Shown: in pieces, positions 1 to 64,000 of the stretch
How the letters are laid out: each line of letters starts with the position of its first letter
Numbering within the stretch: position 1 is the stretch's first letter
Source of the DNA: a virus
IMG/VR virus record: IMGVR_UViG_3300049489_000321
Coordinates: 32,001-96,000 of that record
DNA: 64,000 nucleotides
Reading direction: 5' to 3' (one strand)
Made by a program: the position numbers and the translations under genes
Notes under the pieces: model-generated
Database searches by the model: none
Told to the model about the DNA's origin: nothing
Seen by the model: the letters and a program-made list of their open reading frames with translations, nothing else

Positions 1-289
1 GAAATCCCATAACTAGACGAGTATACTTCTTTGCCTGTAGTGCGTGTCTACCTTCGTGCCACAACACGCTGTATTCACCTGTGAATCTAGGCATGTCTGC
101 TAGGTTAGGACGATACACTGTATACCCGATGGTCGTCCAGAAATCCGCCATATAGTATGGATTTCCTACTAGTTTTAATAGTCTACTTATTAAGTTCTGG
201 TGCCACACGTTTCGTTTGTTTTTAACATTAAATTTAGGTACAAAACGTTGTTGTATACGTGCTAGCGCACTAATTGCTGTTTTATGCAT
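1..289 (-). CDS. HExxH zinc metallopeptidase-like protein (runs off window edge)
   Basis: Manual translation MHKTAISALARIQQRF...FWTTIGYTVY...VLWHEGRHALQAKKY; HEGRH motif; not in ORF track. Confidence 0.6.
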   Translation of the reverse strand, partial: MHKTAISALARIQQRFVPKFNVKNKRNVWHQNLISRLLKLVGNPYYMADFWTTIGYTVYRPNLADMPRFTGEYSVLWHEGRHALQAKKYTRLVMGF

Positions 290-292
290 AAA

Positions 293-880
293 TTACGTCC
301 ATAGATATCCTCTAATAGAAACCAGTTTAATAAGTTGCTCATTATCGCGTGTGTCTGAAAAGTTGTACGCCTTTAACCAAGCTTCCATATCCCCGCTCTC
401 GTCGGCCTCTTTCATTAAACGCTTGGACTCTTTGTAGTCTTTTTCACGACCACCATTAACCCACCATTCGTATAGTTCAACGGCGGTTTCGTACACACGT
501 TTTGATTCTTCATCAGCGCTGTATTCGTATTGAAATAGTAGATTTTTCAATCCCTTTTCTTTTTCACAAAAGTCTTGGAAGATGTTAAAAGCAGCGTACA
601 AAATGGCGGAATCTCTATCGATCCATCCCCATTTGTAACCCGTAGCCTTGTTAGCCAAAGACACCATGTGATATCTGTTCCATATATGGCATCTAATGAA
701 ATACCAAGCATGTGAAAGATTACTTACCACGTGCCTATGCCACAACAAAGGCAATTCACGTTTAATAAAGTATTGCACAGGGAATTTACTTTTAGTTTCG
801 TCGTGCCAAGTTTCCCATTCTTCCCACGTCAAGCCATCAGGAGTATTGTATGCAGTCCAAAATAGTAAGAATCTTTTCAT
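293..880 (-). CDS. hypothetical phage protein
   Basis: 195-aa ORF in a tightly packed minus-strand operon. Confidence 0.7.
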   Translation of the reverse strand: MKRFLLFWTAYNTPDGLTWEEWETWHDETKSKFPVQYFIKRELPLLWHRHVVSNLSHAWYFIRCHIWNRYHMVSLANKATGYKWGWIDRDSAILYAAFNIFQDFCEKEKGLKNLLFQYEYSADEESKRVYETAVELYEWWVNGGREKDYKESKRLMKEADESGDMEAWLKAYNFSDTRDNEQLIKLVSIRGYLWT

Positions 881-881
881 A

Positions 882-1133
882 TTAGTAATTTTCTTCTATA
901 TCTGGTTGTACAGCAAAATCTTTTATAATCTCCATAATACAAGACTCGCATAGATCGAATCTGTATTCGGTGCAATCACCCATTCGTGAGCCGTATCCAC
1001 CAGAATACCAAACATCAAGGAAGTTACCGTTTGTTACTTCTTCCTTATCTATAGTAAGTTCGCATCTATTGCAAACCACTGCTTTATGTATAACTACCGA
1101 TGTGGTTACTTGTTTTGTTTCTGTAATTCTCAT
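882..1133 (-). CDS. small Zn-ribbon protein
   Basis: CNRC...DLCESC; ATGA overlap with neighbour. Confidence 0.65.
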   Translation of the reverse strand: MRITETKQVTTSVVIHKAVVCNRCELTIDKEEVTNGNFLDVWYSGGYGSRMGDCTEYRFDLCESCIMEIIKDFAVQPDIEENY

Positions 1134-1333
1134 GAGTCGATAAGATCCAAAAGCTCTGCGCTTAGTTCGACTATCCTTGTTACCTTATCTAGCTCGTGAC
1201 TGTCAAGGCTGCCGTCGTTATAATATAAAATGCTTTTCATATTATTTACAGCCATTCTAAAGTTCATATCTTTTGTTTTGCTCTGCAGTAATGGCAACCA
1301 CATTGCAATGCAATCTCGTGTGCTTATCCCCAT
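1130..1333 (-). CDS. hypothetical protein
   Basis: Overlaps both neighbours in the operon. Confidence 0.55.
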   Translation of the reverse strand: MGISTRDCIAMWLPLLQSKTKDMNFRMAVNNMKSILYYNDGSLDSHELDKVTRIVELSAELLDLIDS

Positions 1334-2187
1334 TTACGTTTAAAGTCTCCTGGTTCCATAGAACAGTAGTCGTCCCAATATTCTTTATTATCAAATTTAC
1401 CAGATGAAGTAGTCGCTTTTTCAAACAATTGGTCCACAAAACTTTTAGTCACTCGTTCAGGTTCGGTTGGTGGAGCTTCTACTAGTTCATCTAGTGTAGT
1501 AAATCCGCGTTTTTTGTATTTATCAATTCTGTGCAAAGCAGTACTTACATTAGCCGTACCGCATATAAGTAGTTTTTTATCCAAATTAGCCTTCACCGCA
1601 CCTTCGTTTTGGTAAAACATGTGTGTTACTGTCTTTCCTCCAAAAGCGTGATACGCTATACCTACTCTGCAGTGTAATAAATCAAAATGCCTAATAACAT
1701 CATAACAACTATTGTGCCACTGTCTTTTAATTAGTTGAATAGGCTTATCTACAGGCAACATGTTCAACGGTCCTGGTAGCATGTTAATATAATTTAGTTT
1801 ATATGGTTCTTTTTGTAGCAAATTCAGATCGTTAGGATCTTCTACGTAATACCCTAAATCAGTCAATCTGTTAACAACTCTAGTAAACTGTTGAAGATCT
1901 TTGAAGAAGATATCAATGTCATTAGCGTCGCCTAGATTGCCGTAAAGACAAGCTGCCACACATCCCCCAGCAATGTACACGTCTTCTGGAATCCAATCCA
2001 AACAATCCTGAATTTTCTGTATTCCCTGCTTGTCCTTCCACGGAACAGTGTTCATTTCACACGTAGGTAACTCATGTCCATTAATGTGTGACGCGTAACT
2101 AAATTCCTCTGCCGACATGCTTTCGCCTGTTGCATGGTTTATTTTGTCAGGAATGTTGCTGGTTTTGTTATTTTTTGTGTATGACAT
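1324..2187 (-). CDS. Pol-beta-superfamily nucleotidyltransferase (CCA/polyA-polymerase-like head domain)
   Basis: YIAGGCV...NDIDIFF (hGG...DxD), later FD and R..KY..RGF motifs. Confidence 0.7.
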   Translation of the reverse strand: MSYTKNNKTSNIPDKINHATGESMSAEEFSYASHINGHELPTCEMNTVPWKDKQGIQKIQDCLDWIPEDVYIAGGCVAACLYGNLGDANDIDIFFKDLQQFTRVVNRLTDLGYYVEDPNDLNLLQKEPYKLNYINMLPGPLNMLPVDKPIQLIKRQWHNSCYDVIRHFDLLHCRVGIAYHAFGGKTVTHMFYQNEGAVKANLDKKLLICGTANVSTALHRIDKYKKRGFTTLDELVEAPPTEPERVTKSFVDQLFEKATTSSGKFDNKEYWDDYCSMEPGDFKRKWG

Positions 2188-2539
2188 TTACTATTTTTTG
2201 GTAGATACTGAGACCGGCTCTTTTTGCTTCAAATAACATGTTATTTGAACCATCACTTGTTCCATCCCACACTAGCACCAACCCTCCGGTTGATCCAACG
2301 TATTCGGCCATTTCTTTGTTTCTTTTTGGACCGGCTGCTAGCCCAAAAGTATTCCACTTAGCTATGAATGGTTGCACGGGAATGTCGTATTTATTGGCAT
2401 AATCCTCGCCTAAGCTATCTACGCCTCTACATCTTCCTGAGACTATTTCTGTTATAACAAATCCACTCTCTTTTATAGCCTGTTCTACTACGTCGTAGTC
2501 GTAGAAGTTACGAGATCCAGCCACAATTACTTTCATCAA
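2168..2539 (-). CDS. YspA/SLOG-family protein (DUF2493-like)
   Basis: KVIVAGSRNF, VSGRCRGVD, AAGPKRNKEMAEY, WDGTSDGS. Confidence 0.85.
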   Translation of the reverse strand: MMKVIVAGSRNFYDYDVVEQAIKESGFVITEIVSGRCRGVDSLGEDYANKYDIPVQPFIAKWNTFGLAAGPKRNKEMAEYVGSTGGLVLVWDGTSDGSNNMLFEAKRAGLSIYQKIVNVIHKK

Positions 2540-2946
2540 TGATACGTCTTTTTTAGTGCCGTTTCAGCGTCGTAGAGCTTAACTTTACCTTCTGGCGTGT
2601 CTAAGGTGTTTTGGAATTCAAATACACGCATAAATGGCACATCTGTGTGGTGATCTTCCCTCGCCTCAAGGTACTCTTGAAAAAGCACGTCTTTGGCTCT
2701 TTCTTCAAGAGTCTCGTATTTTACTAGGCATTCTGATTTTGGAGTAACTAAATGTACTTGTTCTTTGCTTTTTCCAAAGAAATGAAAGACCTTGACAGCA
2801 GACTTGTAGTACCTGGCGCACTCGTTTGCGTATTCTATGGCTTTATTCTTATTAAGAACATCTCGTAAGACCTTCCAATAGTTAGCTCCCATATGCGGCT
2901 CAGCCATATGCAGCATCTCGATCCTGAATACGTTAATTATGGACAT
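2536..2946 (-). CDS. hypothetical protein
   Basis: ORF coupled to neighbours. Confidence 0.6.
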   Translation of the reverse strand: MSIINVFRIEMLHMAEPHMGANYWKVLRDVLNKNKAIEYANECARYYKSAVKVFHFFGKSKEQVHLVTPKSECLVKYETLEERAKDVLFQEYLEAREDHHTDVPFMRVFEFQNTLDTPEGKVKLYDAETALKKTYH

Positions 2947-3158
2947 GAGACAATAACGTTATGAATCTCGCTAATTACTTTTTTATCAACACCATTTTTT
3001 ATTAATATGTCTAGTACTTCTTCTTTCATTCTGAAGCGTCCCTCTAAGTAACTATCAACACACGCATCAGACAGTACCTTAGCTAGTGTGTTGATAGTTA
3101 CTTTGGGTTGGGCTAACTCATGCAAAGTATTAGCTAATATGTTATTAATCTCGTTCAT
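2937..3158 (-). CDS. hypothetical protein
   Basis: ORF coupled to neighbours. Confidence 0.55.
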   Translation of the reverse strand: MNEINNILANTLHELAQPKVTINTLAKVLSDACVDSYLEGRFRMKEEVLDILIKNGVDKKVISEIHNVIVSCP

Positions 3159-3462
3159 CTAGCTTCTCTTGTAGATCCCAAATTGTTTGTTGCGCGTCTT
3201 CCAGATCATGTTCTAGCTCTGTGACCTTGTGCTCAAGATCGTTAACCTGTTGTTGTAGGAAATAGTTTTCGTCTTCTAAATCTTCCTTGTCCACTTGATC
3301 CTCCTTTACGTCTTGTTCGTAAGCATCTAACACTTGTCTCTCTATGCAATACCGCAAATCTCGTATAGTGTCTACTCTATTCCAGTCAGATAACAACGTT
3401 GCTTTTTGCTCTAATTCATTGAAAATATTGTTAAATTTGTCTTTACTGTAGCTGTCGCTCAT
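3145..3462 (-). CDS. acidic coiled-coil protein
   Basis: Heptad-rich C-terminus; probable start MSDSYS at 3462; first gene of leftward operon. Confidence 0.6.
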   Translation of the reverse strand: MSDSYSKDKFNNIFNELEQKATLLSDWNRVDTIRDLRYCIERQVLDAYEQDVKEDQVDKEDLEDENYFLQQQVNDLEHKVTELEHDLEDAQQTIWDLQEKLDERD

Positions 3463-3547
3463 GTCTATATACCACCACACTACCTGTCGATCGTCAAGAA
3501 ATGATGATTATTTTTATTAATTGTTTAAAAAACACTAATATTTCACT

Positions 3548-3576
3548 TGCACTGGTGTTGAAAGCGTACTACTTTT
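3548..3576 (+). promoter_or_regulatory. putative sigma70-type promoter for rightward operon
   Basis: TTGCAC-17-TACTTT in AT-rich divergent intergenic region. Confidence 0.35.
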
Positions 3577-3614
3577 AACCTTGGCCGTATAAAGAGCCAG
3601 AAAGAAGTTATAAA

Positions 3615-3836
3615 ATGATTAAAAGTATTAGAACCGGAGAAAAAACCACCGCCCGCCGTTTTGCCCAGGAAGTGCTGGCTGAGGGGATTGTTTCGCGTAA
3701 GGAAGCTGGTTGTACAGATCCAGAAATGACCGATCGCGAAAGGACTCAAGTTGTAGAGCACATTAACAAGCTTTCAGATAAGTTGCTTGCGCGCCTTCGT
3801 GTAGAAGCTCCAACTTCCGAAGAAGTTGGCGAATAA
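3615..3836 (+). CDS. hypothetical protein
   Basis: First ORF after divergent intergenic region. Confidence 0.65.
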   Translation: MIKSIRTGEKTTARRFAQEVLAEGIVSRKEAGCTDPEMTDRERTQVVEHINKLSDKLLARLRVEAPTSEEVGE

Positions 3837-3861
3837 GTAGTTTAAGTACGGTAGGAAGTTT

Positions 3862-4050
3862 ATGTTAAGTGACAAACAAAAGAAATTACTAGATACTTTA
3901 ACGCAAGCTTGGGCTAAACGTCCAGGGTTGCGGCTAGGTCAATTACTTGACGAAGCTTCCTACCGTAGCGGGTATGGAGAGCCGGCACTGGTTTGCGACG
4001 AAGATATCGAACAAGCACTTAGAGAATTTGTAGGATTACCAAGGAAATAG
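3862..4050 (+). CDS. small phage protein, DUF1040/YihD-like
   Basis: W.K.P.LRLGQLL motif. Confidence 0.55.
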   Translation: MLSDKQKKLLDTLTQAWAKRPGLRLGQLLDEASYRSGYGEPALVCDEDIEQALREFVGLPRK

Positions 4051-4931
4051 TGATGTACGTACACTGGTTGAGCGATCAACACTGGAATTGGATTTCACCA
4101 AAGGAACTACTAGCCTATGGACATAAACTTGGAAACAGTATCCAGAGCGAGGATCATATCACTATTTCTGGTGATCTTAGTGATGGTGATTGTTTGGTGG
4201 CTAATTTAGTTAATTTTGTAAATGCAGTTAGAGAAGTTCGCAATGATGCAAAAATTAGCTTTGTTCTTGGCAACCACGATTATTGGGGAACCAGTATAGA
4301 CCATCAGCAAAAAGACGTGCTATCCGCAGCTAAGACGCTTGGTATTACCTATTTAACCAAAGAGAATGCAACCATTCTTTCAAGCAACACCGCGTTAGTA
4401 GGTACAGACGGATGGGCGGACGGCGGGTTCGGTAACGCACACGGACCTCTTATAATGGGAGATTGGACGTGTATCAAAGATCTAAAACCTATTTATAAGG
4501 TATTTGGTGTAGGTAAATTGACCGATTTTGTAAAAAAATTAGCAGAACAAGAAGTAGCCAATGTAGCTAGTAAAATATCAAAAATTGTATCTAGTCACGA
4601 AAACATAATTATAGTTACACATATTCCTCCTTGGAAAGAAGCCACCTGGCATGAAGACGCGATTAGTAACAATACATTTTTACCTTGGTTTTCCTCAAAA
4701 ATAATGGGCGAATATCTACTAGATGTAGCTAATATAAATAAAGACAACAAATTCACTGTTTTATGTAGTCACACACATGGTGCTGGCGTTTTTATCGCAG
4801 CTAATAACCTTAGATGCTATACAGGCTTTGCAGACTACAGGCATCCACAGCGCGCCGGCCTTCTACGCGTAGACTCGACAGGAGTTACTATGGAAGAATT
4901 TCATAACCCACACAACAACCGGATTGACTAA
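4050..4931 (+). CDS. calcineurin-like metallophosphoesterase
   Basis: SDQH, GDLSD, GNHD, VTH, SHTH motifs. Confidence 0.9.
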   Translation: MMYVHWLSDQHWNWISPKELLAYGHKLGNSIQSEDHITISGDLSDGDCLVANLVNFVNAVREVRNDAKISFVLGNHDYWGTSIDHQQKDVLSAAKTLGITYLTKENATILSSNTALVGTDGWADGGFGNAHGPLIMGDWTCIKDLKPIYKVFGVGKLTDFVKKLAEQEVANVASKISKIVSSHENIIIVTHIPPWKEATWHEDAISNNTFLPWFSSKIMGEYLLDVANINKDNKFTVLCSHTHGAGVFIAANNLRCYTGFADYRHPQRAGLLRVDSTGVTMEEFHNPHNNRID

Positions 4932-5434
4932 TGTACACATTGATCGGTACAGAAACTACTGGTCCTGATATCGGCAAACACCAGATTTTAGAACTAGTAG
5001 TATTGACGACAACAGATGCGTTTGAAATAAAAAACGTATCACCTACGTACGTCCTCCACAGGACGCCAGGGTCGCTTATAACGAAAGAAGCCTACGAAGC
5101 GTACTCTTCTAACAAACTTCTTGAAGAATGCGCTATATCGTCTATTAACCCAATGAAAGCAGAGCACTCATTGATCGAGCGCTTTGGTAGACATAACAGA
5201 AACATGTTAAATGCTACAACAATTTACGCAGATAGCGCTGCGGAACTGCACGTTAAACACGCAATGCCAGAATTTTACAATTCTATAGGCAGAAAAACCG
5301 TGTATTACGACACGGTTTTGCCTGCGGAGTGGGACAGTAAATTTGCTAAATCAAATAGAGCGCTTGAAACCGTGCTAGTAATGTTAAGTAACATAAAGAA
5401 GCTTGTAAATACCTGTAATTTAACACTTAATTAG
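4931..5434 (+). CDS. oligoribonuclease/DEDDh exonuclease-like protein, degenerate
   Basis: IGTETTGPD....ILEL resembles ExoI motif DxETTGLD but first Asp is Gly. Confidence 0.5.
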   Translation: MYTLIGTETTGPDIGKHQILELVVLTTTDAFEIKNVSPTYVLHRTPGSLITKEAYEAYSSNKLLEECAISSINPMKAEHSLIERFGRHNRNMLNATTIYADSAAELHVKHAMPEFYNSIGRKTVYYDTVLPAEWDSKFAKSNRALETVLVMLSNIKKLVNTCNLTLN

Positions 5435-5504
5435 ATATATCGACACTGATTAAGCCGTGGTATAGTAAAAGTGTAGTAATATACAAAAGGACGCTAAACT
5501 ATTA

Positions 5505-6656
5505 ATGCCTAATAACCAGCAGAAAAAGTGCTCTAAATGCGCACAACACAAGAGTGAATCGGAATACCAGAGAGACTCTTCACAATCGTCAGGGCTCAAA
5601 TCGGCCTGTAGAAGCTGTTGCAACGAGGCTAAGCGCGCCGCTAGACAAGGGTACAGTCCTGAGCACAGCATGACTAAAACAGTACCAGACGGGTTCCATG
5701 TAAAAGGAGTATCCAGTCTGTATGATGCTAGTGGAGAACTAGTTGCACAATGGGTTAAAAGCGCAGCAGATAAAGACAACGAAGTTCAAGCACTTTTAAC
5801 CGCCATGGAAACACTTGCTGCTCCGTACAAGGGACTTGCTAAACCGGTTAAAAGACCTGCTGAATCAGACAGCGACCTACTTGTTGTTTACCCTCTCGGA
5901 GATCCACATATAGGAATGCATGCGTGGTCACGTGAAACTGGTGACAACTTTGATTTGAAAATTGCTGAAGCGGACCTGACAGTAGCCGTTGATCGCCTGG
6001 TTGAGCTTGCTCCTGCTTCGAAAGAGGCACTAATAGTAAGTCTAGGTGATTTAAGCCATGCAGATTCTACAAAAAATCAAACCACTAAGGGAACACCTGT
6101 TGACGTTGATAGTAGGTGGCCAAAAGTTCTTGAAGTAATAATCCGTACGATGCGTAGGTTGATTGAACGAGCACTACAAAAACACGAACACGTTACTGTA
6201 ATTATAGCTCTTGGTAATCACGATCACCACACAAGCATCGTGGTAGGTACTTGTTTAGCCAATTACTACGAAAACGAACCACGCGTAACTATTGACAACA
6301 CACCAAGTAAATTCCATTGGTACAGATTTGGAGACAACTTACTTGGTGTACACCATGGAGATTCTACAAAGAGGGACGCACTTCCCGGTGTGATGGCTTG
6401 TGATCGTGCAAAGGACTGGGGTGAAACAAAGTATCGTATGATGATGGTTGGCCATTTCCACCATGAAACAGTAAAAGAATACCCTGGAGTTGTGGTAGAG
6501 ACATTCAACACGCTTTCTCCAAAAGACGCGTGGCACGCCTCCTGCGGTTATAGATCAGACCAAAATTTAAAATGCGATGTATGGCATAAAAACTTTGGAC
6601 GTATCATGCGACACACTGTTGGAATAAACCAAGTAAGAGCACTTCAGAAGAAATAA
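5505..6656 (+). CDS. metallophosphoesterase with N-terminal CxxC...CxxC zinc finger
   Basis: GDPH, GDLSH, GNHD, HHGD, GHFHH; N-term CSKC...CRSC. Confidence 0.85.
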   Translation: MPNNQQKKCSKCAQHKSESEYQRDSSQSSGLKSACRSCCNEAKRAARQGYSPEHSMTKTVPDGFHVKGVSSLYDASGELVAQWVKSAADKDNEVQALLTAMETLAAPYKGLAKPVKRPAESDSDLLVVYPLGDPHIGMHAWSRETGDNFDLKIAEADLTVAVDRLVELAPASKEALIVSLGDLSHADSTKNQTTKGTPVDVDSRWPKVLEVIIRTMRRLIERALQKHEHVTVIIALGNHDHHTSIVVGTCLANYYENEPRVTIDNTPSKFHWYRFGDNLLGVHHGDSTKRDALPGVMACDRAKDWGETKYRMMMVGHFHHETVKEYPGVVVETFNTLSPKDAWHASCGYRSDQNLKCDVWHKNFGRIMRHTVGINQVRALQKK

Positions 6657-6659
6657 ACA

Positions 6660-7136
6660 GTGAAGCTGCAGGAAAAGCGCTATTCGTGTGGGCCAGCGGC
6701 ACTACGTGCCGCGCTTTATATGCTTGGACGAAAAGTACGTGAGTCTACTATACGAAAGATAGCCGGTACCACTCCACAGGAGGGTACCGATGAATTTGGC
6801 TTGTTTAAGGCCATAAAACACTATGGCTATGAGTATGACGAGTACACAGACAAAGATCCAACACGTGGTTGGAACCGCATCAAGCGCAATCTACGTATCG
6901 GTCAGCCGTCTATTCTTTGTGTGTCTTGCTCTGAAGACCTGGACCACTGGGTCAGTGCAATTGGTCTAAACGGTGATAACGTCATAATATTTGACCCACA
7001 GAATCCAGACAGCAAATCCAAAAAATACTCCGGTCTTCAAGTAGTTGATATTGATGATTTTTATGAAAAATGGTCTTTTACCGACGAAGACGGTATCGAC
7101 AAGTTTTACAGTATAACTATTGTGAAAGAAGAATAA
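6660..7136 (+). CDS. C39-like cysteine peptidase
   Basis: Q....SCGPAAL, DHWV, IFDP. Confidence 0.85.
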   Translation: MKLQEKRYSCGPAALRAALYMLGRKVRESTIRKIAGTTPQEGTDEFGLFKAIKHYGYEYDEYTDKDPTRGWNRIKRNLRIGQPSILCVSCSEDLDHWVSAIGLNGDNVIIFDPQNPDSKSKKYSGLQVVDIDDFYEKWSFTDEDGIDKFYSITIVKEE

Positions 7137-7140
7137 TACG

Positions 7141-7479
7141 ATGTTTCCTAAAAAAGTAAAAATTCAAAATCAAACGTGGTCTATTGAGTACTGTGATGTT
7201 CGTCAAAAAGCAAACGACGATCATATACGCTTTATAGGAGATATAGACTCTGACGAGGTAATGGGTTATTGCGACGTTACTAAAAGAGAGATTTGCGTTG
7301 ACGACGACATGTGCGAAGCAGCGCAAGTAGAAGTACTTCTTCATGAAATTGGACATGGATTTTTTAACGTACTACCCCACAATATTCCTTCGGAATATGA
7401 TGAAAATTTTGCAAAAATGTTCGCAACAGCTGTGTTAGACTTGTGTATAAATAATAAATTAGATTGGATCAAAAAATAA
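7141..7479 (+). CDS. HExxH metallopeptidase-like phage protein
   Basis: G.C.....I....LLHEIGH...E. Confidence 0.7.
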   Translation: MFPKKVKIQNQTWSIEYCDVRQKANDDHIRFIGDIDSDEVMGYCDVTKREICVDDDMCEAAQVEVLLHEIGHGFFNVLPHNIPSEYDENFAKMFATAVLDLCINNKLDWIKK

Positions 7480-8022
7480 TTGAAATACATAAACACAATA
7501 CTGTTGTCGGTATACCTTCTGTCTTGCCACAATAACAATGGATCTACTTTTGTTGGAAAAGACGACGTATTAAGGACGCCTGTTTTTGTTTATGTTAATG
7601 AAAAGTCAGATCAAGAATATTACGTAGAATCTGCTGTTAGCATGCTCCATACAGCAATTGGTTGTGAGATATTTATGGTGATTTCAGAAGACGCTTACGT
7701 AGCAGACGTATTTATTGAAAATCACAGAAACATTAAAGATGGCAAAAACACGCTACCTAAAGCAGACAACGGCAACTACAGGTTGGCAGATGTTTCTAAA
7801 CAAAAGAGATGGAGTAGAACTGTTTTCATAGTACGCATGTTTGCAGATTATAAAGATATTTTTCAAACTATGATTTATATACACGAATTACTTCACGTCT
7901 TAGGAGTAGACCACGACACCGTTCCTAGTGGTATAATGAATGCTGTTATAGACAAGAACCACGATCAACTGTCTAATGAGCTAATAGCTGATCTACACAA
8001 CTCATATTGTCAAGCTCAATAA
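7480..8022 (+). CDS. metzincin/matrixin-like protease, putative lipoprotein
   Basis: Lipobox-like LLSC; HELLHVLGVDH plus Met-turn GIMN. Confidence 0.75.
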   Translation: MKYINTILLSVYLLSCHNNNGSTFVGKDDVLRTPVFVYVNEKSDQEYYVESAVSMLHTAIGCEIFMVISEDAYVADVFIENHRNIKDGKNTLPKADNGNYRLADVSKQKRWSRTVFIVRMFADYKDIFQTMIYIHELLHVLGVDHDTVPSGIMNAVIDKNHDQLSNELIADLHNSYCQAQ

Positions 8023-8048
8023 TATTGAATGCTTAGATGCAAATTCAC

Positions 8049-8077
8049 TTGCATAATTCAAAAGTAATATATACAAT
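8049..8077 (+). promoter_or_regulatory. putative sigma70-type promoter
   Basis: TTGCAT-17-TACAAT. Confidence 0.55.
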
Positions 8078-8159
8078 AATATTGAGGTGACAGTAATGAG
8101 CACGGAGAATACATTGCGAATTTAACACCAGCGTAACCGATGTTACTAAGGAGTTCGCA

Positions 8160-8351
8160 ATGGCGATTAAAAAGTATAGAGTGAGAGTAAAAGTAGAATT
8201 TACGTTAGATATACCTGTAACTGCGTCTAACGAAGACGACGCAATAGAAGAATTCGAAAAAGTAATACATAAACACGATAACTACGAAATAGTAAACAGA
8301 GCTATTAAAAAAGAGATGGAAATTGTTGATATTAACGAAGCATATGAATAG
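8160..8351 (+). CDS. small hypothetical phage protein
   Basis: AAGGAG RBS; KKYRVRV....V.A..EDDA pattern. Confidence 0.7.
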   Translation: MAIKKYRVRVKVEFTLDIPVTASNEDDAIEEFEKVIHKHDNYEIVNRAIKKEMEIVDINEAYE

Positions 8352-8514
8352 TGAAAACGACAACCAAGAAGCTATAGAGAACTTACTAAGAGCTGCTAAA
8401 ACAGTTGTCAACCAGCACTGTGGATGGTATAAAGAAACGTGTCAGTGCTCTCTATGCGCGCTGCAACGGTGTGTAACAGAATATGAGACTAAAACTGTAC
8501 GAAGTAACGTCTAA
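8344..8514 (+). CDS. small Cys/His protein
   Basis: HC....CQC..C; overlaps neighbours. Confidence 0.5.
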   Translation: MNSENDNQEAIENLLRAAKTVVNQHCGWYKETCQCSLCALQRCVTEYETKTVRSNV

Positions 8515-8821
8515 CGAGACGTGGTGGGTAGCTAGTTTTGACGAACTAGGTGTAACGAGCTTAATTAGAGAAGAGATGGAGTCGCGAGATTACGCGGACG
8601 ACGAAATTGACAATATGTTGAGTGAATTTGATATAAATGAACTTACGAAGTACGAGGCTGAGTCTATCGGTGTTTCCACTAGATTCGACGGAGACGTGCG
8701 GTCACTTTGGAGTCTCTATGTATCCAATAAACGTGAATGTGTTTTAGGAACATCCGTTGATCAAGAATCTGTAGATCTTGAAGGAGTCGAAGAACTAAAC
8801 TTCGACTCAGATGACTATTAA
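8483..8821 (+). CDS. acidic hypothetical protein
   Basis: ORF in operon. Confidence 0.65.
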   Translation: MRLKLYEVTSNETWWVASFDELGVTSLIREEMESRDYADDEIDNMLSEFDINELTKYEAESIGVSTRFDGDVRSLWSLYVSNKRECVLGTSVDQESVDLEGVEELNFDSDDY

Positions 8822-9131
8822 TATGGACCATTTTCGCCAACCTCTGCGATACAACATTACAGTGCAGTGGTCTGATCGTCACAATGGATACATTTGTTTT
8901 GTTAATTCTTTAATAAAAAGCGCTAAGATGTTCGCTCCTGACATGAACATGATCGGAGTTGGAACGTCTCCTGAACAGGCCATTACAGATGGCTTACACA
9001 AATCTTATACATTTCTCTCGTTCCTTCAGTCGTTAGCAATCCTGCCTCCTGCTGAAGAAATAACCCCAGTTAGTGAGTTTGAAGAACGAGAACTAACTGT
9101 ACAACAAAAGACAAGTTGTGGAAATTATTGA
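8811..9131 (+). CDS. HicB-like (partial RNase H fold) protein
   Basis: Y.I.V.WS....GYI..V...G.G.SPEQAI pattern. Confidence 0.5.
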   Translation: MTINMDHFRQPLRYNITVQWSDRHNGYICFVNSLIKSAKMFAPDMNMIGVGTSPEQAITDGLHKSYTFLSFLQSLAILPPAEEITPVSEFEERELTVQQKTSCGNY

Positions 9132-9315
9132 TTATAGTGTACTTTCGGATGAAAGCGCCAAACAAGTCTTCAGAAACGCTAAACCTTGCGCCATTTGCGG
9201 CAGCAAAGATAATCTAGCTATAAGTATTGTTACAACAGGAGTAGCCGCTGGTCGGTTGCTTCTGCATTGCTTTCATTGTCAATTCGACCCAACTGAAGAT
9301 TCTGTAAAGGAATAG
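9118..9315 (+). CDS. small Zn-ribbon protein
   Basis: KPCAICGS...CFHC. Confidence 0.55.
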   Translation: MEIIDYSVLSDESAKQVFRNAKPCAICGSKDNLAISIVTTGVAAGRLLLHCFHCQFDPTEDSVKE

Positions 9316-9316
9316 C

Positions 9317-9889
9317 ATGCGTAAATTAGAAATTCTCTGTGACTTAGATTCAGTAGTCGCAGATCTAATGACGGATTGGCTGTTTCTATATAACCAGGAA
9401 TACGCAGACAATCTTACTGTAGATAGAATTACAGAGTGGGACACTCATCTTTTCACCAAGGAAGCTTGTGGAGAGCGTATATACTCTTACCTTACGGCAG
9501 ACTTGTTTTCACGACTCAACCCACTTCCAGGCGCCGTAGAGGCTGTAACAACTATTGCTGACAAGCACACCGTGCATTTTATTACGGCGGCACCAGTAGG
9601 CACGGCTGACGCCAAAGTTGCTTGGGTAGAGAAGTATTTTCCTCACCTTAAGCACAATGTGTTCACAGGCAAGCACAAGTGGAAACTACGTGGTGATGTT
9701 TTAATCGATGATTACGATGAAAACATACTAAACTATAAGTTCTACAACCCAAATGCTAAAACAATTCTAATGGGTTATCCGTATAATGAAAAAAGCCACC
9801 AACACGAATCCGTAGATTTTGTGGTTGATGGCTCTAAACCCAAAGAAGCTTGGTCTGATATTATTTCTTATATCAGTTGGCTAGAGTAG
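9317..9889 (+). CDS. 5'(3')-deoxyribonucleotidase (HAD, NT5C family)
   Basis: CDLDSVVAD, P.PGA.EA, K..W..KYFP, LIDD, PYN. Confidence 0.9.
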   Translation: MRKLEILCDLDSVVADLMTDWLFLYNQEYADNLTVDRITEWDTHLFTKEACGERIYSYLTADLFSRLNPLPGAVEAVTTIADKHTVHFITAAPVGTADAKVAWVEKYFPHLKHNVFTGKHKWKLRGDVLIDDYDENILNYKFYNPNAKTILMGYPYNEKSHQHESVDFVVDGSKPKEAWSDIISYISWLE

Positions 9890-10273
9890 TTATTTACGGC
9901 TTCCATTACAATCGTAAGCCTTGCAACCATCGTTTTCGGTGCATTGGTGCTTGTTTGCAGTGCTAGTATCATTAGTACTAACTGAGATAGTACCGATAGT
10001 TGTGTCTGTGGTGGTTGGATACGTTAACGTCCAGCCCGCCTTACCGTCACACGAGCACTGATCCGTGTGTGGAGCGTTCATTTTGTCGCAACGAGGACAA
10101 AGCCATGCTTGCTTATCTGTAGTAAATTTAGGCCAATACTGTGGTGGTGTGTAGAATTTATAGTAATCTACTGGAGTGTGGTACGGGCACCTTTGTGGGA
10201 AGTCGCTTACTTGATTACATGGGCACACTAAATGTTGCACTTGTGGATAAAAGTTAGTTCCGTCACCAGTCAT
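9890..10273 (-). CDS. Cys-rich hypothetical protein
   Basis: W.CPRC..MNAP...C.C. Confidence 0.6.
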   Translation of the reverse strand: MTGDGTNFYPQVQHLVCPCNQVSDFPQRCPYHTPVDYYKFYTPPQYWPKFTTDKQAWLCPRCDKMNAPHTDQCSCDGKAGWTLTYPTTTDTTIGTISVSTNDTSTANKHQCTENDGCKAYDCNGSRK

Positions 10274-10274
10274 A

Positions 10275-10655
10275 TTAACCTCTTACTGAGTGCGTAGTGG
10301 TTTTATTACGCGCACCGTGACAAATTAGTTTAAAATCATTTGAATACAAAACTGTTTGTCCAAAAGGCACTTGTATGTTTGCACATTCTTTGTGTAATTC
10401 AACAAACTCCTCTTTAACTGTTATTAGGCTTTTATGACCAGCTGGATTGCACACTGTTGTGAGCAAGTTGAACAACACAAACATACTGTTACCGCAGCAG
10501 TGACAACACAACTCCAGAACGCCATCGTCTCCTAACATAACACCGTAATCAGTAACAATACTGTGTACATGTACATGCGGGTGCTTGGTAAAATACATAA
10601 CGCTAGAATTAGGTCTAGCCGTTAGTGCCGTACTAGAATTATCAAATACTTCCAT
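10275..10655 (-). CDS. hypothetical protein with CxxC/HxxC
   Basis: ORF coupled to neighbours. Confidence 0.6.
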   Translation of the reverse strand: MEVFDNSSTALTARPNSSVMYFTKHPHVHVHSIVTDYGVMLGDDGVLELCCHCCGNSMFVLFNLLTTVCNPAGHKSLITVKEEFVELHKECANIQVPFGQTVLYSNDFKLICHGARNKTTTHSVRG

Positions 10656-11338
10656 TATACTAGATCTTTCTCTGCGGCAACCAGTGCTAATGTTCTCTTT
10701 GTAACGTCGTCGGCTATCCCACTGTCAGCCAAATTCCAAGCTCGTTGGAAAGCTCCAATGGCAGCTTTTGATATTGGTCCTAGTTTGCCATCTATACTAC
10801 CATTATACAACTTTAGCCTAGCCAACTCTTCTTGAATTGTAAAACTATTTTGTTTAAAGTCTTTTTCGTATAATTCTAGTATTTTATACTCTATATATCC
10901 TGCGGTTGTTTTGACTTTAGTACTAATCTCTATTCCTATGCCTAAATGGTTGTAGTGCCAGTTTTCGGATTCCATCTTGTGATCTCGACGGTGGCAATAC
11001 CAAAATCTATCTTCCATCCAAGTATCTAATTCTTGTTTATTCTTCATTCCAAGATTTAACATTGTCTTTTTAACATCTATATCTATAGATAATCCAAAAT
11101 TATGACCACTGTACCCAGGCGGCTTGGCACCTCTACCGGATTTAACCGCCGCTAAAGAGGATTCTGGGGTTCTGAAGATGTCGCTGACTGTGGCTATGGG
11201 TGCTATGTGTGTTAAAAACGAATCTGCTACGGTTGGATGAAGATAAAGTGATCTTTCAGGCATCCTTCCCTTCACTCCGTTTATTGTATAAGACCCCTTA
11301 ACGCTATTTGTATCTAATTTGACAAGTTTTAATTTCAT
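10655..11338 (-). CDS. endolysin: M15-like Zn peptidase plus C-terminal peptidoglycan-binding domain
   Basis: FRT...SGHNFGLSIDI...ENWH (SxH..D..ExWH); IDGKLGP...FQRAWNL..GIAD..T. Confidence 0.85.
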   Translation of the reverse strand: MKLKLVKLDTNSVKGSYTINGVKGRMPERSLYLHPTVADSFLTHIAPIATVSDIFRTPESSLAAVKSGRGAKPPGYSGHNFGLSIDIDVKKTMLNLGMKNKQELDTWMEDRFWYCHRRDHKMESENWHYNHLGIGIEISTKVKTTAGYIEYKILELYEKDFKQNSFTIQEELARLKLYNGSIDGKLGPISKAAIGAFQRAWNLADSGIADDVTKRTLALVAAEKDLV

Positions 11339-11841
11339 TATTCAATTCCTAGCCATTTATCCCATAAATCAGAATATTTCTGATTAATAATCATTCTAAA
11401 ATAAGTAGGTACATACGTTTTTGTTATCAAACGCATGCCAGCTTCCTCTGGGGTTCTATTGCCCTTTTTTTGGTTACAAGATTTGCACGCAGTTACTATG
11501 TTTAGCCAGTCGTTTCCCTTGCCACCACGACTTTTTGGATAAACATGATCAAACGTAACGTCTTTTGGCTGCAATTTCTTTGTACAATAGCAACACTGGC
11601 TGTTGTCCCTAGTACACACCGCGTTTCTAGTAAACTTTGCTGTTCTTCGCTTTTTTTCGAAATAACTACGAAGGCGTATAACAGCTGGAATGTTCATCTC
11701 AATACTAGGACTTCTAGCTACTTCTTCATATTCTTCTAGAAGATCGGCTTTTTCTTTTAATAACAAGACCAATGCTTTTTGCCAACTAATCGAACAAACA
11801 GCTACGTAAGAACTATCAAGAAGCAGGGTCTTGTTATTCAT
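11338..11841 (-). CDS. HNH endonuclease (McrA-like)
   Basis: RD..CCYC, DHVYPKSRGG, N.VTACKSCNQKKG. Confidence 0.9.
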   Translation of the reverse strand: MNNKTLLLDSSYVAVCSISWQKALVLLLKEKADLLEEYEEVARSPSIEMNIPAVIRLRSYFEKKRRTAKFTRNAVCTRDNSQCCYCTKKLQPKDVTFDHVYPKSRGGKGNDWLNIVTACKSCNQKKGNRTPEEAGMRLITKTYVPTYFRMIINQKYSDLWDKWLGIE

Positions 11842-11844
11842 GGG

Positions 11845-12501
11845 TTATTCTAGAAAAGTGTTAATAGATTCCGCGTTAGCGATAAAAAACTGTCCAGTCA
11901 CTGGGGAAGGAAGACCAAACGGACTGCTCTCAGCGTACATGAAGATCATGATACCTACAAGCGCATTATCGTCGTCAACACACATTCCGCCTGACGAACC
12001 GAAGTACATATCCGCAGTGATTCTGTCTACGTCTTTAAACTTAGTAGCAATAGTACCTTTTGTCACACTTAAGTGAACTTCTCCGTCGTGTCTTTGATGA
12101 GGATATCCGACACACGTTACGTTTTCACCCACAAAGCTGTCAAAAGCTACCGGAGTAACAGGACCAGGGTTTCCTTCTACTTCAAGTAGTAGCAGATCAA
12201 AATCGACGCTTTTTCTTACTACTTTGGCTGGAAATTCTAGCTGATTTACGTTAACTACACTGATTTTACAGTTACCGCCTTCATCCATATGCGCAGCAGT
12301 TAGAACAGCGCTTTTTTTATTACTTAAATCACTGGAAATGATCACGCCGCTTCCTGATCCGGAACCATCGTCGCAATCTACCTTAACCTTAACAGCAGTG
12401 CTTGTTAGTAGTTCAATACGCCCTCGCTGCTCAGGCTTCTCTGGAACGGTGGCAATTACACAACTTGATAACAGTAAACAGACTAATGCCGCAAATTTCA
12501 T
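11845..12501 (-). CDS. trypsin-like serine protease, putative lipoprotein
   Basis: MKF...LLSSC lipobox; GSG, TAAH, DLLLL, GSSGG triad motifs. Confidence 0.85.
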   Translation of the reverse strand: MKFAALVCLLLSSCVIATVPEKPEQRGRIELLTSTAVKVKVDCDDGSGSGSGVIISSDLSNKKSAVLTAAHMDEGGNCKISVVNVNQLEFPAKVVRKSVDFDLLLLEVEGNPGPVTPVAFDSFVGENVTCVGYPHQRHDGEVHLSVTKGTIATKFKDVDRITADMYFGSSGGMCVDDDNALVGIMIFMYAESSPFGLPSPVTGQFFIANAESINTFLE

Positions 12502-12514
12502 ATACCTACTCCTA

Positions 12515-12748
12515 TTAGTTGAATATTGAAACAGATAGCATGGTTCCAATAAACAGTCCCAACAGGTAAGGGAATATCATTTTTCTATTATCAAATATAG
12601 CGGTATAGCCGATGATTGAAGGTAAAGCTATACCCAAAGAAGTGATACCAGACAAAAGTATCTCGTCGTTTTGTACACTTTTTATCCACGCGACATAAAA
12701 AAAGTCGATTACAAATCCGCACAAGAACTGTCTTGCATACCGGGTCAC
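12515..12748 (-). CDS. small membrane protein
   Basis: Three hydrophobic segments. Confidence 0.6.
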   Translation of the reverse strand: MTRYARQFLCGFVIDFFYVAWIKSVQNDEILLSGITSLGIALPSIIGYTAIFDNRKMIFPYLLGLFIGTMLSVSIFN

Positions 12749-13113
12749 TAGTTTATGAGTTTTTCCTTTTTAACTATTGAAGGAATTGAAGTATCTAGTC
12801 CAAAGTCATTGTCGTGACTTGAGTTGCGCTCCGCAAAATCAAAGTCAGGAAAATCAAGTTCCTGTCCGGTGTCGTCAGCGTGTTTTCTGCTTATTATTTC
12901 AGTAGCTTTTAATCCGTACACATCACCAACTTGTAGAATCGTATCAGTAACCCCGTCCAAATTTTGGACCAATTCAAGTACTCTAGAGTAGTCACCAGAC
13001 GCTATTATTTCATTGCCTTGTTTTGTTAAATCCACCGCATATTGGTGCAGTTCCGCTACTCTTTTAAACCACGAAACCAGTAGATCAGCTAACTCTTGGT
13101 CAAATTTATTCAT
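12748..13113 (-). CDS. hypothetical protein
   Basis: AAGGA RBS, ORF in operon. Confidence 0.65.
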   Translation of the reverse strand: MNKFDQELADLLVSWFKRVAELHQYAVDLTKQGNEIIASGDYSRVLELVQNLDGVTDTILQVGDVYGLKATEIISRKHADDTGQELDFPDFDFAERNSSHDNDFGLDTSIPSIVKKEKLIN

Positions 13114-13121
13114 TATTTCCT

Positions 13122-13544
13122 TTAGTTACTAGGTATTTGTATTTTTACAAATATACTATCTTCTGGGTAGAAGATCCCTTCTAGTCTACTATTTACGTGT
13201 GCTTTCTGTCTATTAAGTTGTTTTTCTAGATCAGAAGTAGTACTTAGTGGAGCCATAACCTTGTATAACTCCTTAATATCAGTATATAACAAGTCTAGTT
13301 GATATACACTAGTTTTATACATATTTGTATCGATTGATACAATTAAACTTCTATTTGCATAATCGTTACTAACCACAGTCCCACAGAACCTATTGTTCAT
13401 GTATTTAGTTAGGTTTTTAGGTAAAGAAGATTTTGTTTGTCCTAGTTTTTTTAAAAATATCTTATTAACTTTTTTATACCTATTAAGCTGTACGACAACA
13501 TTATCGCCAGGTACTACGTTTCTTATATGAAAAAATAGTGTCAT
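13122..13544 (-). CDS. hypothetical protein
   Basis: 140-aa ORF. Confidence 0.6.
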   Translation of the reverse strand: MTLFFHIRNVVPGDNVVVQLNRYKKVNKIFLKKLGQTKSSLPKNLTKYMNNRFCGTVVSNDYANRSLIVSIDTNMYKTSVYQLDLLYTDIKELYKVMAPLSTTSDLEKQLNRQKAHVNSRLEGIFYPEDSIFVKIQIPSN

Positions 13545-13587
13545 TTAACTTTTTAAATAACTTACAACAATGATACCACACAAGCAG

Positions 13588-14676
13588 CTAAATACGTATA
13601 AATTTCACTAAGTTCTGAAAACTCTTAATATCTACTGCACCTGCATACGTAATCGCGCTTCTTAACGCACCAGCGTAAGCATCTAATAGTTCTTCAACTG
13701 GCCCTGACGGCTCAAGTTTAATTGTTATACCTTCTGCAACGGTTCCTTTTTTAAGACCGCCCCGCCATTCGTTTTGAACAGCTAAGGAAGACATTCCAGA
13801 ATATATTCTTTTAGTTCTTAGACCGCACTCAGGGTCTACCCACCATTCTGCGGCGCTGTCTGTGCAAGCCGCAAAAATACTACCAGCCATGACTGCAGAA
13901 GCTCCTGCGCCTATGGCTTTACTAAAATCACCCGGTTCTCTAATTCCACCGTCGCTTATAATAGGCATTCCAAGTCGTTTAGCTTCCTCTTTAAACTTCA
14001 GTACAGCTGAAAACTGCTTTTCAGTAGCACCGGCAGTGTTTTTTGTGGAACAGGCAAGCCCTTGTCCTATACCGACTTTGACAGCATCAGCTACGCCGTC
14101 GTAATCATATAAAGCTTCTAAATTATTAACATTTCCTACAACAACTTTAACTTGTTCGGAATATGCTTTGTACGCAGCAGCGTCTTCGTAAACAGCATCT
14201 GACCAGCCGTGTGCAATATCGATAAACAAAATATTTACGCCTCGATCTATGAGGTTTCTACCAATTTTACGCTGCTCCGGTCCGACACCTACAGAAGCGG
14301 CAACCCACGGTGAATCACTCATTACCGACATTCTAGTAACTTCACGATAGTAGTCTTCTTCGTTAGCCCATGCGCGGTGCAATACCCCCATCGCACCTAA
14401 ACTTCGAATCTTCAGGGCGAATTCTGAGTCGATTACAGTGGACATGTTAGCAGCCATTAGAGGAATAGATAATTTAACTCCTCTAATGACTTCAGAACAT
14501 ATGTCGGCATCTAGACGACTTTTAAGTACATTCTTAGCTTGTGCGATGGCTACGTCTTCGAAACCAAGTGACTTATACAACAGTTTTGCGCTTGGATTTA
14601 CGCGCCACCCGCCATCTCCATCTGGAATAATTAAGTCAGATTTTTCTAATTCAATTAGTAAGTTATCTAGTTGCAT
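13588..14676 (-). CDS. IMP dehydrogenase/GMP reductase family, no CBS domains (probably GMP reductase)
   Basis: L.FEDV, AANM.TV, DIAHG, GNV, KVGIGQGLACST, DGGI, YSGMSS, AEG. Confidence 0.9.
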   Translation of the reverse strand: MQLDNLLIELEKSDLIIPDGDGGWRVNPSAKLLYKSLGFEDVAIAQAKNVLKSRLDADICSEVIRGVKLSIPLMAANMSTVIDSEFALKIRSLGAMGVLHRAWANEEDYYREVTRMSVMSDSPWVAASVGVGPEQRKIGRNLIDRGVNILFIDIAHGWSDAVYEDAAAYKAYSEQVKVVVGNVNNLEALYDYDGVADAVKVGIGQGLACSTKNTAGATEKQFSAVLKFKEEAKRLGMPIISDGGIREPGDFSKAIGAGASAVMAGSIFAACTDSAAEWWVDPECGLRTKRIYSGMSSLAVQNEWRGGLKKGTVAEGITIKLEPSGPVEELLDAYAGALRSAITYAGAVDIKSFQNLVKFIRI

Positions 14677-14848
14677 TTAACACTTTCTCAGCTTCTTTAT
14701 TTACAGGAGTTAATCGGTTTTTATGAATTACAATTTTTCTATTATTGAATAGTATCACACAATTATTTTTAGAGTCAGGACCAGAAACCAGATCACACTC
14801 TGTGTGTATTATCTCGGCGTTTACGCTGTTTATTAAACGACGTTTCAC
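14663..14848 (-). CDS. hypothetical protein
   Basis: Short ORF, start uncertain. Confidence 0.4.
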   Translation of the reverse strand: MKRRLINSVNAEIIHTECDLVSGPDSKNNCVILFNNRKIVIHKNRLTPVNKEAEKVLNATR

Positions 14849-14901
14849 TAAGATAATAGCCTTTACTTTTGGTGTTACCGCCCCAAGATATTGTCCTCCT
14901 A

Positions 14902-15261
14902 TTAATTAGTTTTTGGTTTATAATTCAATATAGTTGGAGGTTGAAAATTAGTAGTTCTTAGTTTGTAATCTATCTCAGAGTCGATTGCGTTGTCGCAAAG
15001 TTCTCTAAGCTTAAGTATGCTGTCGTGATTAAGCAAAACCGTGTCCCAATGTCCGCCGTCATTGGTTTTTCGTCTAAACACATATTTTATAGCGTACCAA
15101 ATTCTTTTATACCACGGAAGCCATTGATTTAGTTGTACTTCCATCGCCAGTATTGGTTGATAACCTTCATAATTTTCTTGAAAAAAAAGCACCGTATGAG
15201 CAGGAGACAAACAACTACATGTAACTGCTACGAAATTGTTACCAGTTGGAGATTTGTTCAT
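14902..15261 (-). CDS. hypothetical phage protein
   Basis: C.C...H; W.KRIWYAIKYVF; start inferred from promoter position. Confidence 0.7.
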   Translation of the reverse strand: MNKSPTGNNFVAVTCSCLSPAHTVLFFQENYEGYQPILAMEVQLNQWLPWYKRIWYAIKYVFRRKTNDGGHWDTVLLNHDSILKLRELCDNAIDSEIDYKLRTTNFQPPTILNYKPKTN

Positions 15262-15268
15262 TGCTACT

Positions 15269-15297
15269 AGCATATAACTTTGAAGCACTGCAGTCAA
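15269..15297 (-). promoter_or_regulatory. sigma70-type promoter, near-leaderless
   Basis: TTGACT-17-TATGCT, 7 nt before ATG at 15261. Confidence 0.6.
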
Positions 15298-15336
15298 CCA
15301 CAACGTAGGCGTAACTGTGTATGTATGTCTTAATAC

Positions 15337-15648
15337 ATGGACCTTAACCCTCTGGTAGACTTTTACGATTTACAAAGTAAGAAACATCACAAAATTTGGA
15401 AATTTAGTAATAAATACGGCATATCAGCTGTAAAACAACCTCCTGGCGAAGATGTTCGCGGAACAGACGGAACCACTTGGTCTGTGGCTGTCATTAAATT
15501 TTTTGGACCAGAGATCGATCAATTCGAGGTAGACTATAATAACTCTCTTTGTCGAGAACAAGGTGACTTATTCACGTTCGTACCAGACGAGCAACTCGAC
15601 GCTATCGTACTACTTGCTTCTAGGATGGAATGTCAAGATTTCAGCTAG
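15337..15648 (+). CDS. hypothetical phage protein
   Basis: F.N.YG.S.V...W.VAVI pattern. Confidence 0.65.
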   Translation: MDLNPLVDFYDLQSKKHHKIWKFSNKYGISAVKQPPGEDVRGTDGTTWSVAVIKFFGPEIDQFEVDYNNSLCREQGDLFTFVPDEQLDAIVLLASRMECQDFS

Positions 15649-16685
15649 CCATAGACAACCTCGATCTTCGAGATTGGATTGAGCAATACGCTACCACCCA
15701 GAGCATGGGTGGTAGTGAGTTTACGATTAAAGAATGTCCTAAGTGTTTAAACAATAAAAATAAACTTTATATCAACTCAAGTAAAAAGACATGGTTTTGC
15801 CAGAGGTGCGCTTGGGGTAAGGGCATCGGCGATATCACGATACTCATGGCAGAAGTGTCTGGGCGTAACCTGCACGACGTTAGAGTGGAGCTACTACAGA
15901 CCGTCGTACCTGCTACGTCTTCGGACGATTACCTGAACAGCCTAGGACGCGCTTTTGGCGAAGTTACGTCGTCAGACGACGACGACTTATTAAAAGACCT
16001 TATACTGCCTACAGAGCCTCCTGGTACACAGGACTGGGGATCGTTTGTAGGCAAGCAAGTACTCTCATATGCCAAAAAGCGTGGGCTAGATGAAGAATTG
16101 CTTAAATTTATCTCATGTAGAGTTGCCACGTCTTTGAATAACCGAACTGGACCGTTTTTGGTTTTTCCAGTTATTTTCAACGGAATGACAGTAAGCTGGC
16201 AAGGTCGTCGCATTAATTCAGGCAATCCAAAGTACATCAGTCACACCAACATCGGAGAATGGATATGGCCGTGTTCTAGTAACTACATTGAATCATTGAA
16301 AGAAAAAGGATCTACTGTTTTAGTAGAAGGCGTTTTTGACGCACTAGGCTGTATTTCAGCTGGCGTTGCGGCACAGTGTACATTTGGTAAAAATATTACA
16401 AACAAACAATTGAAATTACTAGTAAGTCAGGGGATTAAAACTGTATACTTAGGATGGGATCCCGGTACTTACCAAGATATCGTGAAAGCAGTAGACATGC
16501 TTTCTCCTATGTTTGACGTAAAAATACTTAACATAGAGCCTGTAGGTGATTCTGATAAAACCGACCCTGGTGACGTACTGACAGATAGATCACTTATACC
16601 GTGGATTACAGACGCCTATGAAAATGCTATGGACGCACACTCACCAGCCTATAACAAGTGGAGATTAACTAAGGAATTTAAATGA
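15630..16685 (+). CDS. DNA primase (Zn finger plus TOPRIM)
   Basis: CPKC...CQRC; WQGR; PKY; LVEGVFDAL; DPGD. Confidence 0.85.
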   Translation: MSRFQLAIDNLDLRDWIEQYATTQSMGGSEFTIKECPKCLNNKNKLYINSSKKTWFCQRCAWGKGIGDITILMAEVSGRNLHDVRVELLQTVVPATSSDDYLNSLGRAFGEVTSSDDDDLLKDLILPTEPPGTQDWGSFVGKQVLSYAKKRGLDEELLKFISCRVATSLNNRTGPFLVFPVIFNGMTVSWQGRRINSGNPKYISHTNIGEWIWPCSSNYIESLKEKGSTVLVEGVFDALGCISAGVAAQCTFGKNITNKQLKLLVSQGIKTVYLGWDPGTYQDIVKAVDMLSPMFDVKILNIEPVGDSDKTDPGDVLTDRSLIPWITDAYENAMDAHSPAYNKWRLTKEFK

Positions 16686-16942
16686 TTTACGTTGTATTTT
16701 ACGCTTATGACAATAGCCACGCACCTTCTGAAGTAGACCTAGATAAGTACACAAAGGTTGGAACGGTAAAGGCAGGTAGTCTTAGCGAGGCCATGCGCAA
16801 GTGGAGAGAAGGAAACTACATCCGTTGTCTAGGCGAACATCGCCCTCTTTTGACGGGCGATTTAGTCAGAGATCAGAACGATAAGTACTTTATCGTATCT
16901 CCGCTTTTTCAGTTTGCTAGCGTAACCCTTACTTCAAGGTAA
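16682..16942 (+). CDS. YodL-like small protein
   Basis: Y.KV.....HRPL.TGD.V resembles the YodL RSLSVSDV motif. Confidence 0.45.
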   Translation: MIYVVFYAYDNSHAPSEVDLDKYTKVGTVKAGSLSEAMRKWREGNYIRCLGEHRPLLTGDLVRDQNDKYFIVSPLFQFASVTLTSR

Positions 16943-16991
16943 TTTGTATATAACTATAAGTATTTGAATTCTTTTGTAGGAAATTATTTAC

Positions 16992-17022
16992 TTGACAAGA
17001 TCCAGTGGACCCCCCTTATAAT
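16992..17022 (+). promoter_or_regulatory. consensus -35/-10 with 19-bp spacer
   Basis: TTGACA(16992)-19-TATAAT(17017); spacer suboptimal. Confidence 0.4.
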
Positions 17023-17089
17023 CCCCCCGGGAGGCAGGTTGGTCAGACCAAAATAAAACACGTTGAATTCACCAATTGATGATTTAAAC

Positions 17090-17229
17090 GCGGCAACGTA
17101 GTTGCCGCATTCCTCCGAAGGAGTTAGCGTTAATTCAATGGATTTAAGCATAGGTCTATATTGAATCTGAGTACCTTATCGCTTATTGACGCCGCCTGCG
17201 GCGGCGAATACCCACCTTCGGTGGGTATT
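17090..17229. repeat. array of four perfect hairpins with C(GNA)G triloops; candidate origin or ncRNA
   Basis: Stems at 17090-17108, 17113-17123, 17190-17206 and 17207-17229. Confidence 0.8.
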
Positions 17230-17236
17230 TTTTATT
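17207..17236 (+). terminator. putative intrinsic terminator
   Basis: AATACCCACC-TTC-GGTGGGTATT followed by T-rich tract. Confidence 0.6.
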
Positions 17237-17288
17237 TACTTTTATATAATAAAAATCATTATTATTAAGTATTTACATATTTTCATCG

Positions 17289-17317
17289 TTGTAATGTGTA
17301 AAAAACTGTTGTATCTT
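17289..17317 (+). promoter_or_regulatory. promoter, near-leaderless
   Basis: TTGTAA-17-TATCTT, 7 nt before ATG 17325; no SD. Confidence 0.45.
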
Positions 17318-17324
17318 TAGCTCC

Positions 17325-17573
17325 ATGAAACCTAGCAAAGACATAAGTAAACCGGCTAGGACTGCTAAATCAATTATAGAACGGTACGGTTTTGACCGTT
17401 TTATGTACCTTTTGAGGGGTTTTGAAAAAGGAGTCTCTACAAAGGACATTTGTAAAACACTAGGCGTTCAACCAACTACTGTTGCGTACTGGAAAAAACA
17501 ACTAGGTAAAAGCGTAACACTTTATATAATAGATCCTGGTGTGGTGTCTGTTATAAACAAGGAATTAAAGTAA
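17325..17573 (+). CDS. helix-turn-helix DNA-binding protein
   Basis: G.STKDICKTLGVQPTTVAYWK. Confidence 0.7.
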   Translation: MKPSKDISKPARTAKSIIERYGFDRFMYLLRGFEKGVSTKDICKTLGVQPTTVAYWKKQLGKSVTLYIIDPGVVSVINKELK

Positions 17574-17577
17574 ATTA

Positions 17578-17606
17578 TTGACTTTTTTGGCAATTAGTGT
17601 GACAAT
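17578..17606 (+). promoter_or_regulatory. putative promoter
   Basis: TTGACT-17-GACAAT, 9 nt before ATG 17616. Confidence 0.45.
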
Positions 17607-17615
17607 TTATCGAGC

Positions 17616-17777
17616 ATGCCAGAGTTTGTTTGTTCGTTTTGCGGCAAAGAACTCTATACATCAAGGTTAACTGTTGTGCTGTGTACTTGTGAAGGTTTTC
17701 TACGCAACGAACACGCTAGACGCGAGTCGCACAATAGACCTGTTCCACGTGGCAAGAAAAAGTCCAGTTACAGATGA
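17616..17777 (+). CDS. small Zn-finger protein (53 aa, not in ORF track)
   Basis: MPEFVCSFCGKELY...CTCEG...; ATGA overlap with 17774. Confidence 0.55.
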   Translation: MPEFVCSFCGKELYTSRLTVVLCTCEGFLRNEHARRESHNRPVPRGKKKSSYR

Positions 17778-18208
17778 TTATTAAAGACAATAGATTGCCT
17801 GATAGATTTTGGAGTAAAGTAAAATTGTATGAACCCACGCAATGTTGGGTTTGGACCGCTAGTTTAAACAATAAGGGTTATGCTAAATTTAGATGGAATG
17901 ATAAAATATCTTTAGGCCATATAGTTTGCTATAAGATATTAGTAGGCGAAATACCTGATGGATTGTGCCTAGATCATGTAAAATCTAGAGGATGTATATT
18001 CCGTTGTTGCGTTAACCCCGCGCATCTAGAACCTGTAACACAAGGTGAAAATTGTGCAAGAGCAAGGAAAACACATTGTAAAAGAGGACATGAATTAGTA
18101 GGAGAAAATCTTCTTTTACAACCAACAGGCAAACGTTGCAAAAAATGTCTTAGTATGTTGAATAGAATGTATTATTTAAAAGGAAAAAATAACAACTATG
18201 AGCTTTAA
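17774..18208 (+). CDS. HNH homing-type endonuclease
   Basis: RFWSKV, CWVW, LDH...CVNPAHLEPVTQGEN, KTHCKRGH; AT-rich. Confidence 0.9.
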   Translation: MIIKDNRLPDRFWSKVKLYEPTQCWVWTASLNNKGYAKFRWNDKISLGHIVCYKILVGEIPDGLCLDHVKSRGCIFRCCVNPAHLEPVTQGENCARARKTHCKRGHELVGENLLLQPTGKRCKKCLSMLNRMYYLKGKNNNYEL

Positions 18209-18926
18209 CCCAAATCGTCTGAACCCTTCCAACGCTAAATTTAAGAAAAGACAAAACGCAAGAGGAGGCGGTGTTTCACATAGCGCTGTAGCTCGTGGCA
18301 AAGGAGTTGGTGATTTTGCTCCAAGCAATGCCCAAGAACCTACGGCACACGGTATTCGTATCCCTTCGTTTTTGTGTGATGAATTCGTTACTTACTACGA
18401 ATGTTTGTTTTCTGGTAACAACACTGGATTTGGGTTAAGCGCCGACAAGAACAAGACGGTGTGTGTTCTAAGCGGCACTGTTTACATTACTACCGCTGCA
18501 ACTGTAAAAACAGAAAATGGTTGGGAAGTAGACAATGACACCAAGACCATGATAAAAGTTAACGCTGGCGCACATGCTAGTTTTCCGGCTGGAACGGCGT
18601 ATAGCCTAGCCACTACAGGCAAACAGAATGTTGAGATGCTAGTTACGACTAGCATTGGTTATGACGATTCTTTTATACCATTAGAAGAATCGATTTCTAA
18701 GCCTGGAAAAATGATTATGAAGGCTCCCGAGGGACCTGTCAAAGCGCGTGTTAACAGTCAAAAAGAAAAAGACGTAGTTGCATCACAGTTTGCTCGTAGA
18801 CAGAGGCAACGTGGTGCCAACGTCGGTAAACGAACTGAGTTGTCTGGAACAAGTTCTGTTCCTAATGTAAACAGTTCAACAGTTATAGGCGTGAATCCAA
18901 TGCCCTTTAGGTTCACCGACGAATAA
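18198..18926 (+). CDS. hypothetical protein with degenerate cupin-like core
   Basis: VLSG.V....G....FPAGT.YSL spacing without metal-binding His. Confidence 0.5.
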   Translation: MSFNPNRLNPSNAKFKKRQNARGGGVSHSAVARGKGVGDFAPSNAQEPTAHGIRIPSFLCDEFVTYYECLFSGNNTGFGLSADKNKTVCVLSGTVYITTAATVKTENGWEVDNDTKTMIKVNAGAHASFPAGTAYSLATTGKQNVEMLVTTSIGYDDSFIPLEESISKPGKMIMKAPEGPVKARVNSQKEKDVVASQFARRQRQRGANVGKRTELSGTSSVPNVNSSTVIGVNPMPFRFTDE

Positions 18927-18933
18927 GGAGTAG

Positions 18934-20526
18934 ATGCCTGAATTAACAAAAGGTTTTGGACCTCCTGCTACTGCTGGACAAAAACAGCGTCGTAGCATGT
19001 TAACAGCTGGTAACACGTCTACTACTGTTAATACCGGTCGCTCAGCTAGTCCAGGCGCTGCTCTGTGTCCTATGTGTGACCACCGTCACGGTCCTGGTAG
19101 TCAGTGTAGCTATCAAAAAGGTATTTTAGATCTATTTGATATTTCAAAAGCTGATCAACCAACTATGCCTGGTAAAAAAGGCGGTGGAGGTATACCTGGT
19201 CACACAGGAGGAAATAAGCACCACGGTCCTGACGGACGGTTCACTACGGCTGGTAAGGCTGTAAGCGTAACTCCTGCCAAGGGAAAACCAGCCGTAAAGG
19301 TTCCTAAACCAGATGAAGTTAACGCTGGCGGCGGATTCAGTGTTCCGAAGCCTAAAGATGACTTTAAAGTACCAAAACCAGGTGAAGTAAGTGCAGGTGG
19401 CGGTTACGAGGTTCCTAAACCAAATACCATGAATGCTGGTGGTGGATTTAAAGTTCCAAAACCAAAGGACGAGACGGTGGGCACTGTAGGTCCGTCTCCA
19501 AAAGCAGAGTCCAAGTTTGACCCAAATAAAACCGGTGCTGCGTCTCCTAAAGCGAAAGACGGTGGTCCGCTAAAAGGCGAAGAAGGCGGCAGCGGCGGCG
19601 TTACAGGCGACGGCGCTAAGACTAAACAAGGCGGCGAAGAAGACGAAGCCTATAACAAGGTGGTCGATGAAAACAAAAACAAGTTCCTTCCACCAGGATC
19701 TGAGAAACCAATAAAGCCAGATGACTATAGCAGAGCACACATTAATTTAACCCAAAAAATGGGAGATCGCGCTCGTTCTGCAGCTAAACAAGCTGGGCAC
19801 AGTACTTCTCAAGTAAACTTGGCTGCGTTTGAAGCAGACCAAGATGCTGGACATGCCGTTGGATTGGCCAAAGAAAGAGGGATTCCCGCACACGAAATAG
19901 AACAACATCTTCCTCAATTAATGGAAGAGGCAAAGCAGGCGCGTATAAATGCTGCTAATCAGCCTCCTACTGTAGAGGGGTTGTTTGACCAAGGTCAACA
20001 ACCCGTTTCTGGAACTATATTTCAATCTCCAACAAAACTAGACGCACATCCTGGTATTCCGCTAGACGGATCAACGCAGACAACTTCTGTCGGTACTCCT
20101 CAAGGAGTTGAGCACAACTTACGAGATCCAAGTAAGATGGGAACAGGAATGAGTTCACCTCCTGCTTCCGCAACGCCTCCAACACCTAACGGACCTCCGA
20201 CTCCAAAAGGTAAGACTCCACCAAAAGGAAAAAAAGGCGGGTCACTTGGTCTTCCTATTGCGCAAATGTATGGTGCTGGTAGTGCTATAGGAAGCGGATT
20301 GGCTGGTAGTCCTGGTGGTGGTGTAGCGCCTACGGCGTCTTTTGCTGCTCAAAGAGCACATCAATTGTTAAATCCTAATTTAAATTCAACTACCGGACCA
20401 GCTTTGGCTAATCCTGGTTCCGGCCCTGGTGGACGTGCTGCGTGGCAAAGTGCCAACGCTTCTCAAAAGCCAATTCATAATAATTTTGGTATTCGTAAAT
20501 CAGTTTTGGATGTTTTGGATGACTAA
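18934..20526 (+). CDS. Pro/Gly-rich disordered protein, putative internal head protein
   Basis: Low complexity, VPKP/AGGG repeats, LTKG/ISKA/IRKS sites. Confidence 0.65.
   Translation: MPELTKGFGPPATAGQKQRRSMLTAGNTSTTVNTGRSASPGAALCPMCDHRHGPGSQCSYQKGILDLFDISKADQPTMPGKKGGGGIPGHTGGNKHHGPDGRFTTAGKAVSVTPAKGKPAVKVPKPDEVNAGGGFSVPKPKDDFKVPKPGEVSAGGGYEVPKPNTMNAGGGFKVPKPKDETVGTVGPSPKAESKFDPNKTGAASPKAKDGGPLKGEEGGSGGVTGDGAKTKQGGEEDEAYNKVVDENKNKFLPPGSEKPIKPDDYSRAHINLTQKMGDRARSAAKQAGHSTSQVNLAAFEADQDAGHAVGLAKERGIPAHEIEQHLPQLMEEAKQARINAANQPPTVEGLFDQGQQPVSGTIFQSPTKLDAHPGIPLDGSTQTTSVGTPQGVEHNLRDPSKMGTGMSSPPASATPPTPNGPPTPKGKTPPKGKKGGSLGLPIAQMYGAGSAIGSGLAGSPGGGVAPTASFAAQRAHQLLNPNLNSTTGPALANPGSGPGGRAAWQSANASQKPIHNNFGIRKSVLDVLDD
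19294..19473 (+). repeat. intragenic peptide repeats (VPKP x5, AGGG[FY] x3)
   Basis: VKVPKPDEVNAGGGFSVPKPKDDFKVPKPGEVSAGGGYEVPKPNTMNAGGGFKVPKP. Confidence 0.85.
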
Positions 20527-21226
20527 CGAACCTATAGATTTATATAAAAGTAAGTCAAATAACAACAGAATTGTAGAAAACGCCATAATAACAGCGTTTG
20601 TTTATGAAGGCATAATTCCTAAATCAGTTCGTTATACTTTGCAAAATACTGAAATTGCTGGTATAGTTAAATCCACATCTTCTGATGTGTATTTTTTTAG
20701 TTACAACAGTGGTATAAATAATTTAGAGTTAAGTTTAGTGGATTCATTTTCGTATCGTAAAGCAACAGAACTTTTTTCAAAAAGCGAAGAAGGATTTGAT
20801 CTAGAATATGCGGAAGAAGAAGAGAAATCTGGTCAATCGGGCGGACAAAATGCTGGTGGGTTACCTGGTACAATTGACGAAGAAAGAAACGTAGCTGCAC
20901 AAAGACGATTAATAACAGAAGAACACCCTGGCGCTGCTGTAGGCATGACTCCTGATAGACCTGATCGCGGTCGTCAGTGGCATCAAGACACTGTTAAGTC
21001 TCTACAAGACCTATCAGAAAACATCAATAAATCTGTAACAAGTTATTTTAATATTGCTTCTCCTACGGAAAAACAATTCATGGTTGAAGTAATGGGGAGA
21101 TCCCCAGATGAGGTTGATTCAGGCACTATAAAGATGACTCCCTTACAAAAAGTTACATATCAAAAGTGGTTGGCTAAATCAGTTTATAAAGACTACACGT
21201 CACTAAATTCGTGGCGAAATCGTTAA
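20519..21226 (+). CDS. putative head-associated protein with many KS sites
   Basis: Probable start MTNEPIDLYKS; eight KS dipeptides. Confidence 0.6.
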   Translation: MTNEPIDLYKSKSNNNRIVENAIITAFVYEGIIPKSVRYTLQNTEIAGIVKSTSSDVYFFSYNSGINNLELSLVDSFSYRKATELFSKSEEGFDLEYAEEEEKSGQSGGQNAGGLPGTIDEERNVAAQRRLITEEHPGAAVGMTPDRPDRGRQWHQDTVKSLQDLSENINKSVTSYFNIASPTEKQFMVEVMGRSPDEVDSGTIKMTPLQKVTYQKWLAKSVYKDYTSLNSWRNR

Positions 21227-22977
21227 TGAAGAAAAAATACGGAAATAGCGTTAATTACGAGAAGATCGTTGAAGAAGTTGCTCGTATGTCTGTTGCTACG
21301 CAACAGATAATGCCTATAGTTAAGGAACAAATAGAAAAAGGATGGAAGCAAATTCCAAATGTTGACGCTAAACGCTCAACAAAGTCTTGGTTTTATGATC
21401 CTCTTTCAGTTCAATTTGCGCTAGGCTATAAAGACCGTAACTTCTCTTTAACTTTTGACATCTTAAAGAGAACAGTACAGCAGCTAGCGCTGCTAAACGC
21501 CATTATCAATCTTCGATGCGCGCAAGTAGCTGCCTTCAGTCAACCGTATAGAAGTACAAGAAGTCTTGGTTTTGTAATTAAACACAAAGATCCAGATCAT
21601 CCTACTACTCGTGCTGAGGTTGAGTTTATTAAGGAATTGGAAGCGTTTGTACTTAACTGCGGAAGATCTGAGAGAAACCCGTATTCTTTAGCAGATAGAG
21701 ACGACTTTGATACTTTTTTGCGTAAAATTGTTCGTGATTCTTTAAGCTATGATCAAATATGTTGTGAGGTAGTTCCTGATAAAATGGGAATTCCTTATGA
21801 ATTCGTAGCAGTAGATGCTTCTACAATACGGTTTTCAGCCGATCCTAGAATACTAGGTGCCAACATGGCTCCTTCACGCAACGGATTTAATCCAATAAAT
21901 CCTAAAATCAACCTAGGACCCGCCACAGCAGATCCATTTACTGGTGCTGTGGAATCAGAAGGAAAGCCAACCAAGTTCGTCCAGGTTGTTCAGGGGCAAA
22001 TAGAGAACGTATACAATGAAGACGAGTTATTTATAGGTATTAGAAATCCTAAAACAGATATCTTAACCGGAGTTTACGGGTACTCAGAAGTAGAACAGCT
22101 AATCAACACGATCACAGGCATGTTGTATGCCGAAGAGTACAATCGAAACTTCTTTAAGCAAGGAAGCTCTCCTCACGGTATTCTAAATTTTAAAGGTGAC
22201 GGCGTAACAGATGAGACTATTGAGGGTTTCCGTAGGTATTGGGCTGCTCACGTAACGGGTGTACAGAACAGTCACCAACTTCCTGTTCTAAACTCAGAGG
22301 GTCTAGAATTTATTGATTTCCACAAGACTAACACGGAGATGGAATTCAATAAATGGATTGAATACAACATTAAGACTATTTGCGGTGTGTTCCTTATAGA
22401 ACCAGAAGAGATCGGCTTCTCGCTATCTGGTGGTGTAAGTCAAACTCCTTTATTTGAGTCTTCTTCTGAATGGAAGCTAAAAGCTAGCCGTGATAGAGGT
22501 TTAAAGCCTCTTCTTAAGTTTGTATCTAAATTAATAAATAAGAACATTATTGACAAGATTGACGATCATTTTGCCTTAGAATTCGTAGGTCTAGATGAAA
22601 TGGACGAACAGTCCAAGCACAATATGATGATCGAACAGATTTCATCATATATGACGCTTAACGAAGCTCGTAGACAACTAGACATGCCTGATATAGAGGG
22701 CGGTGATATTCCGATGAATCCCACATACCTTCAGATGATGAAGATGAAGATGGACGCTGATCAGGCGAAACAACAAATGCAACAGGACCAAGCCGCGCAG
22801 GCACAACAAGCACAAGCACAGCCTCAACCGGGACAGGACCAGGCTCAGGATATGCAGGGACAACAGCCCAACGCCTTGCCAGGAAGCTTCCCAGATCAGC
22901 CGCAGCAACCGCCTAACTACAGTTCTACTTTTGGATTACCTGACTTTCCATTTTTTGACGATAACACGGGAGAATAG
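21226..22977 (+). CDS. portal protein
   Basis: IIN.R..QV..F, FLRKIVRDSL.YDQ, VDASTIR, RNP....GYGYSE.E-like, N.NFF.QG..P.GIL, S.D.GL.PLL, T.NEAR; Q-rich tail. Confidence 0.93.
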   Translation: MKKKYGNSVNYEKIVEEVARMSVATQQIMPIVKEQIEKGWKQIPNVDAKRSTKSWFYDPLSVQFALGYKDRNFSLTFDILKRTVQQLALLNAIINLRCAQVAAFSQPYRSTRSLGFVIKHKDPDHPTTRAEVEFIKELEAFVLNCGRSERNPYSLADRDDFDTFLRKIVRDSLSYDQICCEVVPDKMGIPYEFVAVDASTIRFSADPRILGANMAPSRNGFNPINPKINLGPATADPFTGAVESEGKPTKFVQVVQGQIENVYNEDELFIGIRNPKTDILTGVYGYSEVEQLINTITGMLYAEEYNRNFFKQGSSPHGILNFKGDGVTDETIEGFRRYWAAHVTGVQNSHQLPVLNSEGLEFIDFHKTNTEMEFNKWIEYNIKTICGVFLIEPEEIGFSLSGGVSQTPLFESSSEWKLKASRDRGLKPLLKFVSKLINKNIIDKIDDHFALEFVGLDEMDEQSKHNMMIEQISSYMTLNEARRQLDMPDIEGGDIPMNPTYLQMMKMKMDADQAKQQMQQDQAAQAQQAQAQPQPGQDQAQDMQGQQPNALPGSFPDQPQQPPNYSSTFGLPDFPFFDDNTGE

Positions 22978-22978
22978 T

Positions 22979-23494
22979 ATGAATAAAACTACAGAGATTC
23001 TTGAGGATTTTATAAAATCTTTAAGTACGTCATGTGACGATAGAGATGACGATTCTATACTTGATATAGACAAGGTTCCTGCTGCGGCATCTGAAATAGA
23101 TAAGACCGTAGTTGAGATTGAGGTAGAACCAGACGACGTACATTTGCGTGAAAAAGAAGAAAACGAAGAAGTAGAAAAAGCAATGACCGTTGGTTCTATT
23201 CCTACTCTCGGTAGTGCAACCAGGCGCAGTATATACGCGTCTGCTACCACTCCTGTTACTAGACAGTTTACAAAACTTACTCCACCAGAAGGTAGAGCAC
23301 CTCTTCTACCTGTTCCGTCAATGAAATATGCTCATGATGAATACTCAAGCTGTAATGCACACGGACTTACTTATAAGTCAACCAGTGAATGTCCACATTG
23401 TGCTATGTCTAAATCATACTCGTGTAAGTCGTGTGGTGGTGATTTGGTTAAACAGATAGGTGGCACCACTTCGTGCCAGAAGTGCGGAGCCTAG
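22979..23494 (+). CDS. putative head-associated protein with C-terminal Zn ribbons
   Basis: FIKS, VEKA, MSKS; CxxH/CxxC pairs. Confidence 0.6.
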   Translation: MNKTTEILEDFIKSLSTSCDDRDDDSILDIDKVPAAASEIDKTVVEIEVEPDDVHLREKEENEEVEKAMTVGSIPTLGSATRRSIYASATTPVTRQFTKLTPPEGRAPLLPVPSMKYAHDEYSSCNAHGLTYKSTSECPHCAMSKSYSCKSCGGDLVKQIGGTTSCQKCGA

Positions 23495-23495
23495 T

Positions 23496-23615
23496 ATGTC
23501 AAAAATTACAAAAAATCCTCGTCTTGTGTTAGCTACTCCCGCTAGTAAAGACGTTGTGGTGAAGTCAGTTAAAGATATTAAAAAGAGCATTCCTCTTTAC
23601 ATAAGGATTAAATAA
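23496..23615 (+). CDS. 39-aa basic peptide (not in ORF track)
   Basis: MSKITKNPRLVLATPASKDVVVKSVKDIKKSIPLYIRIK fills the gap between neighbours exactly. Confidence 0.55.
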   Translation: MSKITKNPRLVLATPASKDVVVKSVKDIKKSIPLYIRIK

Positions 23616-23617
23616 TT

Positions 23618-24082
23618 ATGGCCAACTACGGACCAAGAAAACCAATTCACATGCAGGATTCTGAGCTAAGTAAGTCATATAAGAATCCGTCTTTTGAATC
23701 TTTTAGAGACAACGAAATACATACATCCGACTACAAAGAGATGGAAGATCGTCCGTCAACACATGCTATGGCATCTATGCGACGGTATCCAAACGGCGAA
23801 CTAGAGTACCAATGGGCGGTTGCCGTTATTATGGACGCCTTACACAAAGCCGAAAGAGGTATGTTTTTAACTCCTCTAGAAGAGTCCATGATTAGCGTTG
23901 TTTTTCCGGAATACAAGTCTGACGCCGCTGACGCTGCACTAGCGCAGGTTCGTACTAAACTTTCACAGACGGAAAAAGAAAATCTTAAGATGATGGTTGA
24001 AGCACAACTAAAAGAAGAGTTTAATTATAACGCGGGGCGCGGCGGGGGCAACACTCCAGGCCGCACCAGAACACTTCCATAA
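23618..24082 (+). CDS. putative internal head protein
   Basis: N-term MANYGPRKP shared with next gene; LSKS site. Confidence 0.6.
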   Translation: MANYGPRKPIHMQDSELSKSYKNPSFESFRDNEIHTSDYKEMEDRPSTHAMASMRRYPNGELEYQWAVAVIMDALHKAERGMFLTPLEESMISVVFPEYKSDAADAALAQVRTKLSQTEKENLKMMVEAQLKEEFNYNAGRGGGNTPGRTRTLP

Positions 24083-24093
24083 ACGGAGAATTT

Positions 24094-25635
24094 ATGAGCA
24101 ATTACGGACCAAAGAAGCCTTTAAACTGGAGAGAACCTACGTTTGCCAAAGCGGTAAAACGCGTTACAACTCTTGAGGAAAAACTAGATATTCACTATCG
24201 TGACGGAACTCCACCTACTCGTGGAGGGGCTTCTTGGGGCGCTCCTAGTGGTCTTCGTCCGCCTATTCCAAGCAAGCTCAATCCACCGCTGATTATTAAG
24301 GCTGTTTTAGCCCCTGTCAAATACGGCGAAGAAGGCAAACCGCAGTTTGCCCGTAAACGCGGACCAGACGGTAAGTTCGTTGAAGCCGAGAGCACAGGAT
24401 CTGAATCAACTGCTCAAGACGACGCTCAACGTAATGAACGTGAAAGCAAGTTATCTGAACATCGTTCACACGACAAACTAGTCGATACTAAGTTACGTGC
24501 GCAAGCAGTATCTCGTGGTGAGTCTGTAAAGAATCCGAGTGTTAAAGATAACAAAGAAAAAGATGGGAAAGTAGATAAAGCATTAGGTTCACAAGTACCC
24601 GGTGTTTCGTCTGCGATGCCTATTGACACGGTAAACGATCCAGTTAGTAAGCAGATCGGTGTTACAAAAACCGGTAATCCTATTTTCGATGATCCACACC
24701 ACTCAGAACACACAGATTTCACACCAGATGACCACCAGGATGCTGCGCAAGCTAACGCTACAGGTGCCCAACAAGCTATGGCAGCCGGCGATCAAGCAGG
24801 AGCCATGCGTATGCAGAACAACGCCAGCATCCACGATTCTATGGCTAACGATACAAGCAATCCTTCTACTAGGTTCTTGAATCAATTAACGACAGACAAT
24901 GGGCAAGCTCCTTCCATGGATGATCTACCGCAGGACGACTTGTCTGCACTAATGGGCGGTACTCCTCCTACACAAGACCCGATGGCAGCGCAGACAGCTA
25001 CACAACCTCCTGGTATGCAGTCTACGCCACAGGACGGTTTATCTACATTAATGGGCGGGCCTACTGCTCCTATGCCGCCACCAAGTGCTGCTCCTACAGG
25101 AGTTACTCCACCTAACGTACCTCCTGTTGCTCATAATACTGCTGGCGCAGAGCCGGATTTTAGATCTGATGCGCTTAGTAATTTTGTAGACCCAGGCGCC
25201 GATAAAAACAAGCCAACAATGAACCCGCCCGCAGCTGGACCAGCTCCTGGCATGATTAATAGTCAAACTGGTACAGGAGTCGGCCCACAGACAGACTCAT
25301 CACAGTTTGCTGGAACGATGTCGCAGCCTCAATCACCTCAAGACGAAATGTCGCCTGTATCTCCCGACACGTCTGACACAACCGGTGCTGTTGACTTAGA
25401 TCAGCTGTTTGGTAATGGAGAAGACGGTGATAGCGACACGCCTCCAATGGGAGCACCTGGCGAAGAAAGCGACGACAGCGACTCTATGCCTAATGATCCT
25501 GCTGATGACAAACCGTCTTTTGGTGGTAAAGAACCTGCTTCTGATGATTCTGCTGACGAATCTGACGAAGAAGACAAGGATAAATTAAAAGTCGCAATGA
25601 ATAAAGCTCTGGTGGCGTTATCTAGACTAATCTAA
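24094..25635 (+). CDS. acidic Pro-rich disordered protein, putative internal head protein
   Basis: GGAG RBS; MSNYGPKKP; FAKA/IIKA/VDKA/MNKA; IGVTKTGNPIF motif. Confidence 0.65.
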   Translation: MSNYGPKKPLNWREPTFAKAVKRVTTLEEKLDIHYRDGTPPTRGGASWGAPSGLRPPIPSKLNPPLIIKAVLAPVKYGEEGKPQFARKRGPDGKFVEAESTGSESTAQDDAQRNERESKLSEHRSHDKLVDTKLRAQAVSRGESVKNPSVKDNKEKDGKVDKALGSQVPGVSSAMPIDTVNDPVSKQIGVTKTGNPIFDDPHHSEHTDFTPDDHQDAAQANATGAQQAMAAGDQAGAMRMQNNASIHDSMANDTSNPSTRFLNQLTTDNGQAPSMDDLPQDDLSALMGGTPPTQDPMAAQTATQPPGMQSTPQDGLSTLMGGPTAPMPPPSAAPTGVTPPNVPPVAHNTAGAEPDFRSDALSNFVDPGADKNKPTMNPPAAGPAPGMINSQTGTGVGPQTDSSQFAGTMSQPQSPQDEMSPVSPDTSDTTGAVDLDQLFGNGEDGDSDTPPMGAPGEESDDSDSMPNDPADDKPSFGGKEPASDDSADESDEEDKDKLKVAMNKALVALSRLI

Positions 25636-25648
25636 CCACTGTTGTTAA

Positions 25649-26365
25649 ATGGAAAAGGCTAGAAAATTGTCACGTCGTATGGAATTTCAAGGACTTAATA
25701 TTTCCATCGAAACTGACAAAGGTGAAATTAGAGAATGGTTTGATACTAATTCCGGACAGTCTGGTAAGACTACCATGGTATACCCTTACGGGTATATTAC
25801 TGGTCTTAAAGAAAAAGGCGAAGACGGTGACTGTTTAGATTGTTTCGTTGGTCCTAATAAAGACGCTGAAGTTGTTTACGTTGTTAGACAGTTAAAGAAA
25901 CCAGAGTTTAAAGAATTTGATGAAGAAAAAGTTATGTTTGGTTTTGAAACAGAAAAAGAAGCCAAACAAGCTTATCTAGAACACTATGATGATAAGAGAT
26001 TTTTTGGGTCGATTTATTCTATGCCAATAGATGAATTTAAGTCTGAATTAGTAAAGTCCATGGGAAATCAACTTCCTATGGACCAAATGAAGCCTCAATT
26101 TACGTACGACATTGATCAACTTCCTAACGTTGAACACTGGTTAAACAGCGTTGGATCTTTAAAAGAAAAAGATATTTTAGGTCTTTGTGCTGAAATATGG
26201 GGACCAGGTTATTCTTTTATAAAGCTAAGTAAAACACACATTATTGCTGAGTTACGCGGATTTTTAAGAGATCAGCAGGAATTGTTGTTATTAGCACAAC
26301 CAGATGTAGTAGAATCTTCTGTCGATCCAGTAGCGGTGCCACATGCAGAACAACCTAATAATTAA
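25649..26365 (+). CDS. inorganic pyrophosphatase-like (InPase, polyvalent-protein type) domain protein
   Basis: FQGL.ISIE..KG..R, YPYGYI, G.DGD.LD.FVGP, FDE.KVM.GF....A..AY. Confidence 0.85.
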   Translation: MEKARKLSRRMEFQGLNISIETDKGEIREWFDTNSGQSGKTTMVYPYGYITGLKEKGEDGDCLDCFVGPNKDAEVVYVVRQLKKPEFKEFDEEKVMFGFETEKEAKQAYLEHYDDKRFFGSIYSMPIDEFKSELVKSMGNQLPMDQMKPQFTYDIDQLPNVEHWLNSVGSLKEKDILGLCAEIWGPGYSFIKLSKTHIIAELRGFLRDQQELLLLAQPDVVESSVDPVAVPHAEQPNN

Positions 26366-29171
26366 AAGCGAAGAGTCTGCGGCTCCTACCGGTCCTGGTA
26401 GCGGATCTTCTGCACCCGGAGGCGGCCAACAGCGCGCGGGACATAAGTACATAAAACGCACACCAAAGCCAGGTGGCGGATGGGACTATGAATACGCTCC
26501 TGAGCCTGGTCAACACCACGGAATACAAAACACGGCTAACGATGAACACACGCTGTCTATACCGTCTTCCATTAGCGAAGAAACACATAAGCAAGCTTCC
26601 GGTGGTGACAAAAACGCATTAAAACAAGTATATCAACAGTCGCGACAAGCGGCTTCTGATCTTCCTTCTACAAAAGGAACTCACAGAGGCAAACATCCTG
26701 TTACTGGTTCTCCTGTAGAATACGGCGTAATTGCTGACAAAGCCTCTTCAACTGGTCATAGAATTAAGGTATTTGACTTAGACGAAAAAGGCAACCGCAT
26801 AAAAGGTGAGGACGGTAAGCCTAAAAAAGCGTCCTACATAGCCACAGACTGGGACAAAATACATAAGTGGCATAAGATGGCTCCTTTAACTGAGGAGATT
26901 AAAGGACCGGACGGAACTACGCACTACATGATCATGCCTGTAAGCGATGAGTTTGATGAAGAAACCAATAAACCTAAGCCATCTAAAGACGGTCTCAACT
27001 GGCGTCTAAAAGTAATGGATCATGCTGCTGAGCGCGGTCTGTTGGATAAGCGTGGAGAGATTCGAGTTACAGACAAAGACAGTGCTAAAGCACGTCTTAA
27101 AGCTTTACAGAATGGGCATGTCGCGATGCAGCAAAATGCTGGTAAGCAGTCCGCAACAGAACACATCGGCTCTGGAAAGAGCGCCGCAGAAGTTCTAGAA
27201 GGCGGACACTTGCCTGTGAAGGTAGGCACTACTGGTCGTGCTAAGAACTTGTTTAAGGACGACAAGGAAAAGGACGCGTTCATTCATAAACTAGCTACGG
27301 AAAAAGGTGACATGATCCGTGATTTTGCTGAAAAATACGGACAACCTTTGGACGGTGACTTAGAAAACGTAACCGGTGATAAACATTCAAATCTTTATAA
27401 TGCACTAGATATCGTCGCCAGAAACTATCGTCCTGGTGATGGTAAAAATCTTGATGGTCATATTGTTAGTACTATTAACAACATGAATACACACGGACAC
27501 TTTACTAGAGACGCGTCTGGTAAAAGAGTACGTCACCAAGGCATACGTAGTCAAATGTCCATGCAAGGTGACGAAAAGACCGCACAAGCTGCTGATGCTG
27601 CTGCCGCAGGCGTTCTCAAAAAAGAAGAGGGCGGCGGTACTAATGCTGCTCAACAAACAGAAGATGATATGTTAGATAGCATTGACCAACGCAATGCTAT
27701 GATGAATAAGTACAAAGATACACAAACACATAAATTACGTACGTTCGCGTCCCAGTATGCAGACAACAAGGACGTACAAGATTTAATTAATGTACTAAAT
27801 CAAAAGCTTAAAGCAAGTTCTGATCCTTATGAATACCACAAAGATATTTCTAATGGTCTTAGTAATATGGGTCTTTCTTCCCGTATTTCTGACATATTGG
27901 TGCATCCAGACGAGCTAATGGATGAGATGGGTAAATCATTTTCTCACAATAATCCTGTACTATTAGATTTTCACAAGTCTTACGCCGTGTCTTACGCCGT
28001 GTCTAGTATTGTGATGGAAGAAGATTTGGTAAAGGCTACCACTGATCGGTACAGCCATAAAGATGGCTCGTTATATCCTCGTTATTACTACAAAGACGGT
28101 AGAGGAAATTACGTTCGTTACACAAACGCTCCTGACGGAACAGATGATGCTTCGAAATTCTTTGGTGAAGCACAAAGATACTCAGGAGAACCTGACTATG
28201 GTACTAATCCAGAATTCTTTACACCAGATGGTAGAAAGCTAAGTCGTGTTCCTGCTCAAAATGCTCCTGTTGAGTGGAATCGTAGTTACCACCCATCAGA
28301 CACCAAGAATCTTTGGGCTGGTAGATGGGTAAACCCTGTTACCGGTGCGCACGAATACACTTATGTAGAATCTGATTTATTTAATAATGACGTTTTGAAC
28401 GTCCATCGCAATAACGTGGTTGTTGACGCTAGACTTAATGTTTTGCGTAAATACGTAGTATCGTTAATGCAGTCACAGAACCTTAAGGATAAGATCACGG
28501 GTTTAATGCTCGCGTTACTAGACCAAGGTCGTTTTAGAATTCGTGAATTAATATCTTTACGCGTCGGTGATGTACGTAATGAGGGAGACATCTATACTAT
28601 AGGACGACGTAAATGTATGATAGACAACACCATTCAGAACATACTTACTGTCATTACGTCCGGTCGTCAACCACAAGACATGTTGTTCATGGTCCCCAGA
28701 GTTGGTAAAGACGGTGGAGTAGACTATTCAAAGATGCGTCGTCTTGGTCCGCACTACGTTGTTAATATTATTGAAGAAATGGGAATTCCACTACAAGCAC
28801 TAGCTACCTACCACGCTTCCCAAACATATAGCGTAGAGATTCAACGCATGTTTTCTCAACACAATACTTCGTATAATGCCGCACACACGTTCGCATTGCT
28901 TGAAGTTGCTAGTGAGATGGGGCATAATCTAGATAACGTTGAAGACTTCCAACAGGCGATCGAAGTGATCGGACAGACTGTCGTTGACCCAATAGTCGTG
29001 CGTACTATCAAGCAAAACGTTACAGACATGGGAATTGGTGGTCAAGATTACCTGAAAAGACCTGTTCATCAAGCTGTTTACCATGTTGTCTCAAATCTGG
29101 ACGGATTAACGCAAGACGAGCGATTGTTTAGTCAATGGATCCACAGCGCGCCTATCCATAATTATTTATAA
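26343..29171 (+). CDS. multidomain putative virion protein with C-terminal degenerate topoisomerase IB-like domain
   Basis: HKYIKR motif; LALLDQGRFRI, SLRVGDV, LAT.HAS, VASEMGH, VVDP align with TopIB motifs. Confidence 0.65.
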   Translation: MQNNLIIKSEESAAPTGPGSGSSAPGGGQQRAGHKYIKRTPKPGGGWDYEYAPEPGQHHGIQNTANDEHTLSIPSSISEETHKQASGGDKNALKQVYQQSRQAASDLPSTKGTHRGKHPVTGSPVEYGVIADKASSTGHRIKVFDLDEKGNRIKGEDGKPKKASYIATDWDKIHKWHKMAPLTEEIKGPDGTTHYMIMPVSDEFDEETNKPKPSKDGLNWRLKVMDHAAERGLLDKRGEIRVTDKDSAKARLKALQNGHVAMQQNAGKQSATEHIGSGKSAAEVLEGGHLPVKVGTTGRAKNLFKDDKEKDAFIHKLATEKGDMIRDFAEKYGQPLDGDLENVTGDKHSNLYNALDIVARNYRPGDGKNLDGHIVSTINNMNTHGHFTRDASGKRVRHQGIRSQMSMQGDEKTAQAADAAAAGVLKKEEGGGTNAAQQTEDDMLDSIDQRNAMMNKYKDTQTHKLRTFASQYADNKDVQDLINVLNQKLKASSDPYEYHKDISNGLSNMGLSSRISDILVHPDELMDEMGKSFSHNNPVLLDFHKSYAVSYAVSSIVMEEDLVKATTDRYSHKDGSLYPRYYYKDGRGNYVRYTNAPDGTDDASKFFGEAQRYSGEPDYGTNPEFFTPDGRKLSRVPAQNAPVEWNRSYHPSDTKNLWAGRWVNPVTGAHEYTYVESDLFNNDVLNVHRNNVVVDARLNVLRKYVVSLMQSQNLKDKITGLMLALLDQGRFRIRELISLRVGDVRNEGDIYTIGRRKCMIDNTIQNILTVITSGRQPQDMLFMVPRVGKDGGVDYSKMRRLGPHYVVNIIEEMGIPLQALATYHASQTYSVEIQRMFSQHNTSYNAAHTFALLEVASEMGHNLDNVEDFQQAIEVIGQTVVDPIVVRTIKQNVTDMGIGGQDYLKRPVHQAVYHVVSNLDGLTQDERLFSQWIHSAPIHNYL

Positions 29172-29377
29172 TGTTTTTACCAAAAATTACGTGTATTTGC
29201 GGAGATATAGTGGTTAAGTCTACTATTGATGGCACATCAAAAATAAGATCTAAAATATTGTTGCTTAAAAACAACACTGCTTATGCGGTGTGCAAAGGAT
29301 GCGGAACAGAAGTTAAAGTACCTATAAAGGTGAGTAGCGACGCAGTTAGCCCACCTTTGTTTATTAAAAGTAAATAA
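29171..29377 (+). CDS. small Zn-ribbon protein
   Basis: CICG...VCKGCG.EV. Confidence 0.65.
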   Translation: MFLPKITCICGDIVVKSTIDGTSKIRSKILLLKNNTAYAVCKGCGTEVKVPIKVSSDAVSPPLFIKSK

Positions 29378-29404
29378 AACGTAACATTTTTTTAGTTTTT
29401 GTTG

Positions 29405-29433
29405 TTGACTTCACAATTTACCCAAGGTATTAT
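29405..29433 (+). promoter_or_regulatory. sigma70-type promoter of capsid operon
   Basis: TTGACT-17-TATTAT. Confidence 0.65.
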
Positions 29434-29474
29434 ACATAAATACTGGTTTTTAAGCCAGAATGCGCTCCAACTAG

Positions 29475-29523
29475 AGGGAGGCTAAGTACCTTAACTGGTA
29501 GTTAGACCTCCCTATTTTATTTC
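29475..29523 (+). terminator. terminator-like leader hairpin before protease gene
   Basis: AGGGAGG...CCTCCCT long stem followed by ATTTTATTTC. Confidence 0.45.
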
Positions 29524-29526
29524 TAA

Positions 29527-30264
29527 ATGAATCAAGATAAAGACATTTTTAATTTTTGGGTTCCAGCTGAGATGCTTAAAGCGTCTGCCGAATCTGACGG
29601 AACTCGTAGAATTAAAGGTATTGCTAGCACAGAAAGCAGAGACCTTCAAAACGAAGTAGTTGATTTAAAAGGAATTTCTTTAGATTATTTTAGATCACAC
29701 GGCGTATTCAACGATGATCACGGACAGAAAACCGCCGACATTGTAGGAGAACCTACTGAAGTAAAGATTACCAAAGACGGTTTATACGTAGAAGGCATTG
29801 TCTACAAAGGAAAAGAAAGTTCTGACCGTATTTGGGAGCACATGAACAGCCTTGAACAGTCTGGTGCTAAGCGTAAGCTTGGTTTTTCTATTGAAGGCAA
29901 GGTTGTTGAGCGTCAAGGAAACAAAATTAAGAAGTGCTGGTTAAAGAATATTGCAATTACACCGCATCCTGTAAACACAAGCACCTGGGCAGAGATTGCT
30001 AAGTCTTTCGAAGGCGCTAAATGGGTAGACGGTTCTGAAGAAGAGGACAAAGCTATGACAACCGCGTCAGCCGGCGCTCTCTTACCAGAGTCATTAGAAG
30101 GCAGTAAAAAGCCTCAAATATATAAAAGTTTTAGTGAAGTACCTGACGGTGTGGAACTGTCCTTTGAAGATTGCGTACGGACGCTGCAATTGGAGAAGGG
30201 GTGGTCTAAATCAACAGCTGAGGCTGTGATGGACTGTGTTTTCATACAAAAAGGGCTTAAGTAA
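29527..30264 (+). CDS. prohead protease (HK97/herpes-like fold)
   Basis: IKGIASTESRDLQNEVV, NDDH, GFSIEG, IAITPHPVN..TW. Confidence 0.92.
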   Translation: MNQDKDIFNFWVPAEMLKASAESDGTRRIKGIASTESRDLQNEVVDLKGISLDYFRSHGVFNDDHGQKTADIVGEPTEVKITKDGLYVEGIVYKGKESSDRIWEHMNSLEQSGAKRKLGFSIEGKVVERQGNKIKKCWLKNIAITPHPVNTSTWAEIAKSFEGAKWVDGSEEEDKAMTTASAGALLPESLEGSKKPQIYKSFSEVPDGVELSFEDCVRTLQLEKGWSKSTAEAVMDCVFIQKGLK

Positions 30265-30306
30265 GGGCCTGTACAAGAGGCGAGTTCAAATAATCAAGGA
30301 GGAATC

Positions 30307-31272
30307 ATGAGCAATAAAATTAGTAAAGATGCCGTGCAGAAGAGTATCGCCAAGCTACAGGATTTAGCTAAGAGCCAGCTGCACCACACTCCGTCTAACT
30401 CGGAGCCTGGCGTTTGGGCCGGTACTTCGGCTGAGGCGCAGGATGAACACGAAGATGATATCAAGAATGGAACCGATTACGCTGGCGTGCGTAAGTCACT
30501 TGCGAATAAAGTTCGTAAGTCACTAGCGCTAACCCCTGCGGAAGTCGCCATTGCGGAAGGTCGTAACCCACTTCCACTAATCGGAGCGAAGCTAGCGAAG
30601 TCCGAATCGCTAACTTCAGCCGAACAGTGGGCGATGAAGAGTGGTTTTGCCGGCATGAACAAGTCAGCCGGGCAGCCAACCGACGCCGTTAGCGCTCCTG
30701 GCGAAGACGACAGCGCGGAAGCTGTCCCAGAGAGTCACGCTGGTGAAAAGGAAGACGAAGTTATGGCGGATGCCAAAAAGTCACTTCGCTCTGCTATTGC
30801 TGCTAGCGACGAACTATCGAAGGGTCTGGAGCTTTCTCCATTCCTAGCCGAACTAGCCGGTGCGCTAACTGCGGCTCTAGATGGCGTTGAAGCGCGCATC
30901 ACCAAGTCATTCCAGGCGCAGCTAGAAGGCGTTAAAGCCGACCTAGCCAAAGGCCAGAACGATCAGACCGAATTCAACAAGTCACTAGCTGACGCTGTTG
31001 TCGGTATTGGTAAACTAACTCAGGCTCAACAGGAAGTTGTTGCGGCGGCTGCTTCGGCTCCTGCTCGCGGTCCAAAGAGCACTATCGTTGCTAAGTCGTT
31101 CGCTGGTCAACAGCCGTCCGACATGACGAAATCACAAATCGTTGAAGTAATGGGTGACCTTGTTAAATCAAACAAGATCCCTGCTATGGAACTAATTAAA
31201 TACGAATCGACGGGTCATATGTCAGAGAGTGCTCGCCAGGCTGTCCAGGCGCACTTAGCTGGCACCCGCTAA
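30307..31272 (+). CDS. capsid scaffolding-like protein
   Basis: Between protease and MCP; AGGAGG RBS; helical; 14 KS dipeptides. Confidence 0.75.
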   Translation: MSNKISKDAVQKSIAKLQDLAKSQLHHTPSNSEPGVWAGTSAEAQDEHEDDIKNGTDYAGVRKSLANKVRKSLALTPAEVAIAEGRNPLPLIGAKLAKSESLTSAEQWAMKSGFAGMNKSAGQPTDAVSAPGEDDSAEAVPESHAGEKEDEVMADAKKSLRSAIAASDELSKGLELSPFLAELAGALTAALDGVEARITKSFQAQLEGVKADLAKGQNDQTEFNKSLADAVVGIGKLTQAQQEVVAAAASAPARGPKSTIVAKSFAGQQPSDMTKSQIVEVMGDLVKSNKIPAMELIKYESTGHMSESARQAVQAHLAGTR

Positions 31273-31291
31273 ACCGGAAAAGGAGAAATAT

Positions 31292-32734
31292 ATGAACGGA
31301 GTAAGTCTAGCTCATTACAACAGCCAGCCGGTTAGCGGCTTTGGTACTGCCCCTGCTGCTGATGTACAAGAATTGTCAAAGGCCCTAGAGGCCGGCTACC
31401 AAGTGTCGTCACAGACAGGTGGTGGCGCTCTACGCGTCGAATCTCTAGAGGGTTCTCTAAAGGTTGTCTCGTACACTTCTCACCACATCAAGATGTGGAA
31501 GAAGATCCACAAGAGCCCAGCGTACAGCACGGTTGAAGAGTACAACCAGCTAACTGCGTACGGCTCAAACGCTAACGCCTTCCTACGTGAAGGCGAACTA
31601 GCGCCAACCCAGGACTCAACTTACGCGCGTAGAACCGCGTTCGTTAAGTACATCGGCGTTACCCGCGAGGTAAGTCACCCGATGACCGTTGTCCACCCTG
31701 CTCACGGCGATGTTATCGCTCTGGAAAACCAGAATGGTATTCTCTGGCTGCTACAGCAAGTCGAGAACTCACTATTCCACGGTGATTCAAGCCTAGCGTT
31801 TAGCGGTGAATCAGAGCAGTGGGATGGTCTCGATGCTCTAATTGATCCAACCTCGTACCTCGACCTCGAAGGCGACCCAATGCAGGAAGCCGATATTGAA
31901 GAGGCTACTAACCTACTAGTTGAACAGTTTGCGTACCCCACCGACCTCTGGCTCGGTACCCGCAATGCTTCTGACCTAGTTAAGACTTTCTACCCACGTG
32001 AGCGCGTATCGCTCCCAGCTCCTGAAAATGGTCGCGTTGGTATGAACGTTAGCTCGGTGATGACGCAGGCCGGCGTGATGGAACTCAACCCATCCGTCTT
32101 CCTACGTGAACTACCCTCACCTCCTTCGGCGGCTACTAGTTCTAATGCCCCAGCGCAGCCAGCGTCAATTGCTGGTGTTGCGGCGGCTACTGGTACGGGT
32201 AACTTCACTAAGGGTGCCCCATCCGGTACTGTTTACTACGGCTATGCGGTTACTTCATGTAACCGTTTCGGTGAATCTGCGCCTCGCTTCATTGCAGCTA
32301 ACAACGTCGAAATGACGCAAGCTAACGCGGAGGCTCTAGAGTCTATTGCTCTTACGATCACCAACGCGGCTTCAGTTGGAACTTTCCCACCTGAGTACTT
32401 CCGTATATACCGTACTAACGCTCTGCCGACCGACACACTAACCTCAGACGTTGCCGACTATAGTCTTGTGATGCAGGTTCCTGCTGATTCACAGGCTAAC
32501 AGCGGCGTCACTGCGGCTTCTGACGTTAACTTCCTACTACCATTTACCAGCATTGCGTACATGGGTGAAATGACTGAACAGGTTCTAACCTTCCGTCAGT
32601 TACTACCCCTAATGCGTATGGATCTAGCGGTTACTTCACCAAGCTACCGTTGGATGATTCTAATGTACGGAACTCCAATTCTGTTCGCGAATCGCAAGTG
32701 GCTACGTATTATCAACGTAGGTCGCCTAGAATAG
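31292..32734 (+). CDS. major capsid protein
   Basis: LSKAL.AG, GGALRVESLE, STVEEYNQ, E.E.....DSTY.R, E...F.GD, EQWDGL. Confidence 0.95.
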   Translation: MNGVSLAHYNSQPVSGFGTAPAADVQELSKALEAGYQVSSQTGGGALRVESLEGSLKVVSYTSHHIKMWKKIHKSPAYSTVEEYNQLTAYGSNANAFLREGELAPTQDSTYARRTAFVKYIGVTREVSHPMTVVHPAHGDVIALENQNGILWLLQQVENSLFHGDSSLAFSGESEQWDGLDALIDPTSYLDLEGDPMQEADIEEATNLLVEQFAYPTDLWLGTRNASDLVKTFYPRERVSLPAPENGRVGMNVSSVMTQAGVMELNPSVFLRELPSPPSAATSSNAPAQPASIAGVAAATGTGNFTKGAPSGTVYYGYAVTSCNRFGESAPRFIAANNVEMTQANAEALESIALTITNAASVGTFPPEYFRIYRTNALPTDTLTSDVADYSLVMQVPADSQANSGVTAASDVNFLLPFTSIAYMGEMTEQVLTFRQLLPLMRMDLAVTSPSYRWMILMYGTPILFANRKWLRIINVGRLE

Positions 32735-32760
32735 TCTAAAAGACTAGCTTAGACTAAATA

Positions 32761-32796
32761 GCCTCCTAGAGCGGCCAACTGCTCTAGGGGGTTTTT
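32761..32796 (+). terminator. intrinsic terminator after MCP
   Basis: GCCTCCTAGAGCGG-CCAA-CTGCTCTAGGGGGT plus T run. Confidence 0.85.
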
Positions 32797-32813
32797 AGTA
32801 TGTTTTTAACGGT

Positions 32814-32841
32814 TTGTATAAACAAACATCCGTGATATAAT
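32814..32841 (+). promoter_or_regulatory. promoter with extended -10
   Basis: TTGTAT-16-(TGA)TATAAT. Confidence 0.55.
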
Positions 32842-32908
32842 GCTAGATACTGTGTAGGTATTTGCTTAATAGGCATTGTCTACTGGTGTGGTTGTTTAGG
32901 AGTTAAGA

Positions 32909-33466
32909 TTGTCAATTGGAAAGACTGCTCAAGAGGTTTTACGTATTTTAGCAAATAATGCTATGAAAGAACCTTCTGGCAAGAAACTGAAAACTAGGAG
33001 ACCCAAAATGTTAAAAGCTTTTTCACGAAGACTAGCAAATAAAACTGTTGTTATTAAGAATACAGTGTTTGCATTTGATAAAAACGGAAATACTGTAGTT
33101 AAAGACACGGGAAATAGTGAAGAAGATTTTAAAACCCTCATTCGCGTATACAACGCAGTAGACGTAAGTGAAAGAAATTACAAAGAAGCTAAAGAAGTTG
33201 AAAAGACCGCCGAAAAACCAAAGATACTTGAAGCAGTGTCGATTCAACCACCAGAACCTGTTGCGGTGATCACAGTAGAGGAGTCCGTAGTTGAGCAAGA
33301 AACCTCCGATTCCAACAAACAAGAGGACACCTATACCGTTGAACAAGCGACAGGGACTGAAGTCGAGCCAAAGGAATTTGTCGAAACCGAATCAACCGCA
33401 GGAGACACTGTTCCTGCAAAGAAAAAGAGAAGATCTAAGAAAAAGTCTACAGAGACAAAGGAGTAA
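32909..33466 (+). CDS. hypothetical protein (alternative start at 33008)
   Basis: AGGAG precedes both TTG 32909 and ATG 33008; acidic then basic tail. Confidence 0.65.
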   Translation: MSIGKTAQEVLRILANNAMKEPSGKKLKTRRPKMLKAFSRRLANKTVVIKNTVFAFDKNGNTVVKDTGNSEEDFKTLIRVYNAVDVSERNYKEAKEVEKTAEKPKILEAVSIQPPEPVAVITVEESVVEQETSDSNKQEDTYTVEQATGTEVEPKEFVETESTAGDTVPAKKKRRSKKKSTETKE

Positions 33467-33471
33467 AGTAA

Positions 33472-33705
33472 ATGGCTAAAACACGTAAAATTATTGATGA
33501 TTTAGGATCAGAGCAGGTAAAACTACTTCAGGAGCAAGTGAACCGCCTAACGGCTGTTGTTGATGCTCTTTCTGCTGCTGCTGTAACTGCTGCTGGGGAC
33601 GGAGATGCTCTAGCGGTTGCTATTGCTGCACTAGACGTAAGTGACCTAGAAACACTGACTAGCAAACCAACCCTACCTGCTGGTCCTCGTATTCCAACAG
33701 TCTAA
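33472..33705 (+). CDS. small helical putative virion protein
   Basis: AAGGAG RBS, Ala-rich. Confidence 0.65.
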   Translation: MAKTRKIIDDLGSEQVKLLQEQVNRLTAVVDALSAAAVTAAGDGDALAVAIAALDVSDLETLTSKPTLPAGPRIPTV

Positions 33706-33745
33706 ATCACTCGTACGACAAATGTCGTACATTTAGGATACAACT

Positions 33746-34138
33746 ATGTCTCGCAAAACCACCCGTGTCGTTACTGGCAATAAGGGAAAAATAACGCTTG
33801 TAACCAATGCACAGCCGTCTAGTGCTCCGGTTTTAATAGAAGACGGAGTTCAGCTTTCTGGGTATAATCCTGCTCCTGTTCGTTGGTTGCTTAAAATAAA
33901 AGCCTCGTCAGCCGAAGCACCCGCTACGGTTGAAGGAGCTTACATATACATATGGGACGATGGTGTTTGGCTTAAATTTATTAAATTAAACGATGGGAAT
34001 GACATAGTTGTAGGAGCGCAAGGATACGCGGAAATAATCGAGTATCCTGGCGTAGTCAACGCTGCGTCTTTTGCCTGTGATAACGTAGACAACAATATAG
34101 ACGTTATCATGTGTCCATTGTTGGAAATAGATATTTAA
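33746..34138 (+). CDS. putative virion protein
   Basis: Beta-rich ORF in structural operon. Confidence 0.6.
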   Translation: MSRKTTRVVTGNKGKITLVTNAQPSSAPVLIEDGVQLSGYNPAPVRWLLKIKASSAEAPATVEGAYIYIWDDGVWLKFIKLNDGNDIVVGAQGYAEIIEYPGVVNAASFACDNVDNNIDVIMCPLLEIDI

Positions 34139-34731
34139 TGCAACAAGTCTATCAGAACACACTATCTACGGTTATAGTTTATCTGGTGGATTCATCAAAT
34201 GAACCAGCTACTGGTCTTGCTTTTGGTGATGTATCTGTTGATTTAAAAACAAATTCTTCTTTAGTATTTGTTAGTAAACCACTAGCAATAGATACTTGGA
34301 TAGAAGTTGGATTCGGCGTGTACATGTTGTATTTGAGCGCTGAAGAACTGGAAGAAGTTGGTTCTTTGGTCGTTAAAGCCAGTGCTGTAGGAGTTCAACA
34401 GTTTGTTGAAATAATGCAAGTACTACCTTCTTCTGCCTTACCAGACATCTCTGTAGATACGTGTGCCATAACCGGGTACGTTTATGGAGTAGATGGTAAT
34501 CCCGTAGAAGGAGCATCTGTTACAGCCAGGGTACTGGGATTTCCAGCTACTTTTGACGACGTAGCTACGCTGGCTGACATAACGGTTACGGTTACTACTG
34601 ACGAAAACGGTGGTTTCTCTATATCCCTTGTTAGAAATGCTTTAGTAGATATATCTATTGTAAAAGCAAACTATCGAAGACAGCTTACCGTTCCTGACGC
34701 TTCTTCGGCGGTTCTGTTTGGCATTCCATAA
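34138..34731 (+). CDS. virion protein with carboxypeptidase-regulatory-like (Ig) domain
   Basis: ITGYV...DGNPVEGASV...TTDENGGFSISL. Confidence 0.7.
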   Translation: MQQVYQNTLSTVIVYLVDSSNEPATGLAFGDVSVDLKTNSSLVFVSKPLAIDTWIEVGFGVYMLYLSAEELEEVGSLVVKASAVGVQQFVEIMQVLPSSALPDISVDTCAITGYVYGVDGNPVEGASVTARVLGFPATFDDVATLADITVTVTTDENGGFSISLVRNALVDISIVKANYRRQLTVPDASSAVLFGIP

Positions 34732-36158
34732 TGGCCTCACCTACTGAAATAACTATAGATTCAGACAATGACGAATACTCGCGGTTTGAGTCTGATAGAA
34801 AAATACTAGGTTATACGGTATCGGTAACGGGTACTTCGTTAACCAACGAACTCATTACTATTGAGCTTGTAAAGGCACGCAGGAACAGAGACGTTGTTGT
34901 TGCGTATAATACTCTTTCTTTAACCGAAGATACCGACGGTGTTTACAACGGCTCATTTGATTTAACAAAAGTTGTAGATATTCAAGAAATTTCAAAGGTT
35001 AGACGTGGAGAATATTTTCTTCGCGCTACCTCTGTTTCTGATGAAGACGTGGTTGGTGAAAGTTCTGATTTTAAAATAAGCTTAATTACTGTAAATAGAT
35101 TAAAGAACGACTATTTATTTGGAATTGATCTAAGAGCTGAGATGCTAGGTCCCCTTGAGCAGCCTAAAGTAATTACAGGTGTTACTATATTTGAAGTTTC
35201 AAAGGATCATACACAGGACTGGATTACTCTTGGTTACACGATAGCTAGTGATGGAGGCGGCGGATTCATTCGTACGCTGTCGTGGTGCGGTGGACCTCAA
35301 GTAAAGATTGTTTCTGGAACTCATAACTATGTATTGCGCAAAGGCAATTCTGCTGATTGGATTAGGGTTAAAGTAAGTTCGGTATTAGATCTTCCGTCAA
35401 GTTCGACAGTTGAGGACATTTTAATAACATCAAAAGAATTTGACGATAATAAATTTAGAACCATTATAGATCAATCTATATCCTGGCTTGAGGATATGGA
35501 GTTGTTTATTTTTCTAGAACCTACACTAGTTACGACGCAGCCAGATTTAGGAGTGGTGCCTAATGAAAGTAGCATACCAGTATTTGTTGGTGCTGACTGG
35601 GATGAGGTAGTTAACGCAGTCACCTATAAAGCTCCTTCTTCTGGACATTGGATAAATTTTCAGCTTCCGTATAAACCGTTAATTAGGTTTAATTCTTTAT
35701 ACGGAATTGTGTCGAGCGCTCGCGTATTAGACATGAATCTTGAGTGGGTAAAGACGCACGAACGGTCAGGGTTTGTTGAGCTAATGCCGTTTAACCAATC
35801 AAGCGCTTTTAACTTCTTAGGTCTTTCGTGGGTACAATCTATTAGAGGCGCGATAGATTTACCGAACTTTTGGAATTTTGAGGCGTTATGTGGTTTTCGT
35901 GATTTACCGCCTATTTTATTAGAAATTATTGCAAAAAAAGCTGCTATAGATATTCTAACGTTTGTTGGAACAGCGAAAAGAGCCGGTATCGCCAGCCAGT
36001 CCATCTCTCGTGATGGCGTGTCTGAAAGCGTGTCGTACACAGCGTCAGCAACGTCTACTATCTATTCTGCTACTATAGGTGAGTATAAAAAGTTTATAGA
36101 AGAGAACATAAGACACTTTAAGGGCGCTTTTAGTGGTGTTCGTATGACTGTTGTATAG
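34731..36158 (+). CDS. head-tail adaptor/neck protein
   Basis: C-term GIASQSISRDGVSESVSYTASA motif and position. Confidence 0.7.
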   Translation: MASPTEITIDSDNDEYSRFESDRKILGYTVSVTGTSLTNELITIELVKARRNRDVVVAYNTLSLTEDTDGVYNGSFDLTKVVDIQEISKVRRGEYFLRATSVSDEDVVGESSDFKISLITVNRLKNDYLFGIDLRAEMLGPLEQPKVITGVTIFEVSKDHTQDWITLGYTIASDGGGGFIRTLSWCGGPQVKIVSGTHNYVLRKGNSADWIRVKVSSVLDLPSSSTVEDILITSKEFDDNKFRTIIDQSISWLEDMELFIFLEPTLVTTQPDLGVVPNESSIPVFVGADWDEVVNAVTYKAPSSGHWINFQLPYKPLIRFNSLYGIVSSARVLDMNLEWVKTHERSGFVELMPFNQSSAFNFLGLSWVQSIRGAIDLPNFWNFEALCGFRDLPPILLEIIAKKAAIDILTFVGTAKRAGIASQSISRDGVSESVSYTASATSTIYSATIGEYKKFIEENIRHFKGAFSGVRMTVV

Positions 36159-36166
36159 GAGTACGT

Positions 36167-36496
36167 ATGTCTAGCAATAACGGGAATGGTATGCATTACG
36201 TTGTTTTCAGCGAAAAAGAAGAAATGACTGCTGAGGACCGCATTGAGAACGCTGTAGAAATTACTAAGAGAGTAAAAAGAGACAAAAATAATGACTGGAA
36301 AGCTTTAGCGGCTATTGTTGGAATATTTTTAACTTTTGGTGGAATAGTTTGGACAGGAGCTACGATGATGGCTAATAAAGCAAACAGCGCAGACGTAGTA
36401 AACCTAGATAGAACACTCTCGGAACTTAAAGTCGTTATTGAAAACATGAATAAGCAAATAGGCGAGATTAAAGACGAGATTAAAGGACGTAAGTAG
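36167..36496 (+). CDS. single-TM plus coiled-coil protein
   Basis: Hydrophobic segment then heptads; AGGAG RBS. Confidence 0.6.
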   Translation: MSSNNGNGMHYVVFSEKEEMTAEDRIENAVEITKRVKRDKNNDWKALAAIVGIFLTFGGIVWTGATMMANKANSADVVNLDRTLSELKVVIENMNKQIGEIKDEIKGRK

Positions 36497-36505
36497 AATA
36501 AAGCT

Positions 36506-37327
36506 ATGCCCGGTTCAAATAAAGGTCTTGGAGTTAAATTTACTCCTGGGTTACAGTCCGGGTTTATTAGTGAACGTGGAACAGAAATGATCCATGAGAT
36601 TTCTATTAAATGTACTTGTCTAGTTGGAGATATTTACGCTAAACAAACAAACGAAGGTAGAGACGGAAGACAAACGCCTTTTTGCGATCGTTGTGGTGGA
36701 TCCGGTTGGCTATATAGATCTCCTGTTTTACTAACCGGATTGGTTACAAACGTACGGTATCAAAAGAATTTAATAGAGTCTGGGTTTTTAACCCCAGGAG
36801 ACTTGACTTTTAGTCCTATGCCAACGGCTACGTCTACTGGCGGCGCATGCGCCGGTACTTCTGGCAGGCGCGTTGGTTCGTTCGATAAGCTAACGGCTAC
36901 CTGGCCAGAGCCTATAGACGATGGACACGTGCTTGTAAGAGGGGCTGGTACCAAGGCTAAGGCTGAGGGTATTACTACTTACTTGGCGGACAACGAAGAT
37001 CGTCTATGGTACGAACCAGCAGGGGCTATATGGTGCGAAGACGAAAACGGCGTTGTGTATACAGAAGACTCAGATTTTGAACTAGGGCCTGGTAAGGTTA
37101 TTAGGTGGACAGGAAATTCTCCTATCATTGGAACAAGATTTACTATAAAATATAATGCCTATTTTGAATGGATAGCGTTTCAACCACCCACAGAGCGGAT
37201 AGATTATCGTGGAGAGAATTTAGGCGAGTTAGTTTATTTACGAAAGAAACACGCTATGATGGTTAACGATAGTCCGTTCGCTACCAGCGAAGACAAAGAG
37301 AGTCTCCAGTCCAGGGTTAGGTGTTAA
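36506..37327 (+). CDS. head closure/neck protein
   Basis: C.C...C.RC.GSGW.Y motif and position. Confidence 0.65.
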   Translation: MPGSNKGLGVKFTPGLQSGFISERGTEMIHEISIKCTCLVGDIYAKQTNEGRDGRQTPFCDRCGGSGWLYRSPVLLTGLVTNVRYQKNLIESGFLTPGDLTFSPMPTATSTGGACAGTSGRRVGSFDKLTATWPEPIDDGHVLVRGAGTKAKAEGITTYLADNEDRLWYEPAGAIWCEDENGVVYTEDSDFELGPGKVIRWTGNSPIIGTRFTIKYNAYFEWIAFQPPTERIDYRGENLGELVYLRKKHAMMVNDSPFATSEDKESLQSRVRC

Positions 37328-37819
37328 ATGAACATAAAAACACCAACTATTTATATAAAAAGTGTAGGTCCTGAGGCTACGTTTGCTCATTTAGGCGAAG
37401 AGTTTGAGCGCGTCATAAATGAAGGTCTAGAGATTCTTGCTGAAGAAATTGAGTGGGAAATAAGAAGAAAAGCTGCTGGCGAGCTTAACGAGTCCAGGCA
37501 AGCGTATTTAGATGGCTTATCTGTGTTGTATACTGGTGGTAAGATTGAGGTTGTGGTTGACGGAGGACTTGCTGTGGCGGTAGAAAGCGGTTCTAAACCA
37601 CACGATATTAGCGCCGGTAGTCGATTTCAAAAGACGGTGTGGTTTAAACCGCCTAATAGGCATTTCCGCAACGTGTCAGGAAAGCCCACAGTCACCGGTA
37701 AAAACTGGATTCACCCTGGTATAAAGGCGCATGATTTCATAGGTAAAGTTGCCGATGACGTTGAAAATAGATTAGCTGGTGATATTTTTGATGAAGTTAT
37801 ACAAAGGATTAAAGTCTAA
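37328..37819 (+). CDS. tail completion/neck protein
   Basis: VE.G....D, FR.VS, WIHPG..A. Confidence 0.6.
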   Translation: MNIKTPTIYIKSVGPEATFAHLGEEFERVINEGLEILAEEIEWEIRRKAAGELNESRQAYLDGLSVLYTGGKIEVVVDGGLAVAVESGSKPHDISAGSRFQKTVWFKPPNRHFRNVSGKPTVTGKNWIHPGIKAHDFIGKVADDVENRLAGDIFDEVIQRIKV

Positions 37820-38833
37820 GTGTCTGTAATTCCTGAAATAATATTACAGACTATTATAAATAGAGGCATTAGAATGCTTCGTGAAGACACTAGATTTGTT
37901 GATCAATTGTTCAATAACAACAGTCAAAAAGACAAAGCTAGAATACGTAGTTTTGTAAAGAATAATACATTTGATTTAGCCATTAACTACCCTCGCACAG
38001 AACTGGCGTTACCAGCCATTGTTATTTTGCTTAAAAATGAATCAGAATCACAGGCTTATTTAGGCGATACCATGGGGTATGAACTGCCTGAGGAAATGTC
38101 TTATGACGATGAAATTGAAGATGTTTTGGGTGGAGAAAACACTGTTTCTAGTTCTGTGGGAAACGGTGGTATAGTCTATGGTCCGTTTTATATTTTAAGC
38201 GCTACAAACAACACTATTAAAGTCAGTGATAAGACGTTTGTTGTTGATGATTTCGTAGGAAAAGCGTATACTTTGAGAGTAGTTGGAGGCACAGGATCTG
38301 GCCAAGTAAGAAACATTACCGCTAACAGTAACAACTCAATTATGGTTGCAAGTAATTGGACTGTTAATCCTGATAACACTTCGATACTAGAAATACACAG
38401 ACCAGATCCAGACATTATAGGCGAACCGGACAAGCTGTACCCAAGAAGAAACGCGCCTAAGTTTCTAGAAAGAAAAGGAAGTTTATATACAAACAATTAC
38501 CAGCTTCAAGTTATAGCTGGATCTCAAGAAGATACGATTTATTTGTATACAATAGTAAAATCAATTATGACGCTTTCACGAACATTTTTAGAAAAACAAG
38601 GAATAATCAATCTTAAGATGAGTGGTTCTGACTTTTCGAACCGTCCTGATTATGTTCCTACTGTGGCGTACATGCGCACACTATCTATGCAGTTTGATGC
38701 CCCGTTTGAGGTATACGAACAAGAGTCAGAAGTAGCTACTAATTTCGTTATTTCTCTATACGATGAAGAAGACACTGAGGTGTCTCATATTGAATTAGAT
38801 GTTTCAACAGAACCAACTATTTCAGGACCATAA
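37820..38833 (+). CDS. tail terminator-like protein with inserted beta domain
   Basis: NYPR....LP.I.I.L..E.E...LG; position before sheath. Confidence 0.6.
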   Translation: MSVIPEIILQTIINRGIRMLREDTRFVDQLFNNNSQKDKARIRSFVKNNTFDLAINYPRTELALPAIVILLKNESESQAYLGDTMGYELPEEMSYDDEIEDVLGGENTVSSSVGNGGIVYGPFYILSATNNTIKVSDKTFVVDDFVGKAYTLRVVGGTGSGQVRNITANSNNSIMVASNWTVNPDNTSILEIHRPDPDIIGEPDKLYPRRNAPKFLERKGSLYTNNYQLQVIAGSQEDTIYLYTIVKSIMTLSRTFLEKQGIINLKMSGSDFSNRPDYVPTVAYMRTLSMQFDAPFEVYEQESEVATNFVISLYDEEDTEVSHIELDVSTEPTISGP

Positions 38834-38979
38834 TGTCAGACTATTTAATAACATTTGATAGATACTTTATAATGCTAAACAAACCCGCTCATCATAAGCG
38901 TGGCATGAAAGCTTATTTGAAAAGTATAAAAGGCAAAAGAACTAAAGAAGAATGGGATAACCTTTTTAAAGGATACTAA
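38833..38979 (+). CDS. 48-aa protein before sheath (not in ORF track)
   Basis: MSDYLITFDRYF...GMKAYLK...RTKEEWDNLFKGY; TAATG coupling. Confidence 0.6.
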   Translation: MSDYLITFDRYFIMLNKPAHHKRGMKAYLKSIKGKRTKEEWDNLFKGY

Positions 38980-38990
38980 AGGAGATTTAG

Positions 38991-41354
38991 ATGGCTAGAT
39001 CGTTTACATTTAATGGAAAAACTCGCTTAACACCTGGTGCTATAAGTAGAGTTACAACAAATAGTTTAACTGGAAGCGGCGGTACTAACGGCATAGTTTC
39101 ACTAATAGGTGAGGCGGACGGAGGAACGCCAGGAGAAGTACTTACCTTCGATGATCCAGACGAAGCTATCGAGCATTTCGGTTCAGGACCGCTAGCCGAC
39201 GCTGCTAGAATAGTTTTTGATCCATCTGCTGACCCAAGAGTCCCTGGTGGTGCTTTTAGAATCCTTTGTTATAAAGTAAACGCTGCAACACAAGCCAGCA
39301 CCACTCTTCCTTCTGAACAGGTTCTTCTAGGTACTACTCTTGATGGCGACTGCACTTCTACTGTTCTTAACTGGACAGGAGCACCTGTTTTAGCGGTAGA
39401 TTCCCGCATTGGTTCTTGGGTTATGGTGAATGGCGAAAAGCGCAGGATCGTATCGAACACTGCCGACAGCATTACTGTTTCACAGGCTTTCTCTACCACT
39501 CCTGCGTTAAACGACAACTTCTATGTTTTGTCAAACGCGCTAGAGATTACATCAATTGACTACGGCGCGCACACCAATCTTATCCGTGCCGAAGTAGAGC
39601 CTGGCGACGGAGATAACACCAGTGTAGTTACTATTAGTTACGACGAATCTACTGAACAATCAGGTGATTTAGGCGGTAACGCTGTTCTAGAGGTAATGTA
39701 CCTAGGCGGACCAGTACCTGATCAGGGAGATACTGGCCCTGCCGCGCAGGATGTTGTGGTTACGGCTGCGACTACTTCTACCGTATCCGCGACTTTTGTT
39801 GATGCTCCCGAACCTAACCAATACGATGGTTACGTTATTGAATTTGAAAGCGGACTTCGTAGATTAATTGCTAGCCACAATACCAGCACTTCCGCAGTGT
39901 TTACTCTTGATGGGGACACTCCTTTAACTGCTGGTGAAGCTGTAGCTGTAGTTGGCGAAACCATGACTATCCGCGCTGTAACTGCTGCAACTGCCTCAAT
40001 AGTCGGTAGCGGCGGCGTAGCAACAGGTTTTGAGACTGCAATTACGATGGAACCTGTTTCTGTTGCCGATGATCTTGATTTAGATTTTCTCCCAGATGAA
40101 ACATTAGCCGCCTTTATCACGCGCGTAAATGCTGGCGGAAAGTATCTGCTTGCGGCAGGTGAAGGTATTAATGCTAACACTACTTTAATGAAGGAGATGG
40201 ATTTTGGTACTCGCGCTACTGCTGTAGACGTTAGATTTGATCACACAATTGAATATGACGATAGAGGTACCTTCCGTGCTGATCTACAAGCCGTCGTTGA
40301 CTGGATTAACGATAACTCTTCAATCGTTACTTGCGAACGCCATGCAGTTGAAGGGTCGGAGTTACCCGCGTATACTGGTGGATCCGCGTCTATAGTTGAT
40401 GACGTTGCTACCTATTTAATTGGCGGTACTCGTGGTTCTTCAACCAACTCTGATTGGCAAGATGGTTTTGACGCCCTTCTAGAAGTACGGCACCAGCACT
40501 GCGCGCCTTTAATTAGCTATGATTTAGCTGATGATGGGCTGGGTTCAACTGCTACGTTTGCCTCCGTTGCCGCACAGGCCGCTTCTTTCGCGGATGCTGC
40601 TAATAGCGGTATGAATGCCGGTGCCGGTGAACTAGGTGTTTACCTTGGTATGGATGGTACTAAGACCGAACTTCTTGCTTTAACCAACGTCACTAATAAT
40701 CCGAACGTCCACGTTACAGGACAGAAGATGACTGTACTCGATCCCACAGGAACACTAGCGGAGAAGCCGGAATGGTCTGCGGCTGCTAACGCGGCTGGTA
40801 TGCGCGCCGGTATGCCCGATGTAGGCGAGTCACTTACCTTCAAGAAGGCCAAGTGCGTAGGAATTTCAAATGATCCAAGCTGGAGGACCAAGAGCGACAC
40901 GGATCGTAATGCGTTAGTTGAGGGCGGTGTCATGTTCCTAGAAGCGGCTCCAAATGGTGGTTTCCGCTGGGTTCGTGACTTAACTTCATACATTAGCGAT
41001 GACGACAACAATAACTACATTGATGGCGCTGTTCGTGACGCTACGCGTTACATAACATATGACCTTCGTTCTAGCGTCGAAGAACGCTTCACAGGCGAGG
41101 CGAGAGCGGCTACTGTTTCGTCAATCAGATCGTTCGTTTCAGAGAAATTGGACATATACTATAAGGCTGGAATTTTGGTTGACTCAAACGATCCAGAAGA
41201 TCCAAATAGCACCACAGTTATTCCTGGTTGGAGACGCCTAAAGGTTTCTATCGTCGGAAACACTGCAAATATTAAGGCTGAAGTATTTGTTATCAATTCT
41301 GTTGTATTCGAGGGAATTGATATTTCTGTACAAGTCCCGCAACTTGTTGGATAA
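38991..41354 (+). CDS. tail sheath protein
   Basis: FNG....PGA.S, IGEADGG.PG, FGSG.L.DA, ESLTFK, RWVRDLTSY. Confidence 0.9.
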   Translation: MARSFTFNGKTRLTPGAISRVTTNSLTGSGGTNGIVSLIGEADGGTPGEVLTFDDPDEAIEHFGSGPLADAARIVFDPSADPRVPGGAFRILCYKVNAATQASTTLPSEQVLLGTTLDGDCTSTVLNWTGAPVLAVDSRIGSWVMVNGEKRRIVSNTADSITVSQAFSTTPALNDNFYVLSNALEITSIDYGAHTNLIRAEVEPGDGDNTSVVTISYDESTEQSGDLGGNAVLEVMYLGGPVPDQGDTGPAAQDVVVTAATTSTVSATFVDAPEPNQYDGYVIEFESGLRRLIASHNTSTSAVFTLDGDTPLTAGEAVAVVGETMTIRAVTAATASIVGSGGVATGFETAITMEPVSVADDLDLDFLPDETLAAFITRVNAGGKYLLAAGEGINANTTLMKEMDFGTRATAVDVRFDHTIEYDDRGTFRADLQAVVDWINDNSSIVTCERHAVEGSELPAYTGGSASIVDDVATYLIGGTRGSSTNSDWQDGFDALLEVRHQHCAPLISYDLADDGLGSTATFASVAAQAASFADAANSGMNAGAGELGVYLGMDGTKTELLALTNVTNNPNVHVTGQKMTVLDPTGTLAEKPEWSAAANAAGMRAGMPDVGESLTFKKAKCVGISNDPSWRTKSDTDRNALVEGGVMFLEAAPNGGFRWVRDLTSYISDDDNNNYIDGAVRDATRYITYDLRSSVEERFTGEARAATVSSIRSFVSEKLDIYYKAGILVDSNDPEDPNSTTVIPGWRRLKVSIVGNTANIKAEVFVINSVVFEGIDISVQVPQLVG

Positions 41355-41378
41355 GCGTATAAACAAGGAGCGTAATCT

Positions 41379-41837
41379 GTGACAAAGTTACTTGATCCAT
41401 ACTTAGGGATGTTACCTCCTGAGGTTAGGAGAGTACTAGAAAACGACATAGGAGTAAGTGACACAGAACTCAAAGCTTCAATCGAAGAACTTGCAACAAT
41501 AGTTGCTGGCCTTGTAGAAGATGACAACAACGAAGACGCAGATCACGCCGCACTTCGGCAGTTGATACATTTTATAGACAACGGACCCGCAGAGGGCTTC
41601 GCTTCTGCGTATAGAGAAAACACAGGTGGAGCATTTCCTAGTTCTGTAATTTGGTGGACATCACCTGCTAAAGTATCAAAAATAGTTGAGAAAAACATAA
41701 CGTATACAGGAGCATTTCCAACGTCTTTTGAATGGAAGATGTACGACACAGACGGATCAACCGTACTTGCCGTCGTAACAGATACTATAACTTATAGTGG
41801 TGCTTTTGAGTCAAGTAGAACTAGAACAATAGGATAA
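41379..41837 (+). CDS. putative virion accessory protein
   Basis: AAGGAG RBS, GTG start; N-terminus similar to 44458 and 45958. Confidence 0.6.
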   Translation: MTKLLDPYLGMLPPEVRRVLENDIGVSDTELKASIEELATIVAGLVEDDNNEDADHAALRQLIHFIDNGPAEGFASAYRENTGGAFPSSVIWWTSPAKVSKIVEKNITYTGAFPTSFEWKMYDTDGSTVLAVVTDTITYSGAFESSRTRTIG

Positions 41838-41840
41838 ACA

Positions 41841-43298
41841 ATGAGCGACACCAATCCAGTATCAGTGTTACATGACTCTGACGGCGTTCCTATGGCTGTT
41901 GAGGATGGAGGAACCATACCTGCAGACACTAAGGCACTGTTGCTTGCTGGCAATGATGGCGGTACAGCTAATGTGGTTAAGGTAGATGCTGGCGGAAGCG
42001 TGGCGGTAGATGGATCCGGTGTTACACAACCTATCTCGGCGGTCGATCTTCCTCTACCTACAGGCGCTTCAACAGAAGCTACTTTAGCAGCTATTAAAGC
42101 TAAGACAGACAATATAGACGTTGCGCTAAGTACTCGTGCTGTTACCGGTCTTACAGACGCAGAATTACGTTCTTCTCCGGTAGACGTATACGGTCCACTA
42201 ACAGATGTTGAATTAAGAGCAACTCCTGTTGATGTGCTGGGTCCTTTAACAGACGCAGAACTAAGAGCCTCCGCAGTACCTGTGTCTGCAAGTTCGCTTC
42301 CGTTGCCCTCTGGAGCAGCGACAGCCGCTTTACAAACCCAGCCAGGCATAGACATCGGTGATGTTACTGTAAACAATGCTGCTGGGGTAGACGCGGTTAA
42401 TGTACAAGACGGTGGTAATAGTATAACCGTAGACGCACCAGTCGGAACACCAGTAGCAGTTAGGTTGAGTGACGGAAGTGCGTTTTATGACGGAACCAAA
42501 ACAGGACAGCTTCCTTCCGCACTAGTAGGTTCTAGACTAGATGTCAATGCTGGTGCCTGGCTAGGTTCTACTTCACCAACTGTAGGTCAAAAAACAAGCG
42601 CAGACTCAATACCGGTTGTTATATCGTCAGATCAGACCGGTGTTCAAGTACAAGGCACCGCTGCAAATGCCGCCGCTGCATCCGGCAATCCAATACAGGT
42701 TGGAGGCGTGGACTCTTCTGGAAACATACGTAGAGTTCTTACACAGATAGACGGATCTGTTCGTACTAAGGCGACAAATCACGCAACGTTTGCGGTTACA
42801 GCCAGCGATGCTGTGCTTGGTAACAATAAATCAATGATTTCCATAGTTAACGGAGTAGGGTCTACTGTGCTACTAAGATTAAGAGAAGTGTATCTAGTAA
42901 ACACACAAACTGCTAACGTTTCTGGAGTCATAGCTACTCTTGCACTGAGAAGAATAACAGGACACTCTGCCGGTACATCATTGACTCCGCTTCCGCACGA
43001 CACCGCTGATTCTCTAAACGTTAACGTTACTGCTATAACAGGGTCAACCGTAGCAGGAGAGGCGGCTGGGTTTTTAAAACGATGGGCTTTCAGTTCAGAC
43101 GAGTGGGGTTCTGGCGCGGCAGACGTAGAATCTTCTGCGCAAAATAATCAAACGTTGTTTCCTATACTTAACACAACCAACACCTCAATACGACCAGTTA
43201 CACTGCGTGCTGGTGAAGGAATTACCATTAAATGCGAAACGAATACAACAGCAGGACAGTTTGACGTGTTTGTTTTGTTTACACAGGAAAGTGAATAG
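41841..43298 (+). CDS. fibre-like virion protein with GPLTDAELRA repeats
   Basis: VDGSGVTQPIS, three GPLTD.ELRA.PV.V repeats, G/A/S/T/V-rich. Confidence 0.65.
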   Translation: MSDTNPVSVLHDSDGVPMAVEDGGTIPADTKALLLAGNDGGTANVVKVDAGGSVAVDGSGVTQPISAVDLPLPTGASTEATLAAIKAKTDNIDVALSTRAVTGLTDAELRSSPVDVYGPLTDVELRATPVDVLGPLTDAELRASAVPVSASSLPLPSGAATAALQTQPGIDIGDVTVNNAAGVDAVNVQDGGNSITVDAPVGTPVAVRLSDGSAFYDGTKTGQLPSALVGSRLDVNAGAWLGSTSPTVGQKTSADSIPVVISSDQTGVQVQGTAANAAAASGNPIQVGGVDSSGNIRRVLTQIDGSVRTKATNHATFAVTASDAVLGNNKSMISIVNGVGSTVLLRLREVYLVNTQTANVSGVIATLALRRITGHSAGTSLTPLPHDTADSLNVNVTAITGSTVAGEAAGFLKRWAFSSDEWGSGAADVESSAQNNQTLFPILNTTNTSIRPVTLRAGEGITIKCETNTTAGQFDVFVLFTQESE

Positions 43299-43300
43299 TT

Positions 43301-44176
43301 ATGGGCGCTCCAAAGACTTCTGACGGAAAACCGGTAGTTTCTATATTCCCCACAGAGGGATCAAGAAAAACACTAGTATCACACAATTGGTGTGATAAAA
43401 CTACGTGGTATCAAGAATCAACTAGGGTTGTAGACGAAATTCCAGACGCATTGACTCCTGGCGTTACTTATCAACTAGACAACCAGTTTGTGATAGACAC
43501 GTACCATGGAAAGCTATGGGCAGAAGATGATTTGCTTGATGCTGACGGCAACAGCTACAGGGTTTTAGTAGAGGTAGATTCTGGTTCTGGTTTTGAATCT
43601 AAAGAAGAAAGAGATCCACACGTTGGATCAGGTGGTGATTTCACGCTAGATTACGATACCGGTACCATTACATTTGACCCACCCATAGGGTTGACGGATG
43701 ATGTACGCGTAACTTACCACTATGCCGGTTCTTCTGTATTTACGATAAAACCTACTGAGGGCAAAGTACTGCTATTAAAAAGCGCAGAAGTACAATTCTC
43801 GACTGATGTGAATATGTTAGACACTGTTAAGTTTGTGGCTTATGGATACGTTGATGTATTTGCTCCTCAATTATCTTCTGCCAACGGAGGTCCAATACCA
43901 ACTGGAACCAAAATTCCAGTAAACACAACTACTTATAAGACTATGTATGATTTTCAAGCGGAATCTAACGGTGCCATGCCTACGATGCCAACGTTAGGCG
44001 GATCTGGTTGGAGAGGAATACAGCATAGTTTTGTTGTGTTTTCTTGGAACTACGCAGCTCTTTTAGCTTTGTATAGCAACTATGGAATGGAAGTTCGTAT
44101 ATATCTAGAACATGATGATGCTTTTACCGGAGAATTCGCAACAGCTACGGTTTATGCGTTAACTGAGGACGCGTAG
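43301..44176 (+). CDS. putative virion protein
   Basis: DFTLDYDTGTITF...V.VTY.Y beta module. Confidence 0.6.
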   Translation: MGAPKTSDGKPVVSIFPTEGSRKTLVSHNWCDKTTWYQESTRVVDEIPDALTPGVTYQLDNQFVIDTYHGKLWAEDDLLDADGNSYRVLVEVDSGSGFESKEERDPHVGSGGDFTLDYDTGTITFDPPIGLTDDVRVTYHYAGSSVFTIKPTEGKVLLLKSAEVQFSTDVNMLDTVKFVAYGYVDVFAPQLSSANGGPIPTGTKIPVNTTTYKTMYDFQAESNGAMPTMPTLGGSGWRGIQHSFVVFSWNYAALLALYSNYGMEVRIYLEHDDAFTGEFATATVYALTEDA

Positions 44177-44184
44177 TAACAACG

Positions 44185-44409
44185 ATGAGCCAAACATTAG
44201 TAACTATTTTTATGATTGCGTCATTGATAATTATTTCTGGCGTTGATGTTTACTTAGCCAACGACAATGTTAAAGGAAATACATACTCAGCAAAGATACG
44301 TGCTTGGAGTAGAATTTTTCCACCTTTAAAAATAGGAATATGTGTGTTTTTTGGAATGTTACTTGCCCATTGGTATTGGACTGTGGTAGAATACGTCAAC
44401 TGTAAATAA
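44185..44409 (+). CDS. two-TM membrane protein (holin-like)
   Basis: Two hydrophobic helices. Confidence 0.5.
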   Translation: MSQTLVTIFMIASLIIISGVDVYLANDNVKGNTYSAKIRAWSRIFPPLKIGICVFFGMLLAHWYWTVVEYVNCK

Positions 44410-44420
44410 TTTATCAACAA

Positions 44421-44438
44421 TATATATATATATATATA
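44421..44438. repeat. (TA)9 microsatellite immediately before RBS of 44458
   Basis: tatatatatatatatata-ggagaaac. Confidence 0.9.
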
Positions 44439-44457
44439 GGAGAAACAGACAAAAAAA

Positions 44458-45753
44458 ATGGATATAACTCAATATTTTAGCGGTATGCCAGTAGAGGCTA
44501 AAAACGCTATACAAAAAGAGCTAGAAAGTACAGACGATGTATGGCCTGTGTTCGTTTTCCGTCCTGGAGACCCAGACGGAACTAGACAAAACGTTTATAC
44601 ATCGTGGACTGAGCTAATGTCTGCTTTAGACGCAACCCGCGAGAATGGCATACGGTATTTACAGTTTGACTTTGGATACACTGGCGGCACGTTTGACGTA
44701 CCTGCTGGAACTTGGGACTTTACTGATGTAAAGTGGACTGACACTATGCGGCGTGGTAACGGTGGGTTATTTGCCTTTACAGGCGGAATTTTCCTCGGTG
44801 ATGGCGTAATAATCGAAAACCTAGCATTTATAGAACTTCATGCCACAGACGTAATCTGCACCAGTGAGACAACGGTGCCTATGACATTTAACGAGACTTG
44901 GCATACTATATGTCTTGGCGGTTCGCAGACGTGGCTGTATTCGCTAACTTCTGTGCCGCTCATCCGTCTTGGTGCCACGTTTTGTCCGCCCATTACGGTG
45001 GAGAACCCAGAAGGCGCCTTCCCGCTGTACGAATCGTCGTTTCTAGGTACAGCAGGTTTGACGACGCTAGGATCATTGTACGCAGGGTACGACTACGGCA
45101 CACCTACCGTAGACCTGATGGGTCGTGGTGTTGGTTTAGTGTGTAACTGGGAACGCAACACATTCGTAAACTCGTGCCCATATCCTTCGGGAGCATACAT
45201 AGAGTCAATCAACTCTATCCCAAGTTTCGGCGCAGGTTCATTTGGTGACCCTTTTTCTGAAACTAATACGCAAGGAAATAACTACGATCTATCCGCTACT
45301 CTAGACGTGTCTATGGTCACAATCAGCGTAGCACGGTACGCCTACGCGTCAGGCTGGCAGACAGCTCCGGATCGCGGCATGCCGATCACACCTACACGTT
45401 GGCCGGACGGGTTCCACCCTCCGTACGGCGCTGTAACCAATTGTGATCCAACCACAGGACCGGTTGACGTGTACTTGGAGGGAGCTTATCCTAACTTCGG
45501 TTCTCAGTATCTAATAGCTGATTCAGTTGGAACATGTGGTGTTGGTAACGAGATCCGGATACATGCCAAACCTGGTGAGTTGATCAATGGAGTTAATCCG
45601 TACGTACTTGATACGCCATACGGGGCTGCCATGTTGGTGTCGGTTCCTGACGGTCCCGGTGCTTATGAGCCTGTAAAGGGAGACCCGGTTGGAACGTACC
45701 CAATTAAAAACACTATAATCGGACAATGGATTGTGCTTAAGGGAGGCGCGTAA
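44458..45753 (+). CDS. putative fibre/receptor-binding-like protein, paralog A
   Basis: Colinear with 45958; C-term D.T.GPV.V.L...D..G......I.....ING module typical of fibre/baseplate proteins. Confidence 0.65.
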   Translation: MDITQYFSGMPVEAKNAIQKELESTDDVWPVFVFRPGDPDGTRQNVYTSWTELMSALDATRENGIRYLQFDFGYTGGTFDVPAGTWDFTDVKWTDTMRRGNGGLFAFTGGIFLGDGVIIENLAFIELHATDVICTSETTVPMTFNETWHTICLGGSQTWLYSLTSVPLIRLGATFCPPITVENPEGAFPLYESSFLGTAGLTTLGSLYAGYDYGTPTVDLMGRGVGLVCNWERNTFVNSCPYPSGAYIESINSIPSFGAGSFGDPFSETNTQGNNYDLSATLDVSMVTISVARYAYASGWQTAPDRGMPITPTRWPDGFHPPYGAVTNCDPTTGPVDVYLEGAYPNFGSQYLIADSVGTCGVGNEIRIHAKPGELINGVNPYVLDTPYGAAMLVSVPDGPGAYEPVKGDPVGTYPIKNTIIGQWIVLKGGA

Positions 45754-45755
45754 TT

Positions 45756-45905
45756 ATGCCTACAATTAAGGAAAATATTACGGCTGCTGTTGTTGCGTTA
45801 AATACTGCAAAACGCACACATGGACAAGACAGTAAAGAAGCTAATGAAGCGCGCCTAGTATTGACTAATTTAATAAAACAAGCTAGAGAAGCGACTGAGA
45901 ACTAG
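45756..45905 (+). CDS. 49-aa helical hairpin peptide, family member 1 (not in ORF track)
   Basis: MPTIKENITAAVVALNTAKRTHGQDSKEANEARLVLTNLIKQAREATEN; GGAGG RBS. Confidence 0.75.
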   Translation: MPTIKENITAAVVALNTAKRTHGQDSKEANEARLVLTNLIKQAREATEN

Positions 45906-45957
45906 TGTATTTGTATCATTATATACAATAAATATACAACAAAGGATAAACAAACAA

Positions 45958-47262
45958 ATGGATATATCTCAATATTTTAGTGGAATGCCCGATGAAATTA
46001 AAAACGCATTTCAAGCAGAACTAGACAGCGCAGACACCTTGTGGTCTGTGTTCGTCTTCCGTCCTAGCGATCCAGGCGGTCAGCGCCAGAACGTGTACAC
46101 TTCTTGGACTGACCTAATGGCTGCTCTAGACGAGACACGCGAGAACGGCATTCGCCACCTTCAGTGGGACCTGTCTTTCCACGACAACTCATTCGATATT
46201 CCACCCGGTACGTGGAACTTCACTGATGTTAAATGGACTGACACCATGCGTAAGGGCAGAGGCGGTCTGTTCAATGCGACCCAGAGCATATTTGCTGGTG
46301 ACGATGTAATCATTGAAAATTTGTCGTATGTAGAGTTTGACGGATCTGAATTAGTCTGTACCAGTGAAACAACGGTTCCAATGACGTTCAGTCAGGATTG
46401 GCACCAGCTTTGGATAGGTGGCTGTTCAGGACAAATGTACTCGGTTTCATCTAAGCCACTCATTCGTCTTGGTGCCACGCTATGTCCTCCTATTTCGGAA
46501 GAAGATCCAGGTGGTGCATTCTTCCTCTACGAGTCAGCGATTATGGGCACTACTGGATTATCAACGTTTGGTAGCGTGTATTCGGGATACGACTTTACAA
46601 CTCCCGCTGTGGACTTAATGGGACGAGGCATTGGTCTCGTGTGTAACTGGGAGCGTAATATGTTCATGAATTCATGCACATATGCTTCTGGTGCGTACAT
46701 TGAGGCGTATATGACAGTGCCTAGCTTTGGCGCTGGATCGTTTGGTCCTCTGCCCACCGACGACTTTAAGTCGGGCAACGACCACAACTACGCTTCTACC
46801 TTGGATGTGTCGTTAGTTACGTTTAACCTCTCACGGTACTGCTACGCGGCTGGGTTCTCTACTCGACCTGACCTAGCTACCCCGGTTAATCCAACCAAGT
46901 GGCCTTTACCAAACGGATTTCACGTCGGGTACGGATCAGTAACTAACTGTGATACTACGGATGGTCCGCTAGACGTGTTTCTCCCGCTTGCTAATCCCAA
47001 CTTCGGTGCTCAGGTGCTGATTGTTGACTCGGTTGGCGCTGCTGGTGTTGGTAATGAGATCATTATTCACGCTAGAGCCGGTGAAACGATTAACGGCGCC
47101 GCGACGTACACCATTGACACTGCGCGAGGATCTGTTATGTTGGTGTCTGTTGCTGAAGGCGAAGCTGGTATCTACGAACCGTTGGCGTGGGGCGAGGGTG
47201 GAACCTACCCCGTCAAGAACCCCATCGTAGGACAGTGGATTATTGCATCAAAGGTAGTTTAA
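45958..47262 (+). CDS. putative fibre/receptor-binding-like protein, paralog B
   Basis: Extensive identity with 44458 (e.g. FTDVKWTDTMR, PLIRLGAT, VCNWERN). Confidence 0.65.
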   Translation: MDISQYFSGMPDEIKNAFQAELDSADTLWSVFVFRPSDPGGQRQNVYTSWTDLMAALDETRENGIRHLQWDLSFHDNSFDIPPGTWNFTDVKWTDTMRKGRGGLFNATQSIFAGDDVIIENLSYVEFDGSELVCTSETTVPMTFSQDWHQLWIGGCSGQMYSVSSKPLIRLGATLCPPISEEDPGGAFFLYESAIMGTTGLSTFGSVYSGYDFTTPAVDLMGRGIGLVCNWERNMFMNSCTYASGAYIEAYMTVPSFGAGSFGPLPTDDFKSGNDHNYASTLDVSLVTFNLSRYCYAAGFSTRPDLATPVNPTKWPLPNGFHVGYGSVTNCDTTDGPLDVFLPLANPNFGAQVLIVDSVGAAGVGNEIIIHARAGETINGAATYTIDTARGSVMLVSVAEGEAGIYEPLAWGEGGTYPVKNPIVGQWIIASKVV

Positions 47263-47264
47263 TC

Positions 47265-47414
47265 ATGGCACTTAAAGAAGACATACAAGCAGCTACTGCT
47301 GCTCTGAGAGCGGCTAAGCAGGCTCACGGGCACGATAGTCCTGAGGCGGTTGCAGCGAGACTTGCGTTAGCTGCTCTAATTCAACAAGCCAAGGAAATAA
47401 AGAATGAGCAGTAA
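47265..47414 (+). CDS. 49-aa helical hairpin peptide, family member 2
   Basis: MALKEDIQAATAALRAAKQAHGHDSPEAVAARLALAALIQQAKEIKNEQ. Confidence 0.75.
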   Translation: MALKEDIQAATAALRAAKQAHGHDSPEAVAARLALAALIQQAKEIKNEQ

Positions 47415-47580
47415 ACCGTTAGACGATCGTTCTATGACCGCTTTTCGTGAATTTGTAGAAGCGCAAAAGATGTACGGTGCGCAGAGCCGACCGGCGTTGT
47501 TAGCTTTAAAAAAACTACGTAAAGCAATAGGAACGCATAAAGAACCGCCACCAGGCATGATTCAAGTCGGCGGCGTATAG
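47404..47580 (+). CDS. 58-aa peptide, possible diverged family member
   Basis: MSSKPLDDRSMTAFREFVEAQKMYGAQSRPALLALKKLRKAIG...; AAGGA RBS. Confidence 0.55.
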   Translation: MSSKPLDDRSMTAFREFVEAQKMYGAQSRPALLALKKLRKAIGTHKEPPPGMIQVGGV

Positions 47581-47649
47581 AAATTGCGTAGTGTTATTGG
47601 TTTCTTATTTTATTAAAATAATAAAAAAGAATCGGAGATTAAACTAAAA

Positions 47650-47799
47650 ATGAGCATTCCTAGTAAAGAAGAAGTTGAAGCAGCTGTTGCTGCACTTAGA
47701 TCTGCTAAGCAGGAGCATGGACACGACAGTCAGCAGGCCGCCGCTGCCAGAGCAGCGCTCGCTGCATTATTGCAGAGTGCGTCTGATAGACGCCAATAG
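47650..47799 (+). CDS. 49-aa helical hairpin peptide, family member 3 (not in ORF track)
   Basis: MSIPSKEEVEAAVAALRSAKQEHGHDSQQAAAARAALAALLQSASDRRQ; GGAG upstream. Confidence 0.75.
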   Translation: MSIPSKEEVEAAVAALRSAKQEHGHDSQQAAAARAALAALLQSASDRRQ

Positions 47800-47854
47800 T
47801 GTCTATAGTTTGATAGTTAAATAACTAACTCATCTACCAACGGTAGAAGAAGTC

Positions 47855-47895
47855 CAAGGGTCGCCTATAATAAAATAGGCGGCTCTTGTTTTTTT
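47855..47895 (+). terminator. intrinsic terminator ending the insert
   Basis: CAAGGGTCGCCTAT-loop-ATAGGCGGCTCTTG plus T7. Confidence 0.85.
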
Positions 47896-47896
47896 A

Positions 47897-47925
47897 TTGA
47901 CAATAGTTGTATATTTTGGTATATT
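47897..47925 (+). promoter_or_regulatory. sigma70-type promoter of tail tube operon
   Basis: TTGACA-17-(TGG)TATATT. Confidence 0.75.
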
Positions 47926-47991
47926 AATGGATAGCAAACACCAATAGGTGGCTTAGACTGGCTTTTAGGCGTTTCTAAGATGCGATTATTT

Positions 47992-48029
47992 AAGGCGATT
48001 TGGATATTCCAAGTCGCTTTTTTGTTTTT
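47992..48029 (+). terminator. terminator inside leader of tail tube gene
   Basis: AAGGCGATTTGGA-TAT-TCCAAGTCGCTTT plus TTTGTTTTT. Confidence 0.7.
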
Positions 48030-48080
48030 AAATGTACGTTGTTTGTTGTTACCAAATAAGTTAAGGAGAAAACAAAGACA

Positions 48081-48506
48081 ATGGCTGCTCAGACATTTAG
48101 TGGCGCTCGCGCCAGAGTACTGATTGATGGCAAAATCATTGGCTTCTGTGGCGGGTTATCCGGTTCAGAAAGCATTGATTATGAACCTGTAGACGTACTA
48201 AATCTATTAGAGGTAAAGGAATTTGTGCCGGTTGCGTATCGCGCGACACTATCAGCGCAGATGTTCCGTATTATTGGCAACTCTATCAAGAAGCAAGGTA
48301 TAATGCCTCGTGGTAACGACTTGGACATCCTAACAGCAGGCGACCTAACTGTCATGGTTGAAGACAAACTAAATCCAGGCCAGATTGCCGCGCAGTTTAC
48401 TGGTGTTAAATGCCAGGAGCATTCTTTCGATATTACTGCCAGAGGACTGGTGTCAGAGAACGTCAATTTCGTGGCGATTAGAGTGAAGGACGAGAGCGAA
48501 CTTTAA
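48081..48506 (+). CDS. tail tube protein
   Basis: 141 aa; SGA...V.IDGK.IG...E...E.VP..Y; AAGGAG RBS; upstream of chaperone and tape measure. Confidence 0.8.
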   Translation: MAAQTFSGARARVLIDGKIIGFCGGLSGSESIDYEPVDVLNLLEVKEFVPVAYRATLSAQMFRIIGNSIKKQGIMPRGNDLDILTAGDLTVMVEDKLNPGQIAAQFTGVKCQEHSFDITARGLVSENVNFVAIRVKDESEL

Positions 48507-48595
48507 TAACAACTAGTTATGTGATATAGCTCGACGTAACAACAACGTTGACTTATCAGCTGTTTATAGATGAAATAGGAGATAATACTTAATAT

Positions 48596-49087
48596 ATGAA
48601 AATAAAAGGCAAGCTACATACTTTTAAAATTAACCATAAAAGCGACAATGGCGAAGACTACGAAGGTACATTCGCCTGTCGCAAACAGTCTATTATAGAT
48701 CACTCCAAGATATCTCGCCGAAAAAGCGAACTATCAGGAGGCATGTATACCGTTAAAGATGAAGACGGTAATCCTACCGGTCAGGGTATAGACGAAGAGA
48801 CCGAGACTATCAACCACATCATTGCTACGCTAGAACAGGTTTTAGTCCAGAAGCCAGATTGGTGGGACCTTACCGTATTAGATGACTACAAGCTTATAAC
48901 TTCGGTTTTTAGTGAGGTGCAGAAGTTTGAAGCGTCCTTTCGAGGACGACGAGGATCGGGCGATAGCGACACAGGACATCTATCAAGCAGCGAAGGAAGT
49001 AGCGAAGAAGAACGTGCGCAATCCAACGCTGCCAACAATGCTCCGAAGGTGGTGGACAAAAAAGTATCAACTTCCTTGGACGCATAG
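48596..49087 (+). CDS. tail assembly chaperone
   Basis: Position; IATL.......PDWW...FEASFR. Confidence 0.75.
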   Translation: MKIKGKLHTFKINHKSDNGEDYEGTFACRKQSIIDHSKISRRKSELSGGMYTVKDEDGNPTGQGIDEETETINHIIATLEQVLVQKPDWWDLTVLDDYKLITSVFSEVQKFEASFRGRRGSGDSDTGHLSSSEGSSEEERAQSNAANNAPKVVDKKVSTSLDA

Positions 49088-49484
49088 TGCTTTTCAAGAA
49101 AGTAGTTTGTTTGAACTACTTGTAGAGCGTTACGAAGATCTGTTTGAAGCAGATCCAGAAGCTTTACGCGAAGCGTCAAAGAACGAAGACGGTGAACTAG
49201 TCTTTGAAGAAACTGGTGACGAACTAATTGACAAGTGGGAACGTGAGCTTGCTCTAGGACTTGACCCGGATCTGACAGAAGGTCTGTCTAAAGACATGGT
49301 TAAGAACCTAGAGAAAAATAGTGAAAAAGCTAAACGTGCTAGAGAGATAGCAGATGGAATCGATGATTCAAATATTCTTGATCAAGTTCTCGGAAGTGGT
49401 AAAGAGCTTGATATCCTCCGCGATAATATACTTGGCAACGGCAGGAATGTTTCTGCACCTTCTAGGGTAGGTAGACGTAGGTAA
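48939..49484 (+). CDS. tail assembly chaperone, +1 frameshift extension
   Basis: +1-frame ORF lacking a clear RBS; LRRWW.KKY.LP motif; TCC TTT CGA at 48935. Confidence 0.6.
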   Translation, partial: FEDDEDRAIATQDIYQAAKEVAKKNVRNPTLPTMLRRWWTKKYQLPWTHSAFQESSLFELLVERYEDLFEADPEALREASKNEDGELVFEETGDELIDKWERELALGLDPDLTEGLSKDMVKNLEKNSEKAKRAREIADGIDDSNILDQVLGSGKELDILRDNILGNGRNVSAPSRVGRRR

Positions 49485-51623
49485 ATGGCTAATAACGTTA
49501 AAATAACCACAGTATTTTCCGCAGACATAAAAGACGTAAAAGCATCTATTAAAGAAATTAATAGCCAAATGAAGGCTATTACAAAAGCGTCTACAGCACA
49601 CAATAAATCTAATGTTAAAGCACAAAAAGATCAGTTAAAAAATACACGATCTACTTATAAAGAACAGTTAAAGTTATTAGAAGCTTTTGATAAAAAACAG
49701 CAACAGATTACAAAAAAACAAAGTAATCACGCCGTTCAACAATATAAGAAGGAACTTAGAGAAAAACAAAGATTAGATAAGTCTTTTGGACGTAGTAAAG
49801 GATTATTCGGTACTGACGTTGGACGAGGCGTAAATAGAACAGACAATTCTTCTTTTGGTCGCGTAAATAGAGTGGGTGGTAACGTCGCTGGTGCAGTTGC
49901 CCGATCTGTAGCGGGCATAGCTTCTGGGTTGGCCGGCTTTTTGATGGGCGCGGCTATGGGTGGTTATCAAACCTTAAATGAATACAGAACTGCGCTGGGA
50001 CCAAACATAGGTTTAGGAAAAGGTTCTCGTGTTAAAGCTGGTATTTCAAAATCAGGTGGATCTAGACTAGGCTATTCTATGATAGAGTCTGCTCAACTGA
50101 ATCCAGCCATGGCAAGAGCTACAGGTGCTCTTGGTCCTAGAGAATTGATGCAAGGCGTTAGATCAACTGGCATGGAATCTGGCCAAGTAGCCGGAATATA
50201 CGGTTCTCTTCGTAGCGCTGGCACTAGCTTCGCAGGCGGCGAATTCAAAGGTCAATCAAAAGGTGGTAGAGAGTTTGCAAAAATAATTGCGGCTGGTATG
50301 GAGTCTGGTTTGGAAAAAGGGCGACTACCAGAATTTGCCGAGGGAGTAACTACTTTACTTGATCAACAAGCAGGACGCGCGTCTGGGGATGTGAGTGCGA
50401 CTAGTGTTTCTAGTATTTTAGCTGCTTTAGGAAAAACTGGATTATCTGGATTTCAAGGCTCTCGTGGTGCCGCTGTTACAGGTAAATTAGAACAAGCGTT
50501 TTTAAAGCCTGGTGGGGGCGAGTGGGGAGATAACTTTATTCGTATGGCTATGGGATTTGGTAAACCAGGTGGCAAAACGGGCTATTACGAATCAGAAAAA
50601 TCTCGCGAAAAAGCTTTAAGTGACCCACAAAACATGTCTAAACTTCTAGGTGAAGTTATTAGACAGTTCGGCAGTGGAAAAGAAGGCGCTTTAGGATTGC
50701 GGGAACTGACCGGTGTTTCGTTAGATCAGGCAGAGCAGCTTTTAAAGATTGAAAAAGACGGTGGTTTTACTAATGATAAGTTAGAAGAAATCAAAGGTGT
50801 AATGGACGCTGCTAAGCCGCTTGAAGAACAATCTTTAGCGGCTATGAAGGGTATTGGCGAAGGTATTCGCCATCTGGCAGGCAGAACCGATCACTTAATA
50901 GGAGTTGGTTCCAAAGTACAACAAGAAGTTGAATTGCTTGAAAAATGGCAATTCGAACTTCTCGACGCTTTGTTAGAAATTAAAAATACTCTTAAGAATC
51001 TATTTGAAGACATACATGAATGGCTGATGATTGACTCTTCTAAGGAAGCTAGAGAAAAACTTACCGCTCTTGATACTAAACGTAGAACCGATATTTCATT
51101 GCGTGGCGGCAAAACTCAAGCAGAGATTGAAAAAGACCAAGCAGCTATGCGCATGAAAGAACTAGAAGCTGGAATGAATTTGGCCAAATCTACACAAAAA
51201 GAAGATGTAGGAGGTACTTGGAAAGGCGTTGCTAAAGACGTATTAGCAGACACTTTTCTTCCTATGCTTGGCAATAGACTAATTCACGGCGGTAAGAACG
51301 TCAGCCCAGCAGATAAAGCCGGAATAAGTTTGGGATACACACAAAACGCAGATGCCGCAGCCACTGATTTGCTTTTTGGGATGTTAGGAAAAAAAGGAAT
51401 CAAGCGCGTTCCAGAAGAACTAGTTCCTTCTTATGCTAAAGCCGTTGAGGCGACTAGACTTAAGAGAGAAAATAAAACCGCAAAACCAGATCCAGAATAT
51501 CCTTCATTAGACGTAGAGGCTGCTAATGCACTTAGACACGATACTAGGGTATTTTTAAAAATTGATAATAACAGCGATTCTCGTAGTAAGCCACCTGTTG
51601 CACGAAGCCAAACGAAAAGATAA
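49485..51623 (+). CDS. tape measure protein
   Basis: Position after chaperones; helical, G/A/K-rich. Confidence 0.75.
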   Translation: MANNVKITTVFSADIKDVKASIKEINSQMKAITKASTAHNKSNVKAQKDQLKNTRSTYKEQLKLLEAFDKKQQQITKKQSNHAVQQYKKELREKQRLDKSFGRSKGLFGTDVGRGVNRTDNSSFGRVNRVGGNVAGAVARSVAGIASGLAGFLMGAAMGGYQTLNEYRTALGPNIGLGKGSRVKAGISKSGGSRLGYSMIESAQLNPAMARATGALGPRELMQGVRSTGMESGQVAGIYGSLRSAGTSFAGGEFKGQSKGGREFAKIIAAGMESGLEKGRLPEFAEGVTTLLDQQAGRASGDVSATSVSSILAALGKTGLSGFQGSRGAAVTGKLEQAFLKPGGGEWGDNFIRMAMGFGKPGGKTGYYESEKSREKALSDPQNMSKLLGEVIRQFGSGKEGALGLRELTGVSLDQAEQLLKIEKDGGFTNDKLEEIKGVMDAAKPLEEQSLAAMKGIGEGIRHLAGRTDHLIGVGSKVQQEVELLEKWQFELLDALLEIKNTLKNLFEDIHEWLMIDSSKEAREKLTALDTKRRTDISLRGGKTQAEIEKDQAAMRMKELEAGMNLAKSTQKEDVGGTWKGVAKDVLADTFLPMLGNRLIHGGKNVSPADKAGISLGYTQNADAAATDLLFGMLGKKGIKRVPEELVPSYAKAVEATRLKRENKTAKPDPEYPSLDVEAANALRHDTRVFLKIDNNSDSRSKPPVARSQTKR

Positions 51624-54079
51624 TGTCTACCGTTAATATGAAGACGCGAGCAATCGCAGTGGTACATTCTCACGTTATAAAAGGAGATGATAACGGAATT
51701 ATTGATCTTTCTAACGACTTAATTGCTATTCAAACCAATAAAGCGTTAAAGGGCTCTGGCGGAATGTCTTTAACGTTAGTAGCGCGTAGGAATTATCTTA
51801 ACTTGATATATCCTAACGATGTAATAAATCTATATATAGATCCAGGTGATGGTAAACGTGGATTTGTAAGAACTTTTTTTGGCTATATAGATCGTATAGA
51901 GCGGTCGGTGTCTACCGACGACAAAGGAGCCACCTCCACAGTATTTAGAATAGCCTGTACAGACATGACCAAGGTTTTTGATAGAACCGACGTTTATTTC
52001 AATCCAAATTTGGCTAATCGTAAAGATTTCCTAGAAACACGCTTTGGACAATCGCAATTAGCTGGGCACGCGCTTAGAACAGCAGGTATATATGCGCACG
52101 GTTCTCCTGCTGATATGGTAGAAAATCTTGTTACCATGTTGTTGGGATTCGGCGCGCAGTGGATACTGCCTTCGTCTTATATAAACAACGCCAAAGGCTT
52201 GGATAGAAATAAAGAAAACCGTATAAATAGAACAAAAGCGCGAGTTCCTTCTACAGAGCAACAGTGGTTTACAGATCTTGGTGGAGTACCAAACAATGTT
52301 AGTAATTTGGATAAAGAAATAGAAGATCTTTTAAAGCAACAGGACGAGTTAATAAAAACAGACGATCTAGATGCTTTAGCTAAAGTTAATACAGCTTTGG
52401 CCAACAGACAGGCAATAGCGGATCTTTTGGAAGGTTCTCCGCAATTTAGAGCGTGGTTAACAGCGCAGTCGTCCGCAGTTAATCAAAAACCTACTATTTT
52501 AGATTTAATTGATCTTTCTTTTATAGAAGCTATGTCTATTGATGGGTGGATTGCGTCCACTTCTATTTGGCAAAAGCAAGGTAGTTTAGCTTCGTTGATG
52601 TATGGTTATTCCAATGAAGTGGTAAACGAGTTGTTCTTTGACTTAAGACCAGCGATGGTAGATGGCGGCGAAGGAATGTCAGACTCTTGTTTTGGAAAGA
52701 CATATTCATACGAATCAGACGAACTTAACATAAACCTAGAAGGTACTGACGGCTTTCCGGCTGCTGTGCCTGCTGTAAAATACGTGCCTGCTATCGTTAT
52801 GCGGGAATACCCGTATTCTACTAGCGAAGGAATAGACTTAACAAATTTGTTCATTTCAGATATAGGCGGTGTTTTTGAGTTTGTACCGTTTGGACCGGTT
52901 TTTGGAATGGGGGTGTCTACTGAACCTGGTGAACCAAAGCGTGTTGTGTATGACTACAATACGGTTCCTTATGTTAAAGAGAAAGGCGGATTATCGCCTA
53001 TATCTAACCAATTTACCTCTATATCTAAGCCGTTAAAACATTTAGATGTAATACCAATTACAAACCAAGACGTAAAAGAAGACAGTCTAGGCCGAAGTGA
53101 TAATGACGTTTTTAATCTTTTTGCATTGTACGCAGAAGACAGCTTACAACAACAATACAAATATTTACTACAAGACCTTTTTCCAATAGTGACGCCGGTT
53201 AGTATAGAACGTAATGGTTTGCGCGTAATGGAAATGTCTTCTATGTTCGCTAATTTCAGTGAAAGCAATAAAGTTGAAGGTAGTGGTATAGACACTGCGT
53301 CTATTAGACAAAATCTTGCTCGTTGGGCATTTCTTTTAGATCACTGGAATCAGCACAATAATGAGTATTTAAACGGCGACATGACGTTACGAGGTATGCC
53401 TGAAATTCGCGTAGGTATGCGCCTAGATCATGTAGATAGACACGAAAGTTATTATGTAGAAGAAGTAAGACACAACTGGAGCTATCCAGACGCGATGACC
53501 ACTACGGTAACCGTTAGCAGAGGACAGAGAAACGATCCTTTTCCTGCTTACATACCTCCACTAGTAACCAGAGATTTTGGTAAACCTAAAACTTTACAAG
53601 ACATCGAATACATTGCCTCTAAAGGTGGAGCCAAAATACCACTTGGAGACAACCTTGCAGATCAAGGATTTGTTTTAAGCGACGTTAGAGACGACGTTCA
53701 GTCGGTGACTAGTTTTGCGGGCGAATCCGTGGTAACTGAAAACGGAAACACAATATTAAGTGGAGGCGACCGAACAGATGCGGGACGCTTGTCTAAGTTT
53801 TTTCACGTCAACCCAGTACGCGCTACAGAAACTAGTGAACAAGGAACTCCTGTGGATAGAGCGTTTCATAATACAAATTATATAGATTCTCCTACTGAAA
53901 TTACTAACGGTGCGTATATACCTGCTTACCCAGCTGAGGCGCCCAGAACAGGATTTACTACATCAGAGAGCGCTGAAGTAGTAGCAATACGCGACATAGA
54001 CCCTGAGGAATGGAAGACTTTGGTTGAAGAACTGGGGGAAGAAGGCGCTAGAAACGCCCTAAACTTAACAGATGAATAA
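51623..54079 (+). CDS. baseplate hub protein
   Basis: N-term FG.IDRIE, C-term G.PEIRVG.RL...YYVE.V.H.W.....TT..VSRG. Confidence 0.75.
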   Translation: MSTVNMKTRAIAVVHSHVIKGDDNGIIDLSNDLIAIQTNKALKGSGGMSLTLVARRNYLNLIYPNDVINLYIDPGDGKRGFVRTFFGYIDRIERSVSTDDKGATSTVFRIACTDMTKVFDRTDVYFNPNLANRKDFLETRFGQSQLAGHALRTAGIYAHGSPADMVENLVTMLLGFGAQWILPSSYINNAKGLDRNKENRINRTKARVPSTEQQWFTDLGGVPNNVSNLDKEIEDLLKQQDELIKTDDLDALAKVNTALANRQAIADLLEGSPQFRAWLTAQSSAVNQKPTILDLIDLSFIEAMSIDGWIASTSIWQKQGSLASLMYGYSNEVVNELFFDLRPAMVDGGEGMSDSCFGKTYSYESDELNINLEGTDGFPAAVPAVKYVPAIVMREYPYSTSEGIDLTNLFISDIGGVFEFVPFGPVFGMGVSTEPGEPKRVVYDYNTVPYVKEKGGLSPISNQFTSISKPLKHLDVIPITNQDVKEDSLGRSDNDVFNLFALYAEDSLQQQYKYLLQDLFPIVTPVSIERNGLRVMEMSSMFANFSESNKVEGSGIDTASIRQNLARWAFLLDHWNQHNNEYLNGDMTLRGMPEIRVGMRLDHVDRHESYYVEEVRHNWSYPDAMTTTVTVSRGQRNDPFPAYIPPLVTRDFGKPKTLQDIEYIASKGGAKIPLGDNLADQGFVLSDVRDDVQSVTSFAGESVVTENGNTILSGGDRTDAGRLSKFFHVNPVRATETSEQGTPVDRAFHNTNYIDSPTEITNGAYIPAYPAEAPRTGFTTSESAEVVAIRDIDPEEWKTLVEELGEEGARNALNLTDE

Positions 54080-55250
54080 GCTATTAGACGGTACAGCTAT
54101 CCAGTCTGGTCACGCTAGAAATAGCGATGATTATTCTAATGAACGCCTATACTATCCTGTTCTTGGTATTGTTTTAACTGTTTATTCTTCTGATGATAAA
54201 CGCAACAAATCATCAGTCACTAAACACGATGGTAGAGGATCGCGTTGGGAAGCTGAGGTTTTAGTAATAAATGATGGAAGCGATACTTATTGGAAAGTAA
54301 AAGACGCTATCATTTTATCCTCTGGTGTTACTGGAATTGATGATTTTCACGAAGAACTACCAAGAGGGTGTTCACAGATGTTAGATGGTTCTGTGTATAA
54401 AAGTAATCTTGCTTCTATCGATCCAAACAAGCTTGACGGTGATCGCTGTCTAGTTTCGTTTGTTGGAGGTAGATTGTCACAACCAGTTATAACTAACTGG
54501 TTTCCACATCCTTCAAATACGTTTGATTCAAGCACGCAAGGATTGCGAGACAGCACGCTTACTCAAGGCAAGCGTTTTGCAAAGCGCTACTCAGGAACAG
54601 AACTAGTTGTAACTCCAAAAGGTTCTGTATTCTTAGACACTAATAACAGTGGTTCCACAGTGGTGGGTACTAGTGGAGGCGTAAAACGTAAGAAAACAGA
54701 TGTTGGTGGAGATGTTTGTTTAAGCGTTAAACCAGGAAGAAAATTAGAGGTTAATTTCAACCCATCTGTTCCTACACCAACAACAGAACCGGCATTATTT
54801 CAGCCTAATCCGTCAATTGGTGAATTTACAAGAAATGTTGACAAAACTACGGTTACTTTTGATGAAGATTTTGTTAATGCAGTAGCTGGTAAAGTGGTAC
54901 AATTGATAGGAAAACAAATACAAGACAGTATTTTGTTAGGTGAAACTCCTACTGATCACGCTGTTTTGGGAGAACATTTGTTGGCTACTTTTAACGCAAT
55001 GATTTCAGTATTTAACGCAAATGTAGCGGTGTTTAACTCTCATAAACATTTAGACAGCACTGGTTCACCTACTGGTTCGCCTATTTCGGCAGCTATTCCG
55101 AATCCAGGATTTATACCATTTCCAACGCCTGGAACTGCTGGTCCACCTAGTCTAGACACTAACCCAATGTATGTAGGTACTGGTACTGCACAAACCGATG
55201 GCAGTGAAATGCCTGAGTCGGATTTATCCGAGGTGGTTAAATTACAGTAA
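54072..55250 (+). CDS. baseplate spike-like protein
   Basis: GD.CLV.FVGG...PVI OB-fold; C-term FNSHKH metal-tip motif. Confidence 0.7.
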   Translation: MNKLLDGTAIQSGHARNSDDYSNERLYYPVLGIVLTVYSSDDKRNKSSVTKHDGRGSRWEAEVLVINDGSDTYWKVKDAIILSSGVTGIDDFHEELPRGCSQMLDGSVYKSNLASIDPNKLDGDRCLVSFVGGRLSQPVITNWFPHPSNTFDSSTQGLRDSTLTQGKRFAKRYSGTELVVTPKGSVFLDTNNSGSTVVGTSGGVKRKKTDVGGDVCLSVKPGRKLEVNFNPSVPTPTTEPALFQPNPSIGEFTRNVDKTTVTFDEDFVNAVAGKVVQLIGKQIQDSILLGETPTDHAVLGEHLLATFNAMISVFNANVAVFNSHKHLDSTGSPTGSPISAAIPNPGFIPFPTPGTAGPPSLDTNPMYVGTGTAQTDGSEMPESDLSEVVKLQ

Positions 55251-56974
55251 TGCGCGACACAATAACGCCTGACAGATCTAACTGGTTAGGCACAACAAAC
55301 AACAAAGATAAGAAGAGTTTCTACAGCCTTGCGCTTGTTGTAGATGGTACGCTTTCTAGTGATTTTAACAACATTCCTTTAGAATTTTTATTCAACACAG
55401 ATCCACAAGGCATAGATATTGAGGAACCTGCGGCGGTTCAAATTGTACCCACGCAGAATGGCGGACAGTTTGTTGAGAACCAAGGTACAATTTATAAAAA
55501 TATTAATATAAAAGGTACTACTGGTTTAAGACCTAACATAAATAAACCAGGTGGCTTCAGGGTTTCTCCATACACAGGAAAAGGCAAACCCGGCACTAAC
55601 GTGCCAGATAACGAACAGACTGGTTTTGATGATTTAGTAGCTTTGGTTAACTTTTTTAGAATCTATTCAGCCATTAAAAAAGACCCTATTAATGCTTATA
55701 AAGTTACGATGGTTTGGAAGAATGCCCGTGAGGGTGAGTACTATCGTGTAGAACCTATAAATTTCAAAACTTCCAGAGCTTCTAGTAGTCCTATGACCAC
55801 TATGTACGACATAACCCTTCGTACAGTTGCTGCTTTAGATTTTAAAGACAAAATAGATAAACCAGTAACTAAACTCGGGTTTACAGCTAGGCTCAAGGAT
55901 GCTACAAACGACATTGCTCGTGGATTCGCTACGTTGTCTGCAAAACAAGATACTTTAATATCTGTTGGAGCAAAGTTTGTCACCGACTTGTTGCAGCCAA
56001 TAAACGATTTATTGAATGCGCTGACGTTGTTTACTACCTCAGCTAGCAGGGTGCCTGAAATTCCGCGCTATATAGTGAGCAATCTTATTGATAACGTAAA
56101 TCGTGCTAAAATTGCTTGTGAAGATCTAGATCAAACTTACGAACAATTCAGCATAGTTGGCCCACAAAAGGCGGCTGCTAAGAACTTAAAAGACATAGCA
56201 GATGCGTTGATTAGAATATTTATAGAAGACGGTCTTTTCGGAGCAGAATCTGGGGATAAAGCCCAGCGTAAAATAAAACGCTATGAAAATACAGTAAATT
56301 CCAAAGGTACGATTTCAAGCGATTTATCGTCGCTAGGAAGCGGTGCCAGTCTTGCGGATATTAACATAGGCGAAGACATAAGAAAGGTAGCAAAACGTCT
56401 TGTAGGCGACTACAGCGCGTGGAAAGCCTTGGTCCTGCTCAATGATCTTAAGCCGCCATACATAAGTCCTACTGGCGATGGAGTAAGTGTTTTAAGACCA
56501 GGAAAAGACAGCATTCTGTATCCTTCTAGTACTGCCACAAGAAGTTCTTCTGTATCTAGAGATATTACTGCCAAAAGAGGATACGACGTACTCTACGGTA
56601 GAGACATTAAATTAACTAATAATCTTAATGGATTACGTACTATTTCTATTGATTCTAAAGGAGACATAGCGCGTGTTTCTGGTGTAGATAATGTGTCTCA
56701 AGCAATTGACATTAAATTCAACACAGAACAAGGAGAGCTTGGTGCTCATGAATCGTTTGGAATTAAGCTACCTATTGGGGTGCGTTCCAGTTCAGCGTTA
56801 TCATTGGCAGAATTTGACATAAATGCCAGAAGCACCCTGCTTTCTGACAGTAGAATCGCGGCAGTAAATAGGTTAGAATTAGAAGTGCAGGGAAATACAA
56901 CTCTTATAAAGGCAGACACCCAACTTATTGACGGTGGAGACACTCTATCACTAAGTTTGGATGTACGTAAATAA
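55250..56974 (+). CDS. tube-initiator/LysM-like plus gp25-like baseplate wedge fusion
   Basis: I.GTTG; DIR.VA.R..GD...W..L..LNDL.PPYI; GRDI, G.DN..QAI, TE.GEL..H..FG, D.RI. Confidence 0.7.
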   Translation: MRDTITPDRSNWLGTTNNKDKKSFYSLALVVDGTLSSDFNNIPLEFLFNTDPQGIDIEEPAAVQIVPTQNGGQFVENQGTIYKNINIKGTTGLRPNINKPGGFRVSPYTGKGKPGTNVPDNEQTGFDDLVALVNFFRIYSAIKKDPINAYKVTMVWKNAREGEYYRVEPINFKTSRASSSPMTTMYDITLRTVAALDFKDKIDKPVTKLGFTARLKDATNDIARGFATLSAKQDTLISVGAKFVTDLLQPINDLLNALTLFTTSASRVPEIPRYIVSNLIDNVNRAKIACEDLDQTYEQFSIVGPQKAAAKNLKDIADALIRIFIEDGLFGAESGDKAQRKIKRYENTVNSKGTISSDLSSLGSGASLADINIGEDIRKVAKRLVGDYSAWKALVLLNDLKPPYISPTGDGVSVLRPGKDSILYPSSTATRSSSVSRDITAKRGYDVLYGRDIKLTNNLNGLRTISIDSKGDIARVSGVDNVSQAIDIKFNTEQGELGAHESFGIKLPIGVRSSSALSLAEFDINARSTLLSDSRIAAVNRLELEVQGNTTLIKADTQLIDGGDTLSLSLDVRK

Positions 56975-56977
56975 ACC

Positions 56978-58810
56978 ATGGCATTTCAGCCCAAACAATT
57001 TGCAAACATACTAGAAACAATGATTAATTACATGCGTGCCAACACGGATGTAACTGATTACGAAATAGGATCTGTTGTTAGGTCAATCTTAGAAGCTTGT
57101 GCGCTTGAAGACGACGAAGCCTACTTTCAAATGGTTCAACTACTTGATTCATTTTCGATATTCACCGCTACCGGTGCTGACTTGGTGCGTCGCGTTGCGG
57201 ACTACGACGTGGTTCCTTTGCAACCAAACGCTTCTCTTGGGTACGTAACCATTAGAGATGAGCTACTGCCTACCTCTACTTTATCAATCGATAAACTAGC
57301 TGGATCTACTACTTTGCTTATCGAAGATTCTTCTGGGTTATCAACTAGCTATCCATACGACGTAAGGGTAGGTGAGGGAACTCTACAAGTAGAAGATGTT
57401 CAAGTTAGCAACAATAACACGCTTACTAACACATTAACAATTGCTCCACTAGTTAACAACCACAGCGCTGGAGAACGGGTATCTTTTGTTAGCGGTGCCG
57501 CCGACAAAACAATCACCGCAGGTCTACAAGTACAGTCACCAGCCGTTGGTAATGAGTCTGCTGTTGTGTTTTCTACTATTGAAAACGGTACTATAGTAAA
57601 CGGCAATTACTCTTCTACATCTATCAAAGCAAGAGCAGTTTTACCTGGTCTTGCCGGTAACGTAGGTTCTGGTCGTATAACACAGTTTACATCTAGTGCT
57701 CCGTTTAGCGGCGCCTCTGTAACCAATCTAGCCTCGTTTGGCGCAGGTAAGGGCGAAGAACTACCTGAAGAACTTCGATCTAGAGCACTAGGAAAGAAAC
57801 AAGCTGCGTCTAGAGGAACTCCTTTAGCTCTTAAAGAAGCCGTACGCGGCGTAACAGACGCTGTTACAAAACAAAGAGTTTCTACTTCAAATGTCTTAGA
57901 AGATTTTGAAAATGATGAAGTTATTGTTTATATAGACGACGGTACTGGATTTACACCGGATCAAGTCCAACTAGGAACTACCACCGTAGGCACAGCAGTA
58001 TTAGCTGGCGCAGGTACGGTAGAGATCGACGATGCAGTCGATTTCCCAGACGCCGGGTATATTGTTATAAGTCCTGAAAACTCGTCGCAAATAGAGCTGC
58101 TTGAATACGACGGCGTAGACAGAACAGTTTCACCAGCGGTGGTTTCCCTAATCGGAAGCACTGTTAACGCACATGATGTCGGTGATGAAGTAGTTTTGGT
58201 AGACGTATTAGATTTGTCTGCTGAAGAAGGTACTAATTACTACGAAACATCAGATTTACCGATAGTTAGAAATTCGTATAGATTGTGGATAGATAACGGG
58301 TCAGGATTGACACTTCAGACTGAAGATGTTGATTATATCTTAAAACGTGGACTAGGACGGATACAACTAATCGGAGACGGCACAGACGCGGGAGACGTAG
58401 TTGTAACTACATACACTTACTACACGGGATTAGTTGCTACGTGTCAAAAAATAATAAATGGCGATGAAACCGACGAAGTTAACTTTCCAGGTGTTTACAC
58501 CGCTGGAATTCCTCCTGTTGTAGAAACTCCTACAATTAGAAGAATAACTATTCGTTTACTAATAACTGCTATTGAAGGTAAAGATAAAGACGATTTACTT
58601 CCACTCGTAAGGACTGTCGTGGAAACATATATATCTAGCCTAGGTATCGGAAATGACGTTATTTTGTCTGAAATTATAAAAAGAGCCATGCGTGTTCCTG
58701 GTATGTATAACTGCAAGGTTATTACTCCAACATCAGACGTGGCTGTTTCTGAAAACGAACTGCCTGTTCCTTATGACACGCAAGGCGACTCTATCGTAAC
58801 TATTGTCTAA
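56978..58810 (+). CDS. baseplate J-like wedge protein
   Basis: TDY.IGSVVRSILEA, PG..GNV, G.G.E..EELR.R, LGIG.DV.LSEI. Confidence 0.88.
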   Translation: MAFQPKQFANILETMINYMRANTDVTDYEIGSVVRSILEACALEDDEAYFQMVQLLDSFSIFTATGADLVRRVADYDVVPLQPNASLGYVTIRDELLPTSTLSIDKLAGSTTLLIEDSSGLSTSYPYDVRVGEGTLQVEDVQVSNNNTLTNTLTIAPLVNNHSAGERVSFVSGAADKTITAGLQVQSPAVGNESAVVFSTIENGTIVNGNYSSTSIKARAVLPGLAGNVGSGRITQFTSSAPFSGASVTNLASFGAGKGEELPEELRSRALGKKQAASRGTPLALKEAVRGVTDAVTKQRVSTSNVLEDFENDEVIVYIDDGTGFTPDQVQLGTTTVGTAVLAGAGTVEIDDAVDFPDAGYIVISPENSSQIELLEYDGVDRTVSPAVVSLIGSTVNAHDVGDEVVLVDVLDLSAEEGTNYYETSDLPIVRNSYRLWIDNGSGLTLQTEDVDYILKRGLGRIQLIGDGTDAGDVVVTTYTYYTGLVATCQKIINGDETDEVNFPGVYTAGIPPVVETPTIRRITIRLLITAIEGKDKDDLLPLVRTVVETYISSLGIGNDVILSEIIKRAMRVPGMYNCKVITPTSDVAVSENELPVPYDTQGDSIVTIV

Positions 58811-58811
58811 T

Positions 58812-61259
58812 ATGGCCATTAAGATAAACCAGTCAGCTATAGCTGAAGCAAAAGATCAGTTGTTTTTGGACACTGCCGATGGGCAGCGCTTAAATAACGT
58901 TTCTTCTAATTTAGGGCTATTTAGACCGATCTTAGGTATAGGAAGCGACGCTGAATGGCGTGCTATTGTTAAAAAAATAGCACATAATCCTAAACTAATT
59001 CAACGCGTTTTTAGACACATTATAGAATGCTGCATAGGTCCTAGATTTACTCGCACCGCCAACTTGTCTGCACCCACTGAAGTAGGAGACAATGTTCTAT
59101 TTGTAAACAACGCAGAAGAATTAATACAGTTAGGAACATTGGTAATAGATTCTGGGCTTCCTACCGAAGAAACAATAACTTTTGATTTTGTAGACAGAAT
59201 AACGAACAAAGTCATATTAACAAGAGGACTTACCTACGCCCACCAGGTACTGTCAGATGGGTCTGGAGTTTTGGCTGAAGATAAGGCTGTTTCTTCTATA
59301 GAACTTCCTCTTTACGACTCTAGTTTGTTGCCGACCACTAACTACCCTTATCCGCTGCTGGTGGGATCAGGTACAGAGAACGAAGAGATGGTGTTGGTGT
59401 ACGACAACGACACCATTACTAATACGTTGACTATTTCTGCTTTAACAAAAGATCAGAGTGGATTTAAGAGTTCTTTTCTTCGTAGAGAACTTCTACTGGA
59501 AACGTTTGCTGGTCGAACATTTATACGTTTCGATGTTAGTGAATCTAGGTGTTTCCCATCGGAAGGATGGTTGCGTTTAGACGCGAATAGTGTTGATGAA
59601 GAAGTAGTGTATTTTACTAGCAACGACGTAGATAATGACGTTATATATTTAAAAACACCTCTTAAATTTTCCCATGTAGCCGGTACTTCTGTGGAACTTC
59701 TAAGACCGGGAGCTAGTGTTAAGTCTGCGTCTTTGACACAACCGGGTATAGGTTGGGAAATTTTTGACGCAACCAATAGAGATCTAAAAATATACATTCC
59801 TCCAACGTATAGAGAATACAGAATTCTAGACGTAACATATTTACACACTGCTTCTCCTGGAGCAGTGTCTACCACGCTTGACAGTAACGTCTCTATCGGC
59901 GACACGGTTATATCGCTTACAAGTATTGCTGGATTTCCTTCACTTGGTTTAGTACAAATAGATGGTAATGAAGTGGCTTTTTATTATGAACTAGACGAAG
60001 ATAACGCCACGATTACGTTAATAAACGGAACGCTATCTGCGTATTCGGCTGGCGATTCTGTAGACGTGTTGACCTACCCGTATTCCGGTTCTGATTTGGA
60101 AGATTCTAATGTATTTGATATATTAGGCGACATCATACTCAACGTATTCCCTGGTAAATATTTGTTTGACGCAATACAACAGTCTCCTAGCTCTGTTTTC
60201 ACAACGCTTGACGTAGCCGTACCTCCTCCGACCAGACTGCTATCAAGTCAACTTTCTGGATTTACAAACATAGAAGTTGAAGACGCTAGTATGTGGGGTA
60301 CTCCAATATTTTCTGCTAGAATAGGAAGCGGAACGGGGTCTCAAGAAGATTTGACTGTAACCGATGTTACTATAGCTAAAACTACTTCTGATCAATTAAA
60401 CGGAGCAGTTTCTATAGGTGGAACATCTTTGGTACTTGACAACACTAGCGGGTTCCCCGAATCCGGTGTTGTAAATATGGCTGGGTACAGAGTTATCATA
60501 GACGAAGGAACCGTAGATGAAGAAATTGTACGTATATTAGACAATGACGTAGGTACAAATACGTTTACTTGTGTTCCTTTAGTACTTAATCATGCGGACA
60601 ACGCTGTTGTGTCTCTTTTAAATGACACCGTGACGTTTTCCACAGGGTTAAATAACTCGCACGACGGTGACAGCGTGTCTCCCACAGTCGTTGGTGATTC
60701 TGTAGAAGTATTGACGGAGTTTCTAGAAGTCGTTTCAGTTGCAGGGTTTTCTAATTCAGGTAAGATAATAATAAACTACGGAAACGCTAGATCTCCTGTA
60801 AGAGCAGAGATTATTGCTGCAAGTCCAGGCAGCTATACCATAGCAGACAGCTCTGTGTTACCTGAAGTTTACCCTTACCAACTAGTTTTAGGGCAAGGTC
60901 TGTCTACTGAAGAATACGTGTTTGTAACCAATAACAACACAGGAACAGGTGTTTTAACGGTAACCGGCGATGTTAATACACATTTTGCTGGAGAATACAT
61001 AGAATTTAGAGTAGAATCACCGGAAGTAGTAAATTATCAAGATATCGATTCTGGTAAACTACAATTTATTCCACCGGTAGTGTTGAATAAACACGAAATA
61101 GGTGAACAAGTAATGGTAACTAATCAACCAAGTGAACCTAGCCTAGATGGGTTTGATTACCCATTCTATTTGCCACCAGACAGGTTTCTTTGCTTGACTT
61201 ACGCTTTTGGTTTAGTAAGAGGCGCTGGTATTCAAGTTTCTATTGTTAATGAACGGTAA
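58812..61259 (+). CDS. baseplate wedge (gpI-like) protein with repeated beta modules
   Basis: LDTADG..L..V..N.GL.RP....D..WR N-term; C-term VRGAGI.V. Confidence 0.7.
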   Translation: MAIKINQSAIAEAKDQLFLDTADGQRLNNVSSNLGLFRPILGIGSDAEWRAIVKKIAHNPKLIQRVFRHIIECCIGPRFTRTANLSAPTEVGDNVLFVNNAEELIQLGTLVIDSGLPTEETITFDFVDRITNKVILTRGLTYAHQVLSDGSGVLAEDKAVSSIELPLYDSSLLPTTNYPYPLLVGSGTENEEMVLVYDNDTITNTLTISALTKDQSGFKSSFLRRELLLETFAGRTFIRFDVSESRCFPSEGWLRLDANSVDEEVVYFTSNDVDNDVIYLKTPLKFSHVAGTSVELLRPGASVKSASLTQPGIGWEIFDATNRDLKIYIPPTYREYRILDVTYLHTASPGAVSTTLDSNVSIGDTVISLTSIAGFPSLGLVQIDGNEVAFYYELDEDNATITLINGTLSAYSAGDSVDVLTYPYSGSDLEDSNVFDILGDIILNVFPGKYLFDAIQQSPSSVFTTLDVAVPPPTRLLSSQLSGFTNIEVEDASMWGTPIFSARIGSGTGSQEDLTVTDVTIAKTTSDQLNGAVSIGGTSLVLDNTSGFPESGVVNMAGYRVIIDEGTVDEEIVRILDNDVGTNTFTCVPLVLNHADNAVVSLLNDTVTFSTGLNNSHDGDSVSPTVVGDSVEVLTEFLEVVSVAGFSNSGKIIINYGNARSPVRAEIIAASPGSYTIADSSVLPEVYPYQLVLGQGLSTEEYVFVTNNNTGTGVLTVTGDVNTHFAGEYIEFRVESPEVVNYQDIDSGKLQFIPPVVLNKHEIGEQVMVTNQPSEPSLDGFDYPFYLPPDRFLCLTYAFGLVRGAGIQVSIVNER

Positions 61260-61267
61260 AGGTTATT

Positions 61268-63772
61268 ATGTCTAAGAAAAACAATTGGTTACCAAACGTA
61301 CGTGTAGATATAGTTGACATGAATCAAGCTTCTTGGGGCTACCTAGATTCTACTCAACAAGAATTATTAAATTCAGTTTTAAAAGACGATTATTCTCGTG
61401 TTTTAGATGGCTTTAGAATACAGATAGCAGATCAGGGAAGTTTCCCTGGCGTATTCACTGTATACAACGGTTCGTCCGTAGACCATGATGGTGTGTTTGT
61501 TTCTAACAAAGAAGATCTAGACGCACAACGTTCTTCTACTATAACCGCTGACGCTACGTACTACATAGAAATAGAGCATCTAGAAACTCCCAGTGACACC
61601 GACGTGCGTGGTGTGTGGGATCCGTCTTATGATAACGGATTAGACGATTCAGGTGATCAGCTACCACCTGGTAGAGAGTTTATACAAAATGTATCCACTA
61701 GAATTACAAAAGATTGGAAAATAGTAACTCCAATTTCTACGTCTGGTTTCGAGCTATCTACTAATCCTGATAGTACGAAGATTCCATTAGCTATACTGGT
61801 AGTTTCTGGCGGCGCAATCACAGGTGTAACCACTTCTCCAGCCAGAACCTGTTTACTAGAGTCCGTGTTAGCCGGTGCTACTACTTTGAAGATGGTTAAC
61901 ACAAAGTTAATGCCGGATTCGTTTACTGCTACGCTAGACATAGGTGGTCCTAATCAAGAAACGGTGTCAATCACTGCCAACGATCGTGTAAACAACCTGC
62001 TAACGGTTAGTGGCGGCGGCGTTGCCAACAACCAAGCCGCTGGTGTTAGGCTTGCGGTAGCCGGCGTGTCACCAGCACAATTTCTTGTTGAGCGTACGGC
62101 AACTCTGCCTTATCTAGAAGACACATCCGGAGACGCCAGATTACGTATATGGCAGGGCAATGAAGACCGTGGTTATGTTCTAGGACAAGATCCTTCCGTT
62201 ACTACAGGAAATTCAGATTCTCAGATTGCTAGTTTAAAAGATCGGGTAGATTTTCTTGCCGCTCAAATAAGAGAACTAAAGTTTGGTGCGCAACGCACTG
62301 ATGATCTAGGTAGAATAGCCCCACCAAATTCATATAACGCTTCTCCGAGGTATTTTGACAGCGTACCAGGACTAGTAGGTGCGAAAGCGTTTTCTATCAC
62401 CATTGGTGATGGAGTCACTCAATGGGGTGATTTTAACAGAACGTCTTACGCTAGCGATGATTTGTTATTAGCAGACGCCATTGCTGCTTTGCCCGCTGAT
62501 GGTGGAACTGTTTTTATTAAACAGGGTGTAGTTTTAGATAATTTTGCTGCTACCGTCGATGTTCCCGCAGATACTAAAGTATTGTTCAAATCAGAAAATT
62601 TTAGAAACACCTCCGTGGTAAACATTGATTGTACTGATGTTAGTCCTCTTTTTAATTGCTTAACCGCTAATACTACTGGATTTATTGGTTTCGAAAACAT
62701 AACCATAAACACAGACAACGCCGCAACATCGGTGGTTGTTCTAAGAGATAACTGGGATTTATATGTAAGCGGATCGGCAATTGTTGCTGATGGCGAAGGT
62801 TCTAACGCTGTTATAGACTACACGAATGTAACCACAACTACAGGAAGAACTACAATTCAACACAGTAGCTTTGATGTTACGTCTGACGGAACGACTACAA
62901 CCAACGGTAGAGCGTTTATTGATGCCGACAATTCACCGTTTAGTAATATAACGATATATGATTGTGATTTTGTATTTGAAAACACGCTTGGGTCTGGTTG
63001 CTTGGACACGTTAATTCAAAGTACAGAGTTGCGTGAAAACGTTAGACTCCTTAATTGCCACTTTGACATTACAGGAGACGATACCGTAGGTATTCGATTA
63101 GCAAGCAGTGTGGACTCTGGTGATACTTCAAGAGGAAGAGTAATACAAGGATGCTCTCACGTACGCAGTGGTTCCGATATCGCGTTTATTTCCTCTTCTC
63201 TGGTTACTTTAAACCGTATACATAACCACTATAGCTCGGTTGGAAGTACTACTGATAGAGTAGTTGCCGACACAGATTTTGCTGCTAATGTTGACGTTGC
63301 TGGTAATCTAACCATGGCTATTAACCAAGACATAGAAGTCAGCGGAACCGGGCTATATAAGCACGGTAGTAGATTAATGATGATTAGTCCTGTTGGCGGT
63401 TCACACAGTGGAGGAGGCACTGCAACCAGCTCCGCAGGTCAAATAACTTTAACTGACGCCACAGGTATTTGGTATGTTCCCCTTCATTTACAAGTTGGCT
63501 GGGAAGTAGAGTCTGTTTCTGTTTACCTAGAGCCTGCAGGGTCTAGTACTAAAACTCTTCGCGTCAGAAAAATAATAGAAGACGGAACAGCCACAAGTGC
63601 GGCGGTTAGAGTTTTGACTTCATCTACTGAGAGTGATTATCAAATAACACAAGGAGTTGGTACTGGTATACCGTTTATTGTAGAGGATGATGCTTCATAT
63701 TGTATTGCTTTTGAAGCAGGTGACAATGGTGATATAATTCGTATTATTAAAGTGGTTTATAATCAACCGTAA
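61268..63772 (+). CDS. tail fibre/baseplate receptor-binding protein with beta-helix-like region
   Basis: AIAALPADGGTVFIK.G followed by beta-helix-like repeats. Confidence 0.65.
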   Translation: MSKKNNWLPNVRVDIVDMNQASWGYLDSTQQELLNSVLKDDYSRVLDGFRIQIADQGSFPGVFTVYNGSSVDHDGVFVSNKEDLDAQRSSTITADATYYIEIEHLETPSDTDVRGVWDPSYDNGLDDSGDQLPPGREFIQNVSTRITKDWKIVTPISTSGFELSTNPDSTKIPLAILVVSGGAITGVTTSPARTCLLESVLAGATTLKMVNTKLMPDSFTATLDIGGPNQETVSITANDRVNNLLTVSGGGVANNQAAGVRLAVAGVSPAQFLVERTATLPYLEDTSGDARLRIWQGNEDRGYVLGQDPSVTTGNSDSQIASLKDRVDFLAAQIRELKFGAQRTDDLGRIAPPNSYNASPRYFDSVPGLVGAKAFSITIGDGVTQWGDFNRTSYASDDLLLADAIAALPADGGTVFIKQGVVLDNFAATVDVPADTKVLFKSENFRNTSVVNIDCTDVSPLFNCLTANTTGFIGFENITINTDNAATSVVVLRDNWDLYVSGSAIVADGEGSNAVIDYTNVTTTTGRTTIQHSSFDVTSDGTTTTNGRAFIDADNSPFSNITIYDCDFVFENTLGSGCLDTLIQSTELRENVRLLNCHFDITGDDTVGIRLASSVDSGDTSRGRVIQGCSHVRSGSDIAFISSSLVTLNRIHNHYSSVGSTTDRVVADTDFAANVDVAGNLTMAINQDIEVSGTGLYKHGSRLMMISPVGGSHSGGGTATSSAGQITLTDATGIWYVPLHLQVGWEVESVSVYLEPAGSSTKTLRVRKIIEDGTATSAAVRVLTSSTESDYQITQGVGTGIPFIVEDDASYCIAFEAGDNGDIIRIIKVVYNQP

Positions 63773-63787
63773 TTAAAGGAGAAATAC

Positions 63788-64000
63788 ATGAGTAAGAAAT
63801 TTATAGGAATTTGTTCAACTGTTATTTTACTAGGAATGGGTCTATTTACGTTTAGCTATGCGCAAACAGATCCTGCTTCCATGGATATTGGCGGTCTTTT
63901 TGCGTTCATCCTAGAGAAGCTTAAGTTAAGTCAATGGCTTGCTGCGTTTGGCGCTGTTCTAGTTGGCGCTGTTTGGCTACTTCGTGGACTAATTGCTCCA
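63788..64000 (+). CDS. membrane protein, holin-like (truncated by window edge)
   Basis: AAGGAG RBS; MSKKFIGICSTVILLGMG...WLAAFGAVLVGAVWLLRGL. Confidence 0.55.
   Translation, partial: MSKKFIGICSTVILLGMGLFTFSYAQTDPASMDIGGLFAFILEKLKLSQWLAAFGAVLVGAVWLLRGLIAP

Follow-up and report, generated by a model that had tools for sequence, protein, structure and literature searches.

The window analysed here is a 64,000-nucleotide stretch of a large uncultured phage genome from freshwater sediment, the record of which comprises 147.5 kb at 86% completeness; the evidence base for the whole analysis is sequence only. In this window a non-coding gap at 16943-17324 separates the 86-aa ORF at the end of the primase operon from an 82-aa HTH ORF, in a genome of which 13% is intergenic. 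The primase is of the Toprim/zinc-finger type (15630-16685, + strand; PHROG 47, E 1.9e-24) and its gene ends 260 bp upstream of the region. Its homologues carry Toprim_2 (PF13155) and the invariant Cys36/39/57/60 of a four-Cys zinc finger. The 86-aa ORF (16682-16942, +) is the last of this short operon, which reads into the region. On the other side, the 82-aa HTH protein (17325-17573, +) is encoded by the first gene past the promoter-terminator unit described below, and this gene starts a + strand block that includes an HNH endonuclease (17774-18208, +) and runs to the portal (21211-22977, +), both assigned by PHROGs. The HTH assignment comes from an HTH_23 match of 23.1 bits, slightly below the cut-off, and from structural neighbours in the Atlas, which are small HTH proteins (TM 0.83-0.84); a homologue search for this protein returned none, making it an orphan. 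To the right of the hairpins all genes are on the + strand and none on the - strand.

Searches of IMG/VR with the primase, a 530-aa protein and the protein P0013 returned no relatives. Among the matches listed for the primase in IMG/VR, metagenomes and GTDB genomes, identity was about 40% or less and mostly below 31%, too distant for any of them to serve as a relative, and for GenBank phage primases it was at most 27%. The best primase comparators reached 40-54% identity, and the closest of them lies on a 29.5-kb contig that also carries the sole relative of the otherwise orphan 530-aa protein.

Hairpins in the gap

All four hairpins of the original prediction were found, and the ORFs together with the PHROG 47 match bear out their position just past the primase operon. 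H1 (17090-17108, +) reads GCGGCAAC-GTA-GTTGCCGC and has an 8-bp GC-rich stem with the RNA loop GUA; it has no U-tail and is thus not a terminator. H2 (17113-17123, +) reads CTCC-GAA-GGAG, with AUUCCU-CCGA-AGGAGU as an alternative register in RNA. On the same strand, H3 (17190-17206) reads CGCCGCC-TGC-GGCGGCG with a 7-bp all-GC stem, and H4 (17207-17229) reads AATACCCACC-TTC-GGTGGGTATT with a 10-bp stem and the RNA loop UUC; on the - strand these two loops are GCA and GAA, respectively. There are indeed two GNA loops per strand, those of H1 and H2 on + and those of H3 and H4 on -, and each of the four, read on the appropriate strand, is a C(GNA)G hairpin. H1 is separated from H2 by 4 nt (0 nt in the RNA fold) and H3 from H4 by 0 nt, so that each pair is abutting. 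As DNA, the pairs fold much better than shuffles on either strand (z -4.8 to -7.3), with H3 and H4 together reaching -19.4 kcal/mol (z -7.1). Across the genome (63 triloop hairpins) there are six C-G-closed GNA/TNC triloop hairpins with a stem of at least 6 bp, half of which are H1, H3 and H4, and terminators elsewhere in the genome carry loops other than GNA. The clustering of these hairpins and their GNA loop type are not due to chance.

The array had also been described as symmetric, which is correct for loop polarity and wrong for sequence, as the two halves have no dyad similarity. The left pair read on + and the right pair read on - have only CC[T/A]CCGAAGG in common, a best local match of 10 nt that was equalled in 40 of 500 shuffles. 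CCGAAGG, at the apex of H2, is found in reverse complement at the apex of H4, and the four stems have no common sequence. Along the + strand a GC-rich hairpin is followed by a second hairpin, twice, giving a tandem layout rather than a dyad.

Promoter, predicted leader and terminator

A sigma-70-type promoter (16992-17028, +) points at the hairpins. It consists of TTGACA, a 19-nt spacer and TATAAT (17017-17022), the -10 box being clamped by two C6 runs (17010-17015 and 17023-17028) and the spacer containing a small palindrome, TCCAGTGGA. Directly 5' of the -35 box lies an A/T-rich stretch (16965-16991, +) that reads like an UP element and may act as one. The promoter and its C-runs, like the TTGGTC-A-GACCAA palindrome and the downstream AT-rich tract considered below, had all been noted in the original prediction and are present as claimed. 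TTGACA-N19-TATAAT at 16992 is the sole 12/12 consensus match in the 147.5-kb genome; sites matching the sigma-70 consensus at 11/12 or better show no overall enrichment (6 in the genome versus 7.1 in shuffles). The pattern TTGAC[AT]-N16-19-TAT[AT][AT]T, scanned on both strands, occurs exactly three times in 147.5 kb versus 1.66 times in shuffles, and all three sites are intergenic and on the + strand, each with an intrinsic terminator between it and the gene that comes next.

The 17-nt core of the promoter, CCCCCTTATAATCCCCC, was found in 46 IMG/VR contigs with no proteins in common with this phage, and TTGAC[AT] stands 18-21 nt 5' of the core in 10 of 30 sequence families (P ~1e-18). Because the core recurs in so many unrelated contigs, with the -35 element in a third of the families, we take the promoter type to be real. 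At four of the core-bearing loci small genes lie downstream, followed by the terminase large subunit. Among the three loci of the N19 type the promoter is the sole common feature. GNA loops do not characterise the other leaders, one of nine having such a loop. The promoter alone gave no blastn match in GenBank phages, and a full-text search of the available papers for the core string gave no occurrence. A 19-nt spacer is poor for sigma-70. This spacing and the C-rich clamp suggest that basal activity is weak and depends on a factor or on supercoiling, and the core combined with TTGACA at the unusually long distance of 18-21 nt may be the signature of a factor-dependent type of late promoter, for whose recognition the sequence would suffice.

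The predicted product is a leader or short RNA of approximately 205-210 nt (17029-17238, +), running from a likely start G near 17029 through H4 to its U-run, with both ends placed by the geometry of promoter and terminator. The RNA fold of 17025-17240 has a free energy of -69.5 kcal/mol (z -3.5), which was equalled by 0 of 200 shuffles; the leader body minus the terminator folds weakly better than shuffles (z -1.9), and a sliding-window MFE scan placed the region 24th of 2948 windows, so that it is structured but not unique. Near the 5' end is the perfect 6+1+6 palindrome TTGGTC-A-GACCAA (17039-17051, +), at about +10 to +22, and a -10-like TAAAAC follows at about +23 to +28. As a hairpin the palindrome is weak (-2.8 kcal/mol, z -2.1), and since such a palindrome is expected approximately 0.09 times per 382 bp it is not significant alone; it may form a stem-loop at the 5' end of the RNA or serve a dimeric DNA-binding protein as its operator. 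In the MFE structure H1 and H2 are enclosed in a predicted multi-branch domain (17061-17145, +) by a helix that pairs approximately 17061-17072 with 17129-17140, and the inverted repeat underlying this domain has 76% complementarity.

H4 and its U-run form an intrinsic terminator (17207-17238, +), in which the 10-bp stem with its UUC loop is followed by TTTTTTATTT. H4 with its T6 is the top terminator-like site in 12000-24000 (-13.8 kcal/mol). On the + strand only H4 qualifies as an intrinsic terminator, while H1, H2 and H3 alone do not, nor does any hairpin of the - strand. Read on the - strand, H4 is followed by CGCCGCC and no T-run, which confines the terminator to the + strand. As the genes to the right lie on the + strand without exception, a - strand terminator would not be needed. 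H3 is the upstream half of a tandem-hairpin terminator with H4, and the H4 terminator is predicted to stop transcripts of the primase operon as well as those that start at the 16992 promoter. The original prediction had offered, as an alternative, a non-coding or primer RNA of about 200 nt ending at the last hairpin. An RNA of that length fits the polarity of promoter and terminator, and we read it as a terminated leader, not as a primer. In Rfam 15, at a permissive threshold, the best match was DUF3800-I (23.1 bits versus a gathering threshold of 44.2, E 0.8), carried by the terminator. ARAGORN found no tRNA or tmRNA in the region. No homologue of the leader was found by nhmmer and blastn in 1.49 Mb of compared loci, the region had no blastn match in GenBank phages, and neither the exact H1 nor a degenerate H3/H4 pattern was found in IMG/VR. 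Among the sequencing runs listed as containing the region, none was an RNA run.

Beyond the terminator an AT-rich tract (17227-17324, +) extends to the ATG of the HTH gene, with approximately 87% A+T over 80 bp. Over both 60 and 80 bp, no window of the genome is richer in A+T than its 17227-17306 portion, which falls in the second least stable 100-bp window. No Shine-Dalgarno sequence was seen before 17325, though other genes carry one, and a promoter-like TTTACT-N19-TATTAT lies inside the tract at 17235. Possible roles of the tract are those of a translation enhancer or untranslated A/U-rich leader, of an additional promoter or of a DNA-unwinding element. If it held an independent promoter, these 90 nt could make read-through needless at this unit. 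The early promoter motif of this phage, TAAYTYTGTG-N5-6-GTCYTA, which is found ahead of the primase operon, was considered before 17325 and rejected, as its spacing does not fit.

A predicted terminated leader ahead of virion genes

The same order of promoter and terminator is found at the two other sites of the relaxed promoter pattern. The second unit (29405-29526, +) has TTGACT-N17-TATTAT, a short leader and a terminator of -24 kcal/mol (29475-29513); the head maturation protease gene starts with its ATG 14 nt past this terminator and is followed by the scaffold and major head protein genes. The third unit (47897-48030, +) has TTGACA-N17-TATATT, a leader of about 60 nt and a terminator (47992-48020 plus a T-run), and is followed by a virion structural (tube) gene at 48081 and then the tail chaperone. 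Beyond the promoter boxes no motif common to all three units was found. The presence of the elements, their polarity and their threefold recurrence before structural operons are directly visible in the genome.

We consider it somewhat more probable than its negation that the hairpins belong to a promoter-proximal terminated leader of about 205 nt ahead of the virion genes, following the logic of lambda pR'-tR' and its 6S RNA. This reading is drawn from a promoter that points at the hairpins, an H4 terminator that works on one strand only, a promoter-then-terminator layout that recurs three times before virion blocks, a second unit whose gene, with its ATG 14 nt past the terminator, could be expressed by read-through only, a promoter type that recurs in unrelated contigs, a predicted length of about 205 nt that is within the range of lambda 6S and the 258 nt of the Stx phages, and the z-score of the RNA fold. 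The gap at 16943-17324 would then be the regulatory head of the first virion-gene block. A host-type RNA polymerase of the sigma-70 family would initiate at TTGACA-N19-TATAAT (16992-17022) and make a structured leader with H1 and H2 as adjacent stem-loops in its core. Transcription would halt at the tandem hairpin H3/H4 and its U-run (17190-17238), which would also close the primase operon. The genes from HTH and HNH to the portal would be reached only once a phage function overrides termination, and meanwhile the short RNA would build up, as does 6S RNA from lambda pR'-tR' and StxS RNA in Shiga phages. We infer that the promoter fires, that the RNA stops at H4 and that read-through is regulated, and the same applies to the factor responsible. 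The 19-nt spacer, the modest z-score of the leader body, the rank of the region in the structure scan, the outcome of the searches for a Q antiterminator given below and the chance of an independent promoter in the AT tract count against this reading, and treating the hairpins as RNA leaves the C(GNA)G loop bias of all four unexplained.

The closest known parallel is lambda pR'-6S-tR', including StxS, where a sigma-70 promoter also stands before late genes and an intrinsic terminator follows some 200-260 nt on; in the Stx phages PR' and tR' are separated by 258 nt (PMC7547250). There, as predicted here, a short structured RNA is the default product and downstream genes are expressed by read-through only. 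However, lambda has one such unit, whereas three are present in this phage of more than 147 kb with SPO1-like structural genes. No Q-family gene was detected here, a C-run clamp and the 19-nt spacer set the promoter apart, termination is predicted at two hairpins in tandem, and the system is known from sequence. When a Q-binding element at the promoter and a sigma-dependent pause site close to it were looked for, what was seen was the -10-like TAAAAC and the spacer palindrome TCCAGTGGA. Genome-wide profile searches for a Q antiterminator gave no match to PF06530 (in a record that is 86% complete) and none to PF06323, the control of which was itself silent. PF03589 gave one sub-threshold match (12.9 bits versus a cut-off of 26.7) to a Cys-rich 63-aa ORF at 8323-8514. 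Profiles for Sigma70_r2 and T7-like RNA polymerase likewise gave nothing above threshold genome-wide, with the PF00940 control silent.

A different type of antitermination is offered by gp39 of the lytic Thermus phage P23-45, which lets host RNA polymerase pass terminators consisting of a hairpin and a U-tract and so aids the expression of middle and late genes (PMC3351154). Antitermination of the gp39 type needs no special RNA site and would therefore fit three leaders without a common motif. P23-45, however, uses extended -10 promoters, whereas the promoters here are of the -35/-10 type with terminators right behind them. The gp39 protein is not known to have relatives. If the terminated-leader reading is right, a large uncultured phage gates each block of virion genes by a host-type promoter and an immediate terminator, an arrangement known in detail so far chiefly from lambdoid phages with their single late promoter. 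Three copies and no recognisable Q would further point to an as yet undescribed antitermination factor and to three abundant by-product RNAs, which are possible regulators.

Alternative readings of the element

The RNA of about 205 nt could instead be the product of a free-standing sRNA gene and have its targets in trans, among the mRNAs or proteins of host or phage, with no read-through and with the downstream genes served by a promoter in the AT tract. The promoter and terminator evidence is identical for the two readings, and the AT-rich 90 nt that separate the terminator from the following ATG, and that include TTTACT-N19-TATTAT at 17235, would suit a separate gene. Moreover, the two readings overlap, as terminated late leaders can be true sRNAs, StxS being an example (PMC7547250). 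We nevertheless think an independent sRNA gene unlikely: all three units lie directly before structural operons, and the RNA has no Rfam family and no homologue in the loci compared. At the second unit, furthermore, the 14 nt to the ATG leave no space for another promoter, so that the gene behind it could be expressed only by read-through, which favours a role in cis for the class.

A simpler view is that the region is plain punctuation, in which H3/H4 terminate the primase operon, H1/H2 are incidental or stabilise a 3'-UTR and the promoter-like site is weak or silent owing to its 19-nt spacer. The primase operon does need a terminator and H4 is a canonical one, the N19 spacing is suboptimal, the sigma-70 consensus is not enriched in the genome, and a different promoter motif is seen ahead of the primase operon. 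However, the core with its long spacer and TTGACA occurs in about ten unrelated phage families and the promoter-then-terminator order occurs three times in this genome. A structured 3' UTR of 250 nt that happened to hold the genome's only perfect -35/-10 pair would also be a large coincidence, and we regard punctuation alone as distinctly improbable.

The hairpins had originally been proposed to be a bidirectional origin or priming signal, read as single-stranded DNA or as a cruciform, and this found little support. The promoter would open the AT-rich element, and extruded GNA mini-hairpins would mark primase entry or start sites on both strands. C(GNA)G loops form unusually stable DNA hairpins, and examples come from priming sites of the G4 type, from RSF1010 ssiA and from N4 promoters (PMC13037366, PMC4496689). 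In the present case the C(GNA)G form of the loops, each on one of the two strands, is non-random, the primase gene is close upstream, and the tract at 17227-17306 has the highest A+T of the genome over 60 and 80 bp. The T7 and T4 origins have a promoter next to an AT-rich element, and the promoter beside an AT-rich tract recalls this layout. The parallel with the T7 primary origin and T4 oriF/oriG, in which a promoter is followed by a very AT-rich, meltable tract near replication genes, is nevertheless broken here by a strong terminator that splits promoter from AT tract, a poor fit for an R-loop primer. A genome-wide check of GC skew, suggested with the original prediction, places the cumulative minimum at 15443 within a broad trough that is flat from 14.5 to 17.5 kb, and the region does lie at the edge of this trough; however, the minimum coincides with a switch of coding strand at about 15320, 1.5 kb upstream of the region, and is explained without an origin by that switch.

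The oriV of RSF1010 also has opposite-strand hairpins beside the element's own primase, and CCGAAGG, carried by H2 on + and H4 on -, is identical to the apex heptamer of ssiA (PMC13037366). Yet ssiA and ssiB are two highly similar inverted repeats of 40 nt (PMC8567376), whereas the two halves of the present array are unrelated and not inverted repeats of each other. RSF1010 RepB' is a primase of the archaeo-eukaryotic type, unlike the neighbouring Toprim/DnaG-type enzyme, and there is no initiator gene. Iterons and families of tandem or direct repeats are absent from the region, and a search for DnaA boxes that allowed one mismatch found none within 1.5 kb on each side. The promoters of the N4 virion RNA polymerase are likewise DNA hairpins with a short stem, in which a C-G pair closes a loop of 3 nt that begins with G and ends with A (PMC4496689). 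They serve early genes, have conserved stem bases and depend on a virion polymerase of about 3500 aa, whereas here the longest ORF of the 147.5-kb record encodes 942 aa, the stems are unlike one another and the hairpins belong to a unit that a host-type promoter opens and a terminator closes. Taken as an origin or priming site, the element thus retains a slim chance. Slimmer still is that of a dual-use element at a new type of phage origin, in which transcription from the C-clamped promoter opens the AT tract and the C(GNA)G mini-hairpins act as strand-specific primase signals; this would be a DnaG-type analogue of plasmid ssiA/ssiB in a large double-stranded DNA phage. For annotation, GNA-loop hairpins next to a primase gene are not necessarily an origin.

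A packaging signal (cos/pac), at whose hairpins and palindromes the small HTH protein would bind and the neighbouring HNH enzyme help to cut, is highly improbable: HTH, HNH and portal genes do lie directly downstream and the promoter core precedes terminase genes in other phages, but no terminase large subunit was found above threshold with PF03237 or PF17289, either nearby or over the whole record. Among assembled contigs from four other sequencing runs no pile-up of read ends was seen here; these contigs are short fragments of the stretch with zero differences inside the element, and yield neither variants nor evidence on ends.

Genomic setting and confirmed features of the hairpin array

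The virus under study is represented by a 147.5-kb IMG/VR record with an estimated completeness of 86%, of which the window covers positions 32001-96000; the record is apparently derived from freshwater sediment, and identical fragments also occur in freshwater and wetland runs. Both contig ends (positions 1-100 and 147431-147530 of the record) lie in the same GCTGCTGAT-type, GCT/GAT/TAT trinucleotide-type repeat and therefore probably mark a break of the assembly within a repetitive gene, not the physical ends of the genome. All plausible genes between 15337 and the window's end are on the + strand. A 382-bp non-coding gap (16943-17324) separates a short + strand operon, comprising a 103-aa ORF, a Toprim/zinc-finger primase (15630-16685, +; closest relatives 40-54% identical) and an 86-aa ORF, from an 82-aa helix-turn-helix (HTH) ORF, an HNH endonuclease and the portal gene.

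Every sequence feature listed for this gap in the original prediction was found where it had been placed. These are four triloop hairpins, H1 (17090-17108, 8-bp stem, loop GTA), H2 (17113-17123, 4-bp stem, loop GAA), H3 (17190-17206, 7-bp stem, loop TGC) and H4 (17207-17229, 10-bp stem, loop TTC); a -35 box TTGACA at 16992 that is followed, after a 19-nt spacer, by a -10 box TATAAT at 17017 that lies between two C6 runs; a palindrome, TTGGTC-A-GACCAA (17039-17051); and an AT-rich tract 3' of H4. Whichever strand is taken, both hairpin pairs fold far better than shuffled sequences (z from -4.8 to -7.3). A genome-wide count of perfect triloop hairpins with a stem of 6 bp or more gave 63, of which only six are closed by C-G around a GNA or TNC loop, and since H1, H3 and H4 are three of these six, neither the clustering nor the loop type is due to chance. 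The array had also been described as symmetric, which holds for loop polarity but not for sequence: when the left half on the + strand was compared with the right half on the - strand, the two matched only in CC[T/A]CCGAAGG, a match equalled by 40 of 500 shuffles. Along the + strand the layout is instead tandem, a GC-rich hairpin abutting a second hairpin, two times over.

Proposed terminated leaders ahead of the virion genes

As the stems are perfect Watson-Crick duplexes, they fold equally on either strand; folding therefore cannot decide between strands or between RNA and DNA, but polarity can. The promoter at 16992 is directed rightward into the array, and H4, which runs into TTTTTTATTT on the + strand, is the top terminator-like site within 12-24 kb. 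Read on the - strand, H4 has CGCCGCC behind it and H1 has GTTTAAATC, and among the window genes there is no - strand gene to the right of the array that would require a terminator. The simplest reading is thus a + strand transcript of roughly 205 nt, from ~17029 to ~17235, in which a 5' stem-loop and a multi-branch core containing H1 and H2 would precede a tandem-hairpin terminator formed by H3/H4. The RNA fold of this predicted transcript reaches -69.5 kcal/mol (z -3.5), and the region searched fits no Rfam family, tRNA or tmRNA. A ~200-nt non-coding or primer RNA ending at the last hairpin had been the second choice of the original prediction; promoter and terminator polarity support it, refined to a terminated leader.

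The TTGACA/TATAAT pair at 16992 is the sole 12/12 match in the genome, and other consensus sigma-70 sites are not enriched in it. A scan of both strands with the relaxed pattern TTGAC[AT]-N16-19-TAT[AT][AT]T found exactly three sites (1.66 expected), at 16992, 29405 and 47897, all on the + strand and all in intergenic DNA, which makes up 13% of the genome. Between each site and the next gene lies an intrinsic terminator (17207-17238; 29475-29513, -24 kcal/mol; 47992-48020). The unit at 16992 heads the block from the HTH gene to portal, that at 29405-29526 the head maturation protease, scaffold and major head protein, and that at 47897-48030 a virion structural (tube) protein and the tail assembly chaperone. 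The second and third units each join a sigma-70-like promoter to a short leader and a strong terminator; in the second the ATG lies 14 nt past the terminator, so the gene behind it can be expressed only by read-through. Given this recurrence, the region at 16992 appears to be the longest of a three-member class heading virion operons.

We therefore hold, with moderate confidence and from one sequence, that the gap is best explained as a terminated leader, a promoter-leader-terminator unit placed before virion genes. The logic would be that of lambda pR'-tR', where the constitutive pR' is terminated ~200 nt downstream, giving the 6S RNA, and Q allows read-through. In Stx phages the terminator lies 258 nt downstream of the late promoter, and the by-product RNA of the terminated leader may itself regulate, as for StxS (PMC7547250). 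A Pfam family search of the record detected no Q-family gene; the sole Q-like trace comes from a Cys-rich 63-aa ORF at 8323-8514 (CGW...CQCSLC...C), a weak candidate whose score of 12.9 bits for the antitermination family PF03589 falls short of the cut-off of 26.7. The three leaders have no motif in common, which would suit an antitermination factor of the kind of P23-45 gp39, which acts on the polymerase and does not require an RNA site (PMC3351154).

Two further observations concern this part of the genome. At 32761-32908, 3' of the major head gene, a -24.6 kcal/mol terminator is followed by an extended -10 promoter (TGATATAAT), then by a hairpin with a T-run that is weaker than the terminator, and finally by the next gene, which has a Shine-Dalgarno (SD) sequence and starts with TTG; the stretch is a possible fourth unit built like the other three, though weaker. 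Scattered among the tail genes are three paralogous 49-aa ORFs (45756-45905, 47265-47414 and 47650-47799) with the common core AL(R/N)(A/S/T)AK...HG(H/Q)DS...A(A/E)AR.AL, two of which flank a 58-aa ORF.

A candidate long-spacer promoter type in other viral contigs

Scanning IMG/VR for TTGACA-N19-TATAATCCCCCC returned one contig, L140, whose spacer likewise ends in CCCCCCT, though the pattern did not demand it. We found the 17-nt core CCCCCTTATAATCCCCC in 46 IMG/VR viral contigs of ~30 sequence families (for example L140:1628-1664, L143:88-130 and L157:463-505), with TTGAC[AT] 18-21 nt upstream of TATAAT in 10 of these families (binomial P ~1e-18). The core-bearing contigs have no protein in common with the neighbourhood studied here, and leader likeness ends at the promoter. 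Four contigs (L140, L143, L157 and L162) have small genes 240-420 nt downstream of the promoter, and behind these genes the terminase large subunit. The two that match the N19 spacing, L140 and L143, carry a weak hairpin and T-run (~-9 kcal/mol) at ~+205 to +250, which is only suggestive.

These comparisons lend independent support to the 16992 site as a probable working promoter of a recurrent kind, at the head of packaging/virion operons. Its spacer is consistently long and its flanks are C-rich, suggesting that it depends on a factor or on DNA topology. A full-text search of the papers available for the core string gave no match, and CCCCCTTATAATCCCCC with an upstream TTGACA appears to be a long-spacer, C-clamped type of promoter not described so far; this cross-phage core is the most reusable by-product of the analysis. 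In L157, three close DnaA-box-like repeats (TTGATAAC, GTGGATAAC, TTGATAAC) sit in the leader ~120-170 nt downstream of the promoter, before an 83-aa ORF and then terminase; they may serve as an origin or a regulatory site of that phage, which is unrelated to the one studied here.

The replication-origin reading

The original prediction had favoured H1-H4 as a bidirectional origin or priming signal, which we found to be without support and now consider improbable. Three observations do speak for it. The tract at 17227-17306 is the most AT-rich 60- and 80-bp window of the genome and its second least stable 100-bp window, but it is separated from the promoter by a strong terminator. The gap sits on the margin of the cumulative GC-skew trough (flat from 14.5 to 17.5 kb), yet the global minimum at 15443 coincides with the coding-strand change at ~15320. 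Third, the bias towards C(GNA)G loops is left unexplained by an RNA reading; such loops form unusually stable DNA hairpins and occur at G4-type priming sites, RSF1010 ssiA and N4 promoters (PMC13037366, PMC4496689), and the ssiA apex CCGAAGG recurs in H2 and H4 (PMC13037366). However, in RSF1010 a RepB'-type primase reads two inverted repeats, ssiA and ssiB, that are nearly the same in sequence (PMC8567376), whereas here the array halves are dissimilar and the neighbouring primase is Toprim-type. No N4-like giant polymerase is present in the record, and searches around the region found no iterons, tandem repeats or DnaA boxes.

Alternatively, the AT tract may serve as an untranslated region before the HTH-gene ATG, which lacks the SD sequence found before many other genes. 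Just one 100-bp segment of the genome is less stable than the tract: positions 22666-22765 of the record, ~9.3 kb before the window. It falls in a gap of 298 bp that separates - strand genes and is a candidate for another unwinding or promoter region.

Follow-up and report, generated by a model that had tools for sequence, protein, structure and literature searches.

The internal proteins IPI-III and Alt of phage T4 carry a capsid-targeting sequence and are processed by the gp21 prohead protease; they stay in the head and are injected. Capsid precursors of A511/K-type phages are cut at a Lys-Ser bond. The A511 cleavage was not found in the literature searched, and as a precedent here it would draw on our alignment. 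In the head proteolysis of jumbo phages (SPN3US gp245, phiKZ gp175, 201phi2-1), many head proteins bear N-terminal propeptides ending in one motif; the protease cleaves off its own C-terminal portion, the portal is also processed, and internal proteins are ejected (PMC10052503). For a propeptide scheme of this kind, SPN3US and T4 are precedents (PMC10052503). For the HK97-type protease of phi12, Lys or Arg at P1 was reported (PMC8569155). InPase and RelA/SpoT are phage-type domains of polyvalent proteins, which are predicted to be packaged in the virion and injected (Iyer et al. 2017, PMC5512222).

We analyzed a 64,000-nucleotide stretch (the window) of the 147.5-kb genome of an uncultured SPO1-like (Herelleviridae-related) myophage, in which a late head-assembly operon is rich in the motif h-x-K↓S/A/G ([FILMV]xK[SAG]; the arrow marks the predicted cut). 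As in T4, a short N-terminal peptide common to unrelated proteins ends in a protease consensus, and scaffold or core proteins have many cut sites, predicted here from sequence. In contrast to T4, where P1 is Glu (L/I-x-E), P1 is Lys, the protease is of the SPO1/K/A511 type, and the cargo genes form one block between portal and protease. Jumbo phages likewise have N-terminal propeptides ending in one motif, at which cleavage is only predicted here; however, their motif has Glu at P1, their genomes are about 240 kb in size, their substrate genes are scattered instead of clustered, and the putative cargo of our phage includes InPase and a dead TopIB domain, with no virion RNA polymerase. Classical Herelleviridae (K/G1, SP8, and the A511/P100-like LP-039) have homologous portal, protease (30-40%), scaffold, and MCP (about 45% identity), with h-x-K↓S/A at the N-termini of MCP and portal, after the protease domain, and repeatedly in scaffolds. 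Similarity to polyvalent proteins lies in the presence of InPase (and of RelA/SpoT in the related locus L011) next to virion genes including the portal, as well as in module fusion and splitting, which vary among relatives. Unlike polyvalent proteins, the modules are mostly separate genes, and processing is predicted to be carried out by the prohead protease; no MuF, MPTase, or other embedded peptidase was detected with Pfam in any protein of the block.

Organization of the head-assembly operon

The operon lies between two strong terminator-like hairpins, the first of which is its upstream boundary, and no comparable terminator was found between 17206..17230 and 32760. In G1, SP8, and the P100-like LP-039, the portal, protease, scaffold, and MCP genes are adjacent to one another, whereas here a 6.5-kb insert of seven extra genes separates the portal from the protease, and two further substrate-like genes precede the portal. 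Extra genes between portal and protease, with products that bear the conserved site, were also present in >100 metagenomic relatives. The insert encodes two unrelated tagged proteins, an InPase domain, and a TopIB-fold domain without the catalytic Tyr. This portal-protease insert of ~6.5 kb is the lineage-specific part of the locus. The motif itself is not lineage-specific: it occurs in the scaffold, MCP, protease, and portal of G1, SP8, and the P100-like phage, is family-wide in Herelleviridae head genes, and is not special to the cargo of the block. The features are as follows (window positions):

17206..17230, + strand, strong terminator-like hairpin of the intrinsic type, 11-bp stem followed by a T run
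18934..20526, + strand, 530-aa G/P/K-rich, mostly low-complexity protein with Cys cluster CPMCDHRH..C at the N-terminus
20519..21226, + strand, ~235-aa multi-site protein 5' of the portal, six h-x-K↓S sites
21211..22977 (likely start 21226), + strand, portal (phrog_12 at 1e-54; PF04860)
22931..23494 (likely start 22979), + strand, small protein of 171 aa with N-proximal FIK↓S
23460..23615, + strand, 51-aa ORF with two sites, VVK↓S and IKK↓S
23618..24082, + strand, 154-aa protein with tag MANYGPRKP, ELSK↓S (K19), and a small helical domain
24094..25635, + strand, 513-aa, largely disordered P/Q/D-rich protein with tag MSNYGPKKPLNW, then TFAK↓A (K19)
25649..26365, + strand, 238-aa InPase-domain protein (InPase at residues 9-132, PF18823 at E 1.5e-35)
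26343..29171, + strand, 942-aa multidomain protein with propeptide MQNNLIIK↓S (K8) and a variable middle part
29171..29377, + strand, 68-aa four-Cys zinc-ribbon-like protein with conserved VVK↓S (K16)
29527..30264, + strand, prohead (head-maturation) serine protease (phrog_1028 at E 3.8e-56)
30307..31272, + strand, scaffolding protein (phrog_15087) with 13 h-x-K↓[SG] sites
31292..32734, + strand, MCP (phrog_752 at 7e-101) with propeptide site ELSK↓A (K30)
32760..32793, + strand, strong terminator-like hairpin, 15-bp stem, closing the operon
32909..33466, + strand, 185-aa protein 3' of MCP with KMLK↓A (K36)

Enrichment and position of the motif

Expected motif counts were calculated from shuffles of each protein with its composition kept. 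The scaffold contained 13 motifs vs. 2.2 expected (p 8e-7), ORF 20429-21226 as called contained 7 vs. 1.1, and the other 11 block proteins together contained 34 vs. 14.9 (p 1.5e-5), whereas tail and structural proteins (24 vs. 29.8) and the rest of the genome (102 vs. 103.9) did not exceed expectation. Motif variants used as controls (nine patterns with R or E at P1, in permuted order, or with residues other than S, A, and G at P1') showed no enrichment. The sequence-only reading had chosen both motif and block from the same data, which is offset by replication on other loci; the recurrence of the motif that it noticed was far beyond chance, with flat controls. All tetrapeptides it listed were present in the respective genes, and its 14 KS dipeptides in the scaffold were confirmed, with 13 occurrences of the full motif; over-long ORF calls account for VAKS at the start of the portal and for LLKS in ORF 20429. 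Its view of the whole block as protease precursors was too broad, as the 18934, portal, InPase, and 26343 proteins were approximately at expectation overall; in these, the signal lies in where the sites are placed.

An N-proximal site (P1 at residues 4-35) was found in 11/13 block proteins vs. 24/249 elsewhere (Fisher p 3e-9), and a C-proximal site in 8/13 vs. 26/249. The frequent placement of the motif at termini and domain boundaries, noticed earlier, was reproduced, with boundary sites kept in orthologues. An unbiased check was made on seven scaffolds: KS ranked first of 400 dipeptides (82 vs. 20.8 expected, z 15), and P3 was V, L, I, F, or M in 104 of 130 K[SGA] occurrences. For N-termini and domain boundaries, analysis in silico supports the motif as a functional site that is conserved.

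Canonical head proteins

The N-proximal portal site EQIEK↓G (K43) was kept in L009, L012, and L013, and the portals of G1, SP8, and LP-039 have sites within about the first 45 residues. The scaffolds of relatives contained 13-17 sites vs. about 2 expected; those of G1 and SP8 had 7 and 10, respectively. The MCP site ELSK↓A aligned with DVVK↓S in G1, ALNK↓A in SP8, and DALK↓S in LP-039.

The protease is homologous to the enzymes of phages K, SPO1, and A511; in tblastn, 761 phage records with a prohead or head-maturation protease annotation matched it at 30-40% identity. Among 11 aligned proteases, the His of (D/E)H and the Ser of (F/L)S(I/V)(E/Q)G were invariant, and we take them to be the catalytic residues. 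No Pfam protease family (Peptidase_S78 or related) was matched even at E up to 10; PHROG and BLAST homology together with the conserved His and Ser suggest an HK97/S78-like clan. Its sites are the N-proximal MLK↓A, IAK↓S (K159) after the domain, and then IYK↓S (K200). The K↓S following the catalytic domain was invariant in 11/11 proteases, including those of G1, SP8, and LP-039. Downstream of MCP, the site of the 185-aa protein was kept in L005 and shifted in L006; this protein is possibly a further substrate, although the case is weak.

Genes preceding the portal and small genes of the insert

In the 18934 protein, a conserved ISK↓A (K72, nt 19141-19152) follows the Cys cluster, and the L009 orthologue (629 aa) has MVK↓A at the equivalent place. 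This protein belonged to no PHROG or Pfam family, with a weak LPD22 hint at E 0.058. The ORF call of the next gene begins at 20429 and the database form at 20510, and the true start is likely 20510 or 20519. Its product had no family or Atlas match; GIxK↓S, FxK↓S, INK↓S, and WLAK↓S were kept in eight homologues, and it is probably a second scaffold or core protein cut to pieces.

Within the insert, the 22931 protein ends in a zinc-ribbon-like CxxC..CxxC, and its L009 orthologue has N-terminal ILK↓AFNK↓A. ORFs of 49-51 aa occurred in relatives at the position equivalent to that of the 51-aa ORF (L012 9850, L013 9852). The gene of the 68-aa protein was located directly 5' of the protease in L004, L007, L008, and L013; its VVK↓S may be functional or structural.

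Tagged proteins

The 154-aa and 513-aa families, otherwise unrelated, have in common the tag M-[SA]-N-[YHF]-G-P-[KR]-[KR]-P-[LI], followed directly by the site at K18-K24 in all orthologues seen. This tag resembles the T4 capsid-targeting sequence; unlike in T4, it is confined to these two genes within the genome, and the other cargo families have different, unrelated propeptides. The motif h-x-K↓[SAG] was retained by 113/114 members of the 154-aa family, in most of them at K18-K20 (background 0.23 per 100 aa). Residues 1-50 of the 154-aa protein were disordered in the AF2 model, and no fold match was found for the protein. Further sites of the 513-aa protein are the conserved NPPLIIK↓A (K69) and MNK↓A at the C-terminus; all orthologues seen had the N-site, and 4/4 had the second one.

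InPase-domain and TopIB-fold proteins

Of the enzyme-like domains suggested earlier, InPase was recovered by its Pfam match, with acidic motifs DGDxLDxFVG and DExKV kept; for TopIB the fold was upheld and the enzyme was not. In the InPase protein, LVK↓S (K136) follows the domain and precedes a conserved C-terminal domain of about 100 aa. This boundary site was retained by 5/5 orthologues, and the fused L012 protein has it at K151. PHROGs with an InPase domain carry annotations as minor head or virion structural proteins.

The 942-aa protein has boundary sites FHK↓S and LVK↓A (K564), after which the TopIB-fold domain begins (nt 28035-29171). It was compared with 7 homologues. Across its family, 35/38 clusters (<=50% identity) have retained a site in the 30 aa preceding the TopIB-like domain and 31/38 an N-proximal site; propeptide, site, and domain are all present in stand-alone forms. 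Residues about 570-900 have the fold of type IB topoisomerases (Deinococcus 2f4q, variola 2h7f, human Top1): Foldseek matched PDB 2f4q at E 1.3e-6 (TMt 0.51), as well as 2h7f and 1ej9, with a model pLDDT of only 63, and hmmsearch against PDB matched 6z01 at E 6e-5. LLDxGRxR(I/V) with the first Arg and the His in MGHN are also shared. Unlike these enzymes, the domain is the C-terminal module of a head-operon protein and lacks the catalytic Tyr. In a motif-level comparison, Y-[ILV]-D-P reads T-V-V-D-P here, and roughly 45 nearest clusters have V, A, M, L, or I at the Tyr position; distant matches and relatives of 1400-1800 aa keep the Tyr of Y-[LIV]-D-P. An active type IB topoisomerase was therefore rejected. 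No discussion of a TopIB-fold module was found in the searched text of PMC5512222. In the window, separate genes encode InPase and the TopIB-like module; in L012, both belong to a single 1120-aa chain. In L011, they lie in a 642-aa protein, and RelA_SpoT is in the same locus.

Conservation in relatives

The same pattern was observed in nine related metagenomic loci (56/81 vs. 2/29, p 2.6e-9). For 13/25 occurrences of the motif, at least 2/3 of orthologues retained the site, vs. 14/94 for the nine control patterns, and it persisted despite varying flanks and propeptide length. HNH genes inserted in the block of related loci had no site. The N-proximal site was absent from the InPase of L007 and L008 and from the protease of L005 and L008, where P3 is Ala or Cys. 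LTKG and IRKS (the other two sites of the 18934 protein), MEKA of the InPase protein, and LHKA of the 154-aa protein (23618) were not conserved. The folded part of MCP (IHK↓S, FTK↓G) and zinc-ribbon-like motifs also contained conserved copies, and therefore sequence alone defines no cut.

Alternative explanations

A purely compositional or structural origin, in which the pattern is a by-product of Lys/Ser-rich amphipathic helices with no specific function, might be suggested by the helical, K/S/A-rich character of the scaffold and several block proteins. It is very unlikely, indeed close to negligible, given the 2.3- to 6.6-fold excess over shuffles that keep composition, the flat permuted and R/E-substituted motifs, the first rank of KS among 400 dipeptides, and the highly non-random position and conservation. 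We also consider it improbable that h-x-K-[SAG] is a binding or targeting motif of uncut proteins, e.g., for docking on the scaffold, the portal, or the inner surface of MCP. Any short linear motif could be conserved in disordered N-termini, and the copies in folded MCP domains and zinc-ribbon-like motifs are unlikely to be cut; however, the motif marks the MCP propeptide boundary in alignment with classical SPO1-like phages, is found directly after the catalytic domain of all 11 proteases, a usual place for self-cleavage, has 13-17 copies in scaffolds, which need to be removed, and marks domain boundaries in proteins that are single chains in some relatives and separate ones in others.

A narrower set of substrates, i.e., scaffold, MCP, protease, and perhaps portal, is doubtful, although it keeps some weight. 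The insert genes would then encode assembly factors, regulators, or early proteins outside the capsid, with motifs derived from shared ancestry or meant for another protease. In keeping with this, the virion location of the insert proteins is itself deduced, none of them except the InPase domain matches a PHROG virion family, and the large ones have no overall motif enrichment. Against it, 8/9 non-canonical block proteins have an N-proximal site vs. about 10% background, and in families of >100 members the site hardly changes while the residues around it do; it is missing from the HNH genes inserted at the locus. Furthermore, the genes are co-transcribed from portal to protease with no terminator between them, and the InPase-bearing PHROGs carry minor head or virion structural annotations.

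Proposed processing and delivery of head proteins

We regard as fairly probable a cargo system similar to T4 internal proteins and to polyvalent proteins, with the prohead protease as its processing enzyme. From the observed enrichment, position, and conservation of the motif, the domain identities, and the synteny, we infer cleavage, packaging, and ejection. The protease most likely cuts after Lys in h-x-K↓S/A/G, with Ser favoured at P1' and often Leu at P2'. The scaffold (13 sites) and the 235-aa protein (6 sites) would be cut to small peptides and expelled, and trimming would take place after K30 in MCP, after K159 in the protease itself, and probably after K43 in the portal. The insert products each begin with a short putative propeptide of low conservation that ends in the site, and more sites lie exactly at domain boundaries. 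Because the prohead protease acts inside the procapsid, the insert proteins would be co-assembled into the prohead and trimmed there. The trimmed proteins, which include InPase and an inactivated domain of TopIB fold resembling a DNA clamp, probably stay as internal head proteins and may be delivered to the host together with the DNA. In function, the locus would be equivalent to a polyvalent protein split into genes, in which the prohead protease may take the role proposed for the embedded metallopeptidase of classical polyvalent proteins.

Identity of the phage and organization of the head operon

The window covers bases 32001-96000 of a single 147.5-kb contig. The major capsid protein (MCP) shares about 45% identity with its counterparts in SPO1-like phages of Bacillus and has matches in 779 Herelleviridae-type records. 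In a collection of 50,697 phage records, the late head operon (18934-32734; hereafter the block) had no DNA-level match by megablast, and its 942-aa protein (gene at 26343) had none by tblastn. Scanning viral_contigs with one protein, the prohead protease, as query yielded no confirmed relative. From the MCP identity and the lack of DNA matches in the phage records, this is an uncultured phage distantly related to the SPO1/K/A511 group. The following features of the block were assigned with PHROG/Pfam:

21211-22977, portal
25649-26365, stand-alone InPase domain (PF18823, E 1.5e-35)
29527-30264, prohead protease
30307-31272, scaffold
31292-32734, MCP

Terminator-like hairpins, both strong, flank the block at 17206-17230 and 32760-32793, with none between them. 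The sole sizeable intergenic gap in the block, 150 nt, precedes the protease gene and contains a near-consensus sigma-70-like promoter (TTGACT-17-TATTAT, 29405-29433). For three genes, the longest ORF probably gives the wrong start. The portal likely begins at 21226 (MKKKYGNS, as in the related locus L009), the 187-aa ORF called at 22931 likely at 22979, directly after the portal stop, and the 265-aa ORF called at 20429 likely at 20510 or 20519. The gene at 18198-18926 was left out of the system, as L009 does not keep its IMK↓A site (arrow, predicted cut).

Enrichment of the predicted cleavage motif

The sequence-only reading had proposed that genes around the portal encode head cargo tagged with hydrophobic-x-K[S/A/G] protease sites, and all the tetrapeptides it listed are present. 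Overall, 262 ORFs were called genome-wide, and every protein was compared with its own shuffles. The block proved to be enriched, and the tail/structural proteins and the remaining genome were at or below expectation.

Occurrences of [FILMV]xK[SAG] (P1 = Lys), observed and expected from shuffles
Scaffold: 13 observed, 2.2 expected
ORF 20429-21226: 7 observed, 1.1 expected
Remaining block proteins: 34 observed, 14.9 expected (p 1.5e-5)
Tail/structural proteins: 24 observed, 29.8 expected
Rest of genome: 102 observed, 103.9 expected

Control patterns (R or E at P1, non-SAG residues at P1', permuted order) showed no enrichment in the shuffle test. Small proteins and protein termini account for most of the excess; an N-proximal site (P1 at residues 4-35) was present in 11 of the 13 block proteins vs. 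24 of the 249 others (p 3e-9). In an unbiased test on seven scaffolds, KS ranked first among 400 dipeptides (82 observed, 20.8 expected). At scaffold K[SGA] occurrences, P3 was V, L, I, F, or M in 80%, P1' followed the order S > G > A, and P2' was often L. Two candidates, MEK↓A in the InPase and VAK↓S in the portal, both at the gene start, were dropped, as they lie at position 1 or in an over-long ORF call. Leaving aside the scaffold and 20429, the block proteins were strongly depleted relative to shuffles in the arginine counterpart [FILMV]xR[SAG] (1 observed, 8.9 expected), which was at expectation elsewhere in the genome.

Lineage-specific genes and related loci

The window lineage carries seven extra genes (6.5 kb) between portal and protease as well as two substrate-like genes before the portal. 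Among these extra genes, PHROG and Pfam found a family for the InPase alone; even down to E 5-10, nothing usable was obtained for 18934, 20519, 22931, 23618, 24094, and 29171, for which weak LPD22 (E 0.058) and zinc-finger-like matches were the sole hints. The 235-aa protein (20519) had no usable match in the ESM Atlas, and the model of the 154-aa protein (23618) had none below E 0.27 in a BFVD fold search. Homology of the 235-aa protein to ORF040 ("virion structural protein") of the K-like phage G1 was unsupported (BLASTP E 0.097).

Relatives were recovered from a protein collection via homologues of the 942-aa, 235-aa, and 154-aa proteins. They comprise nine more metagenomic loci for which DNA is available (L004-L009 and L011-L013) and a tenth, a 161.8-kb ENA contig, as a gene list only. 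Where the loci extend far enough, gene order is kept: a G/P-rich protein of about 600 aa, a multi-site protein of about 240 aa, the portal, small proteins, a protein of about 155 aa, a protein of about 520-770 aa, the InPase, a protein of about 1000 aa, a zinc-ribbon-like protein of about 67 aa, and then protease, scaffold, and MCP. The 154-aa protein occurs in at least 160 clusters, on contigs of 110-170 kb. The portals of L011 (3831-6815) and of the ENA contig are about 1000 aa long and contain an intein (Intein_splicing and LAGLIDADG Pfam matches). HNH endonuclease genes are inserted at differing block positions in L011 and L013.

Conservation of the sites

Across the nine loci, an N-proximal site was found in 56 of 81 block genes vs. 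2 of 29 genes outside (p 2.6e-9), and the HNH homing-endonuclease genes inserted in the block were without it. Thirteen of 25 window motif occurrences persist in two-thirds or more of the orthologues, vs. 14 of 94 for nine control patterns. Several sites of the sequence-only reading lack conservation. Propeptide length and sequence vary while the site stays, P1 in the 942-aa family being K8, K9, K15, K18, K19, or K23. In the 154-aa family, the site occurs in 113 of 114 full-length members, with P1 mostly at K18-K20 and P2 free; past position 40, motif density is down to 0.23 per 100 residues. Residues 1-50 of the 154-aa protein are predicted to be disordered (AF2).

Sites also mark domain boundaries. 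Searching 1.84 billion proteins with a profile of the 942-aa protein's C-terminal domain retrieved 120 representatives. In 35 of the 38 close clusters of the family, a site lies at most 30 residues upstream of this domain, and an N-proximal site is present in 31 as well. Where the domain, which is TopIB-like, stands alone, the architecture is propeptide, site, domain. InPase proteins carry a site directly after the InPase domain in 5/5 cases. In L012, the InPase and the TopIB-like protein form one 1120-aa chain (12623-15985) with sites at K151 and K703/719/728. Some orthologues deviate, with Ala or Cys at P3, and some InPase proteins have no N-site. The motif is also conserved within the folded MCP and within zinc-ribbon-like motifs, so context must matter.

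The otherwise unrelated 154-aa and 513-aa (24094) proteins share the start M-[AS]-N-Y-G-P-[RK]-K-P, with a site at K19 in both. Their orthologues retain M-S-N-[YHF]-G..[KR]-P-L, and within the genome the tag is limited to these two genes. It parallels the capsid-targeting sequence of T4. The 530-aa (18934) and 513-aa families have in common G-x-D-G-[KR]-F, which follows a conserved K↓A site at a distance of about 25 residues; the copies HGPDGRF (19225-19245) and RGPDGKF (24361-24381) are kept in orthologues (L004, L006, L008, L009).

Domains of the putative cargo

The InPase protein retains its acidic motifs. Iyer et al. assign this InPase clade to the polyvalent proteins of phages, for which packaging and injection are predicted (PMC5512222). 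For the 942-aa protein, the AF2 model (pLDDT 63, moderate) matches type IB topoisomerases (2f4q, E 1e-6, TMt 0.51; also variola and human Top1), and the C-terminal-domain profile matches TopI 6z01 (E 6e-5). The active-site Y-[LIV]-D-P is replaced by V-V-D-P in the window and by V/A/M/L/I-x-D-P in about 45 nearest clusters. Given this fold and the loss of the Tyr, the domain represents an inactivated TopIB, which plausibly acts as a DNA clamp. The catalytic Tyr is kept in distant matches and in relatives of 1400-1800 aa, and the Tyr-less form is a derived state within the head-operon clade. The long relatives, which may represent active TopIB modules of giant polyvalent proteins, include P0062, P0070, P0076, and P0087, with YIDP or YVDP.

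In L011, additional genes with N-proximal sites are present, and a RelA/SpoT gene (20133-20483) closes the cargo block. The locus is variable in the manner of an effector bay. The InPase of L011 lies inside a 642-aa protein (13285-15213).

The motif in classical Herelleviridae

In G1, SP8 (SPO1-like), and LP-039 (P100/A511-like), the portal, protease, scaffold, and MCP genes are adjacent. Their scaffolds contain 7, 10, and 3 motifs, respectively (about 1.3 expected), and the MCP N-termini DVVK↓SF (G1), ALNK↓AL (SP8), and DALK↓SF (LP-039) align with ELSK↓AL of the window. K↓S directly past the catalytic domain is invariant in 11/11 aligned proteases, as are the His and Ser; we infer the clan assignment of the protease. 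Since the scaffold, MCP, and protease of these phages share the motif, it is a family-level property, not special to the window phage, and most simply would represent the cleavage specificity of the SPO1/K/A511-type prohead protease. Lys-Ser cleavage reportedly occurs in A511; literature searches found no published Herelleviridae cleavage motif or A511 Lys-Ser cut. A positively charged P1 was reported for the HK97-type protease of phi12 (PMC8569155).

The protease segment after the conserved K↓S (29995-30127, residues ~157-200) resembles the mature MCP N-terminus (31373-31480, residues ~28-63): IAK↓SFEGAKW..AGALLPESLEGS vs. LSK↓ALEAGYQ..GGALRVESLEGS in the window, and FMK↓SFLTGHGTSPDTQVDAGALR vs. 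VVK↓SFQTGYGITPDTQIDAGALR in G1. The MCP N-terminus also scores against protease family phrog_1028 (PHROG, E 1e-4). This MCP-like segment may be a capsid-docking mimic.

Proposed mechanism and significance

As in other phages, the protease would be active solely within the procapsid. It would cut up the scaffold and the 235-aa protein, whose peptides would leave, and would trim the MCP, its own chain, and probably also the portal. From the insert proteins it would strip propeptides and split domains, the products remaining as internal head proteins; ejection of this cargo is a conjecture. Iyer et al. argued that unpacking of polyvalent proteins needs an embedded metallopeptidase (PMC5512222). 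No such domain was found in the block proteins, and prohead-protease sites are located at the points where unpacking would be required. The system is related to known prohead-protease and capsid-targeting cargo systems, as a variant of these. The interpretation as motif-tagged head cargo is largely supported, if unproven, by statistics and comparative data.

A broader reading, which we consider rather unlikely, is that the interval from portal to protease serves this widespread clade of uncultured phages as a cargo bay with exchangeable contents. Gaining a short N-terminal propeptide ending in hydrophobic-x-K↓S/A/G would then suffice for loading any protein into the prohead, and the protein would be freed by the prohead protease and injected; the M-S-N-Y-G-P-K-K-P tag would be one portable propeptide version. 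The prohead protease would have replaced the peptidase that polyvalent proteins carry within them. The cargo would comprise counter-defence or DNA-protection factors, with the InPase directed against nucleotide-based signalling and the Tyr-less TopIB clamp riding on the entering DNA.

If the predicted sites are real, they would give one simple rule, open to testing, for where the prohead protease cleaves (hydrophobic-x-Lys↓Ser/Ala/Gly), valid throughout the SPO1/K/A511 group, which takes in therapeutic Staphylococcus and Listeria phages. Trypsin also cleaves after Lys, and the predicted cuts would therefore be invisible to routine virion proteomics. The T4-like targeting tag could then serve for loading foreign proteins into capsids. 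Real sites would also bring to light, in a large clade of uncultured phages, a cargo locus that is compact and variable, and would tie prohead-protease processing to polyvalent effector domains (InPase, RelA/SpoT) and an inactivated TopIB, suggesting a second route for phage delivery and unpacking of effector proteins.

Follow-up and report, generated by a model that had tools for sequence, protein, structure and literature searches.

Two paralogous genes for tailspike-like proteins and their neighbouring 49-residue alpha-hairpin genes in an uncultured SPO1-like phage

Why should a phage place, directly behind each of two paralogous genes between its sheath and tube genes, a gene for a peptide of only 49 residues? 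The question is raised by a stretch of 64,000 nucleotides (the window; positions 32,001 to 96,000 of IMG/VR record IMGVR_UViG_3300049489_000321) from an uncultured freshwater-sediment phage, which belongs to an SPO1-like group without cultured member. An earlier note on this DNA had proposed two large adhesin- or fibre-like proteins, each with a cognate mini-partner, within an expanding and exchangeable module. We have analyzed the gene anatomy, the folds and relatives of the encoded proteins and the predicted complex between them, and we discuss what the small partner may do.

Gene anatomy of the sheath-tube block

The two large proteins, L1 and L2, are paralogs as announced (431 and 434 residues): they are colinear and 62% identical, with three gaps. 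Both genes end in TAA and are followed 2 nt later by the start of a 49-aa ORF, and the third 49-aa copy, p3, is likewise an ORF as claimed. The p2 start corresponds to an internal ATG of a listed GTG-initiated ORF beginning at 47187, and the last 11 nt of p2 are shared with the start of p58. A Shine-Dalgarno-like purine run was seen by eye 7-12 nt upstream of all four small ORFs. The large genes are indeed more GC-rich than the window (49-50% against a mean of 42%), but the contrast is modest, because the sheath gene, g485 and the tube gene also reach 47-48%.

Table 1. Features of the sheath-tube region (positions in the window)
Feature	Coordinates	Strand	Description
Sheath gene	38991-41354		
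Accessory block	41379..48080	+	6.7 kb, sheath to tube
g152	41379..41837	+	First gene past the sheath; N-terminal tag as in L1 and L2
L1	44458..45753	+	431-aa tailspike-like protein; parts as modelled: N-terminal tag, residues 1-30; right-handed beta-helix, ~28-292; gp9/gp10-like C-terminal beta-sandwich, ~293-431
p1	45756..45905	+	49-aa alpha-hairpin microprotein; start 2 nt past L1 stop; GGAGG 8 nt upstream
L2	45958..47262	+	434-aa L1 paralog, 62% identity
p2	47265..47414	+	49-aa alpha-hairpin microprotein; start 2 nt past L2 stop
p58	47404..47580	+	58-aa ORF; may be a hairpin copy that has strongly diverged; disordered tail
p3	47650..47799	+	49-aa hairpin microprotein, third copy; has its own RBS; not preceded by a large gene
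Terminator-like hairpin	47855..47898	+	14 pairs plus T-run, closing the block
Sigma-70-like promoter	47897..47925	+	TTGACA-17-TATATT, TG extended, before the tube gene; consensus match only
Tube gene	48081-48506		

The peptides p1, p2 and p3 are 42-62% identical in pairs and share the motif K-E-x-[IV]-x-AA-x-x-AL-x-x-AK-x-x-HG-[QH]-DS-x-[EQ]-A-x-x-AR-x-x-L-x-x-L, which had been read correctly. Their similarity is far beyond chance: a search covering all 147.5 kb of the record returned them against each other with E values of 1e-10 to 1e-25 and found no further copy. They are antiparallel alpha-hairpins of an undescribed family, and the former label "helix-turn-helix" is misleading because they are not DNA-binding HTH domains. 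No match was recovered in PHROGs at E≤0.01, Pfam at E≤10 returned only sub-threshold matches of chance level, and a protein atlas gave no usable match for the peptide.

These peptides are real coding genes under purifying selection. No stop codon interrupts p1, p2, p3, P0008 or the copy on the metagenomic contig L004, and dN/dS is about 0.23 for p2 versus p3 (dN 0.34, dS 1.48). Because synonymous sites between the copies are saturated, the duplications are old and do not reflect a recent expansion, contrary to the expanding module that had been proposed. In a sediment metatranscriptome (X2), five short contigs fall inside L1/L2 and none over the peptides, with DNA carry-over possible and the uncovered parts uninformative; four of the contigs are identical to L1/L2 and one, of 151 nt, has nine differing bases. 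A programmed frameshift fusion was considered and rejected, as the -1 frame of both peptides follows from an inherited TAAnnATG spacing and the frame ahead of p1 is open for only 5 codons; an RNA element was also discarded, no Rfam family being found in 44000-48200.

The 58-aa ORF is present as described, and its status as a diverged copy is possible, on agreement in fold and position. Its AF2 single-sequence model contains a helix (residues 8-24), a turn and a second helix (29-42), with pLDDT >90 over residues 11-40; this is a hairpin of the same size as the 49-aa peptides, and its turn YGAQS is located where the family has HGxDS. Homology to the hairpins was nevertheless undetectable, with E>10 using the peptide HMM and a probability of 0.4% using hhalign.

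The 6.7-kb block is absent from 29 related phages, in which only 0.5-1.8 kb, occupied by other genes, separate sheath and tube. The earlier idea of an exchangeable module holds only insofar as related phages differ in the sheath-tube slot as a whole. The ~30-aa N-terminal tag of L1 and L2 is specific to this phage group and is common to L1, L2, g152 and other proteins of the slot. A tag HMM built with P0137 and P0021 left out matches the N-terminus of these two family members (E 1e-4 and 0.002, respectively).

Fold and relatives of the large proteins

Several lines of comparison support L1 and L2 as small tailspike-like proteins, with a predicted architecture of tag, beta-helix and T4 gp9/gp10-like domain. 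The body of the L1 AF2 model (pLDDT 78, pTM 0.76) is a right-handed parallel beta-helix. With VIA-align, it was matched to pectin methylesterases (PME), pectate lyases and many phage tailspikes, among them CBA120 TSP1, phiAB6 and Pam1, over ~200 residues with an rmsd of ~4-5 Å and Z scores of 8-9.5, which are only modestly higher than the stated background of Z 7-8. On the same scale, the top whole-body matches are pectin methylesterases, including the complex of PME with its inhibitor PMEI, 1xg2 (Z 9.2-9.5), and residues 28-349 align with pectin methylesterase at Z 9.5 (204 aligned residues, rmsd 4.3). At the sequence level, leads to a beta-helix came only from a language model (0.88), and the Pfam profiles Beta_helix, Pect-lyase_RHGA_epim and NosD matched neither L1, L2 nor 50 relatives at E≤0.01.

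The C-terminal part of L1 (residues 293-431) was aligned with the KP1 baseplate protein (9f4a, Z 13.3), the CBA120 TSP4 N-terminus (7rej, Z 13.2) and 7rfv (Z 12.5), with an rmsd of 2.1-2.5 over 102-108 residues. Foldseek matched L1 to T4 gp9 (1qex, E 9e-4), and L2 residues 321-395 match phrog_967, "baseplate wedge tail fiber connector" (E 4.6e-6); Pfam T4_gp9_10_C and T4_gp9_10_N found no match in L1 or L2. The C-terminal 135 residues of L1 thus resemble the baseplate-attached branching modules of T4 gp9/gp10 and the CBA120 TSP4 N-terminus, but the domain lies here C-terminal to the predicted beta-helix and not within a baseplate wedge protein. The large family has 249 relatives at E≤1e-3; among the 50 scanned, seven carry T4_gp9_10_N and five collagen repeats. 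Together with the modelled beta-helix and gp9/gp10-like domain, this agrees with the fibre-like character first attributed to the large proteins.

Linkage of spike and hairpin and their predicted complex

Neither the large protein nor the peptide was matched in INPHARED phages, IMG/VR or GTDB genome contigs, and the sole match of a metagenome scan was L004, a 1.9-kb high-GC contig whose large protein is 51% identical. The gene order is kept there: the end of a family-type gene (..VTDGYGNWIVV*) is followed by a 53-aa hairpin ORF and then by a P0004-like gene. The hairpin ORF begins 53 nt past the family gene with AGGAG 7 nt upstream. Among 11,225 frames it is the top non-self match of the peptide HMM (E 0.002, 17.5 bits), a weak score, and this short contig is the single case of co-occurrence found outside the phage record. 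Among the relatives, P0008 has the p1-type residues N16, Q24, N30 and T37, and the large protein P0002 has the L1-type pair G76-G77. In five related phage records the peptide was not found (E≤0.01); the large family is absent from four of them and gave one short 43-position match in the fifth (E 3e-5). Behind the distant beta-helix relatives in IMG/VR comes a ~320-aa gene and no hairpin.

The complex of L1 with p1 was predicted with ipSAE values of 0.81, 0.74 and 0.79 across runs, versus 0.00 for all three controls. The runs share at least 88% of their contacts, with a partner pLDDT of at least 84. Of 80 solved complexes, 58 attained this mark, as did 2 of 110 mismatched pairs. In these models, obtained with one structure predictor and a shallow peptide alignment of five rows, p1 would lie lengthwise along one face of the beta-helix over about five rungs, with both helices touching it through 65-80 contacts. 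The face is flat, rich in aromatic residues and glycine, and forms the most divergent part between L1 and L2: identity between the paralogs is 36% over the 25 interface residues and 65% over the rest of residues 30-299 (Fisher p=0.008). Fastest divergence at the putative bound face fits matched spike-hairpin pairs.

A variable face of this kind may also be the receptor face alone, diverging with or without peptide binding.

Taken together, the translational coupling, the gene order in L004, the complex score (0.79 against 0.00 in controls) and the fast-diverging interface give good in silico support to the peptide as a predicted binding partner of the large protein, as the earlier note had supposed of its mini-partner.

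Possible roles of the hairpin

Our preferred reading, to which we give about an even chance, is that L1 and L2 are tag-docked paralog spikes, each with a matched hairpin acting as a dedicated assembly helper or shield. The old paralogs L1 and L2 would each be a small virion protein of tailspike type, probably trimeric and docked on the tail by the ~30-residue N-terminal helical tag, with a right-handed beta-helix as body and a gp9/gp10-type beta-sandwich as C-terminus. Each spike gene is translationally coupled to its own 49-residue antiparallel alpha-hairpin, which would bind lengthwise along one sheet of the beta-helix of its own spike. There it may cover a probably glycan-binding face during spike folding and trimerisation in the cell, and would depart before or at virion attachment. 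The matching of each hairpin to its own spike is suggested by the divergence of the predicted bound face, which is faster than in any other part of the spike.

In the gp24-gp25 cassette of cyanophage Pam3, the receptor-binding loops are covered by a chaperone that virions lack, gp25 being a two-domain protein of 162 aa (PMC9608196). As in Mu Tfa, T4 gp38 and Pam3 gp25, the accessory gene lies here directly downstream of the gene of a putatively trimeric fibre or spike, and a stoichiometric complex would be expected. Tfa-type chaperones, however, are two-domain proteins of ~160-200 aa with their own trimerising helical bundle and a distal-tip grip, whereas a single 49-aa hairpin is predicted here to bind side-on along the beta-helix, and the peptides have neither the sequence profile nor the two-domain architecture of Tfa, gp38 or gp25. 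T4 gp57A, a purely helical protein of 79 aa, is a general chaperone required for the folding of trimeric tail fibres. It is not encoded beside its clients and serves several fibres, in contrast to the hairpins, which appear pair-specific, and no sequence similarity between gp57A and the hairpins was detected. Two points count against a helper role: no separate chaperone is usually needed for the folding of known tailspike beta-helices, and the fibre chaperones Tfa and gp38 grip the distal tip and not the side of a beta-helix. A literature search combining tailspike, helical hairpin and chaperone found no paper.

The gene count also speaks against the preferred reading: two spikes are accompanied by three or four hairpin genes, and p3 is not preceded by a spike gene.

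The same predicted binding would hold if the hairpin were a permanent subunit of the mature spike, forming or tuning the receptor surface or bridging neighbouring spikes. The large predicted interface and the 1:1 coupled synthesis would suit a stable complex, and the extra copies p3 and p58 could give alternative surfaces, but no solved tailspike structure with a bound hairpin was found in a limited literature search, and we consider this possibility rather unlikely.

By analogy with plant PMEI, the hairpin might instead be an inhibitor or safety cap, filling the groove in which a beta-helix depolymerase or esterase would take up its substrate and keeping the enzyme silent within the cell or until the virion encounters its host. 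This idea is favoured by the pectin methylesterases, 1xg2 among them, that lead the whole-body fold comparison, and by the predicted position of the hairpin on the variable face with its many aromatic residues. PMEI itself is helical and binds over the beta-helix cleft in a 1:1 complex (PMC8990755); a helical protein on one face of a right-handed beta-helix is also what is predicted here. PMEI, however, is a eukaryotic, extracellular four-helix bundle of ~150 aa with disulfides and has no homology to the hairpins. No catalytic residues were identified, Pfam gave no match to a beta-helix enzyme family, and the literature yielded no described phage that inhibits its own tailspike. We hold an inhibitor to be unlikely. 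It seems similarly improbable that the hairpins form a new class of specificity-matched beta-helix caps, each co-evolving with the variable receptor or substrate face of its spike and masking it, as an inhibitor or a removable safety cap, until the right moment, with p3 and p58 as a re-pairing reservoir; if true, this would be the first case of a phage encoding a protein that regulates the phage's own receptor-binding enzyme.

Lastly, the small ORFs could be independent of the spikes and merely travel with them, as regulators, anti-defence peptides or metabolic modulators resembling CP12. Neither p3 nor p58 has a large gene of its own, and no fused large-plus-peptide protein was found among longer proteins, which is weak evidence. 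CP12 (PF02672) is defined by conserved cysteine pairs and an AWD_VEEL core. Its N-terminal half is also an Ala-rich helical hairpin, and p2 and p3 weakly match the Pfam profile (19.2-19.3 bits, E 0.002). Kinship with CP12 was nevertheless rejected: the scores among p1-p3 (19.3, 19.2 and 13.4 bits) fall short of the gathering score of 22.7 bits, neither P0008 nor the L004 peptide matches CP12, a PDB profile search returned no CP12 chain, and the peptides lack cysteines, and with them Cys pairs, as well as the AWD_VEEL core and the C-terminal half. The 2-nt coupling, the L004 order and a complex prediction that passes its controls argue for linkage, and independence of the small ORFs appears quite improbable.

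Phage host range is set by receptor-binding proteins. They are what phage engineering mainly targets, and many of them are unproducible without their accessory protein. If it is a spike partner, the 49-residue hairpin would be smaller than any dedicated partner so far described for a receptor-binding protein, and side-on binding on a variable face, if true, would differ from the known tip-gripping chaperones. That proteins of the hypervariable sheath-tube slot share the tag suggests that this phage group has a plug-in site for tail appendages, and ORFs of 49 aa, which are dropped by default length cut-offs, can be integral to phage tail modules.

The cassettes and their copies

The cassette layout described in the earlier note, with two large genes and small ORFs behind them, was confirmed by the listed ORFs and by inspection of the nucleotide sequence itself. 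L1 and L2 are the paralogous large tail proteins, and p1, p2 and p3 the 49-aa peptides. Both cassettes (L1-p1, L2-p2) showed translational coupling, and p3 is a peptide copy surplus to the two large genes, with the 58-aa ORF p58 as a possible, strongly diverged further one. An Rfam search of the cassette region returned no family.

Coordinates of the features (window positions unless a locus is named)
Feature	Position	Remarks
Sheath gene	38991-41354	
Tag sites	41379-41470, 44458-44547, 45958-46047; L006:9205, L011:6754	also in P0015, P0021, P0137
485-aa protein	41841-43298	
291-aa gene	43301-44176	
74-aa hydrophobic ORF	44185-44409	
(AT)n run	44412-44449	
L1	44458-45753	431 aa
L1 C-terminal end	45720-45753	..IGQWIVLKGGA*
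p1	45756-45905	start 2 nt past L1 TAA; GGAGG 8 nt upstream
L2	45958-47262	434 aa
p2	47265-47414	start 2 nt past L2 TAA
p58	47404-47580	11-nt overlap with p2 end
p58 C-terminal tail	47540-47580	..PPPGMIQVGGV*
p3	47650-47799	GGAG of its own
Strong terminator-like hairpin + T-run	47855-47888 (hairpin)	after p3, before tube gene
Near-consensus promoter	47897-47925	just upstream of tube gene
Tube-like gene	48081-48506	phrog_985
J-domain-like-motif ORFs	L007:7327-7581; L011:6357-6740; L028:9437-9763	
Distant beta-helix relatives	L038:3629-4630(-); L039:6609-7580; L041:7601-8557	large IMG/VR phages

Identity is 62% between L1 and L2 across the entire protein and 42-62% among p1-p3; the 147.5-kb virus record as a whole contains two copies of the large gene and no more, and three peptides were detectable in it. 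Saturation of synonymous sites was seen for L1 against L2 and for p1 against the other peptides; the dN/dS comparison proposed earlier gave dN 0.34 and dS 1.48 for p2/p3. By these substitution estimates the copies are old and under purifying selection, and the recent expansion implied by the term 'expanding' module was not borne out. By eye, the p58 tail is loosely like the L1 end. Homology of p58 to the peptides was undetectable; its predicted hairpin has the same size, with the turn at the matching position. Speculatively, p58 might be the relic of a deletion that took out a third large gene before p3.

The sheath-tube interval

The virus record, a contig in IMG/VR, derives from a freshwater sediment metagenome, and a portal gene and a tape-measure-like gene also lie in the window. 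In 29 IMG/VR relatives (tube identity 55-67%, sheath 33-45%), the sheath-tube distance, taken where both genes lay on the fetched stretch, was 0.5-1.8 kb versus 6.7 kb here (41379-48080). Searching the 29 with tblastn gave no match for any gene of this block. The large family was absent from four of the five relatives searched whole; in the fifth a single short stretch of 43 positions matched (E 3e-5). The peptide was absent from all five at E<=0.01. Together, the shorter gap, the unmatched block genes and these absences place the L1/L2 cassettes in a hypervariable cargo slot.

Slot cargo differs between the related phages (L005-L033): some carry 125-190-aa tag-bearing proteins, and a 407-532-aa 'MPALPTD..YLKRVRD' family and a 228-365-aa 'MAISIPA..D.QL.AL' family were also seen. 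Small slot ORFs of three relatives contain a DnaJ J-domain-like motif (HPDHNGG / HPDRGG). Here, tandem 'LTD[AV]ELR..PVDV.GP' repeats occur in the 485-aa protein, which had no Pfam or PHROG match and may be another fibre-like member of the block; the next gene (291 aa) is an orphan too. Just 5' of L1, inside the structural block, lies a hydrophobic 74-aa ORF with apparently two membrane-spanning stretches, and an (AT)n run comes after it.

An N-terminal tag of ~30 residues (Y[LF]..[ML]P.E...A[LF]..E[LI]) is common to L1, L2, g152 (the first gene after the sheath gene) and several slot genes of relatives. A tag HMM built without the large-family members P0137 and P0021 matched the N-terminus of both (E 1e-4 and 0.002, respectively). 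The tagged slot proteins are otherwise unrelated. By analogy with the Pam3 fibre, which is docked to the baseplate by an N-terminal helical bundle (PMC9608196), the tag probably serves tail appendages as a shared docking module.

Predicted folds of the large proteins and peptides

Close relatives of L1 are very rare: among 5.8 billion clusters only P0002, P0004, P0010 and the paralog were recovered, P0002 and P0004 having different N-terminal domains where L1 has the tag. When 1.84 billion representatives were searched with a profile, 249 matched at E<=1e-3. Most of these have in common an N-terminal module, at about residues 30-95 of L1, a C-terminal one, at about 320-400, or both; those with both have a variable middle. 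At their N-termini the matches bear collagen repeats, T4_gp9_10_N, lipoprotein signals or the tag. Pfam profiles did not match L1 or L2. The AF2 model of L1 (pLDDT 78, pTM 0.76) begins with helices, runs on as a beta-solenoid and ends in a beta-sandwich. This last, C-terminal domain resembles the KP1 baseplate protein, CBA120 TSP4 N-terminal domains and T4 gp9/gp10 (Z 12.5-13.3; Foldseek 1qex, E 9e-4), and the body resembles pectin methylesterases, pectate lyases and many tailspikes (Z 8-9.5), modestly above background. The modelled body is a right-handed beta-helix, and by predicted fold L1 and L2 are small tailspike-like proteins.

The peptides had no PHROG match at E<=0.01, no Pfam match above chance level and no protein-atlas match, and their profile gave only chance matches against PDB sequences. 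CP12 identity was rejected: the score (19 bits) was below the gathering score of 22.7, the homolog P0008 and the peptide of metagenome contig L004 share no CP12 match, and the peptides lack cysteines. Their invariant pattern, small residues along one face of each helix plus an HG.DS turn, and the partner pLDDT of at least 84 in the complex model suggest an antiparallel alpha-hairpin; of the 'helix-turn-helix hairpin' noted earlier the hairpin thus stands, in a form that is not a DNA-binding HTH. As far as our searches reach, this microprotein family is undescribed.

Predicted pairing of the hairpin with the large protein

When the co-occurrence proposed in the earlier note was searched with a peptide HMM over 11,225 frames, the top non-self match (E 0.002) was a 53-aa ORF on L004, a 1.9-kb contig of high GC whose large protein shares 51% identity with L1. 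L004 opens with a family-gene end (...VTDGYGNWIVV*); the ORF (motif AAQAHGPTSEQAKAA, AGGAG 7 nt upstream) follows 53 nt on, and a P0004-like gene begins 86 nt past it. The large-hairpin-large gene order is therefore conserved over a large compositional distance. A fused large-peptide protein was looked for and none was found. Metatranscriptome contigs cover parts of L1 and L2 only and carry no weight as evidence. In three IMG/VR loci with distant beta-helix relatives (L038, L039, L041) a ~320-aa gene follows and no hairpin, so the peptide partner is restricted to a narrow subfamily. The conserved ~320-333-aa protein behind each distant relative, with a W-rich N-terminus and the end '..PW..G..P', is perhaps another kind of partner, or a tip protein.

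Complex prediction, also proposed earlier, gave for L1 with p1 ipSAE values of 0.81, 0.74 and 0.79, versus 0.00 in 3/3 controls; that mark is reached by 58 of the 80 complexes with solved structures and by 2 of the 110 mismatched pairs, counts only rough for L1-p1, for which our own alignments were the input. The runs shared at least 88% of contacts. In the model both p1 helices (residues 4-45) lie on one L1 sheet over about five rungs (L1 residues 75-83, 106-115, 131-137, 163-164, 207-214). L1 and L2 agree at 36% of the 25 interface positions, versus 65% of the other positions in residues 30-299 (Fisher p=0.008), with the same trend against P0004 (32% versus 53%, p=0.06). G76-G77 of L1, also present in P0002 and D-N in L2, face p1 T37 in the model, a position that is T in P0008 and Ala in p2 and p3. 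In these few sequences the modelled peptide-spike residue pairs look like matched types.

Taking three partner roles together, we consider it very likely that the peptides are cognate binding partners of the large proteins. The likeliest role, to which we give an even chance, would be to act transiently in assembly, as a helper or as a shield for a sticky face rich in aromatic residues and glycine. A permanent cap subunit ranks second and is rather unlikely. Somewhat less probable still is a PMEI-like inhibitor of an enzymatic groove; PMEI forms a 1:1 complex with PME and covers its cleft (PMC8990755). A function unrelated to the large proteins is the least likely. In gene arrangement, with an accessory gene behind a receptor-binding protein gene, the cassettes are like those of the Tfa/gp38/gp25 type; unlike those chaperones, the partner here is a 49-aa single hairpin with no sequence relation to them, predicted to bind side-on.
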